Positions 1 to 64,000 of a stretch of DNA of 64,000 nt are shown in pieces; the first letter of the stretch is position 1; every line of letters starts with the position of its first letter. The position numbers and the translations under genes were made by a program. Location of the stretch: positions 620,001-684,000 of the forward strand of contig MCFH01000025.1 of assembly GCA_002104945.1 (NCBI GenBank). Reading direction: 5' to 3'. The stretch is from Piromyces finnis finn (Eukaryota > Fungi > Neocallimastigomycota). Below the pieces are notes generated by a model. The model was not told where the DNA came from. It saw only the letters and a list, made by a program, of their open reading frames with translations, and did no database searches.

Positions 1-2310
1 TACCATGTGGAGATTTAAGAGGATTATCAGGTTCTAATATTTCACCAGAAATTAATGTATTTTTATTACCATTTTCTAAATTTACTTGTTTATTTTGAAA
101 ATCATCATCTACAATATACAATATCAATAAAATCTTCTTTTGTATTACTTTTAGAATTACATTTAACAATAGATTGAGTTGCATCAATAGTTCTTACTGT
201 ATGAATACTTTTCTGGAAGTTTATAAATGTTTCACTATAACCATTAATATCACCACATGCCCAAATATTAATTTCAGATTCGAATATAGGAACAATAGTT
301 AAATTGTAGCAACCATTATCGGGAATATTCCATTCAAGATTTTTTGTAAATTCATATGTAACTGTTTTTGATAATGACTTGGAATAAGTTTTTTCTGCAG
401 ATATATCAATAGCTGTATCCATAGATATATCGTCTGTGTGTGAAATAGTATTTGATTTACCAAAAGAATAACTTTGAGAGGACGATGTTGTGGTTGAGGA
501 TTCGGAAGTCCAACCATTTTCTGTAGTGAAAGTATTTGTTAAAGAATTAGAAATAGTATCAGATTTTGAGTTTTCTTCAGTACTAGTTTCTGAACGACCT
601 ACAGTATATGAATCGGAATAACCATTACTAGTAGTCCAAGTATTACTAAGACCAGAAGTATCCGTATAAGTATCAGACCATTCTTTGGTTTCAGATGTAC
701 TTCCACCCCATGAACTACCACTGGTATGGGAATCACTAGTTGATCTTGTACCAGCTAAAGCAAGATTGAGTTCTTGTAAAGAATTAGCAGCGTTGAGTTC
801 TCTTTGTAATTCTCTATCTTGTCTTGCAATTTCTTCTTCAGATGCAATAGATTTTTCTGTAAGAGCATTAGCTGCTTTAGCAATTTCATTAGCCTCATAT
901 GCAGCTTTATTGGCATCTCTGACAATATCATTAGCTTCATAAGCAGCCTTATTTGCATCTTTAGCAATATCGTTAGCTTGAAATTGTGCTACAACACCTG
1001 CCACTTCACAACCAGTATTAATTGCTTCTTCAGCAATACCTACTACAGCTGTAACAGGATTAAGTTTAGTAACAAGTTTTTCTAAACCGCCGAGAAAACC
1101 TCGCTTATTCAGATCTCTTTTTTTTTGGTGTATTCTTAGCATTATTGTAATCATTAATATCCATTCTTGAGTATTCTTCTGTATGAGATACTTCTTCACT
1201 TTTTCTCCAATTACTTTCATTAGTAACAGAACCCCCATTAGATCTAGCATGTGAATGTTCTTCACTAATGGTATCATCATGAGTAGTTGTATGAGTATTA
1301 CTTGTTTCATCAGTTACAGAATGTGATTTAGAAGTTGTATATGATACAGTTCTTTCAGAAGCGTTAGATTGACTGTTAGATTCGGATTTTGAAATAGTGT
1401 TACCATTAGTAGAAGCTATAGATGCTTCTAAAATCGTATTTATATCATCAGAAAAAGAATTCGTATCACTTGAAACAATACCATAAGATTGGTGATAAGT
1501 ATTACCATTAGTATCAGAAATAGTCACTGAATCTTCAATAGTATTACTAACACGAATGCTACAAGAAATTGTTGCTCCTTTCATATTATATACTAAACCA
1601 CATTGTTCTATATTATAATTGCCATTTTTATCTTTAACTAAATTATCAAAAGTAGACTTTTTATCACCACCACCAATAGATCTTCCAACATTTGTAATAA
1701 TATTAACATCTTTATTACCAATGATTAAAGAATTATGATATGGATTATAGGCTGGATTGACACTGGTTAAAGGAATACATTTTAAAGTCTTTTCCAGATC
1801 GATTAATTTTTTGTAAAGATTATTGTAATATTCGGTAAATTCTTCTTTAGTATTTAAGTTTAAAACATTTTCATTATTATCTCTCTTGACAAAATTTTTA
1901 AATTTCTTGACTTTAGGTTCATTGAGAGAATTTCTTTTATTAATAATAACAACTTCGTCTTTATCATCATTTGAAATACTATCAGTTACATTTTCTTCTG
2001 TGGTATTTTCTTCCGAAATTTTATCTTTATCAAAGATTTCATCTTTATCAGAATTTCCAGTGTATTTAAAATAACGACCAACGTTATTAACTACAGTGTT
2101 ATTACCACACATTGAAACACCGAACCATGTAGGTCCTGCAAATTTTGCATATTCTTCAATGGTTTCGTAATACACCGTTTCATTATTAGAATCAGTATAA
2201 TAAGGATCTACCACTCGAGTAATTCCCTCGTAACCATAAAGGCAGAATTCTCTTTTTGCTAAAGAACTATTAGCAAATATTATCAAGGATAATAATAAAA
2301 ATAATTTCAT
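1..2310 (-). pseudogene. Large secreted Ser/Thr-rich protein, possibly aerolysin/ETX-MTX2-like, with a probable bulb-type lectin start at the window edge; two frameshifts
   Basis: Signal peptide MKLFLLLSLIIFANSSLA. ORFs 1105..2310 and 105..1310 join if one base is removed from the 9-T run at 1118-1126 (NTPKKRDLNKRG). A 7-bp tandem duplication TACAATA (110-116/117-123) breaks the frame again; removing it gives DFIDIVDDDFQNKQVNLENGNKNTLISGEILEPDNPLKSPHG, open to base 1. The family call is an inference from composition and motifs. Confidence 0.7.
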
Positions 2311-2468
2311 AATAAATACTTCTATTAAAAATTTTATTTGATTTATTGATTAAAAATATAAAAAATCATTTTATAAATATTTACATTTCTATTTTTATTT
2401 AATTTTTATTTTTATTTTATTATTTTTATTTTTGGTTTTTAAAAATATATTAAAAATTATATATTTTT

Positions 2469-3746
2469 TCAACGTAACACAGCATATTGGTTAAATATCT
2501 TATGAGGAGTATTGGATAAAATTAAAAAAATGGTTTTTAGATATGAAAATCTACTATAATCATCATCATAATAATAAATAATTCTATGGTTCTCATAAGA
2601 AATTTCATAAGTATTAATAATATTCTTTAATAGAGTTATAATTATAAATGAACTACATTCATTATGAATTAAAGATATAATGTAACAATAAGATATAATT
2701 ATTTTTTCCATTATTGATATTTCAATATTTAATGTTAATAAATAATTTGGATTATTTAAAATATTCTCAATTTCTTTTTTATCATTTAAATATTTTTTCA
2801 CAAAATTTAAATTTTTGATATTTTTTTTTTCAAATTTATTATTATACTTGTAATATTTAATTTTATTTTTGTTAGTATTTATAATATTTATTAAATTAAT
2901 TTTAGTTTCAAATTTAGTAAAAATGGAAGGTGAATACTCTCCATATTCTTTTATGCAAATCATATAATTATCAATATTTGGAAATTTACTATAATCTATG
3001 TTATTAACACTAACTTTGAAATTATAATTTTTATTGACATCAATATCATATCTCGTTACGAAATCATTTTCTATATATTTATTTAAGTTTATGTTGTTAT
3101 AATTTTCAAAATACATAATGATAGAATCTGAGCAAACTGTGTTAATAAAATTTTGCAATTTTTTATCCTCGCAATTTAAAATATAATTATTTGGTAAAGT
3201 AATTGAAGATAAATATTCATTTAAAATATTTAAAGGGAAATGAAGCGGCATTCTATAATATTTATTATATAAATACAATTTATTTTGATTAATTTTATTA
3301 ACACAATATTTAAATATATTTATGTCTCTACCATATTTATATAATATCTCCATAATTATTTCCAATTGACGACTAATGCTATTAATATTGAAAGTTTTAT
3401 TCAATAAATTTTCATATCTTTTATTATAAAAATGTTCAAGTATTTCAAACTTAATATCAATATCATAACCTTTTATTTTATTATTATAAAAATAATTAAA
3501 AACAATAGTAGATATGTATTTATAACCATATAGAAAAAATAAAAATAAATTGGATGTTAATTTGTGAATAATTTCAATTAAAAATTCGTTATTTTTTTCT
3601 TTTAATAATTGATCTATAAAAAATTTATTTACAATAATCAAATTTAAATGAATGTTTTCCGTTGTAGAATATGGAAATACTGTGTTATTTAATTTCGATA
3701 ATGTTAAATTTACCAATTTTTCATATTGTTCTATAGTATTTATCAT
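2469..3746 (-). CDS. Hypothetical intronless Asn/Ile/Lys-rich protein, 425 aa
   Basis: A 425-codon ORF is unlikely by chance at this AT content; no recognisable motif. Confidence 0.55.
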   Translation of the reverse strand: MINTIEQYEKLVNLTLSKLNNTVFPYSTTENIHLNLIIVNKFFIDQLLKEKNNEFLIEIIHKLTSNLFLFFLYGYKYISTIVFNYFYNNKIKGYDIDIKFEILEHFYNKRYENLLNKTFNINSISRQLEIIMEILYKYGRDINIFKYCVNKINQNKLYLYNKYYRMPLHFPLNILNEYLSSITLPNNYILNCEDKKLQNFINTVCSDSIIMYFENYNNINLNKYIENDFVTRYDIDVNKNYNFKVSVNNIDYSKFPNIDNYMICIKEYGEYSPSIFTKFETKINLINIINTNKNKIKYYKYNNKFEKKNIKNLNFVKKYLNDKKEIENILNNPNYLLTLNIEISIMEKIIISYCYIISLIHNECSSFIIITLLKNIINTYEISYENHRIIYYYDDDYSRFSYLKTIFLILSNTPHKIFNQYAVLR

Positions 3747-4338
3747 AAAAAATTGATTTGCTAATATACTTATTTCAATTACATTTACATGATTTTTAAT
3801 TTTATTGTAATGAAATAATGGTTCATATAAAATATACCATTTTTAGCTATTTTTAATAAAATTTCAGGATTACAACCGTGATTTAATTCTTGATAAAATA
3901 ATTTTGTATTTGTTTCATAAGTCATATTGTTCAATTATTTTAAACAAACAAAATATATATATAATTTTACTAACAGTTGTTAAAAATATAAATTTTAAAA
4001 TTAATTTTTAATTATTACATATAAATAATATATACTGTAAATAAATTAAGTAAAAATCTGTAAATGTGAATTAACAATTTCTTATCAAATTTTAATTAAA
4101 TTTACAGATTAAAATATTTAATTTTTTAATTAATTCAATATTTTATAGAAAATAACAATTTAAATAAATCATTTTACAATATGATAAAAAAATTATTTTT
4201 AATAAAATTTTAATTTTTAAATTTAATAAAGTAAAAAATCACACATGTAAATCTTTATTATACTATTTTATAATATAATAAATAAATGTTAAAAATGATT
4301 TTTTATAATTTTAATAAAATGTTCAAATTTTATTTAAA

Positions 4339-5505
4339 ATGAATGTAATAAAATTCATATTACTTTTTTCATTAATATTTAAAACATTCTGTAGTATTCA
4401 TAATACTGCCGCTGAAGAATTTGCCTTACTTATTTTAGCTGCAGCAGATGATGATGGTAATGTTGACAGTTTTGGACTTAATAATCTTGGCTCATTATTA
4501 GATGATATTGCTGATTCTACTGTTGTTGAAATAAACGTAAGTACTACTGGTACACCTCTTATGTTAAATATTAAAGATATAGTTCCAAATTTAAGAAATG
4601 GTCAAATTACATTTTCTGAATTACATAGATTAGCTGAAAACATATATAATGCTCATTTCCCTCAAGGACAAAATCCTATTGATATTATTAACAATTACGA
4701 TATAATTAATTATTTAACAACTCCTGTGAATAATAATGCTGGAAATAATAATGCGGGAAATAATAATAATGCTGAATCAATTAAAATGCTTGATGGCTCT
4801 ATGTCCAAGGAAATATTTTATCCACCAATTATTAATCAAAATAATCGAATTTTTAATTATATAAGAAACCATAATGTTAATCAACTTATCCATCCCAATG
4901 TAAATGCTCAAGGTAATGCTCAGCCTAATTTACAAATTCTTGCACAGAGTATTGATATTAACAATCCAAATAATCAATATACTACTTCAAGTCAAAGTCC
5001 AGCTTATGTTAATCGAGAAAGATTATTTAGAGCGATAACAGCTCAATGTATTAAATCTTATTCAACTTGTAAAGATAAATATTTCACTCAAAATCATAAT
5101 ACGAATGATATAAATTTTTATATTGTTACTAGTACAGATAATAATGGTATTACCAGACATTCTTTTATTATAGATGATAGTCTTAATCATAAATTAGCTC
5201 ATCCATTTACACTTAAAGAAACAAACAATAATAATGATATTACATACGTTGAAGATAATTCATATAGTTCTACTGAAATTACTTACAATGATATAGTTAA
5301 TAGAAATAATGGTTATCAAAAATTGTACACTCCTAATGATGTTACTCAAAATGGCATTGGTCTTATATCAAAAATTGGAACAGAAATTGATAATAATGGA
5401 CATTTATATCAACCAAATCAATATTACATTAATGATAATAAATTAAATCAAAATGCTCTTTCTGCAAGAATTGCAAGTAATACTCTGATAAATAGTAAAC
5501 GGTAA
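4339..5505 (+). CDS. Secreted hypothetical protein, 388 aa; possibly truncated by frameshifts, with coding-like sequence continuing to about 5665
   Basis: Signal peptide MNVIKFILLFSLIFKTFC. An Asn-rich frame (NGNNNGNNNNNKQNYISRINLNENVV) continues just past the stop in a shifted frame. Confidence 0.65.
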   Translation: MNVIKFILLFSLIFKTFCSIHNTAAEEFALLILAAADDDGNVDSFGLNNLGSLLDDIADSTVVEINVSTTGTPLMLNIKDIVPNLRNGQITFSELHRLAENIYNAHFPQGQNPIDIINNYDIINYLTTPVNNNAGNNNAGNNNNAESIKMLDGSMSKEIFYPPIINQNNRIFNYIRNHNVNQLIHPNVNAQGNAQPNLQILAQSIDINNPNNQYTTSSQSPAYVNRERLFRAITAQCIKSYSTCKDKYFTQNHNTNDINFYIVTSTDNNGITRHSFIIDDSLNHKLAHPFTLKETNNNNDITYVEDNSYSSTEITYNDIVNRNNGYQKLYTPNDVTQNGIGLISKIGTEIDNNGHLYQPNQYYINDNKLNQNALSARIASNTLINSKR

Positions 5506-5689
5506 TAATAATGGTAATAATAATAATAATAAACAAAATTATATTAGTCGTATTAATTTAAATGAAAATGTTGTTTGTTCAAGAAGTTCTAATAATTATA
5601 TAAGATTAGAAGATATGGTAAAACATTTTGTTCAAAATAGATTAAACATATCTCTTCAATCATGAGAATGATCCTTATCAACTGTAAAA

Positions 5690-6747
5690 ATATGGTCATT
5701 TTCAGAACTAGTAGTATGAGTATCTTTGGAATTTTTAGTAGTAGATTCGTTCATTGTATTAATTATATTGTGAGTATTTTCAAAAGATTTGAAAAATCCT
5801 TTTGTTGTACTTCCGTTAGTAGAATTTGACACAACAAGGGAATGAGCTTATTCGATAGATCTATTTTGTTCTTCTGCATATGTATCACCTTTAGTAATTG
5901 TTTCAAAGGCTGATTTATGATAAGATTGGCCATTTTTAAATTGTATCTTGAATTTCATCATTATATGAAATAGTGCATGGCATCGTTGAATCCTTATTGG
6001 AAAGCGATATGCATTCGACAAATTCGGATTTACTATCTTTTTTTACAATTCTTCATATAATTTTTTTATTACCACAGTATAAGGAATACACGTTGCTGTA
6101 ATTTTATCAAGTATTATATATGCCATCAATTTTAATTAAGGCATGAGGATATGGATTATAAGATGAATTATGTTGACTAGCTAAAGGAATACTTTTAAAA
6201 CCATTTTTAATAAAGTCTTCGTATACGTCTTTAATTTTAACTTCATATTCTTCAATTGTTCGGAAATTTAAAGATTGATATTTCATCGTCATTAGATGTA
6301 TTGGATTCTCCTTCACCCACACCTCTTTTTTCATAATTGGCATTTTCAATAATTTTATACTATTCATCAATATTATTAACCAATGTATTTTAACCACAGT
6401 AAGATATACCGAGCCAATTAAGTCCAATATATCTGGCATAATTTTCAATGTTATCAAAGTATATTATATTATTACTAGAATTAGTATTAGTATGGATCAA
6501 TTATTTTTGATCATACCACTATTAGTATAAACACAAAACTCTTTACTTGAACTACTTTCAATATTTCCAATATCTTCAATACCTTCAATATACTCTCAAT
6601 AGCTTTATTAAATTCAGTACTTTCAGTACACCTTCTGCAAATTCAATACTCTCTGATAAATTCAATACATTTAATGTCTCTAGTACAGATTTTGCATTAA
6701 TATTGGTTATATAACTAGTAATAAATAATTAATTGCTTTAATCACAT
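5690..6747 (-). pseudogene. Decayed paralog of the secreted protein at 1-2310
   Basis: Collinear fragments: KEFCVYTNSGMIK..DPY vs KREFCLYGYEGITRVVDPY; KSIPLASQHNSSYNPYPHALI vs KCIPLTSVNPAYNPYHNSLI; MPCTISYNDEIQDTI..NGQSYHKS vs ISCSIRVSNTIEDSV..NGNTYHQS. Many stops and frameshifts. Confidence 0.8.
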
Positions 6748-7039
6748 TTTAATATATTTTATTAAATTGTTTAAAAATAATAGAAAATCAGTTTATATTT
6801 ATAGAACATATTGTATATATTGTATATTTTTTAAAATAATAATAAAATTGCTTGTTACAATTATATATTCTTTTTTTTTTTTTTAAACTAGGAAGAGAAT
6901 ACACATCTTCTTGTATTTATTTATTTAATTTGTGAAATTACATTATAATAGATGATAATACATATTGATATAATAAATAATAAATAAAAATAATAATAAT
7001 ATATATAAAAATATAAAAATAAAAGAAAATAAAATAATT

Positions 7040-8480
7040 ATTTAAGTTGTATAAAAGCTCAATGAACTTTGTAATTCGTACTGGTACTGTGTGAGATTGG
7101 TCCCTACCTAATAAATTAAATGAAATAAAAAAGAAAAGTAACATCAGGTATGATAGTGTGGTGTCCACTAAACTCTCCCATGAACTCATAATGTTTTCAT
7201 TCGAGGAAATACTAACATTGAATCCTGTGTACGGAACATTAGGAATGTTCCTTTGCCATGTCGGTACGACGTCGGCGCTCTTGATTACGTTAGGCGTCTT
7301 ACCAAACCTATCAAAAAGTAGGTTCATTTAGCTACTAATGATAAGGATTGTTTTAGCAAGACCCTCTACCTATGGAACATGAGACCCCGATGAACTGTAA
7401 AGCTGTTCATTCAAATGTCTTTGTTCCGCCTTATCGATTTGTAGCTGATTATAAGCTAAAGTTCCACCAAGAAGGAACGTAAAAATATAGTTATAAATTG
7501 TTTTTCTTACTTCCATTTCAGGGAGTAAGTAAGTGATGAACTGATTATTGTATTTATTATGAAAAAGGGTAAAAAGATCGTCAAAAAAGCCAAGTGAAGA
7601 AATTCTGTATCCAGAGAATGCAGAACATTCTAAAATCCAATGAAAAAAAGATTGTTCATCCTATCCGCAACATGGACAGACACGAGGGCAGTCAGGTGTA
7701 ACTCTATTACTGGTTATAGCAATAGTGTTTTCATAACCGAATCGAATACGAATAATCTACGTAATTCCTAAATTTAAGTGAGGTTTGTTGAGACTGATAA
7801 GCATTAAGCGATTTGAATTCATAAGGAATTTTTTGTTAGCATGTCTGAGGGCTTTACTTCTATTATTTAGGCTACTATTTTCCCAATAATGTTCTCTTAT
7901 ACCTTTAGTACTTTTAATATTTATTTTCATAAGTTTCTTAGGTAGTGAACAAGATTCTTTGGCCTAAGAGTAATGAGACATGGGAGGAATAGATCGGATG
8001 AGATCTTTAATAATACAGTTTGATTTTCTCCATTTTACAAAGTATTTCACTTGTTGCTCAGCACAAATCCCTTGTAAGTGCATACAGGCTAATAAATGAA
8101 TTTCATTCAAAAACAAAATCCTTGTTATTTAGACTTTTATTGTGAAAGCTATTGACACTCCATAGAACAGCAGTATTGATAAGAAATTGGACTTTGCGAG
8201 TTCTATTTTTGTTGGAACCTAATGGAGCATAATAAGAAACTTTACTTAAAATATTGAAATGAATAATTATATTTTTTAAACCAATAGGAACATAATTGTT
8301 AATAAGAAAACTCTTAAAAGAGAATAAAGATTTTTGAACTTTTTTTGTACATATTAGACAGAATAGGAGTCAGAGAAAGATCTTCGTCGAATGGAATTCC
8401 AAGAAAAGTATAGCAAGAAATCTTTGGAATAAAGTACATGTCGATGTAAAATATTGGGTCTACATAACTAGGGGATTTAT
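7040..8480 (-). mobile_element. Ancient 5'-truncated non-LTR retrotransposon relic, a distant sister family of the LINE at 16.8-31.8 kb
   Basis: Minus-strand translation gives CYTFLGIPFDEDLSL, ILSKVSYYAPLGSNKNRT, SFISLYALTRDL, QVKYFVKWRKSNCII and CPRVCPCCG*DEQSFFHWILEC. These match the post-RT and CCHC region of the 1511-aa ORF, with stops and indels. Boundaries are approximate. Confidence 0.85.
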
Positions 8481-8870
8481 TATAGTAACAATTAATATTC
8501 TAAAGTTTAATATAATTATTATTTAAATTAATTATATTATTATTATGCCAAATATTATTCACAATTGTATTCACAATTTCCAAAAGTAAAGGACTAAAAT
8601 TAACCCTAAAATTATACACTAATAATATAAAAAATATATATATAAATATCAATTTTTTTATATATTTATTTATTAATATAATTTTTTTTTTTACAATTTT
8701 CAACTATAAAATATGGATATATATATATTTTTTTTCTTTTATAAAAAGTCACATCATTTTAATTGATGTACACTTTTTTTAAAGAAAAAAAAAATTTTTA
8801 AAATATTTATCCTTTATTATTTAGGATGGTATAGAGATAAATAATTTTAAATAAAAGGGAAGAGATATTT

Positions 8871-10337
8871 TTACATGGTCCAAATTTTGGAACAATCAGC
8901 ACTAATCTTTTTACAGGTTTCTGCATTGCTACCATTACCGGTAATCCAACACTTAAAGGCTTGACTAAGACATAAAGTGGATTTCTTGTACTTACATTGC
9001 CAATCCTTTTCAGCACAAGTAAAGTAGGATGGATCAATGATAGTAGCATCATTTTGAGCTGGGTTAGTTGGTTCTGGATTAATTTGTTCAACTGTAGTTG
9101 ATGGTTCTGGAATAAATGGATCTACTGGAGTTGGTTCGGTTATAGATGGTTCAAAGGTTGGTTCTGGAAGGATTGGTTCGTCACTTACGGTTGGTTCTTC
9201 AACCATTTCTAAAATATCAGATTCGGCTACTTGATAATCGGTATAGCCTAAACCCTTCATTAAACCGGTAAGTAATTTTGGATAGGCAACCTTTAATTGA
9301 GAACGATCAATAATAGCAAAACGTTCTCCTTCTCCTTCGAAAATACCATTATCCCATAAAACACATGGAATTCCGAGAGCTTTGGCACTCTTAATGTAGT
9401 ATTCGGCCCATTTGGCACGTTCATCTTCGTTATGACGATTCATGGCACCAAATTCACCTAAAATAACTGGAACATTATTACTAATAAAAACTTTACTAAT
9501 TTCACTCATGGTACCATCAATTTCACTACCATCATCAAAAGTAGTGACAGCACCTTCTCCATTATTTAAGGCAAAGTTGTATGGAGAATAGGCATGTACG
9601 GAAACAATGACCTTGTCATCATTTTGTGGATAGATTAAGTGTTCTGGAGCACCACCGTAGGCTCCTGCGGCGTATGGTGGAAGCATAAGGTGACGAATTG
9701 CATTATTACCACCAGTAGCACGGACGGTGGTATAGAAAAGATTATCTAATTCATTAACAAAGTCCCATCCTTCTTCATCACCACCGGTCCATTCAACGGC
9801 ATCACCAACCTTTCTTGGTTCATTCATACCTTCGAAAATTAAATGTTCATCATAATCAGCAAATTCTATAGCAATTTGTTTCCAAAGAGCTTCTAAAATT
9901 TCCTTGGCTGGTTCTAAATTATCAGCAAAGGCATAATTCCAATTTTCATGATGAATATTTAAAATTGCAAAACTACCGGTATTAAGAGCATAATCAACAA
10001 CTTCATGAACTCTTTTCATCCAAGCTTCATCAATTTTATAATCTGGTCCTTCGCCAAAGTGACCTGTCCAGGTAGTTGGAATACGGAAAATGTTAAAACC
10101 TAAGGAATGTAATTTTTGGAAAAGTTCAGGTGTAGTTCTAACATTTCCCCAACAAGTTTCAGAAGCAGTTTGATCTGCTTCATAATCTAAAGAATCTAAG
10201 CAATGAGCATCTAAGGTATTACCTAAATTCCAACCAATTTTAATTTCTTTAACAAGTTCATTGGATGGTATATCTCTCATAGCTTTTGTCGAAGCAAAAG
10301 CTAAAGCAATTAAAGCACAAGCACTGATGAATTTCAT
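8871..10337 (-). CDS. Secreted glycoside hydrolase family 5 (GH5_4-type) endoglucanase with a Pro/Thr/Glu linker and a C-terminal 6-Cys module
   Basis: Signal peptide; GWNLGNTLDA, RIPTTW, ILNIHHE, FEGMNEP (acid/base Glu) and VILGEFG (nucleophile Glu); intronless. Confidence 0.95.
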   Translation of the reverse strand: MKFISACALIALAFASTKAMRDIPSNELVKEIKIGWNLGNTLDAHCLDSLDYEADQTASETCWGNVRTTPELFQKLHSLGFNIFRIPTTWTGHFGEGPDYKIDEAWMKRVHEVVDYALNTGSFAILNIHHENWNYAFADNLEPAKEILEALWKQIAIEFADYDEHLIFEGMNEPRKVGDAVEWTGGDEEGWDFVNELDNLFYTTVRATGGNNAIRHLMLPPYAAGAYGGAPEHLIYPQNDDKVIVSVHAYSPYNFALNNGEGAVTTFDDGSEIDGTMSEISKVFISNNVPVILGEFGAMNRHNEDERAKWAEYYIKSAKALGIPCVLWDNGIFEGEGERFAIIDRSQLKVAYPKLLTGLMKGLGYTDYQVAESDILEMVEEPTVSDEPILPEPTFEPSITEPTPVDPFIPEPSTTVEQINPEPTNPAQNDATIIDPSYFTCAEKDWQCKYKKSTLCLSQAFKCWITGNGSNAETCKKISADCSKIWTM

Positions 10338-10844
10338 TTTTTTTTTTAAATGGTATAATTTTATAAATAAAATATTTATATTTATAATAGTTTTTTTTAA
10401 AAGAAAATTTTTTTTGATGTATTTATATTTTTTTTTCTTCTTCTTTAGAGAGCGAGTTATTATATAAAATAACCTATAATATTAAATATAATAATAATAA
10501 TAATAATAATAATTAAAAATAGTAATCCAAAATTGAATTTAGATATTTTTTTTATTATTATCCATATTAAATAAAAAGAAAAAAAATTAAGAAATTAACT
10601 TTTTTACTTTCTTTGTAATACCAATATAATTCTAAACTATTCAATAATTTTTAATCTTTTAATTATTTTAATCTTAATTTTACTAGAAAAAGGACAAATA
10701 ATACAATAGATTAAAATTCGAATTATAAATATAAAAAAAAAATAATAAAAATTAAAAAAGATATTAATTTTCTATTTTTAATATTAAAATATTAAAATTA
10801 ATTTTTAAACGAGAAAGAAAAAGTTGAAATTATGAAATTGTCAA

Positions 10845-10875
<31 letters not shown>

Positions 10876-11840
10876 AAATCCATAGTTATTATTTTTATTT
10901 AAGGATTATAAAAAATAAAAAAATGTTTTTTTTTATTAAAATTGGTATATTTAATATATTTATTAATTATAATTATAATTAATCAATTAGATACAATATA
11001 TGATTAAAGGATAGGATCTATTCTGGATTATTATAATAAAGATAATAATAATACTTTTTTTTTAAAAAAAAAAACATTATAATCTATAAAAATATTATTC
11101 TAATTTCAATTCTTGGCTATAATTTAATTAGAAAAAAAAGAATTGTAATTTAATTAAAATAAGAATAATCCTTTATATTATTTACTTATCTATATATATA
11201 AAAGGAAATTGAAACAGTAAAAATATTTTTTCAAAATAATGTTTTTCACTATAAGGTTTACAAAGATTTTTATAAATTATTATTATGAAATTAGATATAG
11301 CACTAAATTATGAAATTGGAAATTGAAAATTTATTTAACTGTTCAAAAATAAATTATTTAAATAAATAATAAACATAACAACAATAATAATAATAGATTT
11401 TCGTTTTTTTTTTTACTTTTGACAAGGATGTATTTATATTTTTTACTTTTTCACCCTTTTACGAAATTAAATTAATTTAATTTATTAATTTTTTAAATTA
11501 AATCAACTAAATTAACCAATAAAATTTTAAAAAAGTAATAATAAAAATTTAATTATTTTTTTTTTTTTTTTTTAATTTTTAATTTTAAAGAAAAAAGTTA
11601 ACTTTTTTTAAAAAAAAAAAAAAAAAGAAATGAATATATTATATAATATATACATTAATGTTTTTATTATTTATATCTACAAATTAGTGAATTATTATTA
11701 TTATTGTAATTCTTTTTTTTTTTTTTTATTTTCCTATATAAAATTCTTTTAAAATTTATAAAAAATGAAAAAAAAAAGGTTTATTTTATATATTAAACCA
11801 CAGTTTGATCAATAATTATAAAAATCGGTTTATCGATTTT

Positions 11841-11871
<31 letters not shown>

Positions 11872-12178
11872 TACATTTTTTTAAAAATATATATAGTAAT
11901 TTAATATTTAAAATAATGATGATAAATGGGAATTAGAATTTTTTTAAAAAAAAAAATTGAAAGAAAAAAATTTTTTTCATTAATATAAATATTATAATTT
12001 TATATTAATTAAATTATTATTACATAAATATATGTATATCTTATGATAATAATAATAATAATAATAATAATAGTGGTAGTAATAGTAATAATAATAAACA
12101 ATTTTTAATCGTTGTATACATATAATTTTTCCCACTTAATCTATGTAAGATTTACTATACATTAATTTTTTTTTTTTA

Positions 12179-14040
12179 TTATTTATTACCATTATTGTTG
12201 GCAGTAGAAGAAGTATTATTGGTGTTTGTTGTAGTATCCGAAATAATAGAATTATTTTTTTGATCCTGATTGATGTAAAGATTACTATCTCTTTTATGAA
12301 AACTAAGGGTAAATCGATTTACGGCTTTACTACTTCGTTTAGGAGTAGAGCCTATAGTATATCTATTATTAATAACATCGTTTGGTAGGGAAGAATTGAC
12401 TTTTAATGATATATCACCAATAAAACTGTCATGTTTTTGTTCTCCTGTATAATAGTGATAATTGATCATTTTTGAGAGTACAGCACTCGATCTTGAATAT
12501 GTTGTATAGGTTCTACAGTCTTGTTGACTTTCTTCTTGATTATTATTATTATTATTATCATTAAGATTAAGGTTAAAATTGATATTATTATAATTCTTGT
12601 TTTCATCTTCTAATGAACTTAATTTAAATTTCATGATGACACTTTCCAGCTGTCTTTCCTTATCCCTTTCTTTTTTCTTTAAGATCCATAATATTCTTGC
12701 ACCGTAAATGAAAAAGAAATTTGAAACCGAAAATAGAATATTTAATAAACTCATGACGAAGAAAAAGCCAAAATAATCTCTGAAATTTAGAAAATTAAAA
12801 CTATTTAATAATACAAATACAAAACTATTCAGTGAAAATGCCTGGGAAACTGTTTTGATGTCATCCTTTGTCTTTTCTATATTCCATTCCATAAACAGTA
12901 GTATAATAACAGAGGATATCACCAAAAATTTTTCTATATTGGTTAAATAGGTAGTAAAGTTGGCATAGTTTTCATATACTACACAAGCTTTGTAATTCTT
13001 ATTGTACGGAACGTAGATATTGATGACATCATACCACACAAGATGGGAAATAAAACCAAGAATAAGATCAAATGTAATAAATGAATTAACAAATAGATAT
13101 TTATTATTTCTAACCCAATTAACAAACCAATTCTCCCCAGGGAAATTACTAATTAATCTTTGCAATATCGGTATAATTCTTAGGGTAAAGCTAATGGCTA
13201 TCGAGAAATAGTTTATAAAGCATTTATACGGAACCATTTCACCATAAAATGAAAGTACGGTGATTAAACCTGCAATAGATCCAGTAACAATTAATATCCA
13301 AAAATCTTTAGTTAAAAATTCAAAATACGGTTCGAATTTGGGTATAAATAAAAATACTAGGGAAAAGAGCATCATTAGTATTAAAAAGATGACTATAACA
13401 AAAACAATGAGTCCAATCGGGCTGTCCTCTACACCAATAGAGATATGATAAATTTTTGTTATATCATCTAATTGCCTTGACGTGGTTTCTATTGTTTCAT
13501 TTTTCCTCAAATAGTTTGACAGGTATACCTTGTACTGAACATAATAATCGTAGTCATTCAACGTCTTTAACTCGGGAAGAATTTGAATTTTATTTATTAT
13601 TTCACAATTGATAAACTTACAAACATCCTTATCATCATACAAGTTTTTAATACCCGATAAAACCTTATAATTCAAAAGGGTATGTTTTTGCATTTCTCTT
13701 GAAAGAAAAAATTTTAAAACTTCAACCGAACTTTCTATATTACTATCGGATATATATTTATTGATACTAATACTACTGCCGTCCATATAAGATCCAGAAA
13801 TACCTTCCTTATCACCTAATGAAACTGACTTTTCATACACCGAATTTGCATAATCATACATCCAAAATTTTAAAAATACGGCTTTACCGGAAACTATTCG
13901 ATCATCAACATCTTTGGTAATATACGTTGAAATGTAAGCTTTCCATATTTTTTTTAATATAATATTTTTGGGAAAAATATTTAGTACTACTATTTTAATT
14001 CATAAAAATGATATTTAAACTATTTTCTATTACTATTACT

Positions 14041-14071
<31 letters not shown>

Positions 14072-15237
14072 TAATATATATGCATATTATTTGTATATGT
14101 ATTTATGTATGTTTAGATTTTATCATTATTAAATACCTGGTAACAAATCTGACTTCATTTTTTTAATCATTTCTAATGCTTTAATAGCTTCTTTACTTTT
14201 ATAATTTGGAAATGTAGAGTTTTTTGATGGTCTATAAGAGTATACAAATGCACTAATGGATTGTAATCCTTCTTCGGAATCATCTTTTATTGTTATTATC
14301 ATATTAAAATTTTCAAAATAAATATATATGAAAATAAATTTAAAAATATAAATATAAAATAACTTTTAGGTACTCGAATACATTTTATTAAATTATATAT
14401 ATATATATTATTATTATTATTATTCTTTTACCTGAGAATAAACCGTTAAAACCAATGATATCTTTATTTCCAGCCTTTAATTCTTCATTATATATATATT
14501 TAGCAGTTTCATACAATTCATCCCAGGTTGTTGGAATACTTTTATTATACTTTTTTAATAATTCTTTATTAGAATAGAGTATTGAAAAATTTATGTGTAA
14601 AGGCTATATTAATCATTGATTTTTATTATGATTAAAAATATTAAAAAAATAAATAAATATGTTTATTAATATCAAATGGAATTGAAAAATTAAAAATAAT
14701 ATATGAATTGAAAACGTATATGTTGGGGGGATAAAAAAAATTAATTATATATCATATATTTATATAGGAAAAAAATAGAGGTTTAAAATTAAAAAAAAAA
14801 TATCTATATAATACCAATCCTATCCATTTTCCATTTTCTGTGCATAGCGATAAAAAAATGTTTTGAGAATACATATCAACATACTCGGGTATATATTTAT
14901 TTAAATCAACAAAATAGGATGAATAAGTTGAAGTATGTAATATATTATAAATATATATATCATATTTTGTTGATTTTCTGTTCAGAAGATGTTCCAATGT
15001 ATCCTTATAATCACTTACGACATTTGAAGAATTTGATGGAGTATATAATGTAATTTCTAACTCTATATCAAGATCATTTTCCTTGGAATAATTATTAAAA
15101 TTTCGAACCAAGAAATTTAAATATTCACTATTATCATCATTATAGGATATTGCTAATGATTTTAATACTACGGCTGAACATTCATTATTATCTAATAATA
15201 TAAATAAAATAAAAATAGTTAGTAATATTAAATTCAT
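12179..15237 (-). CDS. Receptor with an N-terminal periplasmic solute-binding-like domain fused to a class C-like 7TM domain; multi-exon
   Basis: Exons of about 15237-14815, 14603-14432 and 14284-14136, then about 13940-12179 (last acceptor uncertain). SBP motifs KYDIYIY, GKWIGLP, LYSNKELLKKYNKSIPTTWDEL, GISGSY. Seven hydrophobic segments in the last exon. Confidence 0.85.
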
Positions 15238-16470
15238 TATATAGATATTATTTATATTTATATTTTAAAGAAAAGGTTTATTAAAATATTGAAATATATT
15301 TATATATATATATAAAAAGATTGAATTCATATTTACATAGTATGAAGAATAGTAGAAAATAAAGAATAAGTAAAAAAAATGTTGACTTCATAATTTTTCA
15401 TGATAATACTTTTTTAAATAAAATATGTTTTTTTTTGGGGGGGATGCTATTCCTTTTTATTTTTTATATATACATAGGAAAAAAAACATATTTTTTTTTT
15501 TTTTTTGAATAAACGGAATATTTTAAATTACACTATAAATTATAATAGGTATTAAAAAAAATTATAAATACCAAATTTATAATTTTAAACTTTTTTTTTT
15601 TTTTTTATTTTTAAGTATATCAATTTTATTTTTTAATGGTACTTTAATGAACAAATCTTTATTTCTTATAAATGTTATAAATGAATCTTTTTTTTTTACC
15701 TTATAATAAAGATAAAAAAAAAATAAAATGGGTAAATAAAAGATGAAATAAAACTTTATACTCTATATATTTGAAAAAAAAAATCATACAATTATACTTT
15801 TTAAAGTTTTTTTTTATTCTACTATATTTTCATCTACCAAAGAGTAAAATGAGTATAAAAATAATTTTTATAATTATTTAATTTTAATAAATTATTATAT
15901 ATTAAAATGAAGGGTTCACTTTAATAAAAGAAGAGGAAAAAAATAATATCATATATATATATACAAAAAAAATATTATTTTCAGATGAGAAAAATATAGC
16001 ATATTTATTAAGTATTTTTTTTTTTTAGCCAAAAATTAATTATAAATTAGCTCTTTAAAATAACAAACTTTTTTTTTCTTAAGCTAATTATCAAGTTTCT
16101 TTTTAAATTTAAACATAATAAAAACCAGGATAAAAATCCAAAATCAGTATTCCTATATATTATTATTATTATCAAAACATTTTTAACCTATTCTAAAAAG
16201 TATATACCTAATATTTAAAACGGTTAGACTTGAACTTTTTAGCATTATAATTAATATTAATATTCATAGAATTATTAAAATTAGTATTAATAACATATCA
16301 TTTAAGTGTCAAATAAAGCTTTTCAAATCTTAAAGAATTAAAATGTTTTTTTTTGACAGCATTTTAAACCCTTTTATTTTTATAATATAGAATTTTATTT
16401 AAAAATAAATAAATTAAACCCAAATGAATAAAAAAAAGAGAGTCAAGTAATTAAAGAAAGAAAAAAAAAA

Positions 16471-16665
16471 TTTTAAAGACATCAAATATTTTTACACTTT
16501 ATTATAATACATGTTATAAAAAAAAATTAAAAATAAAAATAAAAAAAATATGTTTAAATAAATAGAAATTGGGTATAATGTATTCCAGTAATTTTAATTA
16601 AAGAAAGTCACTATTATACTAAAGTATAATAATTGTATTTGACTTTCAATGGGACACCGAACCAA
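16471..16665 (-). mobile_element. Older, diverged 3' UTR fragment of the same LINE family
   Basis: Aligns by eye to 16792-17015 with substitutions and deletions (aaagacatcaaatatt ... gggacaccgaaccaa). Confidence 0.85.
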
Positions 16666-19600
16666 GAAAGAAAGATTCATAATTGAAAATTTTTAAAATA
16701 AGAAAATTATATTGTTATTTATTATCATTAAATAACTATAATTGGTGAAGTATGAAATAATAATCCAATTTTTTTTTTTTTTTTTTTTTTTAACGGCATC
16801 AAATATTTTTACACTTTATTATTAATTTAATTAAAATTATAATACATGTAATAAAAAATTAAAAATAAATAAAAATAAAAAAAATATGTTTAAATAAACA
16901 CAAATGAATAAAAATTGGGTATAATGTATTCTAGTAATTTTAATTAAAGTAAGAAAGCCACTATCATACTAAAGTATAATAATTGTATTTGACTTCCAAT
17001 GGGACACCGAGCCAAAGATCAAAATTTTGTCATGGAACAAAATTATGATCTCCATTGGTTGCGCTGGCCCTCCTGGCCTGTCTTACTGTTTCTTCAGCAT
17101 TGACGCTCTTGGATGTTGCTTCAAATCTTTTGAACATTGACCATTGCTGGCCAATAGCAAAAGGCATGATTTTGGTTAGAAGTTCCGCGGTTACCGTCAA
17201 GAATGGTGTTCCTTCGTTAGTATCAGATTGAATCTGACGCTTACAAAGTTCTTTCCATTCCCTTGAATTGTAATTAATATTGTTAAAACTTCTTCCCCCA
17301 AGAAGGAATTTAAATATTTTACTGCACACACTAGAATAATCATACACATTAATATTCACCGGATTATTAGAACTATTACTATCATTAACTAAATTACTAT
17401 CTAAATTAGAATTATTATCTTCACTATTGCTAACATTACTAATATTATTATTTCTATTATTGTTATTATTACTATTGTTACTATTACTATTGTTACTATT
17501 ACTATTGTTACTATTACTATTGTAATTATTATTACTACTATTGTTACTATTACTATTAATGTTATTACTATCTCTACTGATATTATCAATTTCATTATTA
17601 TTGATAGGACTATTGGAATTACGTTGACTGAAAAAATTTAATAGCTGGACTATAGAATCATAATGTTTAATACGGATATCTCTAAATGTTGGACAATCTA
17701 ATAACCAATGTTTAATACTTTGATCTCCACACTTGCAACATGGACAGTAGTTAGGACAAACTGGATCAACAAATTTGGCAGCTTTGGCAACTCTAGCATC
17801 CAACTTGTATCCGCTTCTTGCTTTCAATAGCCAGTAGAAGCCATAGGCAAACTCTGGGTACTCATAACATAATTTAATAAAATCTTTAGTTTCAATAAAT
17901 TTATTATCATCATAATATTGCGCTTTGATTGAATTCCCTTTGAGATCTTTCCAATAAAAGTTTTTAATTGCTTTAATATCTCCATGCTTCTTTAGTTTTT
18001 TATCAAGTGTCCTACTTGATTTGCACCACGTGTATTTTCTAAATTTAGGAATGTAATTGACAAGGTGTGAGATAATACAATTTGAGTTTTTCCATTTGTT
18101 AAAACATCTAACCTGAGCTAACGCACATTTGGCTGACAATGGAGGAATATTCAAATCTTTTGAAATAGAGTATAAAGATATAAACGATACAGCTCTATGA
18201 ACTCCGGCAACCCATCGTATTCCTTTGTTAACATGCTTCTGAGCAATCCTAGACCTGGCTTTGTTGGATCCAAGTAATGGTGCAAAGTATGAAACTCTGC
18301 TAATCACTTGTGAGTTAAGTACTAGTTTTTTGAAGGGAATAGGAATATTAGGATTTCTTAAGAATTTACTGACTGAAAAAAGTCCTTTCAAAACCTTGTT
18401 ATTAAGAACTTTAATTACTGGTTTAAGGGACAGATTCTTATCAAATGGAACACCAAAATAAGTATAACAATCAGTAGTTGGAATGGGTTGTCCTGCTAAG
18501 TAAAATGTTGGATCTCTCTTGTTCTGATTTTCTATTGATTCAGGACGAATCACCATCGTTGAACACTTCTGGATACCAAATTCCATTTCATTATACAATG
18601 CCCATTCATTAACTCTTCTAAGCATCTTTTTTAAGCATCCTCTTGTTGGAGCACAAATAACTATATCATCTGCAAAAAGTCCACCACAGCATCGAGTGTC
18701 ACCTAAACTGACTCCTAGATCTTCGCACTCTCTAAATATATCATTAATAAAGAGATTAAAGAGAATAGGAGAAAGAGGGCAACCTTGACGGACTCCTTTC
18801 TTCACATCAAAAGATTTCGAGAATTGTCCATCTAATTTGACATTAGCCTTAGATGTTAAATATAAATTTTTGATAAATTGTAGACTCTTACCTCGGATTC
18901 CTAAACAATCTAATTTATGGAGAATATTACCGATTGGGACTGAATCGTATGCTTTCCTGAGATCTAAAAAGGCCAAATATGTCTCTTTATTATCTAATTG
19001 ACGTCTACGGCATATTTCTTGGATTGAAATGAAAAGACTAATACTTTCTTCCTTTTTTCGAAAACCAAATTGTTCAGGTCTAATGAAATTATTCTTTAAA
19101 CCATATTCTGAGATTCTAGTGGTGACAATTTTGGAAATCAACTTAATACCATTATTGATAAGTGATATACCTCGATAGTTATCACAATCTGTCAAATCTC
19201 CCTTCTTAGGAATAGAAACAATACTGGATTCATTCCATGAGTTGGGGAAATCTCCATCCCAAATACGGTTGAATAATTTAAGAATAAAATTTAAACCATG
19301 AGCATCATTATCTGAAGTGGTATTACCAGAAGAATTATTATCTGTAGCATTATTAGAATCATTACTTGATGGAACTAATGCTTTGTAAAATTCAATTGGA
19401 ATACCATCCGGACCTGATGCTTTATAATTTGGAGTAGTGAGGATAGCTGACTTGACTTCATCAATACTAATATCTTGGTTGATATCCCACTCATCAAGCA
19501 TAGGAAGTGAAAAACGTTTATTCGTTGGTTCTTCATACCAATGCTCCAAATCAAGACTTACACCACTTGGGTCTGATGCAAGATTTTCGAAATGATCATG

Positions 19601-22433
19601 CCACACATCTAGTTGTTCTTCCGTAGCAACAACTAATTCTCCATTTTTATTTTTAATTGGTTGAGCAATAAAGAAAGAATCTTTTCCAATTTTTGCAGTT
19701 TTCTTGATCCATTTCCAGGCCTTCTTAGGATTATGACTCTTCATATACTCACATCCTGTTTTAATCCAATGAAGATATTCTTGCTTCCTAAATTCATTAC
19801 ATCTTTTGTGGATGTAATCAATGAGTTTACGGTAGATTTTAATTCTTTTAATAAATTCATCTATATCATAAATTCTTTCTTTTTTAAAACTCTTATACAA
19901 CTTCATTTTGATTTTTTGAAGATTAAAAATTTGTTGTGAAATATGAAATGAAGACTTTATAACATTATTTGCTGAGGTAATACTGAGCTCGTCTGCAATT
20001 GAAAAAGCAGTTGAAGTAAACTCTTTGGAAAGTTCATCTGTAGAAACATTAGGATCGTTGGATTTTGCTGAAAGTATTTGGAATTTATTATGACTGAGAA
20101 TAGATTCCTTTTCCTCAATACATTTTAATCTATTCCATTTCAGAATTTTCTTAGGAACATTAAAGTCATTAGAAAAATCTTCCATAGGAATAATTTTACC
20201 ATTAATAAGAAGTGGCTTATGGTCTGATACAGGATAAAAATTATTTATAAATGATCCTGAGTGAATAAGATCTTTCATCTTCGAATTGATAAGAGCATGG
20301 TCAATGTCGGAAGATTGATCACCTCGAGTCCAAGAGATAGTAGACCCTCTAAGCGGAAGAATTTCCCAATCTCCTAATCCATTAGTTGATAACCAGTTGG
20401 ATAATTTTACTTTAGACATATTAAAATCACCAACAAGAATCGATGGATGGGATGAATGAGTTTGTAATCACAAGCGAACTTCTAACTTTGCATGATCAAC
20501 ATAGATGTTGTGATGACTATGAGGCATATAAACATTACCAATCGAGCATTTGAATCTATTCCAGAGACTAAAAGTATAAATAGAAATAATATACTTTCCA
20601 GAGAAGTTTTCAAGTGAGGCTTGACATGAATTGTGAAAACCTAAATATAAACCTCTCATTCCCGGAACTGATTCGTCAGCTTTCTTGAAAAAGTGTCTAT
20701 AGTTTCGCAAAGTAACACGACAAGGATAATCTGTATTCGATCCAGAACCATTACCAGTTTCTTGGAAACATAAAAATAATGGTTTGAAAATAGCTGTGAA
20801 ATAGCTAATACTATCTCTCTTTTCGTGATTCCACCCATTGGTGTTCCAACTAAGACAAAAAGAAAAGTTATCAGGCTTGTTGGATGAGGAAGAATCGTTG
20901 CTATTATTATTATTATTATTAAAGTCATCGTTATTAATGGATGATGCATCAGAGGAATAAGTAGAACTATTACTAGATGGCTGTGAAACTGAAGAACTAT
21001 CAACTATTGAACTGTTATCAGAGTTGATAGAGCTATTAGAATTAATTGTTGAATGTTGAGATTGAAATTGTGTTTGCTGTAGATCTGGAATATTTTCATG
21101 ATTGGAAACTTGTTGAAGATCTTGTTGAAGATCTAGTTGAAGATCGGATTGTTGATGAGATTGTTGAACTGATTGTTGAAATGATTGTTGAATAGAATGT
21201 TGATGTTTATTAGAAACTAAAATTTTACGTTTGAGAGTGGAAAAAGTGTATTTGTGATTCCTTCTACTACGAGCTGAAAAGGAAATTGAGGTAACTGAAA
21301 GTTTCTTCTTTAACATGTGTAAGATTTTAATACAATCTTTCGATGAACCATGAACCTTGACTAAGAAAAAGTGATCATTGAAAGTCTGAAAATATTTAAC
21401 ACTAATAACTGAATTAAATTTATCTTCTAGAATAACCTCGAGTTTTTCCCATAGCATATTTACTGACCATGATCGAATACCACGGATAAAGAAGGAGCGA
21501 ATATCATCTAAGGGGATACCATAAGACCGGGTACCACGTCTGATATAATTCTTGTCTTTAATATAAAGGACTGACATGATAATAAATTCTAATTAAAAAT
21601 ATTGAATATAAAATAAATACTAATAAAAATTATAAATATAACGTATATGGAAAAAAAAATCTGTCTCTCTCTCTCTTCTTAAAAGTACTGGATAGTACAA
21701 AAATTGTTACGATGCTTTGTTTAAAGTTTCTTTTTTTGAATTCTAGTTGTAAATTTTCTTTAAAAATTCTAGTTTTGGTTTGTTGTTAGTAAATTCGAAT
21801 CGCTTTTTGACACTAAACTTGTTTGACTTACTTTTCATTAAATATTTAAATTGGTAAAAAATTTGAATCAAGAATGTCGACACCAGAAAGCTTGTGAATA
21901 GTATTTTTACATGATGTAGAGTGAATCAGTCTCTTACAAGAAACAATACAACAATAGCTACATGAATATAAATTTTTTTTTTTTTTTTTTTTTTAACGGC
22001 ATCAAATATTTTAAACTTTATTATTAATTTAATTAAAATTATAATACATGTAATAAAAAATTAAAAAATAAAAATAAAAATAAAAAAAATATGTTTAAAT
22101 AAACACAAATGAATAAAATTTGGGTATAATGTATTCTAGTAATTTTAATTAAAGTAAGAAAGCCACTATCATACTAAAGTATAATAATTGTATTTGACTT
22201 CCAATGGGACACCGAGCCAAAGATCAAAATTTTGTCATGGAACAAAATTATGATCTCCATTGGTTGCGCTGGCCCTCCTGGCCTGTCTTACTGTTTCTTC
22301 AGCATTGACGCTCTTGGATGTTGCTTCAAACCTTTTGAACATTGTCCATTGCTGGCCAATAGCAAAAGGCATGATTTTGGTTAGAAGTTCCGCGGTTACC
22401 GTCAAGAATGGTGTTCCTTCGTTAGTATCAGAT

Positions 22434-22436
<3 letters not shown>

Positions 22437-22471
<35 letters not shown>

Positions 22472-24007
22472 GGCATCAAATATTTTAAACTTTATTATTA
22501 ATTTAATTAAAATTATAATACATGTAATATAATAATTAAAATAAAATAAAAATAAAAAAAAATATGTTTAAATAAACACAAATGAATAAAAATTGGGTAT
22601 AATGTATTCTAGTAATTTTAATTAAAGTAAGAAAGCCACTATCATTTCAACAATCCGATCTTGTTGAAGATCGGATTGTTGATGAGATTGTTGAACTGAT
22701 TGTTGAACTGATTGTTGAAATGATTGTTGAATAGAATGTTGATGTTTATTAGAAACTAAAATTTTACGTTTGAGAGTGGAAAAAGTGTATTTGTGATTCC
22801 TTCTACTACGAGCTGAAAAGGAAATTGAGGTAACTGAAAGTTTCTTCTTTAACATGTGTAAGATTTTAATACAATCTTTTGATGAACCATGAACCTTGAC
22901 TAAGAAAAAGTGATCATTGAAAGTTTGAAAATATTTAACACTAATAACTGAATTAAATTTATCTTCTAGAATAACCTCGAGTTTTTCCCATAGCATATTT
23001 ACTGACCATGATCGAATACCACGGATAAAGAAGGAGCGAATATCATCTAAGGGGATACCATAAGACCGGGTACCACGTCTGATATAATTCTTATCTTTAA
23101 TATAAAGGACTGACATGATAATAAATTCTAATTAAAAAATATTGAATATAAAATAAATACTAATAAAAATTACAAATATAACGTATATGGAAAAAAATCT
23201 GTCTCTCTCTCTCTTCTTAAAAGTACTGGATAGTACAAAAATTGTTACGATGCTTTGTTTAAAGTTTCTTTTTTTTGAATTCTAGTTGTAAATTTTCTTT
23301 AAAAATTCTAGTTTTGGTTTGTTGTTAGTAAATTCGATTCGCTTTTTGACACTAAACTTGTTTGACTTTACTTTTCATTAAATATTTAAATTGGTAAAAA
23401 ATTTGAATCAAGAATGTCGACACCAGAAAGCTTGTGAATAGTATTTTTACATGATGTAGAGTGAATCAGTCTCTTACAAGAAACAATACAACAATAGCTA
23501 CATGAATATAAAAGTACAATGCAAATGCTAAAGTTGACTACATTGGATTCTTACAAGAGAAGAGTAGTACTACATGAATACATGAATAAAAGAAAAAATA
23601 CAGCAACAAAATGTATTACTCTTCTAATTAAATACTATACAAACTTACCTGAAAAATCAAACATTCACTTATTCATCAAATACTTAAATTTGATGAATAA
23701 AATGTTTTTTAATCGCTCAGTACCATGAGCTTAGTCCTAATAATTTACCCTTGAAGACTAACCAAGCATCCATTGCGCAATGCTTGGATTTAATTCTTTC
23801 TACTCTCTCAGTACCATGAGCATGAGTAGACCCCCTTGAGAAATTACATTTATTAAATAAATGAAGGCACATTCCTAAGAGGGCACCAAGCATCCATTGC
23901 GCAATACTTGGATTTAATTTTTTCTACTCTCTCAGTACCATGAGCATGAGTAGACCCCCTTGAGAAACTACATTTATTAAATAAATGAAGGCACGTTCCC
24001 AAGAGGG
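22437..24007 (-). mobile_element. LINE copy B2, an internally deleted 1.57-kb derivative that keeps both ends, inserted in B1
   Basis: Poly(A) at 22437-22468; 13-bp TSD AGTATCAGATTGA at 22424-22436 and 24008-24020; the 3' UTR joins directly to the Gln-rich start of the ORF at about 22645. Confidence 0.9.
23762..24007 (-). repeat. Two ~124-bp tandem 5' UTR monomers of copy B2
   Basis: Units 23762-23885 and 23886-24007 (ccaagcatccattgcgcaat ... aagaggg). Confidence 0.95.
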
Positions 24008-24124
24008 AGTATCAGATTGAATCTGACGCTTACAAAGTTCTTTCCATTCCCTTGAATTGTAATTAATATTGTTAAAACTTCTTCCCCCAAGAAGGAATTT
24101 AAATATTTTACTGCACACACTAGA

Positions 24125-24170
<46 letters not shown>

Positions 24171-24406
24171 GGCATCAAATATTTTAAACTTTATTATTAA
24201 TTTAATTAAAATTATAATACATGTAATATAAAAATTAAAATAAAATAAAAATAAAAAAAAATATGTTTAAATAAACACAAATGAATAAAAATTGGGTATA
24301 ATGTATTCTAGTAATTTTAATTAAAGTAAGAAAGCCACTATCATACTAAAGTATAATAATTGTATTTGACTTCCAATGGGACACCGAGCCAAAGATCAAA
24401 ATTTTA

Positions 24407-27400
24407 TCATGGAACAAAATTATGATCTCCATTGGTTGCGCTGGCCCTCCTGGCCTGTCTTACTGTTTCTTCAGCATTGACGCTCTTGGATGTTGCTTCA
24501 AACCTTTTGAACATTGACCATTGCTGGCCAATAGCAAAAGGCATGATTTTGGTTAGAAGTTCCGCGGTTACCGTCAAGAATGGTGTTCCTTCATTAGTAC
24601 CAGATTGAATCTGACGCTTACAAAGTTCTTTCCATTCCCTTGAATTGTAATTAATATTGTTAAAACTTCTTCCCCCAAGAAGGAATTTAAATATTTTACT
24701 GCACACACTAGAATAATCATACACATTAATATTCACCGGATTATTAGAACTATTACTATCATTAACTAAATTACTATCTAAATTAGAATTATTATCTTCA
24801 CTATTGCTATCATTACTAATATTATTATTTCTATTACTACTATTGTTATTATTACTATTGTTACTATTACTATTGTTATTATTACTATTGTAATTATTAT
24901 TACTACTATTGTTACTATTACTATTAATGTTATTACTATCTCTACTGATATTATCAATTTCATTATTATTGATAGGACTATTGGAATTACGTTGACTGAA
25001 AAAATTTAATAGCTGGACTATAGAATCATAATGTTTAATACGGATATCTCTAAATGTTGGACAATCTAATAACCAATGTTTAATACTTTGATCTCCACAC
25101 TTGCAACATGGACAGTAGTTAGGACAAACTGGATCAACAAATTTGGCAGCTTTGGCAACTCTAGCATCCAACTTGTATCCGCTTCTTGCTTTCAATAGCC
25201 AGTAGAAGCCATAGGCAAACTCTGGGTACTCATAACATAATTTAATAAAATCTTTAGTATCAATAAACTTATTATCATCATAATATTGCGCTTTGATTGA
25301 ATTCCCTTTGAGATCTTTCCAATAAAAGTTTTTAACTGCTTTAACATCTCCATGTTTCTTTAGTTTTTTATCAAGTGTCCTACTTGATTTGCACCACGTG
25401 TATTTTCTAAATTTAGGAATGTAATTGACAAGGTGTGAGATAATACAATTTGAGTTTTTCCATTTGTTAAAACATCTAACCTGAGCTAATGCACATTTGG
25501 CTGACAATGGAGGAATATTCAAATCTTTTGAGATAGAGTATAAAGATATAAACGATACAGCTTTATGAACTCCGGCAACCCATCGTATTCCTTTGTTAAC
25601 ATGCTTCTGTGCAATTCTAGACCTGGCTTTGTTGGATCCAAGTAATGGTGCAAAGTATGAAACTCTGCTAATCACTTGTGAGTTAAGTACTAGCTTTTTG
25701 AAGGGAATAGGAATATTAGGATTTCTTAAGAATTTACTGACTGAAAAAAGCCCTTTCAAAACCTTGTTATTAAGAGCTTTAATAACTGGTTTAAGGGACA
25801 GATTCTTATCAAATGGAACACCAAGATAAGTATAACAATCAGTAGTTGGAATGGGTTGTCCTGCTAAGTAAAATGTTGGATCTCTCTTGTTCTGATTTTC
25901 TATTGATTCAGGACGAATCACCATCGTTGAACACTTCTGGATACCAAATTCCATTTCATTATACAAGGCCCATTCATTAACTCTTCTAAGCATCTTTTTT
26001 AAGCATCCTCTTGTTGGAGCACAAATAACTATATCATCTGCAAAAAGTCCACCACAGCATCGAGTGTCACCTAAACTGACTCCGAGATCTTCACACTCTT
26101 TAAATATATCATTAATAAAGAGATTAAAGAGAATAGGAGAAAGAGGGCATCCTTGACGGACTCCTTTCTTCACATCAAAAGATTTCGAGAATTGTCCATC
26201 TAATTTGACATTAGCCTTAGATGTTAAATATAAATTTTTGATGAATTGTAAACTCTTACCTCGGATTCCTAAACAATCTAATTTATGGAGAATATTACCG
26301 ATTGGGACTGAATCGTATGCTTTCCTGAGATCTAAAAAGGCCAAATATGTCTCTTTATTATCTAATTGACGTCTACGGCATATTTCTTGGATTGAAATGA
26401 AAAGACTGATACTTTCTTCCTTTTTTCGAAAACCAAATTGTTCAGGTCTAATGAAATTATTCTTTAGACCATATTCTGAGATTCTAGTGGTGACAATTTT
26501 GGAAATCAACTTAATACCATTATTGATAAGTGATATACCTCGATAGTTATCACAATCTGTCAAATCTCCCTTCTTAGGAATAGAAACAATACTGGATTCA
26601 TTCCATGAGTTGGGGAAGTCTCCATCCCAAATACGGTTGAATAATTTAAGAATAAAATTTAAACCATAAGCATCATTATCTGAAGTGGTATTACCGGAAG
26701 AATTATTATCTGTAGCATTATTAGAATCATTACTTGATGGAATTAATGCTTTGTAAAATTCAATTGGAATACCATCCGGACCTGATGCTTTATAATTTGG
26801 AGTAGAGAGGATAGCTGACTTGACTTCATCAATACTAATATCTTGGTTGATATCCCATTCATCAAGCATAGGGAGTGAAAAACGTTTATTCGTTGGTTCT
26901 TCATACCAATGCTCCAAATCAAGACTTACACCACTTGGATCTGATGCAAGCTTTTCGAAATGATCATGCCACACATCTAGTTGTTCTTCCGTAGCAACAA
27001 CTAATTCTCCATTTTTATTTTTAATTGGTTGAGCAATAAAGAAAGAATCTTTTCCAATTTTTGCAGTTTTCTTGATCCATTTCCAGGCCTTCTTAGGATT
27101 ATGACTTTTCATATACTCACATCCTGTTTTAATCCAATGAAGATATTCTTGTTTCCTAAATTCATTACATCTTTTGTGGATGTAATCAATGAGCTTACGG
27201 TAGATTTTAATTCTTTTAATAAATTCATCTATATCATAAATTCTTTCTTTTTTAAATCTCTTATACAACTTCATTTTGATTTTTTGGAGATTAAAAATTT
27301 GTTGTGAAATATGAAATGAAGACTTTATAACATTATTTGCTGAGGTAATACTGAGCTCGTCTGCAATTGAAAAAGCAGTTGAAGTAAATTCTTTGGAAAG

Positions 27401-28942
27401 TTCATCTGTAGAAACATTAGGATCGTTGAATTTTGCTGAAAGTATTTGGAATTTATTATGACTGAGAATAGATTCCTTTTCCTCAATACATTTTAATCTA
27501 TTCCATTTCAGAATTTTCTTAGGAACGTTAAAGTCATTAGAAAAATCATCCATAGGAATAATTTTACCATTAATAAGAAGTGGCTTATGGTCTGATACAG
27601 GATAAAAATTATTTATAAATGATCCTGAGTGAATAAGATCTTTCATCTTCGAATTGATAAGAGCATGGTCAATGTCGGAAGATTGATCACCTCGAGTCCA
27701 AGAGATAGTAGACCCTCTAAGCGGAAGAATTTCCCAATCTCCTAATCCATTAGTTGATAACCAGTTGGATAATTTTACTTTAGACATATTAAAATCACCA
27801 ACAAGAATCGATGGATGGGATGAATGAGTTTGTAACCACAAGCGAACTTCTAACTTTGCATGATCAACATAGATGTTGTGATGACTATGAGGCATATAAA
27901 CATTTCCAATCGAGCATTTGAATCTATTCCAGAGACTAAAAGTATAAATAGAAATAATATACTTTCCAGAGAAGTTTTCAAGTGAGGCTTGACACGAATT
28001 GTGAAAACCTAAATATAAACCTCTCATTCCCGGAACTGATTCGTCAGCTTTCTTGAAAAAGTGTCTATAGTTTCGCAAAGTAACACGACAAGGATAATCT
28101 GTATTCGAACCAGAACCATTACCAGTTTCTTGGAAACATAAGAATAATGGTTTGAAAATAGCTGTGAAATAGCTAATACTATCCCTCTTTTCATGATTCC
28201 ACCCATTGGTGTTCCAACTAAGACAAAAAGAAAAGTTATCAGGCTTGTTGGATGAGGAAGAATCGTTGCTATTATTATTATTATTAAAGTCATCGTTATT
28301 AATGGATGATGCATCAGAGGAATAAGTAGAACTATTACTAGATGGCTGTGAAACTGAAGAACTATCAACTATTGAACTGTTATCAGAGTTGATAGAACTA
28401 TTAGAATTAATTGTTGAATGTTGAGATTGAAATTGTGTTTGCTGTAGATCTGGAATATTTTCATGATGGGAAACTTGTTGAAGATCCTGTTGAAGATCTT
28501 GTTGAAGATCGGATTGTTGATGAGATTGTTGAACTGATTGTTGAAATGATTGTTGAATAGAATGTTGATGTTTATTAGAAACTAAAATTTTACGTTTGAG
28601 AGTGGAAAAAGTGTATTTGTGATTCCTTCTACTACGAGCTGAAAAGGAAATTGAGGTAACTGAAAGTTTCTTCTTTAACATGTGTAAGATTTTAATACAA
28701 TCTTTTGATGAACCATGAACCTTGACTAAGAAAAAGTGATCATTGAAAGTTTGAAAATATTTAACACTAATAACTGAATTAAATTTATCTTCTAGAATAA
28801 CCTCGAGTTTTTCCCATAGCATATTTACTGACCATGATCGAATACCACGGATAAAGAAGGAGCGAATATCATCTAAGGGGATACCATAAGACCGGGTACC
28901 ACGTCTGATATAATTCTTATCTTTAATATAAAGGACTGACAT
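24407..28942 (-). CDS. Non-LTR retrotransposon polyprotein, 1511 aa: N-terminal extension, AP endonuclease, reverse transcriptase, CCHC knuckle
   Basis: APE motifs SWNTNG, FQET, GNVY, VGDFN, IDH, SDH; RT motifs YRGISL, QFGFR, FLDLRKAYDSV, GVRQGCPLSP, LFADD; C-x2-C-x8-H-x4-C in CPCCKCGDQSIKHWLLDC. Confidence 0.97.
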   Translation of the reverse strand: MSVLYIKDKNYIRRGTRSYGIPLDDIRSFFIRGIRSWSVNMLWEKLEVILEDKFNSVISVKYFQTFNDHFFLVKVHGSSKDCIKILHMLKKKLSVTSISFSARSRRNHKYTFSTLKRKILVSNKHQHSIQQSFQQSVQQSHQQSDLQQDLQQDLQQVSHHENIPDLQQTQFQSQHSTINSNSSINSDNSSIVDSSSVSQPSSNSSTYSSDASSINNDDFNNNNNSNDSSSSNKPDNFSFCLSWNTNGWNHEKRDSISYFTAIFKPLFLCFQETGNGSGSNTDYPCRVTLRNYRHFFKKADESVPGMRGLYLGFHNSCQASLENFSGKYIISIYTFSLWNRFKCSIGNVYMPHSHHNIYVDHAKLEVRLWLQTHSSHPSILVGDFNMSKVKLSNWLSTNGLGDWEILPLRGSTISWTRGDQSSDIDHALINSKMKDLIHSGSFINNFYPVSDHKPLLINGKIIPMDDFSNDFNVPKKILKWNRLKCIEEKESILSHNKFQILSAKFNDPNVSTDELSKEFTSTAFSIADELSITSANNVIKSSFHISQQIFNLQKIKMKLYKRFKKERIYDIDEFIKRIKIYRKLIDYIHKRCNEFRKQEYLHWIKTGCEYMKSHNPKKAWKWIKKTAKIGKDSFFIAQPIKNKNGELVVATEEQLDVWHDHFEKLASDPSGVSLDLEHWYEEPTNKRFSLPMLDEWDINQDISIDEVKSAILSTPNYKASGPDGIPIEFYKALIPSSNDSNNATDNNSSGNTTSDNDAYGLNFILKLFNRIWDGDFPNSWNESSIVSIPKKGDLTDCDNYRGISLINNGIKLISKIVTTRISEYGLKNNFIRPEQFGFRKKEESISLFISIQEICRRRQLDNKETYLAFLDLRKAYDSVPIGNILHKLDCLGIRGKSLQFIKNLYLTSKANVKLDGQFSKSFDVKKGVRQGCPLSPILFNLFINDIFKECEDLGVSLGDTRCCGGLFADDIVICAPTRGCLKKMLRRVNEWALYNEMEFGIQKCSTMVIRPESIENQNKRDPTFYLAGQPIPTTDCYTYLGVPFDKNLSLKPVIKALNNKVLKGLFSVSKFLRNPNIPIPFKKLVLNSQVISRVSYFAPLLGSNKARSRIAQKHVNKGIRWVAGVHKAVSFISLYSISKDLNIPPLSAKCALAQVRCFNKWKNSNCIISHLVNYIPKFRKYTWCKSSRTLDKKLKKHGDVKAVKNFYWKDLKGNSIKAQYYDDNKFIDTKDFIKLCYEYPEFAYGFYWLLKARSGYKLDARVAKAAKFVDPVCPNYCPCCKCGDQSIKHWLLDCPTFRDIRIKHYDSIVQLLNFFSQRNSNSPINNNEIDNISRDSNNINSNSNNSSNNNYNSNNNNSNSNNSNNNNSSNRNNNISNDSNSEDNNSNLDSNLVNDSNSSNNPVNINVYDYSSVCSKIFKFLLGGRSFNNINYNSREWKELCKRQIQSGTNEGTPFLTVTAELLTKIMPFAIGQQWSMFKRFEATSKSVNAEETVRQARRASATNGDHNFVP

Positions 28943-29565
28943 GATAATAAATTCTAATTAAAAAATATTGAATATAAAATAAATACTAATAAAAATTACA
29001 AATATAACGTATATGGAAAAAAATCTGTCTCTCTCTCTCTTCTTAAAAGTACTGGATAGTACAAAAATTGTTACGATGCTTTGTTTAAAGTTTCTTTTTT
29101 TTGAATTCTAGTTGTAAATTTTCTTTAAAAATTCTAGTTTTGGTTTGTTGTTAGTAAATTCGATTCGCTTTTTGACACTAAACTTGTTTGACTTTACTTT
29201 TCATTAAATATTTAAATTGGTAAAAAATTTGAATCAAGAATGTCGACACCAGAAAGCTTGTGAATAGTATTTTTACATGATGTAGAGTGAATCAGTCTCT
29301 TACAAGAAACAATACAACAATAGCTACAATGCTAAAGTTGACTACATTGGATTCTTACAAGAGAAGAGTAGTACTACATGAATACATGAATAAAAGAAAA
29401 AATACAGCAACAAAATGTATTACTCTTCTAATTAAATACTATACAAACTTACCTGAAAAATCAAACATTCACTTATTCATCAAATACTTAAATTTGATGA
29501 ATAAAATGTTTTTTAATCGCTCAGTACCATGAGCTTAGTCCTAATAATTTACCCTTGAAGACTAA

Positions 29566-29905
29566 CCAAGCATCCATTGCGCAATGCTTGGATTTAATTC
29601 TTTCTACTCTCTCAGTACCATGAGCATGAGTAGACCCCCTTGAGAAATTACATTTATTAAATAAATGAAGGCACATTCCTAAGAGGGCACCAAGCATCCA
29701 TTGCGCAATACTTGGATTTAATTCTTTCTACTCTCTCAGTACCATGAGCATGAGTAGACCCCCTTGAGAAACTACATTTATTAAATAAATGAAGGCACGT
29801 TCCCAAGAGGGGAAATTCTTTCTACTCTCTCAGTACCATGAGCATGAGTAGACCCCCTTGAGAAACTACATTTATTAAATAAATGAAGGCACGTTCCCAA
29901 GAGGG
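29566..29905 (-). repeat. Two full and one partial 5' UTR monomer of copy C
   Basis: Units 29566-29689, 29690-29811 and about 29814-29905. Confidence 0.95.
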
Positions 29906-29990
29906 CACACTAGAATAATCATACACATTAAACATGAATATAAAAATACAATGCAAATGCTAAAGTTGACTACATTGGATTCTTACAAGA

Positions 29991-29996
<6 letters not shown>

Positions 29997-30038
<42 letters not shown>

Positions 30039-31604
30039 GGCATCAAATATTTTAAACTTTATTATTAATTTAATTAAAATTATAATACATGTAATAAAAA
30101 ATTAAAAATAAATAAAAATAAAAAAAAATATGTTTAAATAAACACAAATGAATAAAAATTGGGTATAATGTATTCTAGTAATTTTAATTAAAGTAAGAAA
30201 GCCACTATCATACTAAAGTATAATAATTGTATTTGACTTCCAATGGGACACCGAGCCAAAGATCAAAATTTTGTCATGGAACAAAATTATGATCTCCATT
30301 GGTTGCGCTGGCCCTCCTGGCCTGTCTTACTGTTTCTTCAGCATTGACGCTCTTGGATGTTGCTTCAAACCTTTTTGAACATTGACCATTGCTGGCCAAT
30401 AGCAAAAGGCATGATTTTGGTTAGAAGTTCCGCGGTTACCGTCAAGAATGGTGCTCCTTCATTAGTACCAGATTGAATCTGACGCTTACAAAGTTCTTTC
30501 CATTCCCTTGAATTATAATTAATATTGTTAAAACTTCTTCCCCCAAGAAGGAATTTAAATATTTTACTGCACACACTAGAATAATCATACACATTAATAT
30601 TCACCGGATTATTAGAACTATTACTATCATTAACTAAATTACTATCTAAATTAGAATTATTATCTTCACTATTGCTATCATTATTAATATTATTATTTCT
30701 ATTACTACTATTGTTATTATTACTATTTCTATTATTACAATTACTACTATTGTTATTATTACTATTGTTATTATTATTATTGTTACTATTACTATTACTG
30801 TTATTGCTATCTCTACTGACATTATCAATTTCATTATTATTGATAGGACTATTGGAATTACGTTGACTGAAAAAATTTAATAGCTGGACTATGGAATCAT
30901 AATGTTTAATACGGATATCTCTAAATGTTGAACAATCTAATAACCAATGTTTAATACTTTGATCTCCACACTTGCAACATGGACAGTAGTTAGGACAAAC
31001 TGGATCAACAAATTTAGCAGCTTTGGCAACTCTAGCATCCAACTTATATCCGCTTCTTGCTTTCAATAGCCAGTAGAAGCCATAGGCAAACTCTAGGTAC
31101 TCATAACATAATTTAATAAAATCTTTAGTTTCAATAAATTTATTATCATCATAATATTGCGCTTTGATTGAATTCCCTTTGAGATCTTTCCAATAAAAGT
31201 TTTTAACTGCTTTAACATCTCCATGCTTCTTTAGTTTTTTTTCAAGTGTCCTACTTGATTTGCACCACGTGTATTTTCTAAATTTAGGAATGTAATTGAC
31301 AAGGTGTGAGATAATACAATTTGAGTTTTTCCATTTGTTAAAACATCTAACCTGAGCTAACGCACATTTGGCTGACAGTGGAGGAATATTCAAATCTTTT
31401 GAGATAGAGTATAAAGATATAAACGATACAGCTTTATGAACTCCGGCAACCCATCGTATTCCTTTGTTAACATGCTTCTGAGCAATCCTAGACCTAGCTT
31501 TGTTGGATCCAAGTAATGGTGCAAAGTATGAAACTCTGCTAATCACTTGTGAGTTAAGTACTAGTTTTTTGAAAGGAATAGGAATATTAGGATTTCTTAA
31601 GAAT
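29997..31604 (-). mobile_element. LINE copy D, 5'-truncated (1.6 kb), inserted in the 5' UTR of A
   Basis: Poly(A) at 29997-30035; 14-bp TSD TTACAAGAGGAGAG at 29983-29996 and 31605-31618, with TTAC also matching the element (microhomology). Both TSD copies carry GAGGAG where copies B2 and C have GAGAAG. Confidence 0.9.
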
Positions 31605-32730
31605 TTACAAGAGGAGAGTAGTACTACATGAATACATGAATAAAAGAAAAAATACAGCAACAAAATGTATTACTCTTCTAATTAAATACTATACAAACTT
31701 ACCTGAATATCAAACATTCAACTTATTCATCAAATACTTAATTCGATGAATAAAATGTTTTTTAATCGCTCAGTACCATGAGCTTAGTCCTAATAATTTT
31801 CCCTTAAAGACTAACCAAGCATCCATTGCGCAATGCTTGGATTTAATTATTATCTTCACTATTGCGAATTTACTCTTAACCTTTTTGATGGTATTACATA
31901 GATTTTGGAAATCCATAAACCACAATAAAATTCACCAATCAATAGCCATCACTACCACCTTTTTTTTTAAACACCAGATAATATTAAAACACATTTTTTT
32001 ATTTTTTTATATATATAAATTATTTTATTAAAATATATTATTTTATTATTAAAACATTTAAAAAAATAATAGCAAACTTTAAAATGGAGTTGCAACTATT
32101 ATTTTCAATCAATATGGATTAGTTTTTTTTTTTTTTTTCGTTATTAGTTTCATTAATTTTTTTTTTCTTTTTTTAAATAGGATTTCTATGTTTTCTCTTT
32201 GTTTTTAGTTGTGTGTGTGTATTTTGATTTTTTTTCATGTCTTTTAAATGAAAAATGTTTTATAATAAAATGAATATATTCATTTTTTTAAAAAAATAAT
32301 AAAAAAAATTTTCTATAATTTGTTTTTTTATATTATTTTTGGCTTGTTTGTTTTCATTTTCTAAATGTAATGATTTTAAAATAAATTAAAAAAATAATAA
32401 TAGGAATTTTGATTTCTTTTTTTTTTTTGTGTATGATCTAATTATAAAAAAAATGATTAAATTTGGATTTTTATAATACAAAAAATTTTTCTATAATTTT
32501 ATAGAACATTAATTATTTAATGTGTTGTAAAATGTTTTTTAAATTAAAAAATTAAAAAAAGAAAAATATAAATTTAATTATTTTTCTTTTTTCTTATTCT
32601 TAATCTTGGGTAAATATATAATTATTGGGTAACTTTATTCTTTTCCATGTCTAAAAAGAATAATAATTTTATATTAAAATAGATAAATTATATATATTAA
32701 AAAAGATAATAATGATTATTCGCGATTAAT

Positions 32731-34122
32731 TTAGTGGACAATTCTAGTTCTGACAACATCTTGAAGTTGAGAAAGTTCAGAGTAAACCTTTAATAATTCT
32801 TCTTCAGAGTTGACAGTAATATCAGCTTGAAGGTAAGCCATGGAACCACGAGCCTTAGAGACTTGGTTTTCAATGTTGTGAGAGTAGAGAATGTGGTTGA
32901 TAGCCTTAAGAACACCTGGAACATTCTTGTGGAAGTTTAAGATTCTGATAACATTAGTAGCAGATGGAACTTCAGTACTTGGAACTTGAGCAAAGTTAAC
33001 AGCACCAACAGTTTCACCACAGTTAATGTACTTGACAAGACGGTTAGCAACTTCAGTACCAATGTTGTATTGAGCTTCTTCAGTAGAACCACCAATGTGT
33101 GGGGTAAGGATAGTGTTTGGACAGTTTTGTAATGGGGTAATCCAACCTTCACAGTTACCCTTTGGTTCGTTGGTGTAGACATCAACAGCACAACCACCAA
33201 GGTGACCACTCTTTAAGGCTTCAACTAATGGTTCTAATTGAACAATGGTACCTCTGGAGGTGTTGATAAGACAACATCCCTTCTTCATCATAGCAATTTG
33301 TTCCTTACCAATCATACCATCAGTAGATGGAAGAGATGGAACGTGGAAGGTAATGAAATCAGAAGTCTTTAATAAAGTTTCAAGTTTGTCAACTTGGGTA
33401 GCACTACCAACTGGTGGAACCTTGTGGTAATCGTGGTAGATAACTCTGCATCCTAAAGCTTCAGCCATTTCAGAAACTTGTCTACCAATGTTACCGTAAC
33501 CAACAATACCTAAGGTACGTCCTCTGATTTCGTGACAACCCTTAGCAAATTTGTTCCAGATAGTCTTGTGCATTTCATTGTTACGGTCACCAACTCTACG
33601 ACCAACATTGAGCATAAGAGTGATAACTAATTCAGCAACGGAACGACCACTACCTCTTGGACAGTTGTAAACTGGAATACCGAGTTGAGAAGCCATTTCA
33701 AGATCGACACCATTGGTACCAATACAGAAACAACCAATAGCGATAAGGTTCTTAGCAGCAGCAAGAACCTTCTTGTTAATCTTAGTCTTAGATCTAACAC
33801 CAAGAATGTGAACATCCTTAATCTTTTCAATTAATTGTTCTTCAGAGAGAGACTTGGCACTCCATTCAATGTTGTAACCTTGAGCCTTTAAAATTTCAAC
33901 AGCAGAGTTGTTGATGTTTTCTAATAATAAAACCTTCATATCCTTGGAGGAGTTGAATGGACGGTATGGCTTTAAAGAACGGTGAGAAGAGTATTCAGCT
34001 TGCCAGAAAGTGTTAGAATCGAGTGGACCTAATCCTGGAATGTGTGGAAAACCTCCAGCATCAGAATCAACATCATTTAAACCGACTTCAGAAGCCTTTG
34101 GTAAATTTTGTGGAGTAGACAT
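32731..34122 (-). CDS. SER3: D-3-phosphoglycerate dehydrogenase (SerA / yeast Ser3-Ser33 type) with C-terminal ACT domain
   Basis: MKVLLLEN, GVRSKT, GCFCIGTN, GIVGYGNIG (NAD-binding), INTSRG, AVDVY..EP, LTPHIGGSTEEAQ, NFHKNVPGVL; intronless, with strongly biased codon use. Confidence 0.95.
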   Translation of the reverse strand: MSTPQNLPKASEVGLNDVDSDAGGFPHIPGLGPLDSNTFWQAEYSSHRSLKPYRPFNSSKDMKVLLLENINNSAVEILKAQGYNIEWSAKSLSEEQLIEKIKDVHILGVRSKTKINKKVLAAAKNLIAIGCFCIGTNGVDLEMASQLGIPVYNCPRGSGRSVAELVITLMLNVGRRVGDRNNEMHKTIWNKFAKGCHEIRGRTLGIVGYGNIGRQVSEMAEALGCRVIYHDYHKVPPVGSATQVDKLETLLKTSDFITFHVPSLPSTDGMIGKEQIAMMKKGCCLINTSRGTIVQLEPLVEALKSGHLGGCAVDVYTNEPKGNCEGWITPLQNCPNTILTPHIGGSTEEAQYNIGTEVANRLVKYINCGETVGAVNFAQVPSTEVPSATNVIRILNFHKNVPGVLKAINHILYSHNIENQVSKARGSMAYLQADITVNSEEELLKVYSELSQLQDVVRTRIVH

Positions 34123-36284
34123 ATTGGTATATTTAAACTATTATTAAAATAAATAAAAAAATTAAATAAAAATTTAATTTATTATAAAATTGAGGTTTTG
34201 CTTTTCCTTTTAAAAAATAAAAAGGTTGTTAATTAAAAAAATAAATAAAAGTAGTGTGAAGAAAAAAAAATTTTTTTTAAAGGATTTCAATATTTATTTA
34301 TATTAAAATTTTTTTATTCCAAAATTTTATTGAATAAGAATGGCATTTAAAATAAATGGCTTACATATAATAATATAATAAAAATTATATATTAGTCTAT
34401 ATATGCAATAATAAATTATTTTGAAAAATGACATTAATAAAAAATAATTATGATATCATAAAAAATTTCCTTCATAACAATTTTAAGATGCTATTTAATG
34501 AGGAAATATATTAAAAGTTTATTTTATCATATATTATAATATAATTTGATATATTATTGAATTTATTTTTAATTTATGTTACAACTACAAAATAGACTTT
34601 TTTATTAAAATATGGTAATATATAAAATCTATTGATGAAAAATCAATTTTATAAAATAAATAATAATATATATTCTGTATATATTGTAATATAAATCATT
34701 ATATATTAATAATATATAAATTAATTTATTCTTTGTTGTGATTTTTGGAAAGTAAAAATAGAAGGTTTTAGATGAAAATAAAAAAGGCAGAAGAGGAGTC
34801 AGGAAGTTGCATGAAAAGCTGGCTTTTTTTTTTTAATATGAAAAAAGCCAACTTTTATTAGGCTTATTTCTTTCATTCCTACATTAAAGACATGGCAATG
34901 AAAAAGAAAGTAATATTCAAAACTTTAGGCATACTACACCTTAATTATCATTTATTTGTATTTTTTTTTAGTAATCCCTAAAAAAAAAGATTGTGACAGA
35001 GAAACTTTGTATTAATAAATGAATAAATAAATAAACAAATAAATATTATAATAATAATTAAATGTATGAATAATTAATAATTTTAATAAATAAGAATGTC
35101 TCTTTCTATTTTAATAATAGATCATGACAAATTTAATTTGAAATCATTCACGAAACCGACGATTTTAGTTGAAATTGATCTAAAAAAGAAAGACACCCAC
35201 ACACACGCAAACACAGATATGCCTTTTTTTAAAAAAAAAAAATAAAATAAAATTCTTACTTTTTATTTTTCAAGAACAAATAAATTCATCTTTTTTCTCA
35301 CACACCTCCAACTAGCAATGATTTTTAAGGCTTTATTAAAAAGAATGTAGCATCATCCTAAAAAGAGTCATCATTCTAAAAGGAATAAATTTAGTCAAGG
35401 ACGAAGGGAAGGAAGAAAAGAAGGAAGGAGTGTGTGAAAAGGACAATAAAAATGGAAAATGTTAATAAACATACATTCATTGACATCGCGATTTCCTTTT
35501 TCCATCATCAATAAATAAATAAATAATTAATTAATAAATTAAATAAATTTATTTTAATAAATAAATGAATAAATAAATTAGTAAATAAATAAATTAATAA
35601 ATAAAAAGCTTCCTTCCGTTGATTAAAAGCAATAGTTTAATCCCAACCAAACAAAAAATTTGTAAAGGTAAATTAATGGTTTTAAAAAATTCACCATAAA
35701 AAAGGGTATTTTTGATCGGTTGATATATAAATATCCATACTATAATTGTTTTTCACTTTATAAATCATCAAAATTACCATATAAATTTATAAAGTTGCCA
35801 TAGATTGGCTATTTTTATGGTTAAATAAAAAGTTGAACAAATCAAAATCCATAAAAATATTAAAATTTTCAAGAAATTTATGTATTTATTCCATTATAAA
35901 TGCTAAAAATATATAAAAAAATTTAATTTAAAATATACAAAAATTTAATTTATATGGAAAGAAATAAATAATAAATGGAATTATTTAGATATTTTCTATA
36001 AATTTTTAATAATTTATGGAAATTTATGATTTTTTATGGTAAATTATCAATAATTTGCCATATAAAATCAAAAAGGTTCAATTTCTTACAAATCAACTAA
36101 AAAAAGTTTATATGGAAAAAGTCAAATCCACTCCTCCTACATATTAGAAAGGAAGGAAAGTAAAAGGAAGGAAAGTGAATGTCATTTTAATAAATAGGAC
36201 ATTTATAAAATAAAGACTATGAAAACAATAAAATAAAAAGTAATATAATGATAAAGAAATATAAATGTTTATTAAATTATATAA

Positions 36285-36585
<301 letters not shown>

Positions 36586-38548
36586 TATATCAAAATAGAT
36601 TGTATTTTTAGTTTTTTTATTTATATATTCATTTATATATTAGATATTAGAATGTGTATATTGGTTAATAGTGTTATGAAAGAGAGGCAGTAGTATTTAT
36701 TTTTAAAAAGGGATGTTAAAAGTAATATAAAATATTATTTTTTTTTCAATTAAAAAAACCCATTCTAAAGAAAAAGATTAAAACTCTAATAAATTGTCTT
36801 TTTAACATGATATATAATCTTTTGATTTTATTATTTTTCTAGAGTTTTAATAATAAAATAAAATACACTCTTTTTAATATTACGTTTTATTTGTTTATTT
36901 ATTATTTGTTGTTAATAAACAATGTTCCTTTTATCCATTCCTTTACTCATTTGCCTTATTTATTTATTTATTTATTTATTTATCCATTTCTTTACTCATT
37001 TACCTTATTTATTTATTTATTTATTTTTTTACCTTATTCATTTATAATTCGTTGAATTTTATTGGTTAAAATGTTATTCCTAAAAAAGGATGATACATCT
37101 TTTATAAATGAATACATAAAAAAAAAGGAAATGGCTTTTTCTTTTTCTGGATAAAATGCATTTGTTATTATTATTACTATAACGATGATGATGATTTTCT
37201 TAATTATTTATGTATTAGATTGTTTATAAAAAAATGTATATAAAAATAATAATAGTTTAATCTTTTTCTTTTATTAAAATAAGAAAGTAATGAAAAGTAT
37301 TATTCGGAATTTGAATTTTTAAAGTTTAAATTATAATAAAAAAAAAAAAAGAAAAACCTTTTATTAAAAAAAATATATATCTATTTAATTACTTTGGAAT
37401 AGATATAAAAAGTTTTTATTATTATTTCCTCATTTAAAGTATCATTATTATAATCAAAAAATTTAAAAGCAAAGTATTATAATAAATAATCTCTTATGTA
37501 AAAAAAGAAACAGAGGTTTTTTTTTTGTAATCATTATTTATTAAAACAAACAAGAATTTAAAATAATTTTTTATTACTTTTATTTGAAGTTGTTTTATTT
37601 GCATATATGGAATAATACATAATACATAGTATTAATATATATTTCTTTTTTTTTCGCAGAAAGTTGTCACACTTTAAATTTCTTATAATTTAGATTGTCT
37701 TCAACCATTTCTAAAATTAAAGCCTTTTTTTTTTTTTTTTGATCTTAAATACTACATGTTACTAATGGTATAAATATGATGATATAGAAAAAGATATTTA
37801 AAATATTTAAGACATTTGTAGAAAAAAAAAAAACCTTTTTTTTAGATTAATTCAAATATTCCTTTCTTTTTTTTTTTTTTAATAAAATCATTCATTACGT
37901 TTGGAGTTAATTCATCCTTTTCCTTTTTTTCCTTCAAAATGAATTTTATTTTCTATTAAGTTTACATATATTAACAATATATTCTAATATATTATTTAAT
38001 TTAATGATCTAATAGATTAAATTATACCAAAAAAAGGTAAATGCTGGCAGATGTTAAAAATGATTTAATAATAAAAACTTCATTCTTATTTATTATTAGT
38101 TTATCATTGACGAATGAAATTTAAGCAAATGTTGATTTCACGTCACCAGAAAAAATGGCCAGAAAAAAAGAAACAACAACGACAATAAGGAATTAGTTTA
38201 GGAAATAAAATGGAAATGAAAATGAGAATGGCATTTATTATTCAATGGAAATGACCATCTTTTTCTAAAAAAAAAAAAAAAAAAATATATTTATATATCT
38301 TTTAACTAAAAAAAGAAAAACACTTTTTAATAAAAGTTGTAACAAAGCTTTAATATTTTTAATTAAAATTGGCATTTAAATATTATATATTGGAATATAA
38401 TGAAAATAAATGTTTTAATTTAATATATAATAAATGAAAATTTAATTAAAATAATTTATTAAAAAAAAAAAAGGAAAAGTCGATGAAACGTTGAAATGAT
38501 GATGAGAAATTGATGAATAAAAGAAAAGAAACCGGCAGCAACAACAAT

Positions 38549-38776
38549 AATAGTAATAGTAATAGTAATAGTAATAGTAATAGTAATAGTAATAGTAATA
38601 GTAATAGTAATAGTAATAGTAATAGTAATAGTAATAGTAATAGTAATAGTAATAGTAATAGTAATAGTAATAGTAATAGTAATAGTAATAGTAATAGTAA
38701 TAGTAATAGTAATAGTAATAGTAATAGTAATAGTAATAGTAATAGTAATAGTAATAGTAATAGTAATAGTAATAGT
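38549..38776. repeat. Perfect (AATAGT)38 microsatellite
   Basis: 228 bp of uninterrupted hexamer; it accounts for the spurious poly-L and NS ORFs. Confidence 0.97.
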
Positions 38777-39376
38777 AATCGGTAATACACAGGATATTAA
38801 CTATAATAAATATAATAATATAGATAAAATATAGATATGATGCTTATCCTAACAGAAATTATTCCTTTTAAAGTTTTTTTTTTTATTTATTTCTTTATTT
38901 TTTTAATTTTTTATTTACAATGAATGAAAGAACTTTTAAATGTAATTTTATCTTTATTTTTTATTTTTTTAATATTAGTTTAAAATTAAATAAATAAATA
39001 AAAATAAAGAGAATAAATACTGATCCTTTTTTTAAAGTATATTATAAAAAAAAATTCTATAAAAATTTTATAAAATGTTGAAAAAAAAAAAGGTGTTTAA
39101 AGGTATAGAAATTGATGGTGGTGAAAGGAGAGAAAAAAAAATTGATTCATTCATTTTAAAAAAAAAAAAAAGTTTTATGTATTCCTGAGGATGGATAAAA
39201 TGGTGGATGTAATATAAATAATAATAGAATGGTTAGATATCGATATTAAATAAAATAATAAAAAGGGATAAATGAAATTATAAAAAATGTATAGATATAG
39301 ATATTAAAAATAAATAATGTCCTATTGAGTTGATGAAAGAAAAATAAAATATATATATATATTCTTTCTTTCTATT

Positions 39377-39412
<36 letters not shown>

Positions 39413-39952
39413 AAAATCATTATTTCATAAAAGATAAATTATTATTGTGGTAATGAAAATAGTTGTGTGTTTTGTTTTGTTTATAATAGTATATTATTGA
39501 TATTGTTTATATTGATATTGATATAGTTTATATTATTGCTATATAGTGTATATTATTATTATTATTTTAAAAATTTATGGGTATATTTTCAACTTTTTTT
39601 TTTAATTCTAGGTGTGTCATAAATTGAAAACTTTTCTGATTTCAAGAGCGACTTGAAAAAAAAAATTCTTTTACTGACAAAGTATAAAGATAAAAAATTT
39701 TTAAAGTCTTGAAGAGTTGTTTTTTTTTTTTTAAGTGAAAAAAAAATTCTTTTTTCTTGTTTTTTTTTTTTGGTTTTTGTTTTTCATATCTTTTTTTTTC
39801 TTTTCTTTTTCTTTTTTTTTTTTTTTTTACTCTAGTGTTATCATGGTATTTATATACGATCTTCTTTTGGATTTCTTTTTTTTTTCGAAATTTTCTTTTC
39901 ATTATTACTTTTTTTTTCTCTACATGACTCTACTTTTTTTTTTTCAGAGTAA

Positions 39953-42900
39953 TTAATTTGTATTTTTGAGGGTAAAAGATGAAAGCTCTTGTCCTTGTAG
40001 CTCTTTCGTTCCTTCTTTCTTCAAATCCGAGACTTGAGAAGAATTCATCATCATTGTATCAACAAGTGTAGAAGTCATGGTATCAGGCATTGAATCAACT
40101 ACTGTGGGTATCATAGTTTCGGGAGAATCAACGACTTTAACATTCGATGAATTATCCATATAGTAGGAATTTACCTCATCACCATCACCATAAAGATTTC
40201 CTGGGCTAGAAGAAAAGTAATCCTCCATTTTTGGTAAATTTAAAATTTCACTGATATTAGTAAGGTTACTCACGTCTGATGGATATTGACTTACGCTTGT
40301 TCTACCATCTGGTGACATTAATATGGTGGATGAAGAGGATAAGGATTTATTTCTTAAATAATCTAATGACTTTTGACGTAATACAACTTTTTCTTTTGAT
40401 TTATTGGCTAGGTAGGAAGAATTAGCTTCAAGGGCAGAAAGTGAATACTTTCTTGACATTTGAGGCGCTGAACTTTTACGATGAAGAATTTTTATAGAGG
40501 AGGAATGTTGACTTTTTAATGATTTGTTACGTATAGGGAGAGAAGGAGCAATATGTTGTGTTGGGATGATAGATTGAGGAGGAATATAGGATTGAGGATT
40601 AAATTGTTGTGGAATAGGTGTAATGGTTTGAGGACTCGTCATCGATGGAAAAGCTATTTGAGGTGGAATGGCATACGGATGAGATGGTGAAGGTAGGTAT
40701 ACTTGAGGATTAAATAGTTGTTGTTGTTGCTGTTGCTGTTGCTGCAGTGATGAAAAAGATGTTTTAGGTGTATAGGATTGTGGCATATAGTAATGTTGTT
40801 GTTGTTGTTGTTGTTGTTGCTTTTGAAGAAGATAGTGTTGTTGTTTTAAAATGTGTTGTTGCATTTGTTGAATTTTAACACTATCAAATCTTAAATTTTT
40901 AACACTTTCTGCGTGTAATGAAGCGGATCGTTTTGTATATTTACTGCTATAAAGGTTTTTACGATGCTTTTCAATGGATTCATTGTTTTTGGATAATGCA
41001 TTTTCTTGGTTGATATTGTTTTCTTTATTCATATCATTAGTAAAAGTGATATTACTTTCTGTCGAAACATTAACATTGGAAAGTGATTTTGCAGTAGTAA
41101 TATCATAAGACATACTATCAATATCTTGCTTTTGTGGAGTTTGCGAATGGACGGGACTGTTAACTTCATTGGAATAAGGTATTCTATCTGAATTAGAGGT
41201 ATCACTATATCTATTATTATTGACTCTTGGATTTGTATTTGAACGATTATCCTTAGAAACAACGTAAGGAAGACTTTTTTGAGTTCTTGCACCAATACTG
41301 CCACCATTCACTTCATTACTTACGGTTCTTGGATAGATTTGATGAGCTTCCGAAGAACTTATAACCTTTTTCTTTTTATGACTCTTGTCTTGATTTGATT
41401 TAGCGGATGGTGCTTGCTTTTTCTTTCTGAAAAACCGACTCATACTTTGAGATTTAATAGCAGGAGGAGAAGCATACATATTAATATTAATCAAGGAAGA
41501 ACTATTATTTTTAGCATGTCTATTATTCAATCGATATAAATTCATGACTGGTGAATTAAGGGCAGGATTACTGTTATTAGCATCATTAATAATCATTGGT
41601 ATATTAGGGCATGATCCATTGAGTACAGTAACATTACTATCACTTGTAGTAGCCAATGATAATTGTAAACTTTGCTGACTTCCAGAATCAGCACTACTCA
41701 AACTTGTGGTTGTTGAATTACTATTCATAAACATGTTTTCTACACTTCTTAATGCTCTATTCTTTTCTTCTCGCTTAATATCTTTTATGAATTGACCTGA
41801 AAAAAATAATCCTATTATCGTAAACATTAAAAAGGTAGAAACGCCAAATGTTAATGGAATAGTTGGATCATTTCTAATGTAAATTTCCTTATGGGAATGA
41901 TAAAAATAATTACAACATTCATCATCCTCATTATTATTCTTTGTACAATATTCAGCTGCCATGTCCTTGTCAAGAAAACCTTTGTTATTTATTAAATTGA
42001 AAAAATAAAAATCAGGTATAATATATAATAGTATAATAAGTAATAGAGATGTTTAGAAGGATTATTTATATTATTTATATATAATAGTATAATAAATAAT
42101 AAAGATGTTTAGAAGGATTATTTATTTATATATAAATCACTTAAATAGTTCAATCTATTAAAAAAATTATGATTATTATTATAGTAAAACTCTTTTTATG
42201 TTGTTGTTACTGTTGTTGTTATGAGAATAATGATGACAATTAACACTAATAATGCAGTACTACTTTAATGATTATTTTGGGATAATAATAAATTTGTATA
42301 TATTTGTAAAAAAAAAAAACTTTTTCAATGGGATTGATATATAATGCTTACCACAATTATTTCTTTCACTATCTAAAATAAAACAATCTTCTGTATCTTC
42401 AGCATCCTCACAAATTTCTCTCAATTTATCTGTATATTGTATTCGTGCCTGATAAACATCCTCAGGTTGAGCATATTCTTCTAAAAATTCAATAGGACAG
42501 GTATCATTATTATTTAAAAAAGTTACCAATGAATTATAATATTCATAACATTGTTTTTTACATAGAGTGGGAAGTTTACTCTTTTTCACTTTTGATGAAG
42601 TTTTTTCGGTTTCTTCATCGTTACATAGCAATTCTTTGTAAGCATAATAGCATTGATAGGTACGACCATACCGGATTTCTGGAATATTTGTAATAAATAC
42701 AGATTGATCCCCAAAACTACATAAACCTTTTGTTTGAATCATTGTTAATGCCAAATAATCAGGGTAGTTTTCTCTTTCAATCTTTGCTTCTGGATCTAGA
42801 TAATAATCTACTGCTCTAACCTTTGATATTCTATATTTACTTATAGGAATATGTTCCAATCCACGACACATATTTGTCACTGTATTAATACAATATTCAT

Positions 42901-42988
42901 AGTTACTTTTGGCACTTACTATTAAATTGTACCATAAAACTAGTGATAGTTTTATGACTGTATTACTGAAATTTCCATAAAGAATCAT
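39953..42988 (-). CDS. Single-pass membrane protein: Cys-rich (Frizzled-CRD/Mid1-like) ectodomain, transmembrane helix, long disordered Ser/Gln-rich tail; two exons
   Basis: join(42988-42352, 41979-39953) with GTAAG...AAAG sites gives NNCG-FLDKDMAAEYC in frame; signal peptide; TM PLTFGVSTFLMFTIIGLFF; poly-Q tracts. The domain label is an inference. Confidence 0.75.
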
Positions 42989-45900
42989 TTTCTATTATTT
43001 TCAATATTTTGATACAATTTTTTTTTTTGAATTAGATAAAAAAAAAAAAGTTTAATAATAGAAAAATTTTTACTACTTGATTATCTATTGATATTGATAT
43101 GTATATAATGATTTAATAATTTTTATAATAAAAGGTATTTTTTAGGAAATTATTTTTTTATTGTTACTATTATTACCAAATAATATTATTATTGTTTTTA
43201 TTATCAATAATAGTAGTGATATGTAATGGTATTATTATTAATAGTATTAATAGCAATGATAATAATACTCAATAATAGTATTAATAATATTAATAGCAAT
43301 GATAATAATACTCAATAATATTATTAATAGTATTAATAGTAATGGTAATAGTATTCAATAGTATTATTAATATTATTAATTTTTAGTCAACTATTTTTAA
43401 AAGTTTTTTAAACTCTTTTTTTTAAATTAAAAAAAAAATATTGAGAATTATTATCAAAATACTTTAACTAATTTGAATTTATGTTTTTTTTTCCTTTTCT
43501 TTCTTAAAATTTCATAAAATTAATATTAAATTTTTTATCAAAATTGTGTTTTATTACGATAATTAATTTGTTGTAATTACTGTATGTTATTTAGGATAAA
43601 TAATAATATAGAGCAAATACCTTTTTTAAAAAAAAAAGCTTAAATCTATTCTTTGCATAAAAATATTTGTTTTCTATAATCGTTTTCTATGTGAATTTTA
43701 ATTCATTGGATATATGTACATTTAAAATAATTGATATATAATATAAAAAAAAAAAAAAAGCTTTATAAAATATTAAAAGTAATAGTTTGGTATTGATATT
43801 GGTGGTGGTGGTGTTGTTGTTAATATTTAAATGAGATAATATTTATAGAGCATAAACAAAAATGTACTATAAAGAATAATAATAATTATCTTTATAAAAG
43901 TTTTATTAAAAATGAATAGCATTAAAGAAATAAATGGTGAATAATTAATGAATAATTTATATAAAAGATACCATTACTTTATGTAAATTTAATGAAAAGT
44001 TTACTATTTTTATCACTTTTTTTTAATAATCTTTTATTCACTTTTTCAATAAATAAAAAAGGACAAATCAAACCATCAATGAACGAATCATAATTAATAA
44101 TAATAAATATTTTTTTTTTCTAAACTATAAAAAAAAGAAAAAAAAATTAATTTGCCTTCTTTTTTTTGTATGACAAAATTTTTAATTTTTTTTTCTTTCA
44201 ATTTATTTAAAATGTTAAAATTTCATTTATTCATATATTATTAATATATTTATTTAAATTGATTTAATATATATTTAGTTATATTTAATTATATTTGGTA
44301 TTTAAATAAATATAATTATTATTGTAGAAGACTTTCAATTTATTTTATTTAATTAAATATGATAAATATTAATATAAATATTACATTTATTAACAATGTA
44401 TTGAAATATATTATATAATAAGATTATATTTAATAAATTAATAAGATTGTATTTTATAATATATTAGAATATACTTTAATATATGAAACATTAATTTTAA
44501 AATTTTAAAATTTTAAAAGAGAGAAAAGGCAAAAAGGAAAATTGAAAAGCATCGTAAAGAAAAGTGCAGCTAATAATGAAGATGAAAATGATGGAGAGGA
44601 AAAGGAGAAAGGGGAGGGAAAAGGAAATTAAAGGCATCTTTTTTAAAGGTTAAAAAAATAGTTTTTCTTTCTATAATTATACTTTTTTAAATCATTATTA
44701 AAGAAGGCATGGAATGAAACTAAAGAAATGAATGATACCAACTTTTAAAGTCTTTTGAAATTGGAACTTTTTTTTTTAGTCCGTCATATAGTATGAAAAT
44801 AAGATTATTAATAAACTTATGAAATTTTACTTTTCCCTTTTTTCTATATTATCATCATTAGTAGTAGTAGTAATAATAGTAGGTAGTGATGATGTTAATG
44901 TAACATTAATGTAGTAGCATTGCTTTGCTTGATATCATTAATACTAATACAGTATATAGTTAAATGAATCGGTTATTTAAATTATAAAAACTTGATTTAA
45001 TAGAAAAAAGTAGTAATTATTTTCATGCGTAATAATAAAAATTATAAAGTCCGCTCATTTAAAAAAAAAAAAAAAAAAAAAAAGACTAAAAGGGACCAAA
45101 AAGTTCTCATTAAAAATTTTTATCTGTAGCATTACTACTATTACTGTTATTATTACTTTTAATGCAAATAAAAGATTCAAAAAATTGATTATATAAAATG
45201 GAAATGGTTGAAAAAAAAAAGTAATTTATAATCTTTAATAGCTACAAAGAAAAAAAAAAAAAAAAGGGTTTATTATGCTGTAACATTTCTTCCAAAAAAA
45301 AAAAAAGTATTCTTTTTAATTTTAAAATTGATTAAATTGTTTCTAATTAAACATCTAATGGCAATCTTTAATGATAAATTATACTCTTTTGGATTAAAAT
45401 GTTCAGTTTTATATTTAAAATGCATTCCTTTTTTTTTTTTTTAGAAAAAGAAAACCATCATATTTTACCTTTTTTCAATCTTTATTTTTTTGTGATCTTA
45501 TTTTTTAATTAAAGTAAATTTCCTTTTTTGGATGAATTTGTACAACTTCAATTACAATCAATAAAATGTAAAAATGGAGATAAACAATATAATAATATAT
45601 TATATAATGTATTATGAGTATATTTATATAATATATTAAATTATATTAAATTAAGCTTTTTTAAGATTTTTAAAATTGTTACAACAAAAAAAAGGCAATG
45701 TCAATTTTAATTATTTTGATAAAAAATTTAATTAATAAATAAATGAATAATTAAATAATTAATTAAATAAATAAATGAATAAATAAATTGATAAATAAAT
45801 AAATAATAAAATAGTATTAATAGTGGGGATGATGATTAATATTAATGGAGTGAATGATACTATTTAATAGAGGAAGATGATAATAATACCTAAATAATTA

Positions 45901-46639
45901 CCAATTACCTATTTTTTATGATAAAACTAAAGATAAAATGGAAATAAAAGAAAGTTATTTTTTTTTAATATTTGCCATTTTTAGATGAAATTGTATATTA
46001 AACTTTTTCGCATGGCAAATTTTTAATCAATAAAATAATGTAACAATCAGGATAAAATGTAATACGTTAATGTAATAGATGAAAAGTGCCAGCCTTCAAA
46101 ATAATGATATTCATTCCTCAAAGTATCTATTATACATTTATTTATTAATATACGAATTGTATTAACATATTCATCTACTACTATTATTAATAATATTATA
46201 ACAATAATGAATTAATACAAGTATATAACCATCTATTATTATTACTAATATGATCGATTTTAGCATATAACTAATAATATGTATCGAATTTAACATATAA
46301 TCACATACTACTACTAATATGTATCGATAAGTATATAAATCTATCATTATTCTAGTTTTTTTTATTTGTATTCTTTTTTTTTTACATGTTAATACATCAT
46401 ATATATGTTTATAATAAATTGAGAAGAAAAGAAGAAAAAAGAAAAAAAAAACTATAAATTATTTCTATTTCTTTTTTTTTTTTTTTTAATATTTTATTAT
46501 TATTGTTGTTGTTGTTGTATTTGATTTAGTTTAATAAAAATTGAATCATAATTTAGTATAAAATAAAAGATAATGGAACTAAAAAAAAAAAATTAAAGTT
46601 GTATCATTAAATAGGTCTAGGAAGGAATGAGATGTAAAA

Positions 46640-47470
46640 TTAACGTGGATGAAGTGAAGTGGCTTCAACTTCTGCTTTTATCTTTTTGGAAACAATACCA
46701 GTTGCTAATTCACGCTTTTCTTCATCTTCCTTTAAAGCATTATTAATTAATTCGGTAATTTCAGAAACTTTAACAGAGGCAATCTTTGTACAACGAAGAA
46801 TTTGATCAATTTCTAAAGGTATACCACCAGCTTTATGAATAATACATAATTCCTTATGTGAATTTAAGGTAATGGTCATATCACCTTCTTTAACTTGTTC
46901 TTCTAATAAATTTGGATCAACAACCATAAGATCTCTAAAAATGGTAATCAAAATTATTGGTTAATAGGATATAAATAATAATTGTTATGAATATATTAGA
47001 AATCAGAAATCATCCAGACAATATATAAATATAAATAATATAAAAGCATTTAATTCAATAATCAATAATAATAACTACAATGTTTTATTATTCATCTACC
47101 TATCTATCTACTATTACTTTCTTTTTATTATTATTATTATTGTTATTATTATTATTATTATTATGTTTATTATTATTATTATTATTATGTTTATTATTAT
47201 GTTTATTATTATGTTTATTATTATTATTATTTTATTAATGATAATATAAAGAAAAAACTTTATTTATATATTACTAACCCTTCATCAAAGAAAGCAAATG
47301 AAATACAAATTGGGGTATGGTGAATACTTAATGGAACTGGATTACATTGATCTAATGGAAGCTAAATAAATAAGCATCATCATAATAAATAATGAGATTA
47401 AAAACAAATACGATTATTTCTATTCTTTCTTTATTATTATTTTTTTATTATTATTATTATTTACTGTTTT

Positions 47471-47501
<31 letters not shown>

Positions 47502-48722
47502 ATGATATAAAAATAACATACAATAGTAACTTCATCATCTTCAATAACATATTCTGGTCTTCTGAAATGGTATAAAGCTGCAATAGCTGCAATGCATGCA
47601 CAATCAGTAATATTACCTTCATGATCAAGAACTCTAATATCAACTCTAATGGACCATACTTTTTCACCTGCAATAATACATAATCCTTCAGTATCAATAG
47701 CTCTACTTCTTCTTAATGATTTTTCAAGTAATCTACTAACAATAACTTCAAGTTCGGAAAGTCTATTATTTCAATAAAATATTAAAATAGTTTGATTTAT
47801 AATGTTACAATTTTATTCAAAAAAAAAGAAAAGAAAGAAAGAAAGAAATTATTATATATTATTTCATTTAATAAATTAAATATTGAAAAAAATATTAATA
47901 ATAAATAGATATAAATGTATTATACTTTAAATATTTACTTCTCTGGTTCAAATTCTGGTGAAGCCATTGGTGACATTTCAGTGTTGAATCTTAAGAAGCC
48001 TTCAGTTGGTTGATCTGGGTATGGTTTAACAACTTCCCAAGATACATTTGCAAAAACTCTATTAATAAATTATAATTTGGAAAAAAAAAATTGATAGTAA
48101 ATTAAAATGTTAATAACATGCATTATCCTATACTAAAATAATAATATTAAATCTATTTTAACAAAATTAAATTATAATCTTGATAAATAAAATTTAAATA
48201 GTAATTTAAAATGTAAAAAATCCATCTTATTAATAATAGCTAATAATTATGATATGATAAATAAATTTAAATAATAATTTAAAACTTAAAAATCTATCCT
48301 ATTGATAATAAATAATAATTATGATATAATAACTAAATTTAAATAATAGTTTAGATTGTAAAGCCCTAATCTAATATCATTATCAAAATTATATGTTTAT
48401 TTGAATATGGGTTAAAATCAATTTCTAAAGAAATTTCGAATTTAATTTTGAAAATGAATTTTAATAATAATTCATAAATTTTTATGCTATTTTAAAATTA
48501 TATCATCTTGTATTAAACTTTAAAATGTGTTTATATATATATTGTTTATACTATTAACCTTGTTTTTCCTAATTGAACTTGAACATGACCATATTGATTA
48601 CCAAATGTAATTTTTATATTACGAACATCATATATTCCTCTTCCATCAATTCTTTTTCCTTGTCTAAGAGCTTCATATAAAAAGTTCTTTTCGTTAATTG
48701 AAGGTTCCAATTCTCTGTTCAT
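46640..48722 (-). CDS. RRP45: Exosome complex component RRP45 (EXOSC9), five exons
   Basis: MNRELEPSINEKNFLYEALRQGKRIDGR, VQLGKTRV, AIDTEGLCIIAGEKVWSIRVDIRVLDHEGNITDC, LHKAGG-like C-terminus; exons 48722-48559, 48058-47939, 47762-47522, 47361-47279, 46934-46640. Confidence 0.95.
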
Positions 48723-49900
48723 TCTTTATTTAGTTATTACAATGTATTAAACTTTTATTGATATTATTATTGGATATAGATATAGGATTGACTAGGAATG
48801 GCGAGTAAAAATGAAAATGAGATTTATTGTTGAATTTAATGTATTTTCAATAATAAATAAATTTGGAAATATAAATGTGAGTTTATTTATATTATTAATT
48901 TTATTACTATTATTATTATTATTTTGTAATTGAATAGGCAATTAAAAGTTATGAAATTCCTGTGTAATACAATTTCAATATTTCAATATTTACCAAAACT
49001 AAACTGAAATTATCAATAGTTTTCGTTATTTTCAATAGTTATTGTTATTGAATTTTTTTGGATAATAGCCGTATCTTTTAATATTTTATTTAAAAAAACA
49101 GTTTATTATTTATACTCTATTCTTGAAAAAAAAATAAAATAAAATAAAAAGAATTATTATTAATAATTTCCAAAATTATGAATTGGGATTTTGAAACTAT
49201 CCTTACTTTTTATTATTATCAAAATTTTATAATTAAAATTTTATTATTTTTTTATTTTTCAAAAAAATTTAATATTTATTTTTAAATGATTTGATTGGTT
49301 AAAAAGTTGAAATTTTTGTTATGAAAAATGGTTGAAATTTTAAAAAAAAACCAAGTTTGAACAAAAGAAAGAAAAGGCATTTATTAAAAAATGTATATAT
49401 AGTATATCATAATACTATCTTTATTTTTAGTAGTATTGGTATCTTTTTTAAAATTAAAAGAATTATTATTAATAATTTAATTATTATTTTATTTAAAATT
49501 GAAAGCAAAATAAAAAAAGGTCTAGAGAAAGATAGCTTTTATGAATAAATTAATTTAAAAATATTACCTTTTTTCTATTATGGATTTCGTTTATTTTTTC
49601 TTCCTTTTCTTCTTTTTAATAATCTACAAAATAGTATATATTCATTGTATTTATAATGACATTCATAATTTTTAACTTTTTCTTAATATTTTTATTTGAA
49701 ATTAAAAAAAAAAAAAAAATCATGAAAAGTTTTAAATAAAAATTAAAATTTAAAAAAATATTTTAAATTAAATTTTTAAATTAATACTCTCATTTTTTAA
49801 ATTTTTTTTATTTTACTTTTTTTTTTTTTTACTTTAAAATTGAACAATAATAAGAATTTGTAAAGGTTTATAATTGTATTGCTGTATAGTTACAGAAAAA

Positions 49901-51812
49901 ATGAATACTTTAAATGAACATCATGTTAATCAATTTGTTGATATTCTACGTTTTTCTCGACTAAGAAGATCTCAATTATTAAATGATATTAATTTAATTT
50001 ATGAAGAAGAATCTGAAAAAGAGTACCTATTGTTATATACCTTTTTATTTTTCAAATGGCATTTTTTAACAACTCTAGCATTAACATTGATAATAATAAA
50101 ATATATAATATATATATATATATTGATAAAAAAACTAATATATGTATACATATCTTTATATAAATTAAAAAAGACTATATGATACCACATATAATAAAAA
50201 TGAAGTTGAACAAATTATTAATAATATAAGAGATGTTGTTAAAAATTTTGTAGAAAATGAAGTCTTAAATATTAATCATATGAATGTTCTTCTCTTACAA
50301 CAATTCTGTAAGCAAGCTGAGTTTTGGCATTTAAATTTATTAGCTAATATTTCAGAATTAGAAAATAGGTATTATATTTTTTTTCTTAATTTATAAAAAA
50401 CTTTTTCATTTTACAGATTTGATTCATAACCTATTTTTTCCTAATAGACAATTACTTAATAATATTAAACAGTTTGAAGAAGAACAATTTCATAAAAATA
50501 AATTGGTATGAAATCAATAAAATATTCTTTTTTTAATAAAAAAAAGAGAGAGAGAGACATAGCTTTATTACATCATGCATCTATTAATATATCCATAATA
50601 TAATATTAAATTTATAGATGAAACAACAAACAACAAATAAATTGGAACCACTTATTAATGAAGGGCCTGTTGGTATTCTGAAAAAGGTAATATACATATA
50701 TATCATACCAATTTATAATATCATCTTTTAATTATATATTAACAAATAGAATTCTTTTTTATTATTAGGAAATCGAAGAATTACAAAAAGAAAATAAACA
50801 AATTAAACAAGATAAAGAAAATCTAAATAATAAAATTAAAGAATTATCCAATATAAATAATATATCTGATGATAAAATAAAAGAATTAAAAAATAAAATA
50901 GATTCATTACAACATGAAATTAAGAAATTAAACACACTAAAATACGATAAAGAAAAAAATAAAAAGGATGATCTAATAAAAGTAAATAGCATATACAATA
51001 TATATAAAAGGCTATTAATAATAAGTAAAAATATGAAAAAAAAAAGGACCAGCCAATTAAATATATAGTTTTCTTTTATTTTATTTTTAGGCAGTTGATG
51101 ATGCAATTGAAGATAAAAAAAGTAAAAAACAAGTAAAGAAAGATATAAACGATAATCTAATAAATGAAAAAATTAATAATATTATAGAAAAATCAAAGCT
51201 AGCTGATATTAAAGGATCAAAGGTTCGAAGAAGAAGAAAATACTTAAGAATTCTTTCGTATACTATGTAGATATTTATAATATACTTTTTTATTAATATT
51301 TTTTTTTTTTTTTACTTTTAGTTAAATGTTGATGAATTACTAAAATTTCAAAATATACAAACTCAAAAACAGGTAGCTTTTTTTAAAAAAAAAAAATAAT
51401 CTTATAGCTAATTTAATTAAATAAAAAAATAATAATAATATAATATTAAATATATTTTTAAAAATAATAGATAAAATCATTAACAGAAGAAGTAGAATCA
51501 TTAAAAAAGGTATATTCTTATGAAATACTTTTATAATATTTAATATTAAATGAATTAACCTTTTTTAATGATTCAAAAAAAATAGGATTTAGATTCAAAA
51601 TTAAGTCAGTCAAGTCCTGTGCAAAATCTAAAAAGAATGCTCATTGAAAGAAATAATCAATACAAGATTTTAAAAGCTGAGATTCTAAAGTAAGATTTAA
51701 ACCCTACAAATAATAAATGTTTTTATATTTCCTTTAATATATTAAAAATAATTCTTTTTTTATTATTTATTTCAAAATTAGGTATAATCCCAATTATCAA
51801 TTCCAAAATTAA
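49901..51812 (+). CDS. LZTFL1: Leucine zipper transcription factor-like 1 (BBS17), a BBSome regulator; multi-exon
   Basis: LNEHHVNQFVDILRFSRLRR, NHMNVLLLQQFCKQAEFWHLNLLANISELEN and C-terminal QNLKRMLIERNNQYKILK resemble the LZTFL1 sequence as recalled; internal exon boundaries were not all fixed. Confidence 0.88.
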
Positions 51813-51889
51813 TTAAAATTATATAATATATTTATTGGTACATCATAACTTTTTTTTTTTTCTTGTTATTTAAATGTATTCTTTATATA

Positions 51890-51931
<42 letters not shown>

Positions 51932-52382
51932 CAATAATAATAACTAAATATTTAAAAGTATTTAAGATTTTTATAATAAACTTTTATTTTTAATTAAAAT
52001 TAAAATGTTTATCTTTTACAAAAATAAAAAAAAAAAAAAAAAGTATGCGTGTGGTGTTTTTTAATTAAACATTTTTATTATATAAAATAAAGTTTTAATT
52101 AGATTAAAAAAAAAAAGTGCTGTGTAAATTATTGTTTTTTAAAAAATTTATATATTTTATTTGACATATTTCTATAATTACTATTATAAACTTCAATAAT
52201 ATTTGAAAAAAAAATAGAAAGCAATGTTTATATCTTTATATTTTTAAATAATATAACATTATTACTTTATTCAAAATAATAATACTATTATTATTAATAT
52301 TAAAATATATATTGTATTATTAATTTTACTATCATACAAATACATTATTAAAGTAATTCTCATAATATTAAAAAAAAAAAAA

Positions 52383-53090
52383 ATGGAAAAGTCTGATTCT
52401 AATGATTATTTAGGTAGGAATAGCAATTACAATTTTATATTTTATACACAAGAAAATGCATATTCATTCTTTTTTTTATTTTTATTACTATTATTATTAT
52501 TATTATAATTATTATTAATTATTATTAATTATTTGGAGTAAGATCAAACTGGAGTAACATCCCTTCTTCAAGAATGTATATTAATACTTCTTGAAAATAA
52601 ACCAGAAAATCCGTTTAAGTTTTTAAACGAACAGTAATGGATTCTAATAAATTGTTTATAAATAAATAAATAGATGGATAGATAGATACATTTATAATAT
52701 GTTTTATATGGATTGAATTTAATAATTAATTTTTATGTTTCTTTCATCAACTATCTATTTTTTTACTATCATATTATATAATTTCAATGGACGAAAAAAA
52801 AATATACTACATACTTTTAAATACTTCCAGTATAAAATTTTGTATTCAAAATGATTCTTCCAAAATAAAAAAGGCTATCCGAGAAATAAATTTATCTCAT
52901 TATACTCAACCCTCTACATTTACAGAGCATGTTGCTTCTGCTTATATTACATTAACAATGGGTAACTTATATATCATAACTATTATTAAATAATGTTATC
53001 ATCATGAAAAATAATAATAATCTTGATAATTTTCAATTCTGCAATAACTCAAATTAGATAATAATAATAACAACAATAATAATAACAATA

Positions 53091-53121
<31 letters not shown>

Positions 53122-53421
53122 AACATCTGGAATAATATGGGGAAAGTTTGAAGAATTCTTATCAGAATTGACAAAGTACACTATTTACAGTATTTGAGTT
53201 ATTAAAAATTATCAATGTACATATTGATCCATGAATATATAATTTATACATTAATATATTTTAAAAAAATTTTCTTTCTTGTAGAAATGTTCCAATTACC
53301 ATTATTAAAGCTATTACATTAAAAGTAAAAAAATCTGATTTTGAAGAATTTGTTCAATTAGATGAATTTTTTGAATGTGTATTAAATTGCTTATTATTAG
53401 ATGGTAAAATCATTGATTTTG

Positions 53422-53453
<32 letters not shown>

Positions 53454-54035
53454 ATATAAATTTGTATATCCGAAAACAATAGTAATAATATTCATTTTCA
53501 TCTTTATACATACAATATATATAATATTTTTTTAAAAATATCTATCTTTTAGATTTCTTTGAAGAATCAAAATATTTATACAGTAAAAAGGATGCCACTC
53601 TAGAATTATATAAAAGTTGGTCACAACCATCTATCCAAGATTATATACCTAAAAATATTATTATTGAATTATTAAAGAAACTGAAATACTTTTTTGATAG
53701 TGAAATTAAAAAACAAATGTATGACATAAAATATATTATACCCTTGTAATAATAATAACAATGAGATTAAAAAATAGAAATGAAATTATATATCTATAAA
53801 TAATATATGAATATTAATACTAATTATTTATATAATTTTCTTTTTTTAAATACATCTTTTTTTTTTTTTATTATATATATCTATAATTAAAAGAACAAAA
53901 TCTGAATATAGAAAAGCACTAAGAAAATTTATTCAAAGTAAAAATTCAAATCTAGTATGTCCTAAAGATGGTCATGATTCCTATATACCATTTGAACAAT
54001 ATATGGAGGTTTTACTTCAAAGTTGTTGTTCTTAG
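52383..54035 (+). CDS. TPGS1: Tubulin polyglutamylase complex subunit 1-like; multi-exon
   Basis: DYLDQTGVTSLLQECILILLENKPENPFKFLNE (RIIa/Dpy-30-like) and IKKAIREINLSHYTQPSTFTEHVASAYITL match the TPGS1 layout as recalled; the last exon ends VLLQSCCS*. Confidence 0.8.
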
Positions 54036-54440
54036 CTTTTCTTTTCTTTTCTTTTTTTAATAATAATAACATTTATTTATTTATTCATTCATTTATTTAT
54101 TTAATAATAAGCAATAAAAATAAAATAATAAAAAAAATATTTAATTGTAATTGTTTATACTATTTGGTTTTTATTTGCTTTTATTATTATTATTATATTA
54201 TTATCATTATTATTATTATTGTTTTTTGCTTTTGTTTTTGTTTTTGTTTTATTTATTGTATATTTATTTAAAAAAAAATTATATTATATATTCTGCGTTA
54301 TATCTTTACTTTTTTTTTTTTTTTTTTTTGTTTTATCGATAGTATTATGTTATTATATATGCTAACTAATAATCATTTTTTCACTCTTTAAAAATTAAAA
54401 ATTATTTACAATGAACTTATCATTACTTTATAAAAAAGAC

Positions 54441-57430
54441 TTATTTCATATAAAAATCACCACCATATTTGATTTTTTCAATTTTCTTTACAGATGTATT
54501 ATCATTGGCATACTTTTTCTCAAATTGTTTAACCTTCTTTTTCTTAATTTTATTCGATTTTACCGATATTGGATTAATAGCAATGGAATAGTCATAATCA
54601 TCATATCCATAATAGTTATGGTCTTCATCAAAATCATCATCATAAAACTCTTCTTCCTCTTCTTCTCCACCTTCTCCATCAAAATTTTCATGAAAGCTTT
54701 CAATGGATTCAATTAAATAATTGTAGATTTTATTAGAGGCTAATTCACGAGCATACATTAACGCTGTTTTACCTTGATAGTCCCTTATATTAATATTACA
54801 TCCATAAAATACCAATAGTTTCACAACCTCTATTTTATTTTGCTCACATGCATGGATGATTTAGTATATATCCTAGTTATTGTAAGGGCAAAAGATTTAC
54901 CCGTAAGGATATATATACTAAACATTAATGCTGTTTTCCCTTTGGCTCCTTTTAAATCAACATTACAATCATAATCTAATAAGAGTTTGACACTGTTTTT
55001 ATGGCCATATTGACTTGCATAAATTAAAGGATGGTCACCATCATGGTTAACAACATCAATATCAATGCCTTGATACAACAAAAATTCTAATATATCACAT
55101 TTATAAAGTTTACAGGCATACATCACAGCTGTATTTCCTTCATTATTTCTCTTTTGCCAATCAACATCATAAAGCATGAGTAATTCCACAATTTCTGTCT
55201 TCTCACTTAATATACCATACATTAAAATAGTTTCCCCAGAATTTGTAATATTATTTATATTGGCTCCCTGTTCAATTAAATACTGGACAATATCAAGATT
55301 TCCATACTTGCATGCATAATTCAAAGCGGTTTCACCTTTTTTATTCCTTTTATTGATATCGGCATGGTGTTGGATAAGTTCTTCCACCACATTTTTAAAA
55401 TTATATTTACAGGCATACATAAGGAGTACTTTTTGATTTTTCAAGGTTTCAAAATTAATAATATCTTTTTTCAATGTTTCCTTAATAGACAATAAAGATT
55501 CAACAATTTCTTTATTCTTTGTTTTTAAAGCATACGTCAAAGGAAGCTTACAATAAAAGTCTGAAATGGTAGTGTCTACACCATGGCAAATTAAATATTT
55601 AACAATATCAATGTATCCTAATTTACAAGCTATAATTAATGCTGTTTCCCCGTTTTTGTTCCTTTTATTGATATTAATACCACAATTTATTAAATATTCA
55701 ATAACATTTAAAAATCCTGATCTAGTAGCCATTATTAATCCGGTTTCATCGCAACCATTGGATCTATTAGGATCCGCACCATGTTTAATTAAATATTGTA
55801 CAGCATCAAATAATCCTGTTTGACAAGCATACATTAATGCTGTATTACGTTTCACATCAAGACTTTCCAGCGGATAGTCATTATAGCGTGTTAAAATATG
55901 CAATGCCATAGCTTCATATCCGGATTTACAAGCATAAATTAAAAGTGTTTCGTCATCATCATTTTTACAATATATATCTCGTGCTCCATGTTTAAGTAGA
56001 ATCTCTATTAATTTTTTATTATTAGATTTAAATGCAATCGTTAAATAATTTTTTATGGGTGGTACAGATGGACAAGGCTCTGCCCCTTGTTCCAATAAAA
56101 GATTGACTACCTTTTCATCGCCCAGATAGCAAGCTTGCGCTAATGGTTCATTTTTATAGTTAACATCCGCGTTATAATCAATTAATAGCTTAATAACTTC
56201 CATATTTCCATTTCCACAGGCATAGCATAAACCTTTATGAATATTTGGTATATTTGTTTGAAGAAGATGTTTCACAATTTTCAAATTACCATTTTTACAA
56301 GCAGAATAAAATGTTGAGGCTTCTTCATCTACATTATAAAATGAAACATTAAAGTTTTGTAAAAATTTTCCTGAATTCAATATTTTATTATACTCTACAT
56401 CTGAAATAAATAAATCGGCACCATGTTTCACAAGAAATTTAAATAATGGCTCATTATGTAATGCATAATATATAACATGGTACCAACCATTTAATTGTCC
56501 TCTAACATTAATCATTGCTCCTTTTCTAATAATATAATCAGTCATTTTGATATCATTATTAGTTATTATATAATATATCAGAAGATTTCCTTTACTATCA
56601 AACTGATTTAAATAGTCAAATTGATTAAATTGTGTACCTTTTTCAATTAAATATTGAAATACATCAATTTTATTTTTGTTATAAAGTGTACACAATAAAT
56701 CTGAAAGAAAAGAATGGTTTGAAAAGAACTCATAAGAAATTCCAGTTTCAATGTAACGTTTTATAAAGTTAAGACTTTGATGCTTACACGCCTCTGCTAC
56801 ATCCATAAATGAAATGTGTAATCTGTCCGATTGAATAATTCCATTGCTTAATAGTTGCTTTAATTTCTTTGTACTACATGCATTATTATTTTCAGATAAA
56901 TATAATAAATTTAAAATGCAATCTTTGGTATATAAAGTGTATTGTAAAAACAAAGTTTCTAATAAATCATATTCTTTATCAATAATAATATAGCTTAGAA
57001 ATGATTTGTCATGGATATCAAGAGCATTAATATTAACACCATTCTTTATTATATATGCTAATGATTCCTTATTTAGTATTTTATGTTTATACAAGTAAAA
57101 TAAGATAGTATCGTTATTGCCATTAATATAATTGATATCTGCATGTTTCTTGATAAATAAATCAGAAATTTCAAAATTATTAATTGATAATGCTGAAGCA
57201 AGTGGTGAATTACCATTGATTAATGAATAATTTAAATTCTTATAAAGCTGTTGATAATTATCTAATATTACTTTTACTATTGGTATTGATGAAGCATTTT
57301 TTATGGTATATATTAATAAGTCAAAAGTATTGTTTTTAATATCTCCATCACTAATTTGATGATTCAAAGATAAATAGGATTCGATTTCATTAATGTTTCC
57401 TAATTTTATTAATTCCTTTAACTTTTCCAT
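54441..57430 (-). pseudogene. Ankyrin-repeat protein (about 973 aa if repaired), frameshifted by a 68-bp insertion
   Basis: Many G.TAL.YAC..G...V..L repeats; removing 54857-54924 restores GKTALIHACEQNKIEVVKLL and joins the two ORFs. Confidence 0.85.
54857..54924. mobile_element. 68-bp inverted-repeat (MITE-like) insertion
   Basis: Arms TGATTTAGTATATATCCT and AGGATATATATACTAAACA, with an inner stem GGGCAAA/TTTACCC; it lies between A and T with no clear TSD. Confidence 0.7.
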
Positions 57431-57877
57431 AGTCTACTGTTATTCTATACTACTTATCATTAAAATTCGATATAAATGTCGTATATAGTGAAAATCATTA
57501 AAATTAAAATGTATAATAAAAAATAAAATTGAAATAACTTGTTATGAGTTTGTTTCCATTCTAATTTCTATTTTATTAAAATGGTAATAGCAAATGCAAA
57601 AAAGTAATTTTTTTTCAAAAAATGTTGAAATATCATATATTTATATGTGATCATATGATCATTTTTATCTATTAAAATTTGTACTTCACAAAAAAAAAAC
57701 TTGAAAATTTAGTTAATTTTTAATTAACATTTTTTTTTTTTTAAATTATTATGTTTATATATTTATTTTCTAAAAATTAACGAATTTATTAATTTGAAAT
57801 TTCTTTTTTTTTTTTTTGTTCTTTCAAATATAAATAATATTAAATATACATAATAATAATAATAATAGTAATAGTAA

Positions 57878-60800
57878 ATGAGGAACCCAAATAGTTTAGA
57901 TTTTAATTATTTTCAACAGGAAAATGTACAAAAAAATTTAGTTCAAATTGTAGATTTAATAAAAGAACATTTATTAGAAAAATACCCAATTATAGTTCAA
58001 GATATTTCTTCTACAGTAGCTGCAAAATGGATAATTGATATTGATAAAAGTCAGCAAAGTATTTTAGATATATCACAAATAATTGGTATACCACCAACAA
58101 TTATAAAATTACCAAGAAAATGGTTAACTGATTTAACCATTTCAAAACAAGGAATCTTATATAATATATTAAAATGTTACATCAAATTTATTAACCAAAA
58201 TGAAATACGTTCTATTAGTGAACAAACCGATAATTTAAAGAAAAAAGCATATATTGAAAATTTGATCTCTAATATTTTTGATTGTTTGGAAAAAAAGAAT
58301 ATTATCAATTTACCGAAATTTTCATTCAGTAATAATTTCCCAGAAAATGAAAAATCAAAAATAACGCAATTAATATATAAGATTAAAGGTCAGTTTTTTT
58401 TATTATTATTATTTATTTGCTTATTTATTATTTATTATTATATTGCTATTTTATTTTATGTTTGTTCTTTTTCCATATATATATGTATATATAAAATTTA
58501 TTTGGTATTAGTTTAATTTTATCTAGTAGAAATAAAATTAAGAAGAATAACAATATCTAAGTAAAAAAATGAAAAATAATAAATGAGAATAATCAAAATA
58601 ACATCTTTCATAGTAAAGCAAATATTTATTTTTATTGATTTGAAATTCTAATATTATTAAAAAAAAAAAAAAAAAAGTTATTAAAATTTTAATTATCAAA
58701 AATAAAATAATATAGCTTTTATAAAAATTATAGAAATTTCTTCACTTTATAGCTTATAACTATCTAATATCTAATTTTATTTGTTTAATGTATTTTCCTC
58801 TTTAATATTTAATTTCTTTTTTTTTTTTTAATTATTCCATAAATAATAAAAATAATCAATAGGTTCAATTTCAGATTATGAGCATTCAACATATTGCATA
58901 TATAATAATAATAATAGCAGCACCAAAGAAAGTCGTATAGTAGCAAAATCAAATAATTTAGTGCATATACATTATTTAAATTATCCAGATTCTTATGATG
59001 CATTTATAACAGAAAATATAGAAAGTTTTGAAAACCCAGAAAAAATTGAGGATAAAAATAAACCTTACCCAATATCAAAAAAATGGATAGATGATAGTGT
59101 AAAATTTAATGAATGGATGAATGAAAATGATTATATAGTAAATCCATTAAAAAGAGAATTAGTTGAAGAAGAAAGTGATAAAAAAGCTAATCAAGAAAAA
59201 AAGAATAAAATTGATAATGAACCAGCACCAATAGAAAACAGCAACATTGTAAATTCAGGACCCCAAGAAAATGAAAACCAAGATAAAATTGCTTTTTTGA
59301 ATAATAATCAAGGATCTGTTCCAGAAGTTACACCTGTTCAAATTAATAAACAAATTAAACCAGGACCAAAAATAAAAAATGATGATACAAAACCAATAAC
59401 AAATGGAAGATTTTTAAATATATCACAAAGTATTGAAGATGGTAGTATCAATAGCAATACAATTAATGCTAACACTACAGAAAGTAACAATGTTAATAAT
59501 GAAAGTACCGCCAACAATACTAGTGAATATAACGATGTTACTAATAATGAAAGTACTACTGACAATAATGGTGAAAACCCTAATATCAATACTAATAATG
59601 AAAGTACTACCAATAATAATATCACTACTAATAACGATATAACAACAGAAATTAAAAAGGAAAATAATGATAATAGTATGTCTGTTGATCCATCAACATC
59701 TATTCCTTTAGATCAAAATAAAAACCCATCAGAAAATGAAAATAGCAAAGAAAAAGAATCAGAACCAGAACCAAAAAAAGAAGAAGAAGATCATAGTTTA
59801 GATAATGTTGAGATTGATGATGGTTCAATTAGAGATATTCAAAGTATTATAAATTCAGATAAAGCAAAAGAATATATTGCAAAACAAACCCATGAAATTA
59901 TAATTCCAAGTTATGCAGCATGGTTCTCTTTCTCAGATATTCATGAAACTGAAAAGAAAGCCTTACCAGAATTCTTTAATAATAAAAATAAATCAAAAAC
60001 TCCAACTATTTATAAAGAATATCGTGATTTTATAATAAATACATATCGTTTAAATCCGTCAGAGTATTTAACTGTAACTGCTTGTAGAAGAAATTTAACT
60101 GGTGATGTATGTGCTATTATTCGTGTTCATGCCTTTTTAGAACAATGGGGCCTTATTAATTATCAAGTAAGTTTTTTTTTTTATTATTTTTTTTATAATA
60201 AAATAAAAAGTAAAACCAGTTTATTTTATAAAAATTATAAAATGTATAGCGTGTTAATAATTACTTGTTAATCATCCTTATTAAATGATTATTATTTAAT
60301 TTTATTATATTTATTATTCTTAACTAATTAGGTTAATCCAGACATTATTCCAAACCATATGACACCACATCTTGCAGGAAACTACAGACTTAATATGAAT
60401 ACATCATTAAACCAAGCTTCAATAAGCAATTTAAATACTATCAATAATAGTCAAGTAAATCTACATCCATTACCACAACCACAACAAACACAAATCAAAA
60501 ATTTAAATAATTCTATTAAGAATGAATTAAATTCCAATGTTCATAAGAATGTTTATCATTCTACTGCCGGTGAAAATAATGTCATTAAATTACAAAATGG
60601 AAATTTAATAACTTATTGTCAATCATGTCAAAAAGAGTTTACTAAATATCAATATGTTAATCATAAAATAAGAAACTACGTTATTTGTTCGAATTGTTTC
60701 TACGAAGGAAAGTATCCAATGACAATGCAAAGTGGTGACTTTTTCAAAACTATTAATAAAAATTATCAAAAGGATCTTAAAGATACTGAAAATGAATGGA

Positions 60801-61885
60801 CAGATCAAGAAACTTTATTATTATTAGAAGGTTTAGATATGTATGACGATGATTGGAGTAAAGTTGCTGACCATGTTAAAACTAAAACTCAAGATCAATG
60901 TATTCTTCGTTTCCTTCAACTTCCAATTGAAGATCCGTTCCTTGATATTTCACAAAAAGATTTAGGTGGTCTTCAATACCAAGATGATCCATTGAATCAA
61001 ACCGAAAATCCAGTCATGTCTATTGTAGCATTCTTAACCTCAGTTGTCAATCCAGGTGTTGCCTCTGCTGCAGCTAATGCTGCCTTGGTAGAATTAGGTA
61101 AAGAAATCGATAAGAAGGACGTCCAAGTTGAAAAAGATTCCTTAGATAAAAAGGCTACACCACCAGAAATTAAGAAAGATAACAAGACAGTGACAGTAGA
61201 TGAACCACCAAAATCTGAAGAAGATGGAGTTAAGAATCAAGCAGTAGATGCTATGAAGGTTGATGAAGACAAAACAATAATAACTGCTAATGCCCCAACA
61301 CCAGCATCAAGTAACCTTATGAAAACAGAATCTATGATCTCTGAAGCCAATACAACAATGACAGATGCCACTTTACCAACTATTGATACAAAACTTCCAG
61401 AAAAGCCATTAGCTGACACTTCAGAAAATAAGGATGAAACCCAAGAACAAGAAATAGTATCCAAGCAAGCTTTACAAAAAGCTGCTGCTGCTGCCTTAGC
61501 TGCTGCTGCTGCAAAAGCTAAAGTTTTGGCAGTTTATGAAGAAAGAGAAATTCGTCATTTAGTTAATGAGTTAATTGAACTTCAATTAAAAAAATTAGAA
61601 ATGAAAATGAATCAATTTGATAAATTGGAAATTGTTCTCGAAGCCGAAAGAAATGAATTAAAAAAGAAGCAAAAAGAATTATATGCAGAACAAGTTGCCT
61701 TAAAGAAACAAATGTTAAGTCAAAATATTGAATATAAGCCTCTCTTAGCCGTATCAAATCAAGAATTAAACTCTACCGAAAATAAGGATCAAATGATTAT
61801 TGATACTCTAACCACAAATGGACAAACTGGACCCGAAGCCTCAGCTCCAGCTCAAACCCCACAAAAGAACTTTATCAGTATTTAA
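57878..61885 (+). CDS. SMARCC: SWI/SNF-RSC core subunit (SMARCC/Swi3/Rsc8): N-terminal module, SWIRM, ZZ-like finger, SANT, coiled coil; three exons
   Basis: join(57878-58388, 58863-60166, 60332-61885) is in frame; [15 protein letters not shown]...[14 protein letters not shown]; [17 protein letters not shown]...FLQLPIEDP; EEREIRHLV coiled coil. Confidence 0.95.
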
Positions 61886-62144
61886 TTTATTTAGAAGATC
61901 ATCCCAACAACAGCAGCAACATCATTATCATCAATATTATCATTCTCGACAACAAAATAAATAATTCCGTTTTTCTTTTTATCCTTACTAAATAGTCCAA
62001 AAAAAAAAAATTATCCTTTTTTTTTTTAGATAAATAATTAAGAATCATTATTTGTAGGATTTAAGCAATAATAATATACAACCCGGTTTTATCAATTTAT
62101 TTATTAAAAAAAAAAAAAAAAAAAAGATTATATTTTATATATAT

Positions 62145-62178
<34 letters not shown>

Positions 62179-62444
62179 ATTATTTTACCTATATATAATA
62201 TTTATATTTTTTATTCCTTAAAAGTATAATTTGTTTTATTTTTTTTTCTAATTTTTTTTTGTTTTGTTCTTTATTCCATTTTTAAAGTAGTAGTCATAAT
62301 AACTTCACATTTACTCTCCCTATTATAGTTTATAATTATTTATTTTTATTAGTACAATCATCTTTTTTTTTTTATTTTTCATTCTTTATTATTATTTTAA
62401 TTTAATATAAATAAAAATAAAAATTTAATTAATAATTTATTTAT

Positions 62445-62524
62445 TCATTCATTCATTAATTCATTAATTTATTTATTTATTTATTTATTTATATATTTAT
62501 TTATTTATTTATTTATTTATTCAT

Positions 62525-62586
<62 letters not shown>
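62445..62586. repeat. (TTTA)n/(TTCA)n microsatellite
   Basis: Direct reading. Confidence 0.9.
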
Positions 62587-62588
<2 letters not shown>

Positions 62589-62741
62589 AATTGAATTTTT
62601 TTTTTTGTGAATCAATATTTCTAAATTTTATTGGCTAATATTTTGATTTTTTAAAAAAAAATTTTTTTTTTTTTTTTAAATTTTTCTTTTTTTTCAAGAA
62701 GCACTTTTATTAAAGTTGAACCTAAAATAATAAAAAAAAAA

Positions 62742-63940
62742 ATGGAAAATAATAGTAGTGAAGAAGTTTCAAAGGCTAATCAACCAGTTCGTGGAAGACC
62801 AGTTTCAGGTTAATAGATTATTAGCAAAAATAATAAAAAGTAGCTAAGAGAAAAGAAAATAAAAATTATAAAAGTCTTTATGTGTTTAATGGAATAGGAT
62901 TTACCTTTTTATTTAAAAAAAAAAAAAAAAAAAAACATTTTGGAAATATTAAAAATACATTATTCGGATTTACAGATTTCATATCCAATTTTTAAAAAGT
63001 AATAAAAAGAAAGGAAAGGAAAGAGAAAAATCAATAAATAAAAAATGACCTCCAAATATTCGTAAAAAAAAAAAAAATCAAACACAAATTTTATAATTTT
63101 TTAAATATTTACATAGCATTAATACTAAATTAGCAAACTAAATTCATTAAAATAATAGCATAAACTATTGAAATTTGAAATTTTTAGTTTTTCAACTTTA
63201 TAAAACTTTTTTTTTTTTTGTTTTTAAATTATAATTTCATAAATATATTTAATATATTTAAAATAATTTATCAAAGATTATTAACTTTTTTTTTATTATT
63301 ATAATATTTTCATAAATACATTTGTTTTATGTATATTCAAATTCATACATATATTGAATTCGGATAATATAACATTTTAAAAATTTAAAAATAATAATAA
63401 TAAATAAATAAACAGGAAAAGTATGGAAAAATGTTAGAACAGCAAATGATAGAAAGATTTCCATGAGATCCAAATCTTTAAAAAATTCATGGCAAAAGAG
63501 ATTAGAAGAAAGAAAGAAAAAAGTATTTATTTGAAATATATATAAATATACAAATATAAATATGCTATATGAAATAGTATAGTGTTCATTATTGAAAAAA
63601 TAGTTATTACTATTGGATATTAATTTAAAAAATATATATACTTTTATAATCATTTTAAAAAAAAAAAAAAAAATTTTATTATTTAGCAAATGATAAAAAC
63701 TCTTGAAAAGGAATTAAAGGATACTAAAGAAAGAGAAAAGGAGGTAAATATATATGAATATAAATAATACATATAATAATACAATAATAATTATATTCCA
63801 AAATAATTTATTAAAATATATTTTATTAAAAATACTAATGATATTTATGAAATATTTGTTTAACAGGAAAGAAGAGCTGCTGCTATTGAAAGACAAAAGA
63901 GAAAAGAAGAAAATGAAAAGCGTGCTGAAATTGTTCAATC
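62742..63940 (+). CDS. CGR1: rRNA-processing protein Cgr1/CCDC86 family; multi-exon, continues past the window
   Basis: Spliced product reads RGRPVSGKVWK...NSWQKRLEERKKKQMIKTLEKELKD...RKEENEKRAEIVQ. Confidence 0.88.
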
Positions 63941-64000
63941 TGTAACTATCCATAAAATATAATTTTAATTTCATAATAATAAATTGCTTCATAATATTGT

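Follow-up and report, generated by a model that had tools for sequence, protein, structure and literature searches.

Why should five copies of a single LINE family be nested, every one in the same orientation, in a 15-kb block of the Piromyces finnis genome? The block was found in a 64,000-nucleotide stretch of contig MCFH01000025.1 (positions 620,001 to 684,000; hereafter the window, to whose coordinates all positions below refer). The original prediction described it as one LINE family inserted into itself four times in one orientation, and proposed that the element homes to its own copies. Self-BLAST and direct reading showed that the block consists of five copies of one family, named A, B1, B2, C and D, all on the minus strand, with poly(T) on the left in plus coordinates. 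The leftmost part (A-left, 16769–21972) contains the 3′ 5.2 kb of A, from its poly(A) (16769–16791, read as T) to the target site duplication (TSD) ACATGAATATAAA at 21960–21972, which recurs at 29932 and marks the insertion of B1 in A. The 3′ part of B1 (B1-left, 21973–22436) ends in the 13-bp TSD AGTATCAGATTGA (22424–22436), which is repeated at 24008 and places B2 (22437–24007) in B1. The next 120 nt of B1 (B1-mid, 24008–24127; 99.2% identity to C 24596–24715) lie between B2 and C, flanked by AGTATCAGATTGA and CACACTAGAATA, and the latter occurs at 24116 and 29906, defining C (24128–29905) as a second insertion in B1. The 5′ edge of B1 (B1-right, 29906–29931) consists of the 12-nt TSD of C and 14 nt. 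It is followed by 65 nt of the 5′ UTR of A (A-mid, 29932–29996; 97% identical to the homologous B2 segment 23500–23565), which separates B1 from D and carries ACATGAATATAAA and TTACAAGAGGAGAG. The latter, a 14-bp TSD at 29983 and 31605, shows D (29997–31604; 5′-truncated, 1.6 kb, reference positions about 4170–5778) to be inserted in A, whose first 247 nt (A-right, 31605–31851; 96.4% identity to C 29355–29602) form the front edge of the pile. The four self-insertions in one orientation were thus confirmed at exact coordinates, and the site spacing that had been estimated at about 50 bp in A and 100 bp in B1 was measured as approximately 40–50 and 108 bp. A itself was without a clear TSD. Extra occurrences of the four TSD strings were equivalent internal positions of other copies, as expected.

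The pile is bordered by LINE sequence on one side and by a gene on the other. A fragment from the 3′ end of a related LINE, older and diverged (E, 16466–16687, minus strand; 78% identity to reference positions 5492–5729), lies 81 bp beyond the poly(A) of A in the same orientation; no further young copy was present in the window, as had been stated. On the upstream side, an AT-rich spacer of 879 bp (31852–32730, minus strand) leads from the pile front to the stop codon of a D-3-phosphoglycerate-dehydrogenase-like gene on the same strand (32731–34122, minus; 2-Hacid_dh and ACT; PF02826 at 1e-50 and PF00389 at 7e-34).

Copy C, which served as reference, is full-length (5778 nt), with an intact ORF of 1511 aa at 24407–28942 and 5′ repeats of 94, 124 and 124 nt at 29564–29905; its 3′ 481 nt showed 100% identity to at least 16 further genomic copies. 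B2 shares with C one exact 5′ terminus (CCCTCTTGGG...) and has a 4.1-kb internal deletion, its part 22437–22645 matching the 3′ end of C and its part 22657–24007 the 5′ region. A begins at reference position about 304 and shares 98.3% identity with C along 5199 nt, its ORF being broken into 1129 and 369 aa; B1 is a 585-nt, 5′-truncated 3′ fragment, and D is 97.2% identical to C over 1619 nt. Repeat collapse or mis-joining during assembly might be suspected in so highly repetitive a block, and two small contigs (C21 and C54) carry head-to-head LINE pairs at their extreme ends that resemble palindromic artefacts. However, four different TSD pairs were found, as the original prediction had argued, the copies in the window differ from each other by 0.5–3% and in their truncation points, and the same nest architecture recurs at more than 15 further loci. 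We consider it extremely improbable that the nest is a product of assembly.

Judging from its predicted protein, the element is an APE-type (L1-like) non-LTR retrotransposon, young and abundant in a very AT-rich anaerobic gut fungus. Translation of C revealed a single ORF with an APE domain at aa 241–452 (PF03372, 32.2 bits against a cut-off of 24.5 when scanned as a piece), a reverse transcriptase at aa 788–1043 (PF00078, 1.2e-35) and a Cys/His cluster (CPNYCPCCKCGDQSIKHWLLDCP), a possible C-terminal CCHC zinc knuckle; zf-RVT scored 19 bits, below the cut-off of 27.5. The best solved relative of the protein was human L1 ORF2p (4.9e-33). Also, poly(A) tails of 9–57 A, variable 5′ truncation and TSDs of 9–15 bp with differing sequences were observed. 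No separate ORF1 was found besides the 1511-aa ORF, the first 240 aa of which are of low complexity and had no Pfam match; this is compatible with the APE-type class, since LINEs with a single ORF exist.

Nesting is a genome-wide habit of this family and not a local accident. Searching 56.46 Mb in 232 contigs, we found 505 exact 3′ junctions, and reference positions 1172, 2901 and 4420 were carried by 341, 376 and 497 copies, so that about two thirds of the copies extend to position 1172 and are near full length. The family occupies about 2.4 Mb, or approximately 4% of the genome. Its piles and single copies are dispersed in contig interiors, for example at 0.86, 1.18 and 1.53 Mb of the 2.6-Mb contig C1, on which at least three piles were counted beside some 20 single copies. 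Landing sites were classified for the first 100 of the 505 junctions in contig order, 94 of which were unique. Own-family landings numbered 39 with the orientation of the host and one against it (together ~43%, against the ~4% expected from abundance), and a further 16 were inside or shortly upstream of members of a sister LINE family (31–54% aa identity and patchy 67–73% nt identity to this family), all 16 again oriented like the host. Thus, 56 of 94 landings (~59%) were associated with LINEs, at an orientation ratio of 55:1, compared with a family share of ~4%. The remaining ~40% of junctions were in non-LINE AT-rich DNA, in which no common feature was seen. TSDs could be verified for 11 LINE-in-LINE insertions, four in the window, two in L007 and one each in L012, L024, L029, L039 and L050; all 11 had the orientation of their host, with TSDs of 11–15 bp.

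We found that, wherever both sides of an insertion are visible, the habit is one of stacking at the front edge with fixed polarity. In the window, D landed 233–247 bp and B1 285–298 bp from the 5′ edge of A, and B2 landed 122–134 bp from the 5′ edge of B1; C lies 14–26 bp inside the same edge, because B1-right comprises only its 12-nt TSD and 14 nt. Distances to the host edge elsewhere were ~20 nt and 14–25 nt in L007, 0–11 nt in L024, ~280 nt in L050 and ~270 nt in L039, where the host belongs to the sister family, and in L036/L037 and L062 each copy directly adjoins the truncated front of its successor. A, for its part, is located 81 bp upstream of the older fragment E. In these cases the distance of newcomers from the 5′ edge of the host was 0–300 bp on the inside or tens of bp on the upstream side, wherever the host was truncated. 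On full-length hosts, 10 landings were at positions 88–590 and none at 590–1826. Relative to the pile front, they fell within 0–430 bp in the same orientation in the window, L007, L036/37, L050 and L062. The front-edge rule is established for a minority of the 39 own-family junctions, since the host 5′ edge was visible in only about 15 cases. Besides, the 5′-terminal motif was present within 172 nt in sense orientation in 14 of 99 flanks and in antisense orientation in none of the 99.

With a probability of roughly 0.6, we believe that the locus is a real pile built by successive insertions of one young LINE, and that its aim is set by a polar positional cue, not by self-recognition. Successive events of target-primed reverse transcription would have built the pile, each newcomer making an ordinary target duplication of 12–14 bp, adopting the orientation of the resident and landing 14–300 bp from its 5′ edge. 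Genome-wide, the same process would stack newcomers head-to-tail on the front edges of own- or sister-family copies, either at the edge, slightly inside it or tens of bp ahead of it. A polar and persistent cue at or upstream of the 5′ boundary of the pile may set the aim; it would survive each insertion, and the next newcomer would therefore be directed into the previous one. Nesting would then be a by-product, like the piling up of TRE elements that are directed by tRNA genes.

The original prediction had explained the nest by self-recognition, in which the protein or RNA of the element finds its own copies through their sequence, RNA or chromatin. What stood of self-targeting is its outcome, that is, the arrays, the 55:1 orientation and the enrichment (40 of 94 junctions against ~4% of the genome), which would be expected under such homing. 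Preferences at the nucleotide level were also observed. In the 124-nt 5′ repeat, 5–6 of 7 landings fell at unit offsets 45–62, position 5298 was struck independently in the window and in L036, and positions 3742/3745 form a recurrent site pair; this hot segment and these sites point to some preference at the level of sequence or structure as well, and count against the positional reading. The recognition of own copies, however, was not supported. Insertion proved independent of host sequence, in that sister hosts without usable nucleotide homology were taken in the same orientation in 16 of 16 cases, and own-family landings were spread over positions 88–5471 of the element. Wherever the site was visible, it was at the 5′ edge of the host, irrespective of the sequence present at that edge. 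Some newcomers inserted into non-LINE DNA, 34–150 bp ahead of a copy. The nick context was nearly free of information, with a weak A|T preference only, and the composition of the element is strand-symmetric (34.4% A, 34.1% T). Chromatin marks by themselves confer no polarity. Self-recognition is therefore an improbable account of the pile.

Strict same orientation and landings across the whole element would also result if cDNA annealed to a resident copy (homology-assisted completion) or if the reverse transcriptase jumped to the poly(A) end of another RNA, neither of which requires targeted nicking. Several arrays (L062, L010) have the appearance of simple head-to-tail series of 5′-truncated copies with short out-of-place patches and internal deletions, which would fit such events, but these series are explained equally well if each newcomer inserted at the extreme edge of its predecessor. 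Moreover, in the four insertions in the window and in seven others, the host is duplicated for 11–15 bp and resumes on both sides; B2 and C, called full-length, lie inside a host of 585 nt, and hosts of the sister family provide no homology. We regard either route as quite unlikely to have generated the nest.

A further possibility is that insertion is random and that filtering does the rest: genic insertions would be lost, inverted nested copies would be lost because long inverted repeats are unstable, and same-orientation nests would remain as a safe haven. Nested transposon clusters made by filtering are common in other genomes, and the gene-dense genome of this fungus, with its very AT-rich intergenic background, would favor such a process. 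Nevertheless, the ratio of 55:1 was found among copies that are mostly 97–100% identical to the active subfamily, sister hosts form no recombinogenic inverted repeat and still gave 16:0, and very short newcomers (18–65 nt plus tail) likewise had the same orientation. Since filtering also leaves the front-edge position unexplained, we think there is very little chance that it produced the pattern.

We then return to the polar positional cue and to what may provide it. In view of the weak A|T nick context and the similar A and T contents, neither an endonuclease motif nor strand composition was retained as an explanation for the locked orientation. Regional polarity such as replication direction was rejected as well, as orientation was random beyond 10 kb; the ratios of same to opposite strand among adjacent junction pairs were 29:0 below 10 kb, 12:9 at 10–50 kb and 11:9 at 50–200 kb. 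Altogether, the sampled junctions speak against four causes, namely homology, an endonuclease motif, the polarity of regional replication and the loss of inverted repeats, and restrict the cue to the 5′ boundary of copies already present. No motif was shared by the eight visible upstream flanks. The 12-mer AAAAAGGTGGTA, which precedes two pile fronts, was discarded as a candidate, having 24 genomic copies compared with 29 for the reversed control; its remaining copies on covered contigs were not near a LINE. A landmark in the form of a tRNA or other RNA gene was rejected too, since ARAGORN and Rfam each gave no hit in the window, and relaxed Rfam scans of the spacer (places 32016–32060 left out) found nothing relevant. 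The idea that piles lie behind highly expressed genes was examined with six histone or ubiquitin-family genes on contigs with complete LINE marker lists; one of the six had a same-strand LINE 1–2.6 kb behind it, which was not significant. In the window, the pile begins 879 bp behind a same-strand gene, and four sequencing runs, whose label as RNA is a guess, contain 75–85% of the words of 31852–34200. One candidate cue is the zone where transcription from an expressed upstream gene peters out, and transcription entering the pile from this gene is to be viewed as a candidate only.

The original prediction also set the element apart from rDNA-, tRNA- or telomere-specific elements. It does not, however, differ from everything known. 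LINEs with tandem nested arrays of this kind have already been described, namely Cnl1 in Cryptococcus and Zepp in green algae. Zepp was reportedly described in 1997 and Cnl1 in 2001, and to our knowledge their one-orientation self-nesting has never been explained. Cnl1, a LINE-1 of Cryptococcus neoformans, comes close to this family in its polarity lock: at a reporter gene, 26 of 27 of its 5′ UTR insertions were along the direction of transcription (bioRxiv 10.1101/2021.08.11.455996). However, Cnl1 arrays are subtelomeric, whereas the piles described here are interior and scattered, with 40% of junctions outside LINEs, and the host of this family belongs to a different fungal phylum; the comparison is one of behavior. 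Zepp and ZeppL, L1-clade LINEs of green algae, form clusters of nested elements (PMC3446292), one per chromosome (a putative centromere) or at termini. By contrast, this family has many dispersed piles, about two thirds of its copies are near full length, extending to position 1172, and insertions also occur in a sister family. The Dictyostelium elements TRE5 and TRE3 are directed by TFIIIC/IIIB to sites ~50 bp upstream of tRNA genes (PMC3159450); they resemble this family in their polar positional targeting by an adjacent landmark, with fixed orientation and near-fixed position on one side, and such targeting allows repeated insertions to pile up at one place. The difference is that no tRNA or Rfam RNA gene was found here in the window or the front spacer (32016–32060 left out). 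Head-to-tail, single-orientation LINE arrays are also formed by HeT-A, TART and TAHRE, the Drosophila telomeric LINEs, but these attach to chromosome ends without target duplications, whereas this family makes internal insertions with TSDs of 11–15 bp that interrupt resident copies.

Compared with these systems, P. finnis offers a much larger natural data set, with ~500 young copies and dozens of dispersed piles, and the sister family is a built-in control for sequence homology. Our tentative suggestion is that an APE-type LINE may choose its targets not via sequence but via a positional cue, polar and persistent, on the upstream border of previous insertions, and that nesting of the Cnl1 and Zepp kind may be a by-product of one genomic spot being hit repeatedly. 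If true, L1-like elements would have a mode of selecting integration sites that is new for them. Identification of the cue would account for the coexistence of a very active LINE with a compact genome, and for the beginnings of those LINE arrays that have turned into centromeres or telomere caps in other lineages.

Self-comparison of 14–34 kb, together with a BLAST search of the window (very AT-rich, at 15–33% GC) with the longest copy as query, revealed a single repeat present as five copies, A, B1, B2, C and D. All lie on the minus strand, and their poly(A) tails appear as poly(T) at the left in plus-strand coordinates. The original prediction had described one LINE family inserted into itself four times, and direct reading of the junctions recovered all four target-site duplications (TSDs) at exact coordinates: ACATGAATATAAA at 21960 and 29932, TTACAAGAGGAGAG at 29983 and 31605, AGTATCAGATTGA at 22424 and 24008, and CACACTAGAATA at 24116 and 29906. 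Nine minus-strand pieces account for the whole block without remainder: the left part of A (16769–21972), the left part of B1 (21973–22436), B2 (22437–24007), the middle of B1 (24008–24127), C (24128–29905), the right part of B1 (29906–29931), the middle of A (29932–29996), D (29997–31604) and the right part of A (31605–31851). The copies differ pairwise by 0.5–3% and also in their truncation points, and the block is therefore not a collapsed repeat. B2 and C share the exact 5′ nucleotide (CCCTCTTGGG...). No recognizable TSD of copy A was found at its ends (16769 and 31851). An older, diverged LINE 3′ fragment, E (16466–16687), is found 81 bp past the tail of A and points the same way. About 20 nt directly upstream of A's 5′ edge (31852–31871) match family positions 5099–5119, a resemblance hinting that a still older fragment may lie in front of A.

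Copy C, which served as the reference, is full length (5778 nt) and carries an intact 1511-aa ORF with an APE endonuclease (PF03372, 32 bits, exceeding its cut-off), a reverse transcriptase (PF00078, 1e-35) for which human L1 ORF2p is the closest protein of solved structure (5e-33), and a putative Cys/His knuckle. The nearest database proteins were unnamed metagenome proteins, and LINE proteins of Orpinomyces, Neocallimastix and Batrachochytrium came next. At some copies elsewhere in the genome (L069, C57:547350–547390; L010), short out-of-place patches of the element occur at the 5′ end. One is a 25-nt re-copy of positions 8–32 before a full 5′ end and the others are 27–34 nt from further upstream, a pattern that a stuttering or jumping reverse transcriptase could produce.

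In the 56.46-Mb assembly (232 contigs), the 26-nt junction of 3′ end and tail occurred 505 times, and internal 26-mers at positions 1172, 2901 and 4420 occurred 341, 376 and 497 times with at most 2 mismatches; from these counts the family occupies roughly 2.4 Mb, which is about 4% of the genome. We took the first 100 junctions by contig order, not ranked by quality, and compared the DNA past each tail with copy C, counting junctions from later tandem duplication (identical flanks, e.g. L014) once. As the original prediction had anticipated, the flank began within the element's own family far more often than abundance would give, in 40 of 94 unique flanks (39 in the same orientation, 1 in the opposite) against about 4% of the genome. 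Among the remaining 54 flanks, 16 encoded a different, sister LINE family by tblastn to the element's database relatives, all 16 in the same orientation; 6 began within a sister copy and 10 began 72–400 nt upstream of one. Own and sister hosts combined gave 55 insertions in the same orientation versus 1 in the opposite. The sister family shows 31–54% amino-acid identity to the element and patchy 67–73% nucleotide identity; its proteins are nearest to P0022 and its 3′ terminus resembles that of the element (..AAATATTTGATGTC..). It is abundant and is itself present as stacked, 5′-truncated copies (flanks in L003, L012, L014, L039, L045, L064 and other loci).

Marker maps of whole piles, that is, stacks of nested or abutting LINE copies, showed head-to-tail arrangements with the longest members upstream. 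Adjacent junctions on the same versus the opposite strand numbered 29:0 at <10 kb, 12:9 at 10–50 kb and 11:9 at 50–200 kb, and the near parity past 10 kb argues against regional replication polarity as the cause. Selective loss of inverted nests is also disfavoured, because insertion into a sister host would not create an inverted repeat and even tiny newcomers share the orientation. Opposite-strand neighbours made up 4 of 216 adjacent marker pairs. These include head-to-head pairs that would overlap at the very ends of two small contigs (C21:1119–1826 and C54:341–1740), which look like palindromic assembly artefacts.

Beyond the four insertions in the window, both junctions were visible for seven LINE-in-LINE insertions with 11–15 bp duplications of host sequence (two at L007 and one each at L012, L024, L029, L039 and L050), and all 11 TSD-verified insertions had the same orientation. 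Template jumping is disfavoured as a general cause, since the insertions carry TSDs and are flanked by host sequence on either side. At L014 and L015 (C1:1537881–1552176), at least three tandem 942-bp units each consist of a 5′-truncated copy (position 4797 to tail) and the same 10-bp TSD, an arrangement that reflects tandem duplication after insertion and not a series of insertions; a second copy of the entire block lies about 11 kb away.

Landing points ranged over reference positions 88–5471 and did not converge on a single landing pad. Wherever the 5′ side of the host was visible (about 15 cases only), the newcomer sat at the front edge, whatever the host's truncation point. In the window, D and B1 lie 233–247 and 285–298 bp from A's edge, and C and B2 lie 14–26 and 122–134 bp from B1's edge. 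Newcomers elsewhere were about 20 nt and 14–25 nt inside two truncated hosts (L007), 0–11 nt (L024) and about 280 nt (L050) from the host edge, and about 270 nt inside a sister-family host (L039); at L036/L037, L062 and L013, a copy abutted the next copy's truncated front or lay 7–139 nt upstream of a full-length 5′ end. Full-length hosts received 10 landings at positions 88–590 and none at 590–1826. The latter stretch (window 28080–29316 in C), covering the last part of the 5′ UTR and the low-complexity sequence that encodes the N terminus, is present in all near-full-length copies, yet no landing was seen in it. Within the 124-nt 5′ repeats (window 29564–29905 in C), 5–6 of 7 landings (loci L013, L014, L050 and L059) clustered at unit offsets 45–62, an 18-nt segment (TCAAGGGGGTCTACTCATGCTCATGG) about 50 nt past the exact 5′ terminus of a repeat unit, indicating some local preference on top of the positional rule. 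The nick context was only a weak A|T and element composition is strand-symmetric; an endonuclease motif is disfavoured as the cause of targeting.

The proposal of a self-homing element was upheld in part. Homing to LINE copies is real, but the idea that the element recognizes its own sequence or RNA is disfavoured by the sister hosts, the landings upstream of copies and the spread of sites over the element. Most simply, the target site would be set by a polar cue located at the 5′ boundary or upstream of it. Such a cue would survive each insertion, so that the following newcomer would drop into the front of the preceding copy.

The eight upstream flanks that were visible had no motif in common. 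The 12-mer AAAAAGGTGGTA occurs before two pile fronts, at window 31953–31964 (minus strand) and L007 C1:862909–862920 (minus strand), 108 nt and 66 nt upstream of the respective edges and in the piles' orientation. It showed no genomic enrichment (24 copies versus 29 for the reversed control), other copies checked were not near LINEs, and its presence at both fronts is probably a coincidence. No tRNA or Rfam family was detected in the window, and no RNA gene in the spacer before the pile outside 32016–32060. The window pile begins 879 bp behind a gene on the same strand that resembles phosphoglycerate dehydrogenase. In a small test of histone and ubiquitin-family genes, a same-strand LINE followed 1 of 6, which is not significant.

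Comparison with Cnl1 of Cryptococcus and the Zepp LINEs of green algae indicates that the nesting behaviour is of an already known kind. Of 27 insertions of Cnl1 in the 5′ UTR of a reporter gene, 26 were along the direction of transcription (bioRxiv 10.1101/2021.08.11.455996). The piles described here are dispersed, with neither a subtelomeric nor a centromeric location. The present case is also set apart by its large sample, by a sister family of unrelated sequence that is hit with the same polarity, and by the host front edge as the target. The finding makes a long-known but unexplained behaviour accessible to testing.

Follow-up and report, generated by a model that had tools for sequence, protein, structure and literature searches.

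A nucleotide-exact 5′ end and a folded tandem leader in a young LINE family of Piromyces finnis

The RNA of a young non-LTR retrotransposon family of the fungus Piromyces finnis has a single exact 5′ end, the first C of CCCTCTTGGG (hereafter C1), and in the minimum-energy model this base is also the first base of a GC-clamped terminal stem (SL1), directly followed by a second hairpin (SL2) and then by a third (SL3). We analysed a stretch of 64,000 nucleotides (the window; contig MCFH01000025.1, positions 620,001 to 684,000), where the 124-nt units lying at 29566-29905 make up the 5′ leader of an APE-type poly(A) LINE, young and ~5.8 kb long. An initial annotation had proposed that these units form either a promoter array or a self-cleaving RNA. 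The defined start site that it also inferred is borne out here, since the RNA 5′ end is fixed to the nucleotide, with the same C in 47 of 52 flanks and with abutting target-site duplications. The extra units, on the other hand, are better explained as products of template jumping.

The LINE and its exact 5′ end

The window is very AT-rich, and at ~16.8-31.9 kb its minus strand carries several copies of one poly(A) non-LTR retrotransposon in the same orientation. Copy C, which bears the leader studied here, spans 29905 to 24128 and has a 5′ UTR of 963 nt (Table 1); the first ~60 nt of the non-repeated remainder of this UTR resemble a decayed unit retaining GCTCATGGTACTGAGC. Its protein matches RVT_1 (E 1e-35) and, weakly, Exo_endo_phos (E 0.0015; a match to this domain is also on record for the relatives) and zf-RVT, and its best solved relative is human L1 ORF2p (E 1.6e-33). 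With a reverse transcriptase, an N-terminal APE domain, a poly(A) tail and target-site duplications of 12-13 bp, the element is an APE-type (L1-like) LINE. More than 111 places in the genome match the N-terminal 369 aa at 99-100% identity, most of them within an open frame of ~1512 aa, so that the family must be young and very active. The genome also holds more than 1000 candidate 3′ ends, and at G000:C1:1538124-1540951 sequence matching the 3′ UTR of the LINE is repeated with a spacing of 942-943 nt, which may represent a tandem array of a short derivative sharing the LINE 3′ end.

Two internally deleted copies in the window, D (30003-31850) and B2 (22437-24007), retain the leader and the 3′ end. 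Copy B2 may have been inserted as an already deleted RNA, because it has a 13-bp target-site duplication and starts exactly at C1; its deletion junction, unique among the 40 places scored, gives no evidence of a mobilised short derivative. Outside the nest, the window contains a long array with an 8-bp period at 36178-36668, for which the repeat finder gives a 255-nt reference in 57 overlapping copies. Same-orientation stacks of one family are also known from the self-nesting LINEs Zepp and Cnl1; such nesting concerns landing sites and is distinct from both the exact 5′ end and the fold.

Table 1. Features of the LINE nest and the adjoining host gene in the window
Feature	Position	Strand	Remarks
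Host gene, D-2-hydroxyacid / 3-phosphoglycerate dehydrogenase type	32731..34122	-	co-oriented with the LINE
Copy C target-site duplication TATTCTAGTGTG, 5′ copy	29906..29917	-	adjoins C1 directly
Copy C, 5′-most unit, 3′-truncated	29812..29905	-	92 templated nt + TC; C1 = 29905; SL1 29905-29853, SL2 29852-29821
Copy C, monomer M1, 124 nt	29688..29811	-	SL1 29811-29759, SL2 29758-29727, SL3 29715-29690
Copy C, monomer M2	29566..29687	-	relative to M1: G8A, C13T, G40A, T102C
Copy C, non-repeated remainder of 5′ UTR	28943..29565	-	
Copy C, single ORF, 1511 aa	24407..28942	-	RT, weak APE endonuclease match, C-terminal zinc motif
Copy C, poly(A) tail, 40 nt	24128..24167	-	
Copy C target-site duplication TATTCTAGTGTG, 3′ copy	24116..24127	-	after poly(A)
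Copy B2 (internally deleted), M1 + M2	23761..24007	-	C1 = 24007
Copy B2 target-site duplication TCAATCTGATACT	24008-24020 and 22424-22436		13 bp
Copy B2, poly(A)	22437-22468		

On the minus strand, copy C (29905), the internal junction within copy C (29811) and copy B2 (24007) all open with CCCTCTTGGGAAC at the same C, as the initial annotation had noticed. The target-site duplications of both in-window copies, C and B2, abut C1 with no untemplated base between them, and since the 94-nt partial unit of copy C sits inside the target-site duplication of that copy, this unit belongs to the inserted DNA. To see how general this end is, we gathered 60 genomic loci by an array search and by a second, unbiased search with the N-terminus of the ORF. 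Scattered 5′ ends in other copies would have spoken against a defined start, but the element began at C1 in 47 of the 52 independent flanks, while three of the others had T as their first base and one each had G and A. Nothing upstream of the start is conserved in these 52 flanks. The base at -1 was T in 19, A in 15, G in 12 and C in 6 of them, and 5 of the G come from truncated monomers; once such monomer-derived cases were removed, an extra G before C1, which would be a cap signature, was not enriched. The sample chosen by the ORF only (L031-L060; 29 usable copies, one more running off its contig) gave the same picture, with an exact start at the C of CCCTCTTGGGAAC in 22-23 of 29 copies: 20 copies with two monomers and 2 with a single monomer all started exactly at C1, one further start lay behind a 5′ UTR fragment, and the remaining 6 were ordinary 5′ truncations.

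Some starts are preceded by short stutters such as CCCTCTTA or CCCTCTTGGGAAAT. In ~20 copies a short sense fragment of the same element lies directly 5′ of C1; these fragments measure 25-345 nt, derive from any part of the element and have host DNA farther upstream (L005, L014, L018, L020, L024, L035 and L039; further such loci are L040, L045, L050, L052, L054 and L055). They are either nests in 5′-truncated older copies or chimeras made by template jumping in a single event. Inside the window, the cases of this kind are true nests with target-site duplications. In a metagenome contig (L088:1-73), an element of a related family (F3, see below) is found within the 5′ UTR of a LINE from another family (L078/L074 type), immediately behind a poly(A) run, and hence nesting across families also occurs there.

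A leader fold kept in related families

In the predicted minimum-energy fold of the monomer, SL1 is a 12-bp stem that runs from nt 1 to nt 53, contains two G-U pairs and encloses an inner 7-bp hairpin with a 3-nt loop. SL2 (nt 54-85, loop UGGUAC) follows SL1 with no linker, and SL3 occupies nt 97-122 with the loop UGCGCAAUGG. All the stems described in the initial annotation were recovered in this fold, namely the 12-bp stem with its two G-U pairs, TCTACTC/GAGTAGA around the loop TGGTAC, and CCAAGCAT/ATGCTTGG. The monomer folds at -43.4 kcal/mol (z = -4.7), with none of 200 shuffles as stable, compared with -29 kcal/mol for the antisense strand, in agreement with the earlier claim of a structured RNA on the sense strand.

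We then looked for the same organization in relatives. The first 500 aa served as query for a word search, which yielded 21 LINE proteins with 39-67% identity from rumen-type metagenomes and draft genomes, and the leaders of several families were taken from the contigs of those 21 proteins and from 24 loci of a metagenome scan. For F1 (the family of the window), F2, F3 and F5, the 5′ end was set independently as the point at which copies diverge exactly. In all four, a C-run start opens a terminal stem of 8-12 bp at nt 1 or 2: F2 (L062, L071) has CCCCTCCGG paired with CTGGAGGG, F3 (L061, L067, L087, L088) has CCCCTAGCA paired with TGCTAGGGG, and F5 (L089, L090, L074) has CCCCGATGAAGA paired with TCTTCATC-N-GGGG. 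Stems of comparable quality were found in 4.8% of 1650 random 90-nt windows from the same loci, and among 216 CCCY-starting windows in the related loci only 8 had one, 7 of which are the inferred starts. The outer C-G pairs of the stem are constant and its inner (distal) half differs from family to family with the pairing kept, while the partner of the first paired base lies anywhere from nt 34 to nt 72, at a spacing that also differs by family. Loci L064 and L079 show the same plan, with starts that were chosen by eye.

The terminal stem is therefore kept, with different sequences, in at least four families whose proteins are 40-46% identical, which supports its covariation across related LINE families. 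The other two hairpins covary as well, in this case between F1 and F2: the F2 protein is ~41% identical to that of F1, and SL2 with its GGTAC loop and SL3 with its loop GCGCAATG are common to both, F2 having GGUAC(G) and GCGCAAUG in the two loops on entirely different stems. Cross-family MAFFT/RNAalifold alignments were too poor for formal pair counts, and within F3 there was almost no covariation. All leaders outfold their shuffles (z -2.1 to -5.2), and the sense strand was the more stable one every time. The conservation of the stem with changed sequence, together with the stability of the sense strand, indicates that the conserved object is the fold of the sense RNA, whose first helix begins at the first base of the RNA.

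The SL2-loop GUAC (window 29821-29852) and the SL3-loop UGCGCA, part of ATTGCGCAAT (window 29690-29715), are both palindromic and kept between F1 and F2 (L062:186-242); in L071, GUAC has become GUGC, which is still self-complementary through G-U pairs. These conserved loop palindromes could serve loop-loop RNA pairing or could form a bZIP-type DNA site. A candidate pseudoknot of 5 bp between the SL1 interior and the SL2 loop can be drawn in F1, F2, F3 and F7 (GUGCC/GGUAC, CCGUA/UACGG, GUACU/AGUAC and CUAGG/CCUAG, respectively), but permutation of the loops gave it no support (p 0.02-0.43 per family).

Tandem units as probable products of template jumping

The canonical leader consists of M1 and M2. 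TRF reports the 124-nt unit twice at 29565-29811 and again twice at 23761-24007; before copy C it also detects a unit of 94 nt (29720-29905). The number of units varies from one to six between copies, as had been proposed from the window. Every extra unit restarts exactly at C1 and has its 3′ end cut short, the cut points being nt 32, 45, 64, 65, 67, 68, 86, 89, 92 and 95, with 0-4 added bases; the joint between M1 and M2 is of the same form, templated to ~nt 123 and then followed by G. Most of the entry points fall around the loop of SL2 or within the unpaired linker that follows this hairpin. M2 is almost never used as a 5′ end. It carries G8A, which makes its SL1 less stable (-14.6 vs -20.2 kcal/mol in M1), and M2 of a sister subfamily carries G10A instead; both changes are in the 5′ strand of SL1. 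An array of 124-90-124 nt with an identical joint occurs at the independent loci L004, L005 and L006, indicating that complex arrays are inherited. A separate family provides a parallel: L090 has its own leader unit of 136 nt, unrelated in sequence, which is tandem at L090:1-191 with the junction at its own CCCC start. At L089, a 49-nt duplication lies within the terminal stem.

Because the donor is fixed at C1, the acceptors vary, untemplated bases are present at the joints and L090 shows the same behaviour, we infer that the arrays are by-products of template jumping and not a selected promoter array. Both the single exact RNA 5′ end and the jumps that start from it are well supported. In such an event, the reverse transcriptase would reach the RNA's 5′ end, add a few bases and resume within a LINE RNA, in most cases where its leader is unpaired. 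The comparison made in the initial annotation with the promoter monomers of rodent L1 thus holds in part of the form, since tandem 5′ UTR units in copy-variable number are found there and in the A-module of Dictyostelium TRE5-A as well, but it does not extend to the ends. In rodent L1, the position within the monomer at which a copy ends is variable, whereas 47 of the 52 flanks here share the same C and position and the other five differ in the first base only; moreover, the units here restart at one base, and the extra ones are 3′-truncated with untemplated bases, for which template jumping is the better fit.

One could also suppose that the units have no function of their own, being products of slippage or recombination, and that their palindromes arose by chance in a GC-richer patch of an AT-rich genome. 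The variation within the family is indeed too small to show selection, and the pseudoknot test was negative. However, the terminal stem has been kept through changes of sequence, hairpins 2 and 3 changed in a concerted manner between F1 and F2, and the junction donors are exact to the base. Stem conservation and exact junctions largely refute this reading, which we regard as highly improbable.

How the 5′ end may be made

The genomic position of the LINE bears on how its 5′ end could arise. For 19 independent, non-nested insertions (from L002-L030) we examined the longest ORF within 1.5 kb of upstream flank, and at 19 of 19 usable sites this ORF is co-oriented with the LINE and has its stop codon 466-941 nt before C1. 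In most cases the ORF extends beyond the outer limit of the flank, and all ten upstream ORFs that were scanned contained Pfam domains, mostly matching the C-terminal end of the profile. The genes include phosphoglycerate kinase (PGK), class-II aldolase, aconitase, zinc ADH, GH1 and several dockerin (CBM10) proteins; several of these kinds, glycolytic or cellulosome-type, are typically highly expressed. In the window, ~880 nt separate the stop codon of the co-oriented dehydrogenase gene (Table 1) from the point at which the LINE nest begins (~31850). The pattern was absent in the few usable flanks of the related families, and the position past genes could reflect the choice of integration site and not the mode of expression.

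We lean towards a 5′ end that is cut out of read-through transcripts, a reading to which we give a little less than an even chance on the sequence features listed here. Transcription would read through from an upstream co-oriented gene or LINE copy into the LINE, the transcript would be cut at the foot of SL1, either by self-cleavage or by a host nuclease guided by the fold, and the stable fold would then shield the uncapped 5′ end, following the logic of R2 in rDNA. What keeps this model plausible is that copies lie just 3′ of co-oriented genes, several of them of kinds typically highly expressed. It is favoured because the element, in every case co-oriented, follows closely on a gene or on the poly(A) of another copy, because the RNA ends in a pyrimidine where a conserved helix has its foot, whatever base stands at -1, because the variable spacing of the stem strands suits RNA pairing and not a promoter element at fixed distance, and because cap-dependent loading would be hampered by 12 bp of stem right at the end.

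The self-cleaving variant of this model is rather doubtful, and we likewise consider it unlikely, though worth stating, that SL1-SL2(-SL3) constitutes a new class of 5′-end-making RNA, a ribozyme or a nuclease-directing fold, that frees the LINE from read-through RNA. The geometry is compatible with an HDV-like cut 5′ of the first helix, in that the exact end is at the foot of a helix and the flanks are unrelated. Counting against cleavage, no known ribozyme class fits and no unpaired core is shared, a conserved one common to the families not having been found. Since internal units identical to the first have been transmitted intact (L004, L005, L006), any cleavage would have to be inefficient inside arrays.

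The searches for known classes covered several candidates. The initial annotation could fit neither an HDV nor a hammerhead consensus and proposed an Infernal search against Rfam; cmscan at E up to 10 over 29200-30000 accordingly found no ribozyme or other Rfam family, and E up to 5 at 11 related loci likewise found none, with only chance miRNA and snoRNA matches in both cases. No Rfam model of hammerhead, twister, twister-sister, hatchet, pistol or hairpin ribozymes matched, and there is no linker between SL1 and SL2 to hold a hammerhead core. An HDV-type double pseudoknot, sought by eye in F1-F3, was rejected for want of a P2 complement after SL2 and of a P1.1, and the HDV P3 of 3 bp has no counterpart in the inner hairpin, which has 7 bp and a 3-nt loop. 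An xrRNA was rejected as well (no Rfam match and no significant ring-forming pseudoknot), and ARAGORN finds no tRNA-like processing signal in the window.

The main rival is an internal Pol II promoter, which we hold to be possible, if with slightly less confidence than a cut-out end, and which is likewise judged from sequence. Here the leader DNA would start the RNA at C1, with the C-run and the GGGRA at +8 to +13 serving as initiator and GGTAC and TTGCGCAA as factor sites, the RNA fold would serve stability, RNP assembly and translation, and extra units may add strength. Drosophila jockey, I and F and Dictyostelium TRE5-A are precedents for promoters of this kind. Such a promoter explains equally well that the start is exact whatever the upstream sequence. 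The C-run followed by GGGRA at these positions recurs across families, and this conserved start motif could act in the DNA as an initiator; a palindromic bZIP-like site is also kept between F1 and F2, ATTGCGCAAT resembling the palindrome of C/EBP-type bZIP sites. Also in its favour, the two-monomer form predominates in young copies, and M2, changed at +8 or +10, is rarely a start. On the other hand, initiation on C with no preference for the base at -1 would be unusual for Pol II, the stem's 3′ strand is located 26-72 nt downstream, the distance varying by family, which fits pairing and not a promoter element at a fixed place, and the G-U pairs and the asymmetry in energy point to the sense RNA. 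A 12-bp stem at the cap would in general hinder cap-dependent translation, and an element with a promoter of its own would need no strict co-orientation behind genes.

By analogy with the flavivirus xrRNAs, the end might instead mark the stop of an exonuclease. After cleavage at the upstream poly(A) site, a ‘torpedo’ nuclease (Rat1/Xrn) would trim the read-through RNA and halt at the SL1-SL2 fold, leaving a 5′-monophosphate while the polymerase finishes the LINE. The copies lie where the termination zones of expressed genes are expected, in an array it is in every case the first unit that bears the end, identical internal units being kept, and the fold is compact and stable. However, Xrn-type enzymes in general need a few single-stranded nucleotides, which predicts an overhang derived from the flank, whereas the stem begins right at the 5′ end or within 1-2 nt of it and the target-site duplications abut C1; in addition, no xrRNA family matches and the candidate pseudoknot is not significant. 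We therefore consider this route quite improbable.

Returning to the cut-out end, the closest logic is that of R2, whose stable 5′ fold aids survival of the template (PMC3774820, PMC11331408). As with the HDV-like ribozymes of R2, and also of RTE and Baggins, the RNA here is structured from its first nucleotide and has its 5′ end at the foot of the first helix, and as with R2 the LINE is co-oriented with a host transcription unit. Unlike R2, there is no double pseudoknot, P2 partner or Rfam HDV-type match here, the single rDNA site is replaced by the region past many protein-coding genes, and cleavage is putative. In trypanosomatids, the 5′ module of L1Tc/NARTc (Pr77 and L1TcRz) is an internal promoter and a ribozyme at once (PMC3383444, PMC3185411, PMC4035085), and it would be the best functional analogue if the promoter and cleavage readings are both partly true. 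Like it, the present leader is a short 5′-terminal module common to related retroelements that defines +1; unlike it, a 77-nt HDV-like module of conserved sequence, the leader has family-specific stem sequences and no HDV fold. In Schistosoma Perere-3, a 5′ twister-variant ribozyme frees the LINE from its co-transcript (PMC8501958). There the target-site duplication supplies the 5′ strand of P1, whereas the flank plays no part here, and no twister model matches.

To our knowledge, the route by which a LINE obtains a complete and exact 5′ end is known in few lineages, through internal promoters or HDV-like and twister ribozymes. One very active fungal LINE clade here combines, within a short leader module of ~85-125 nt, a base-exact start and a covarying 5′ fold that is not catalogued, together with frequent template jumps that build arrays and a strict position past co-oriented genes. 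The jumps suggest one concrete route by which tandem 5′ monomers can arise. If the promoter reading is true, the leader would combine a conserved RNA fold with an internal promoter that, unusually, initiates on C. If cleavage is true, the leader would represent a ribozyme or processing signal of a new kind, and its LINE would be the second, independent example of such an element living on a host transcript, which would extend the strategy of R2 from rDNA to ordinary Pol II genes.
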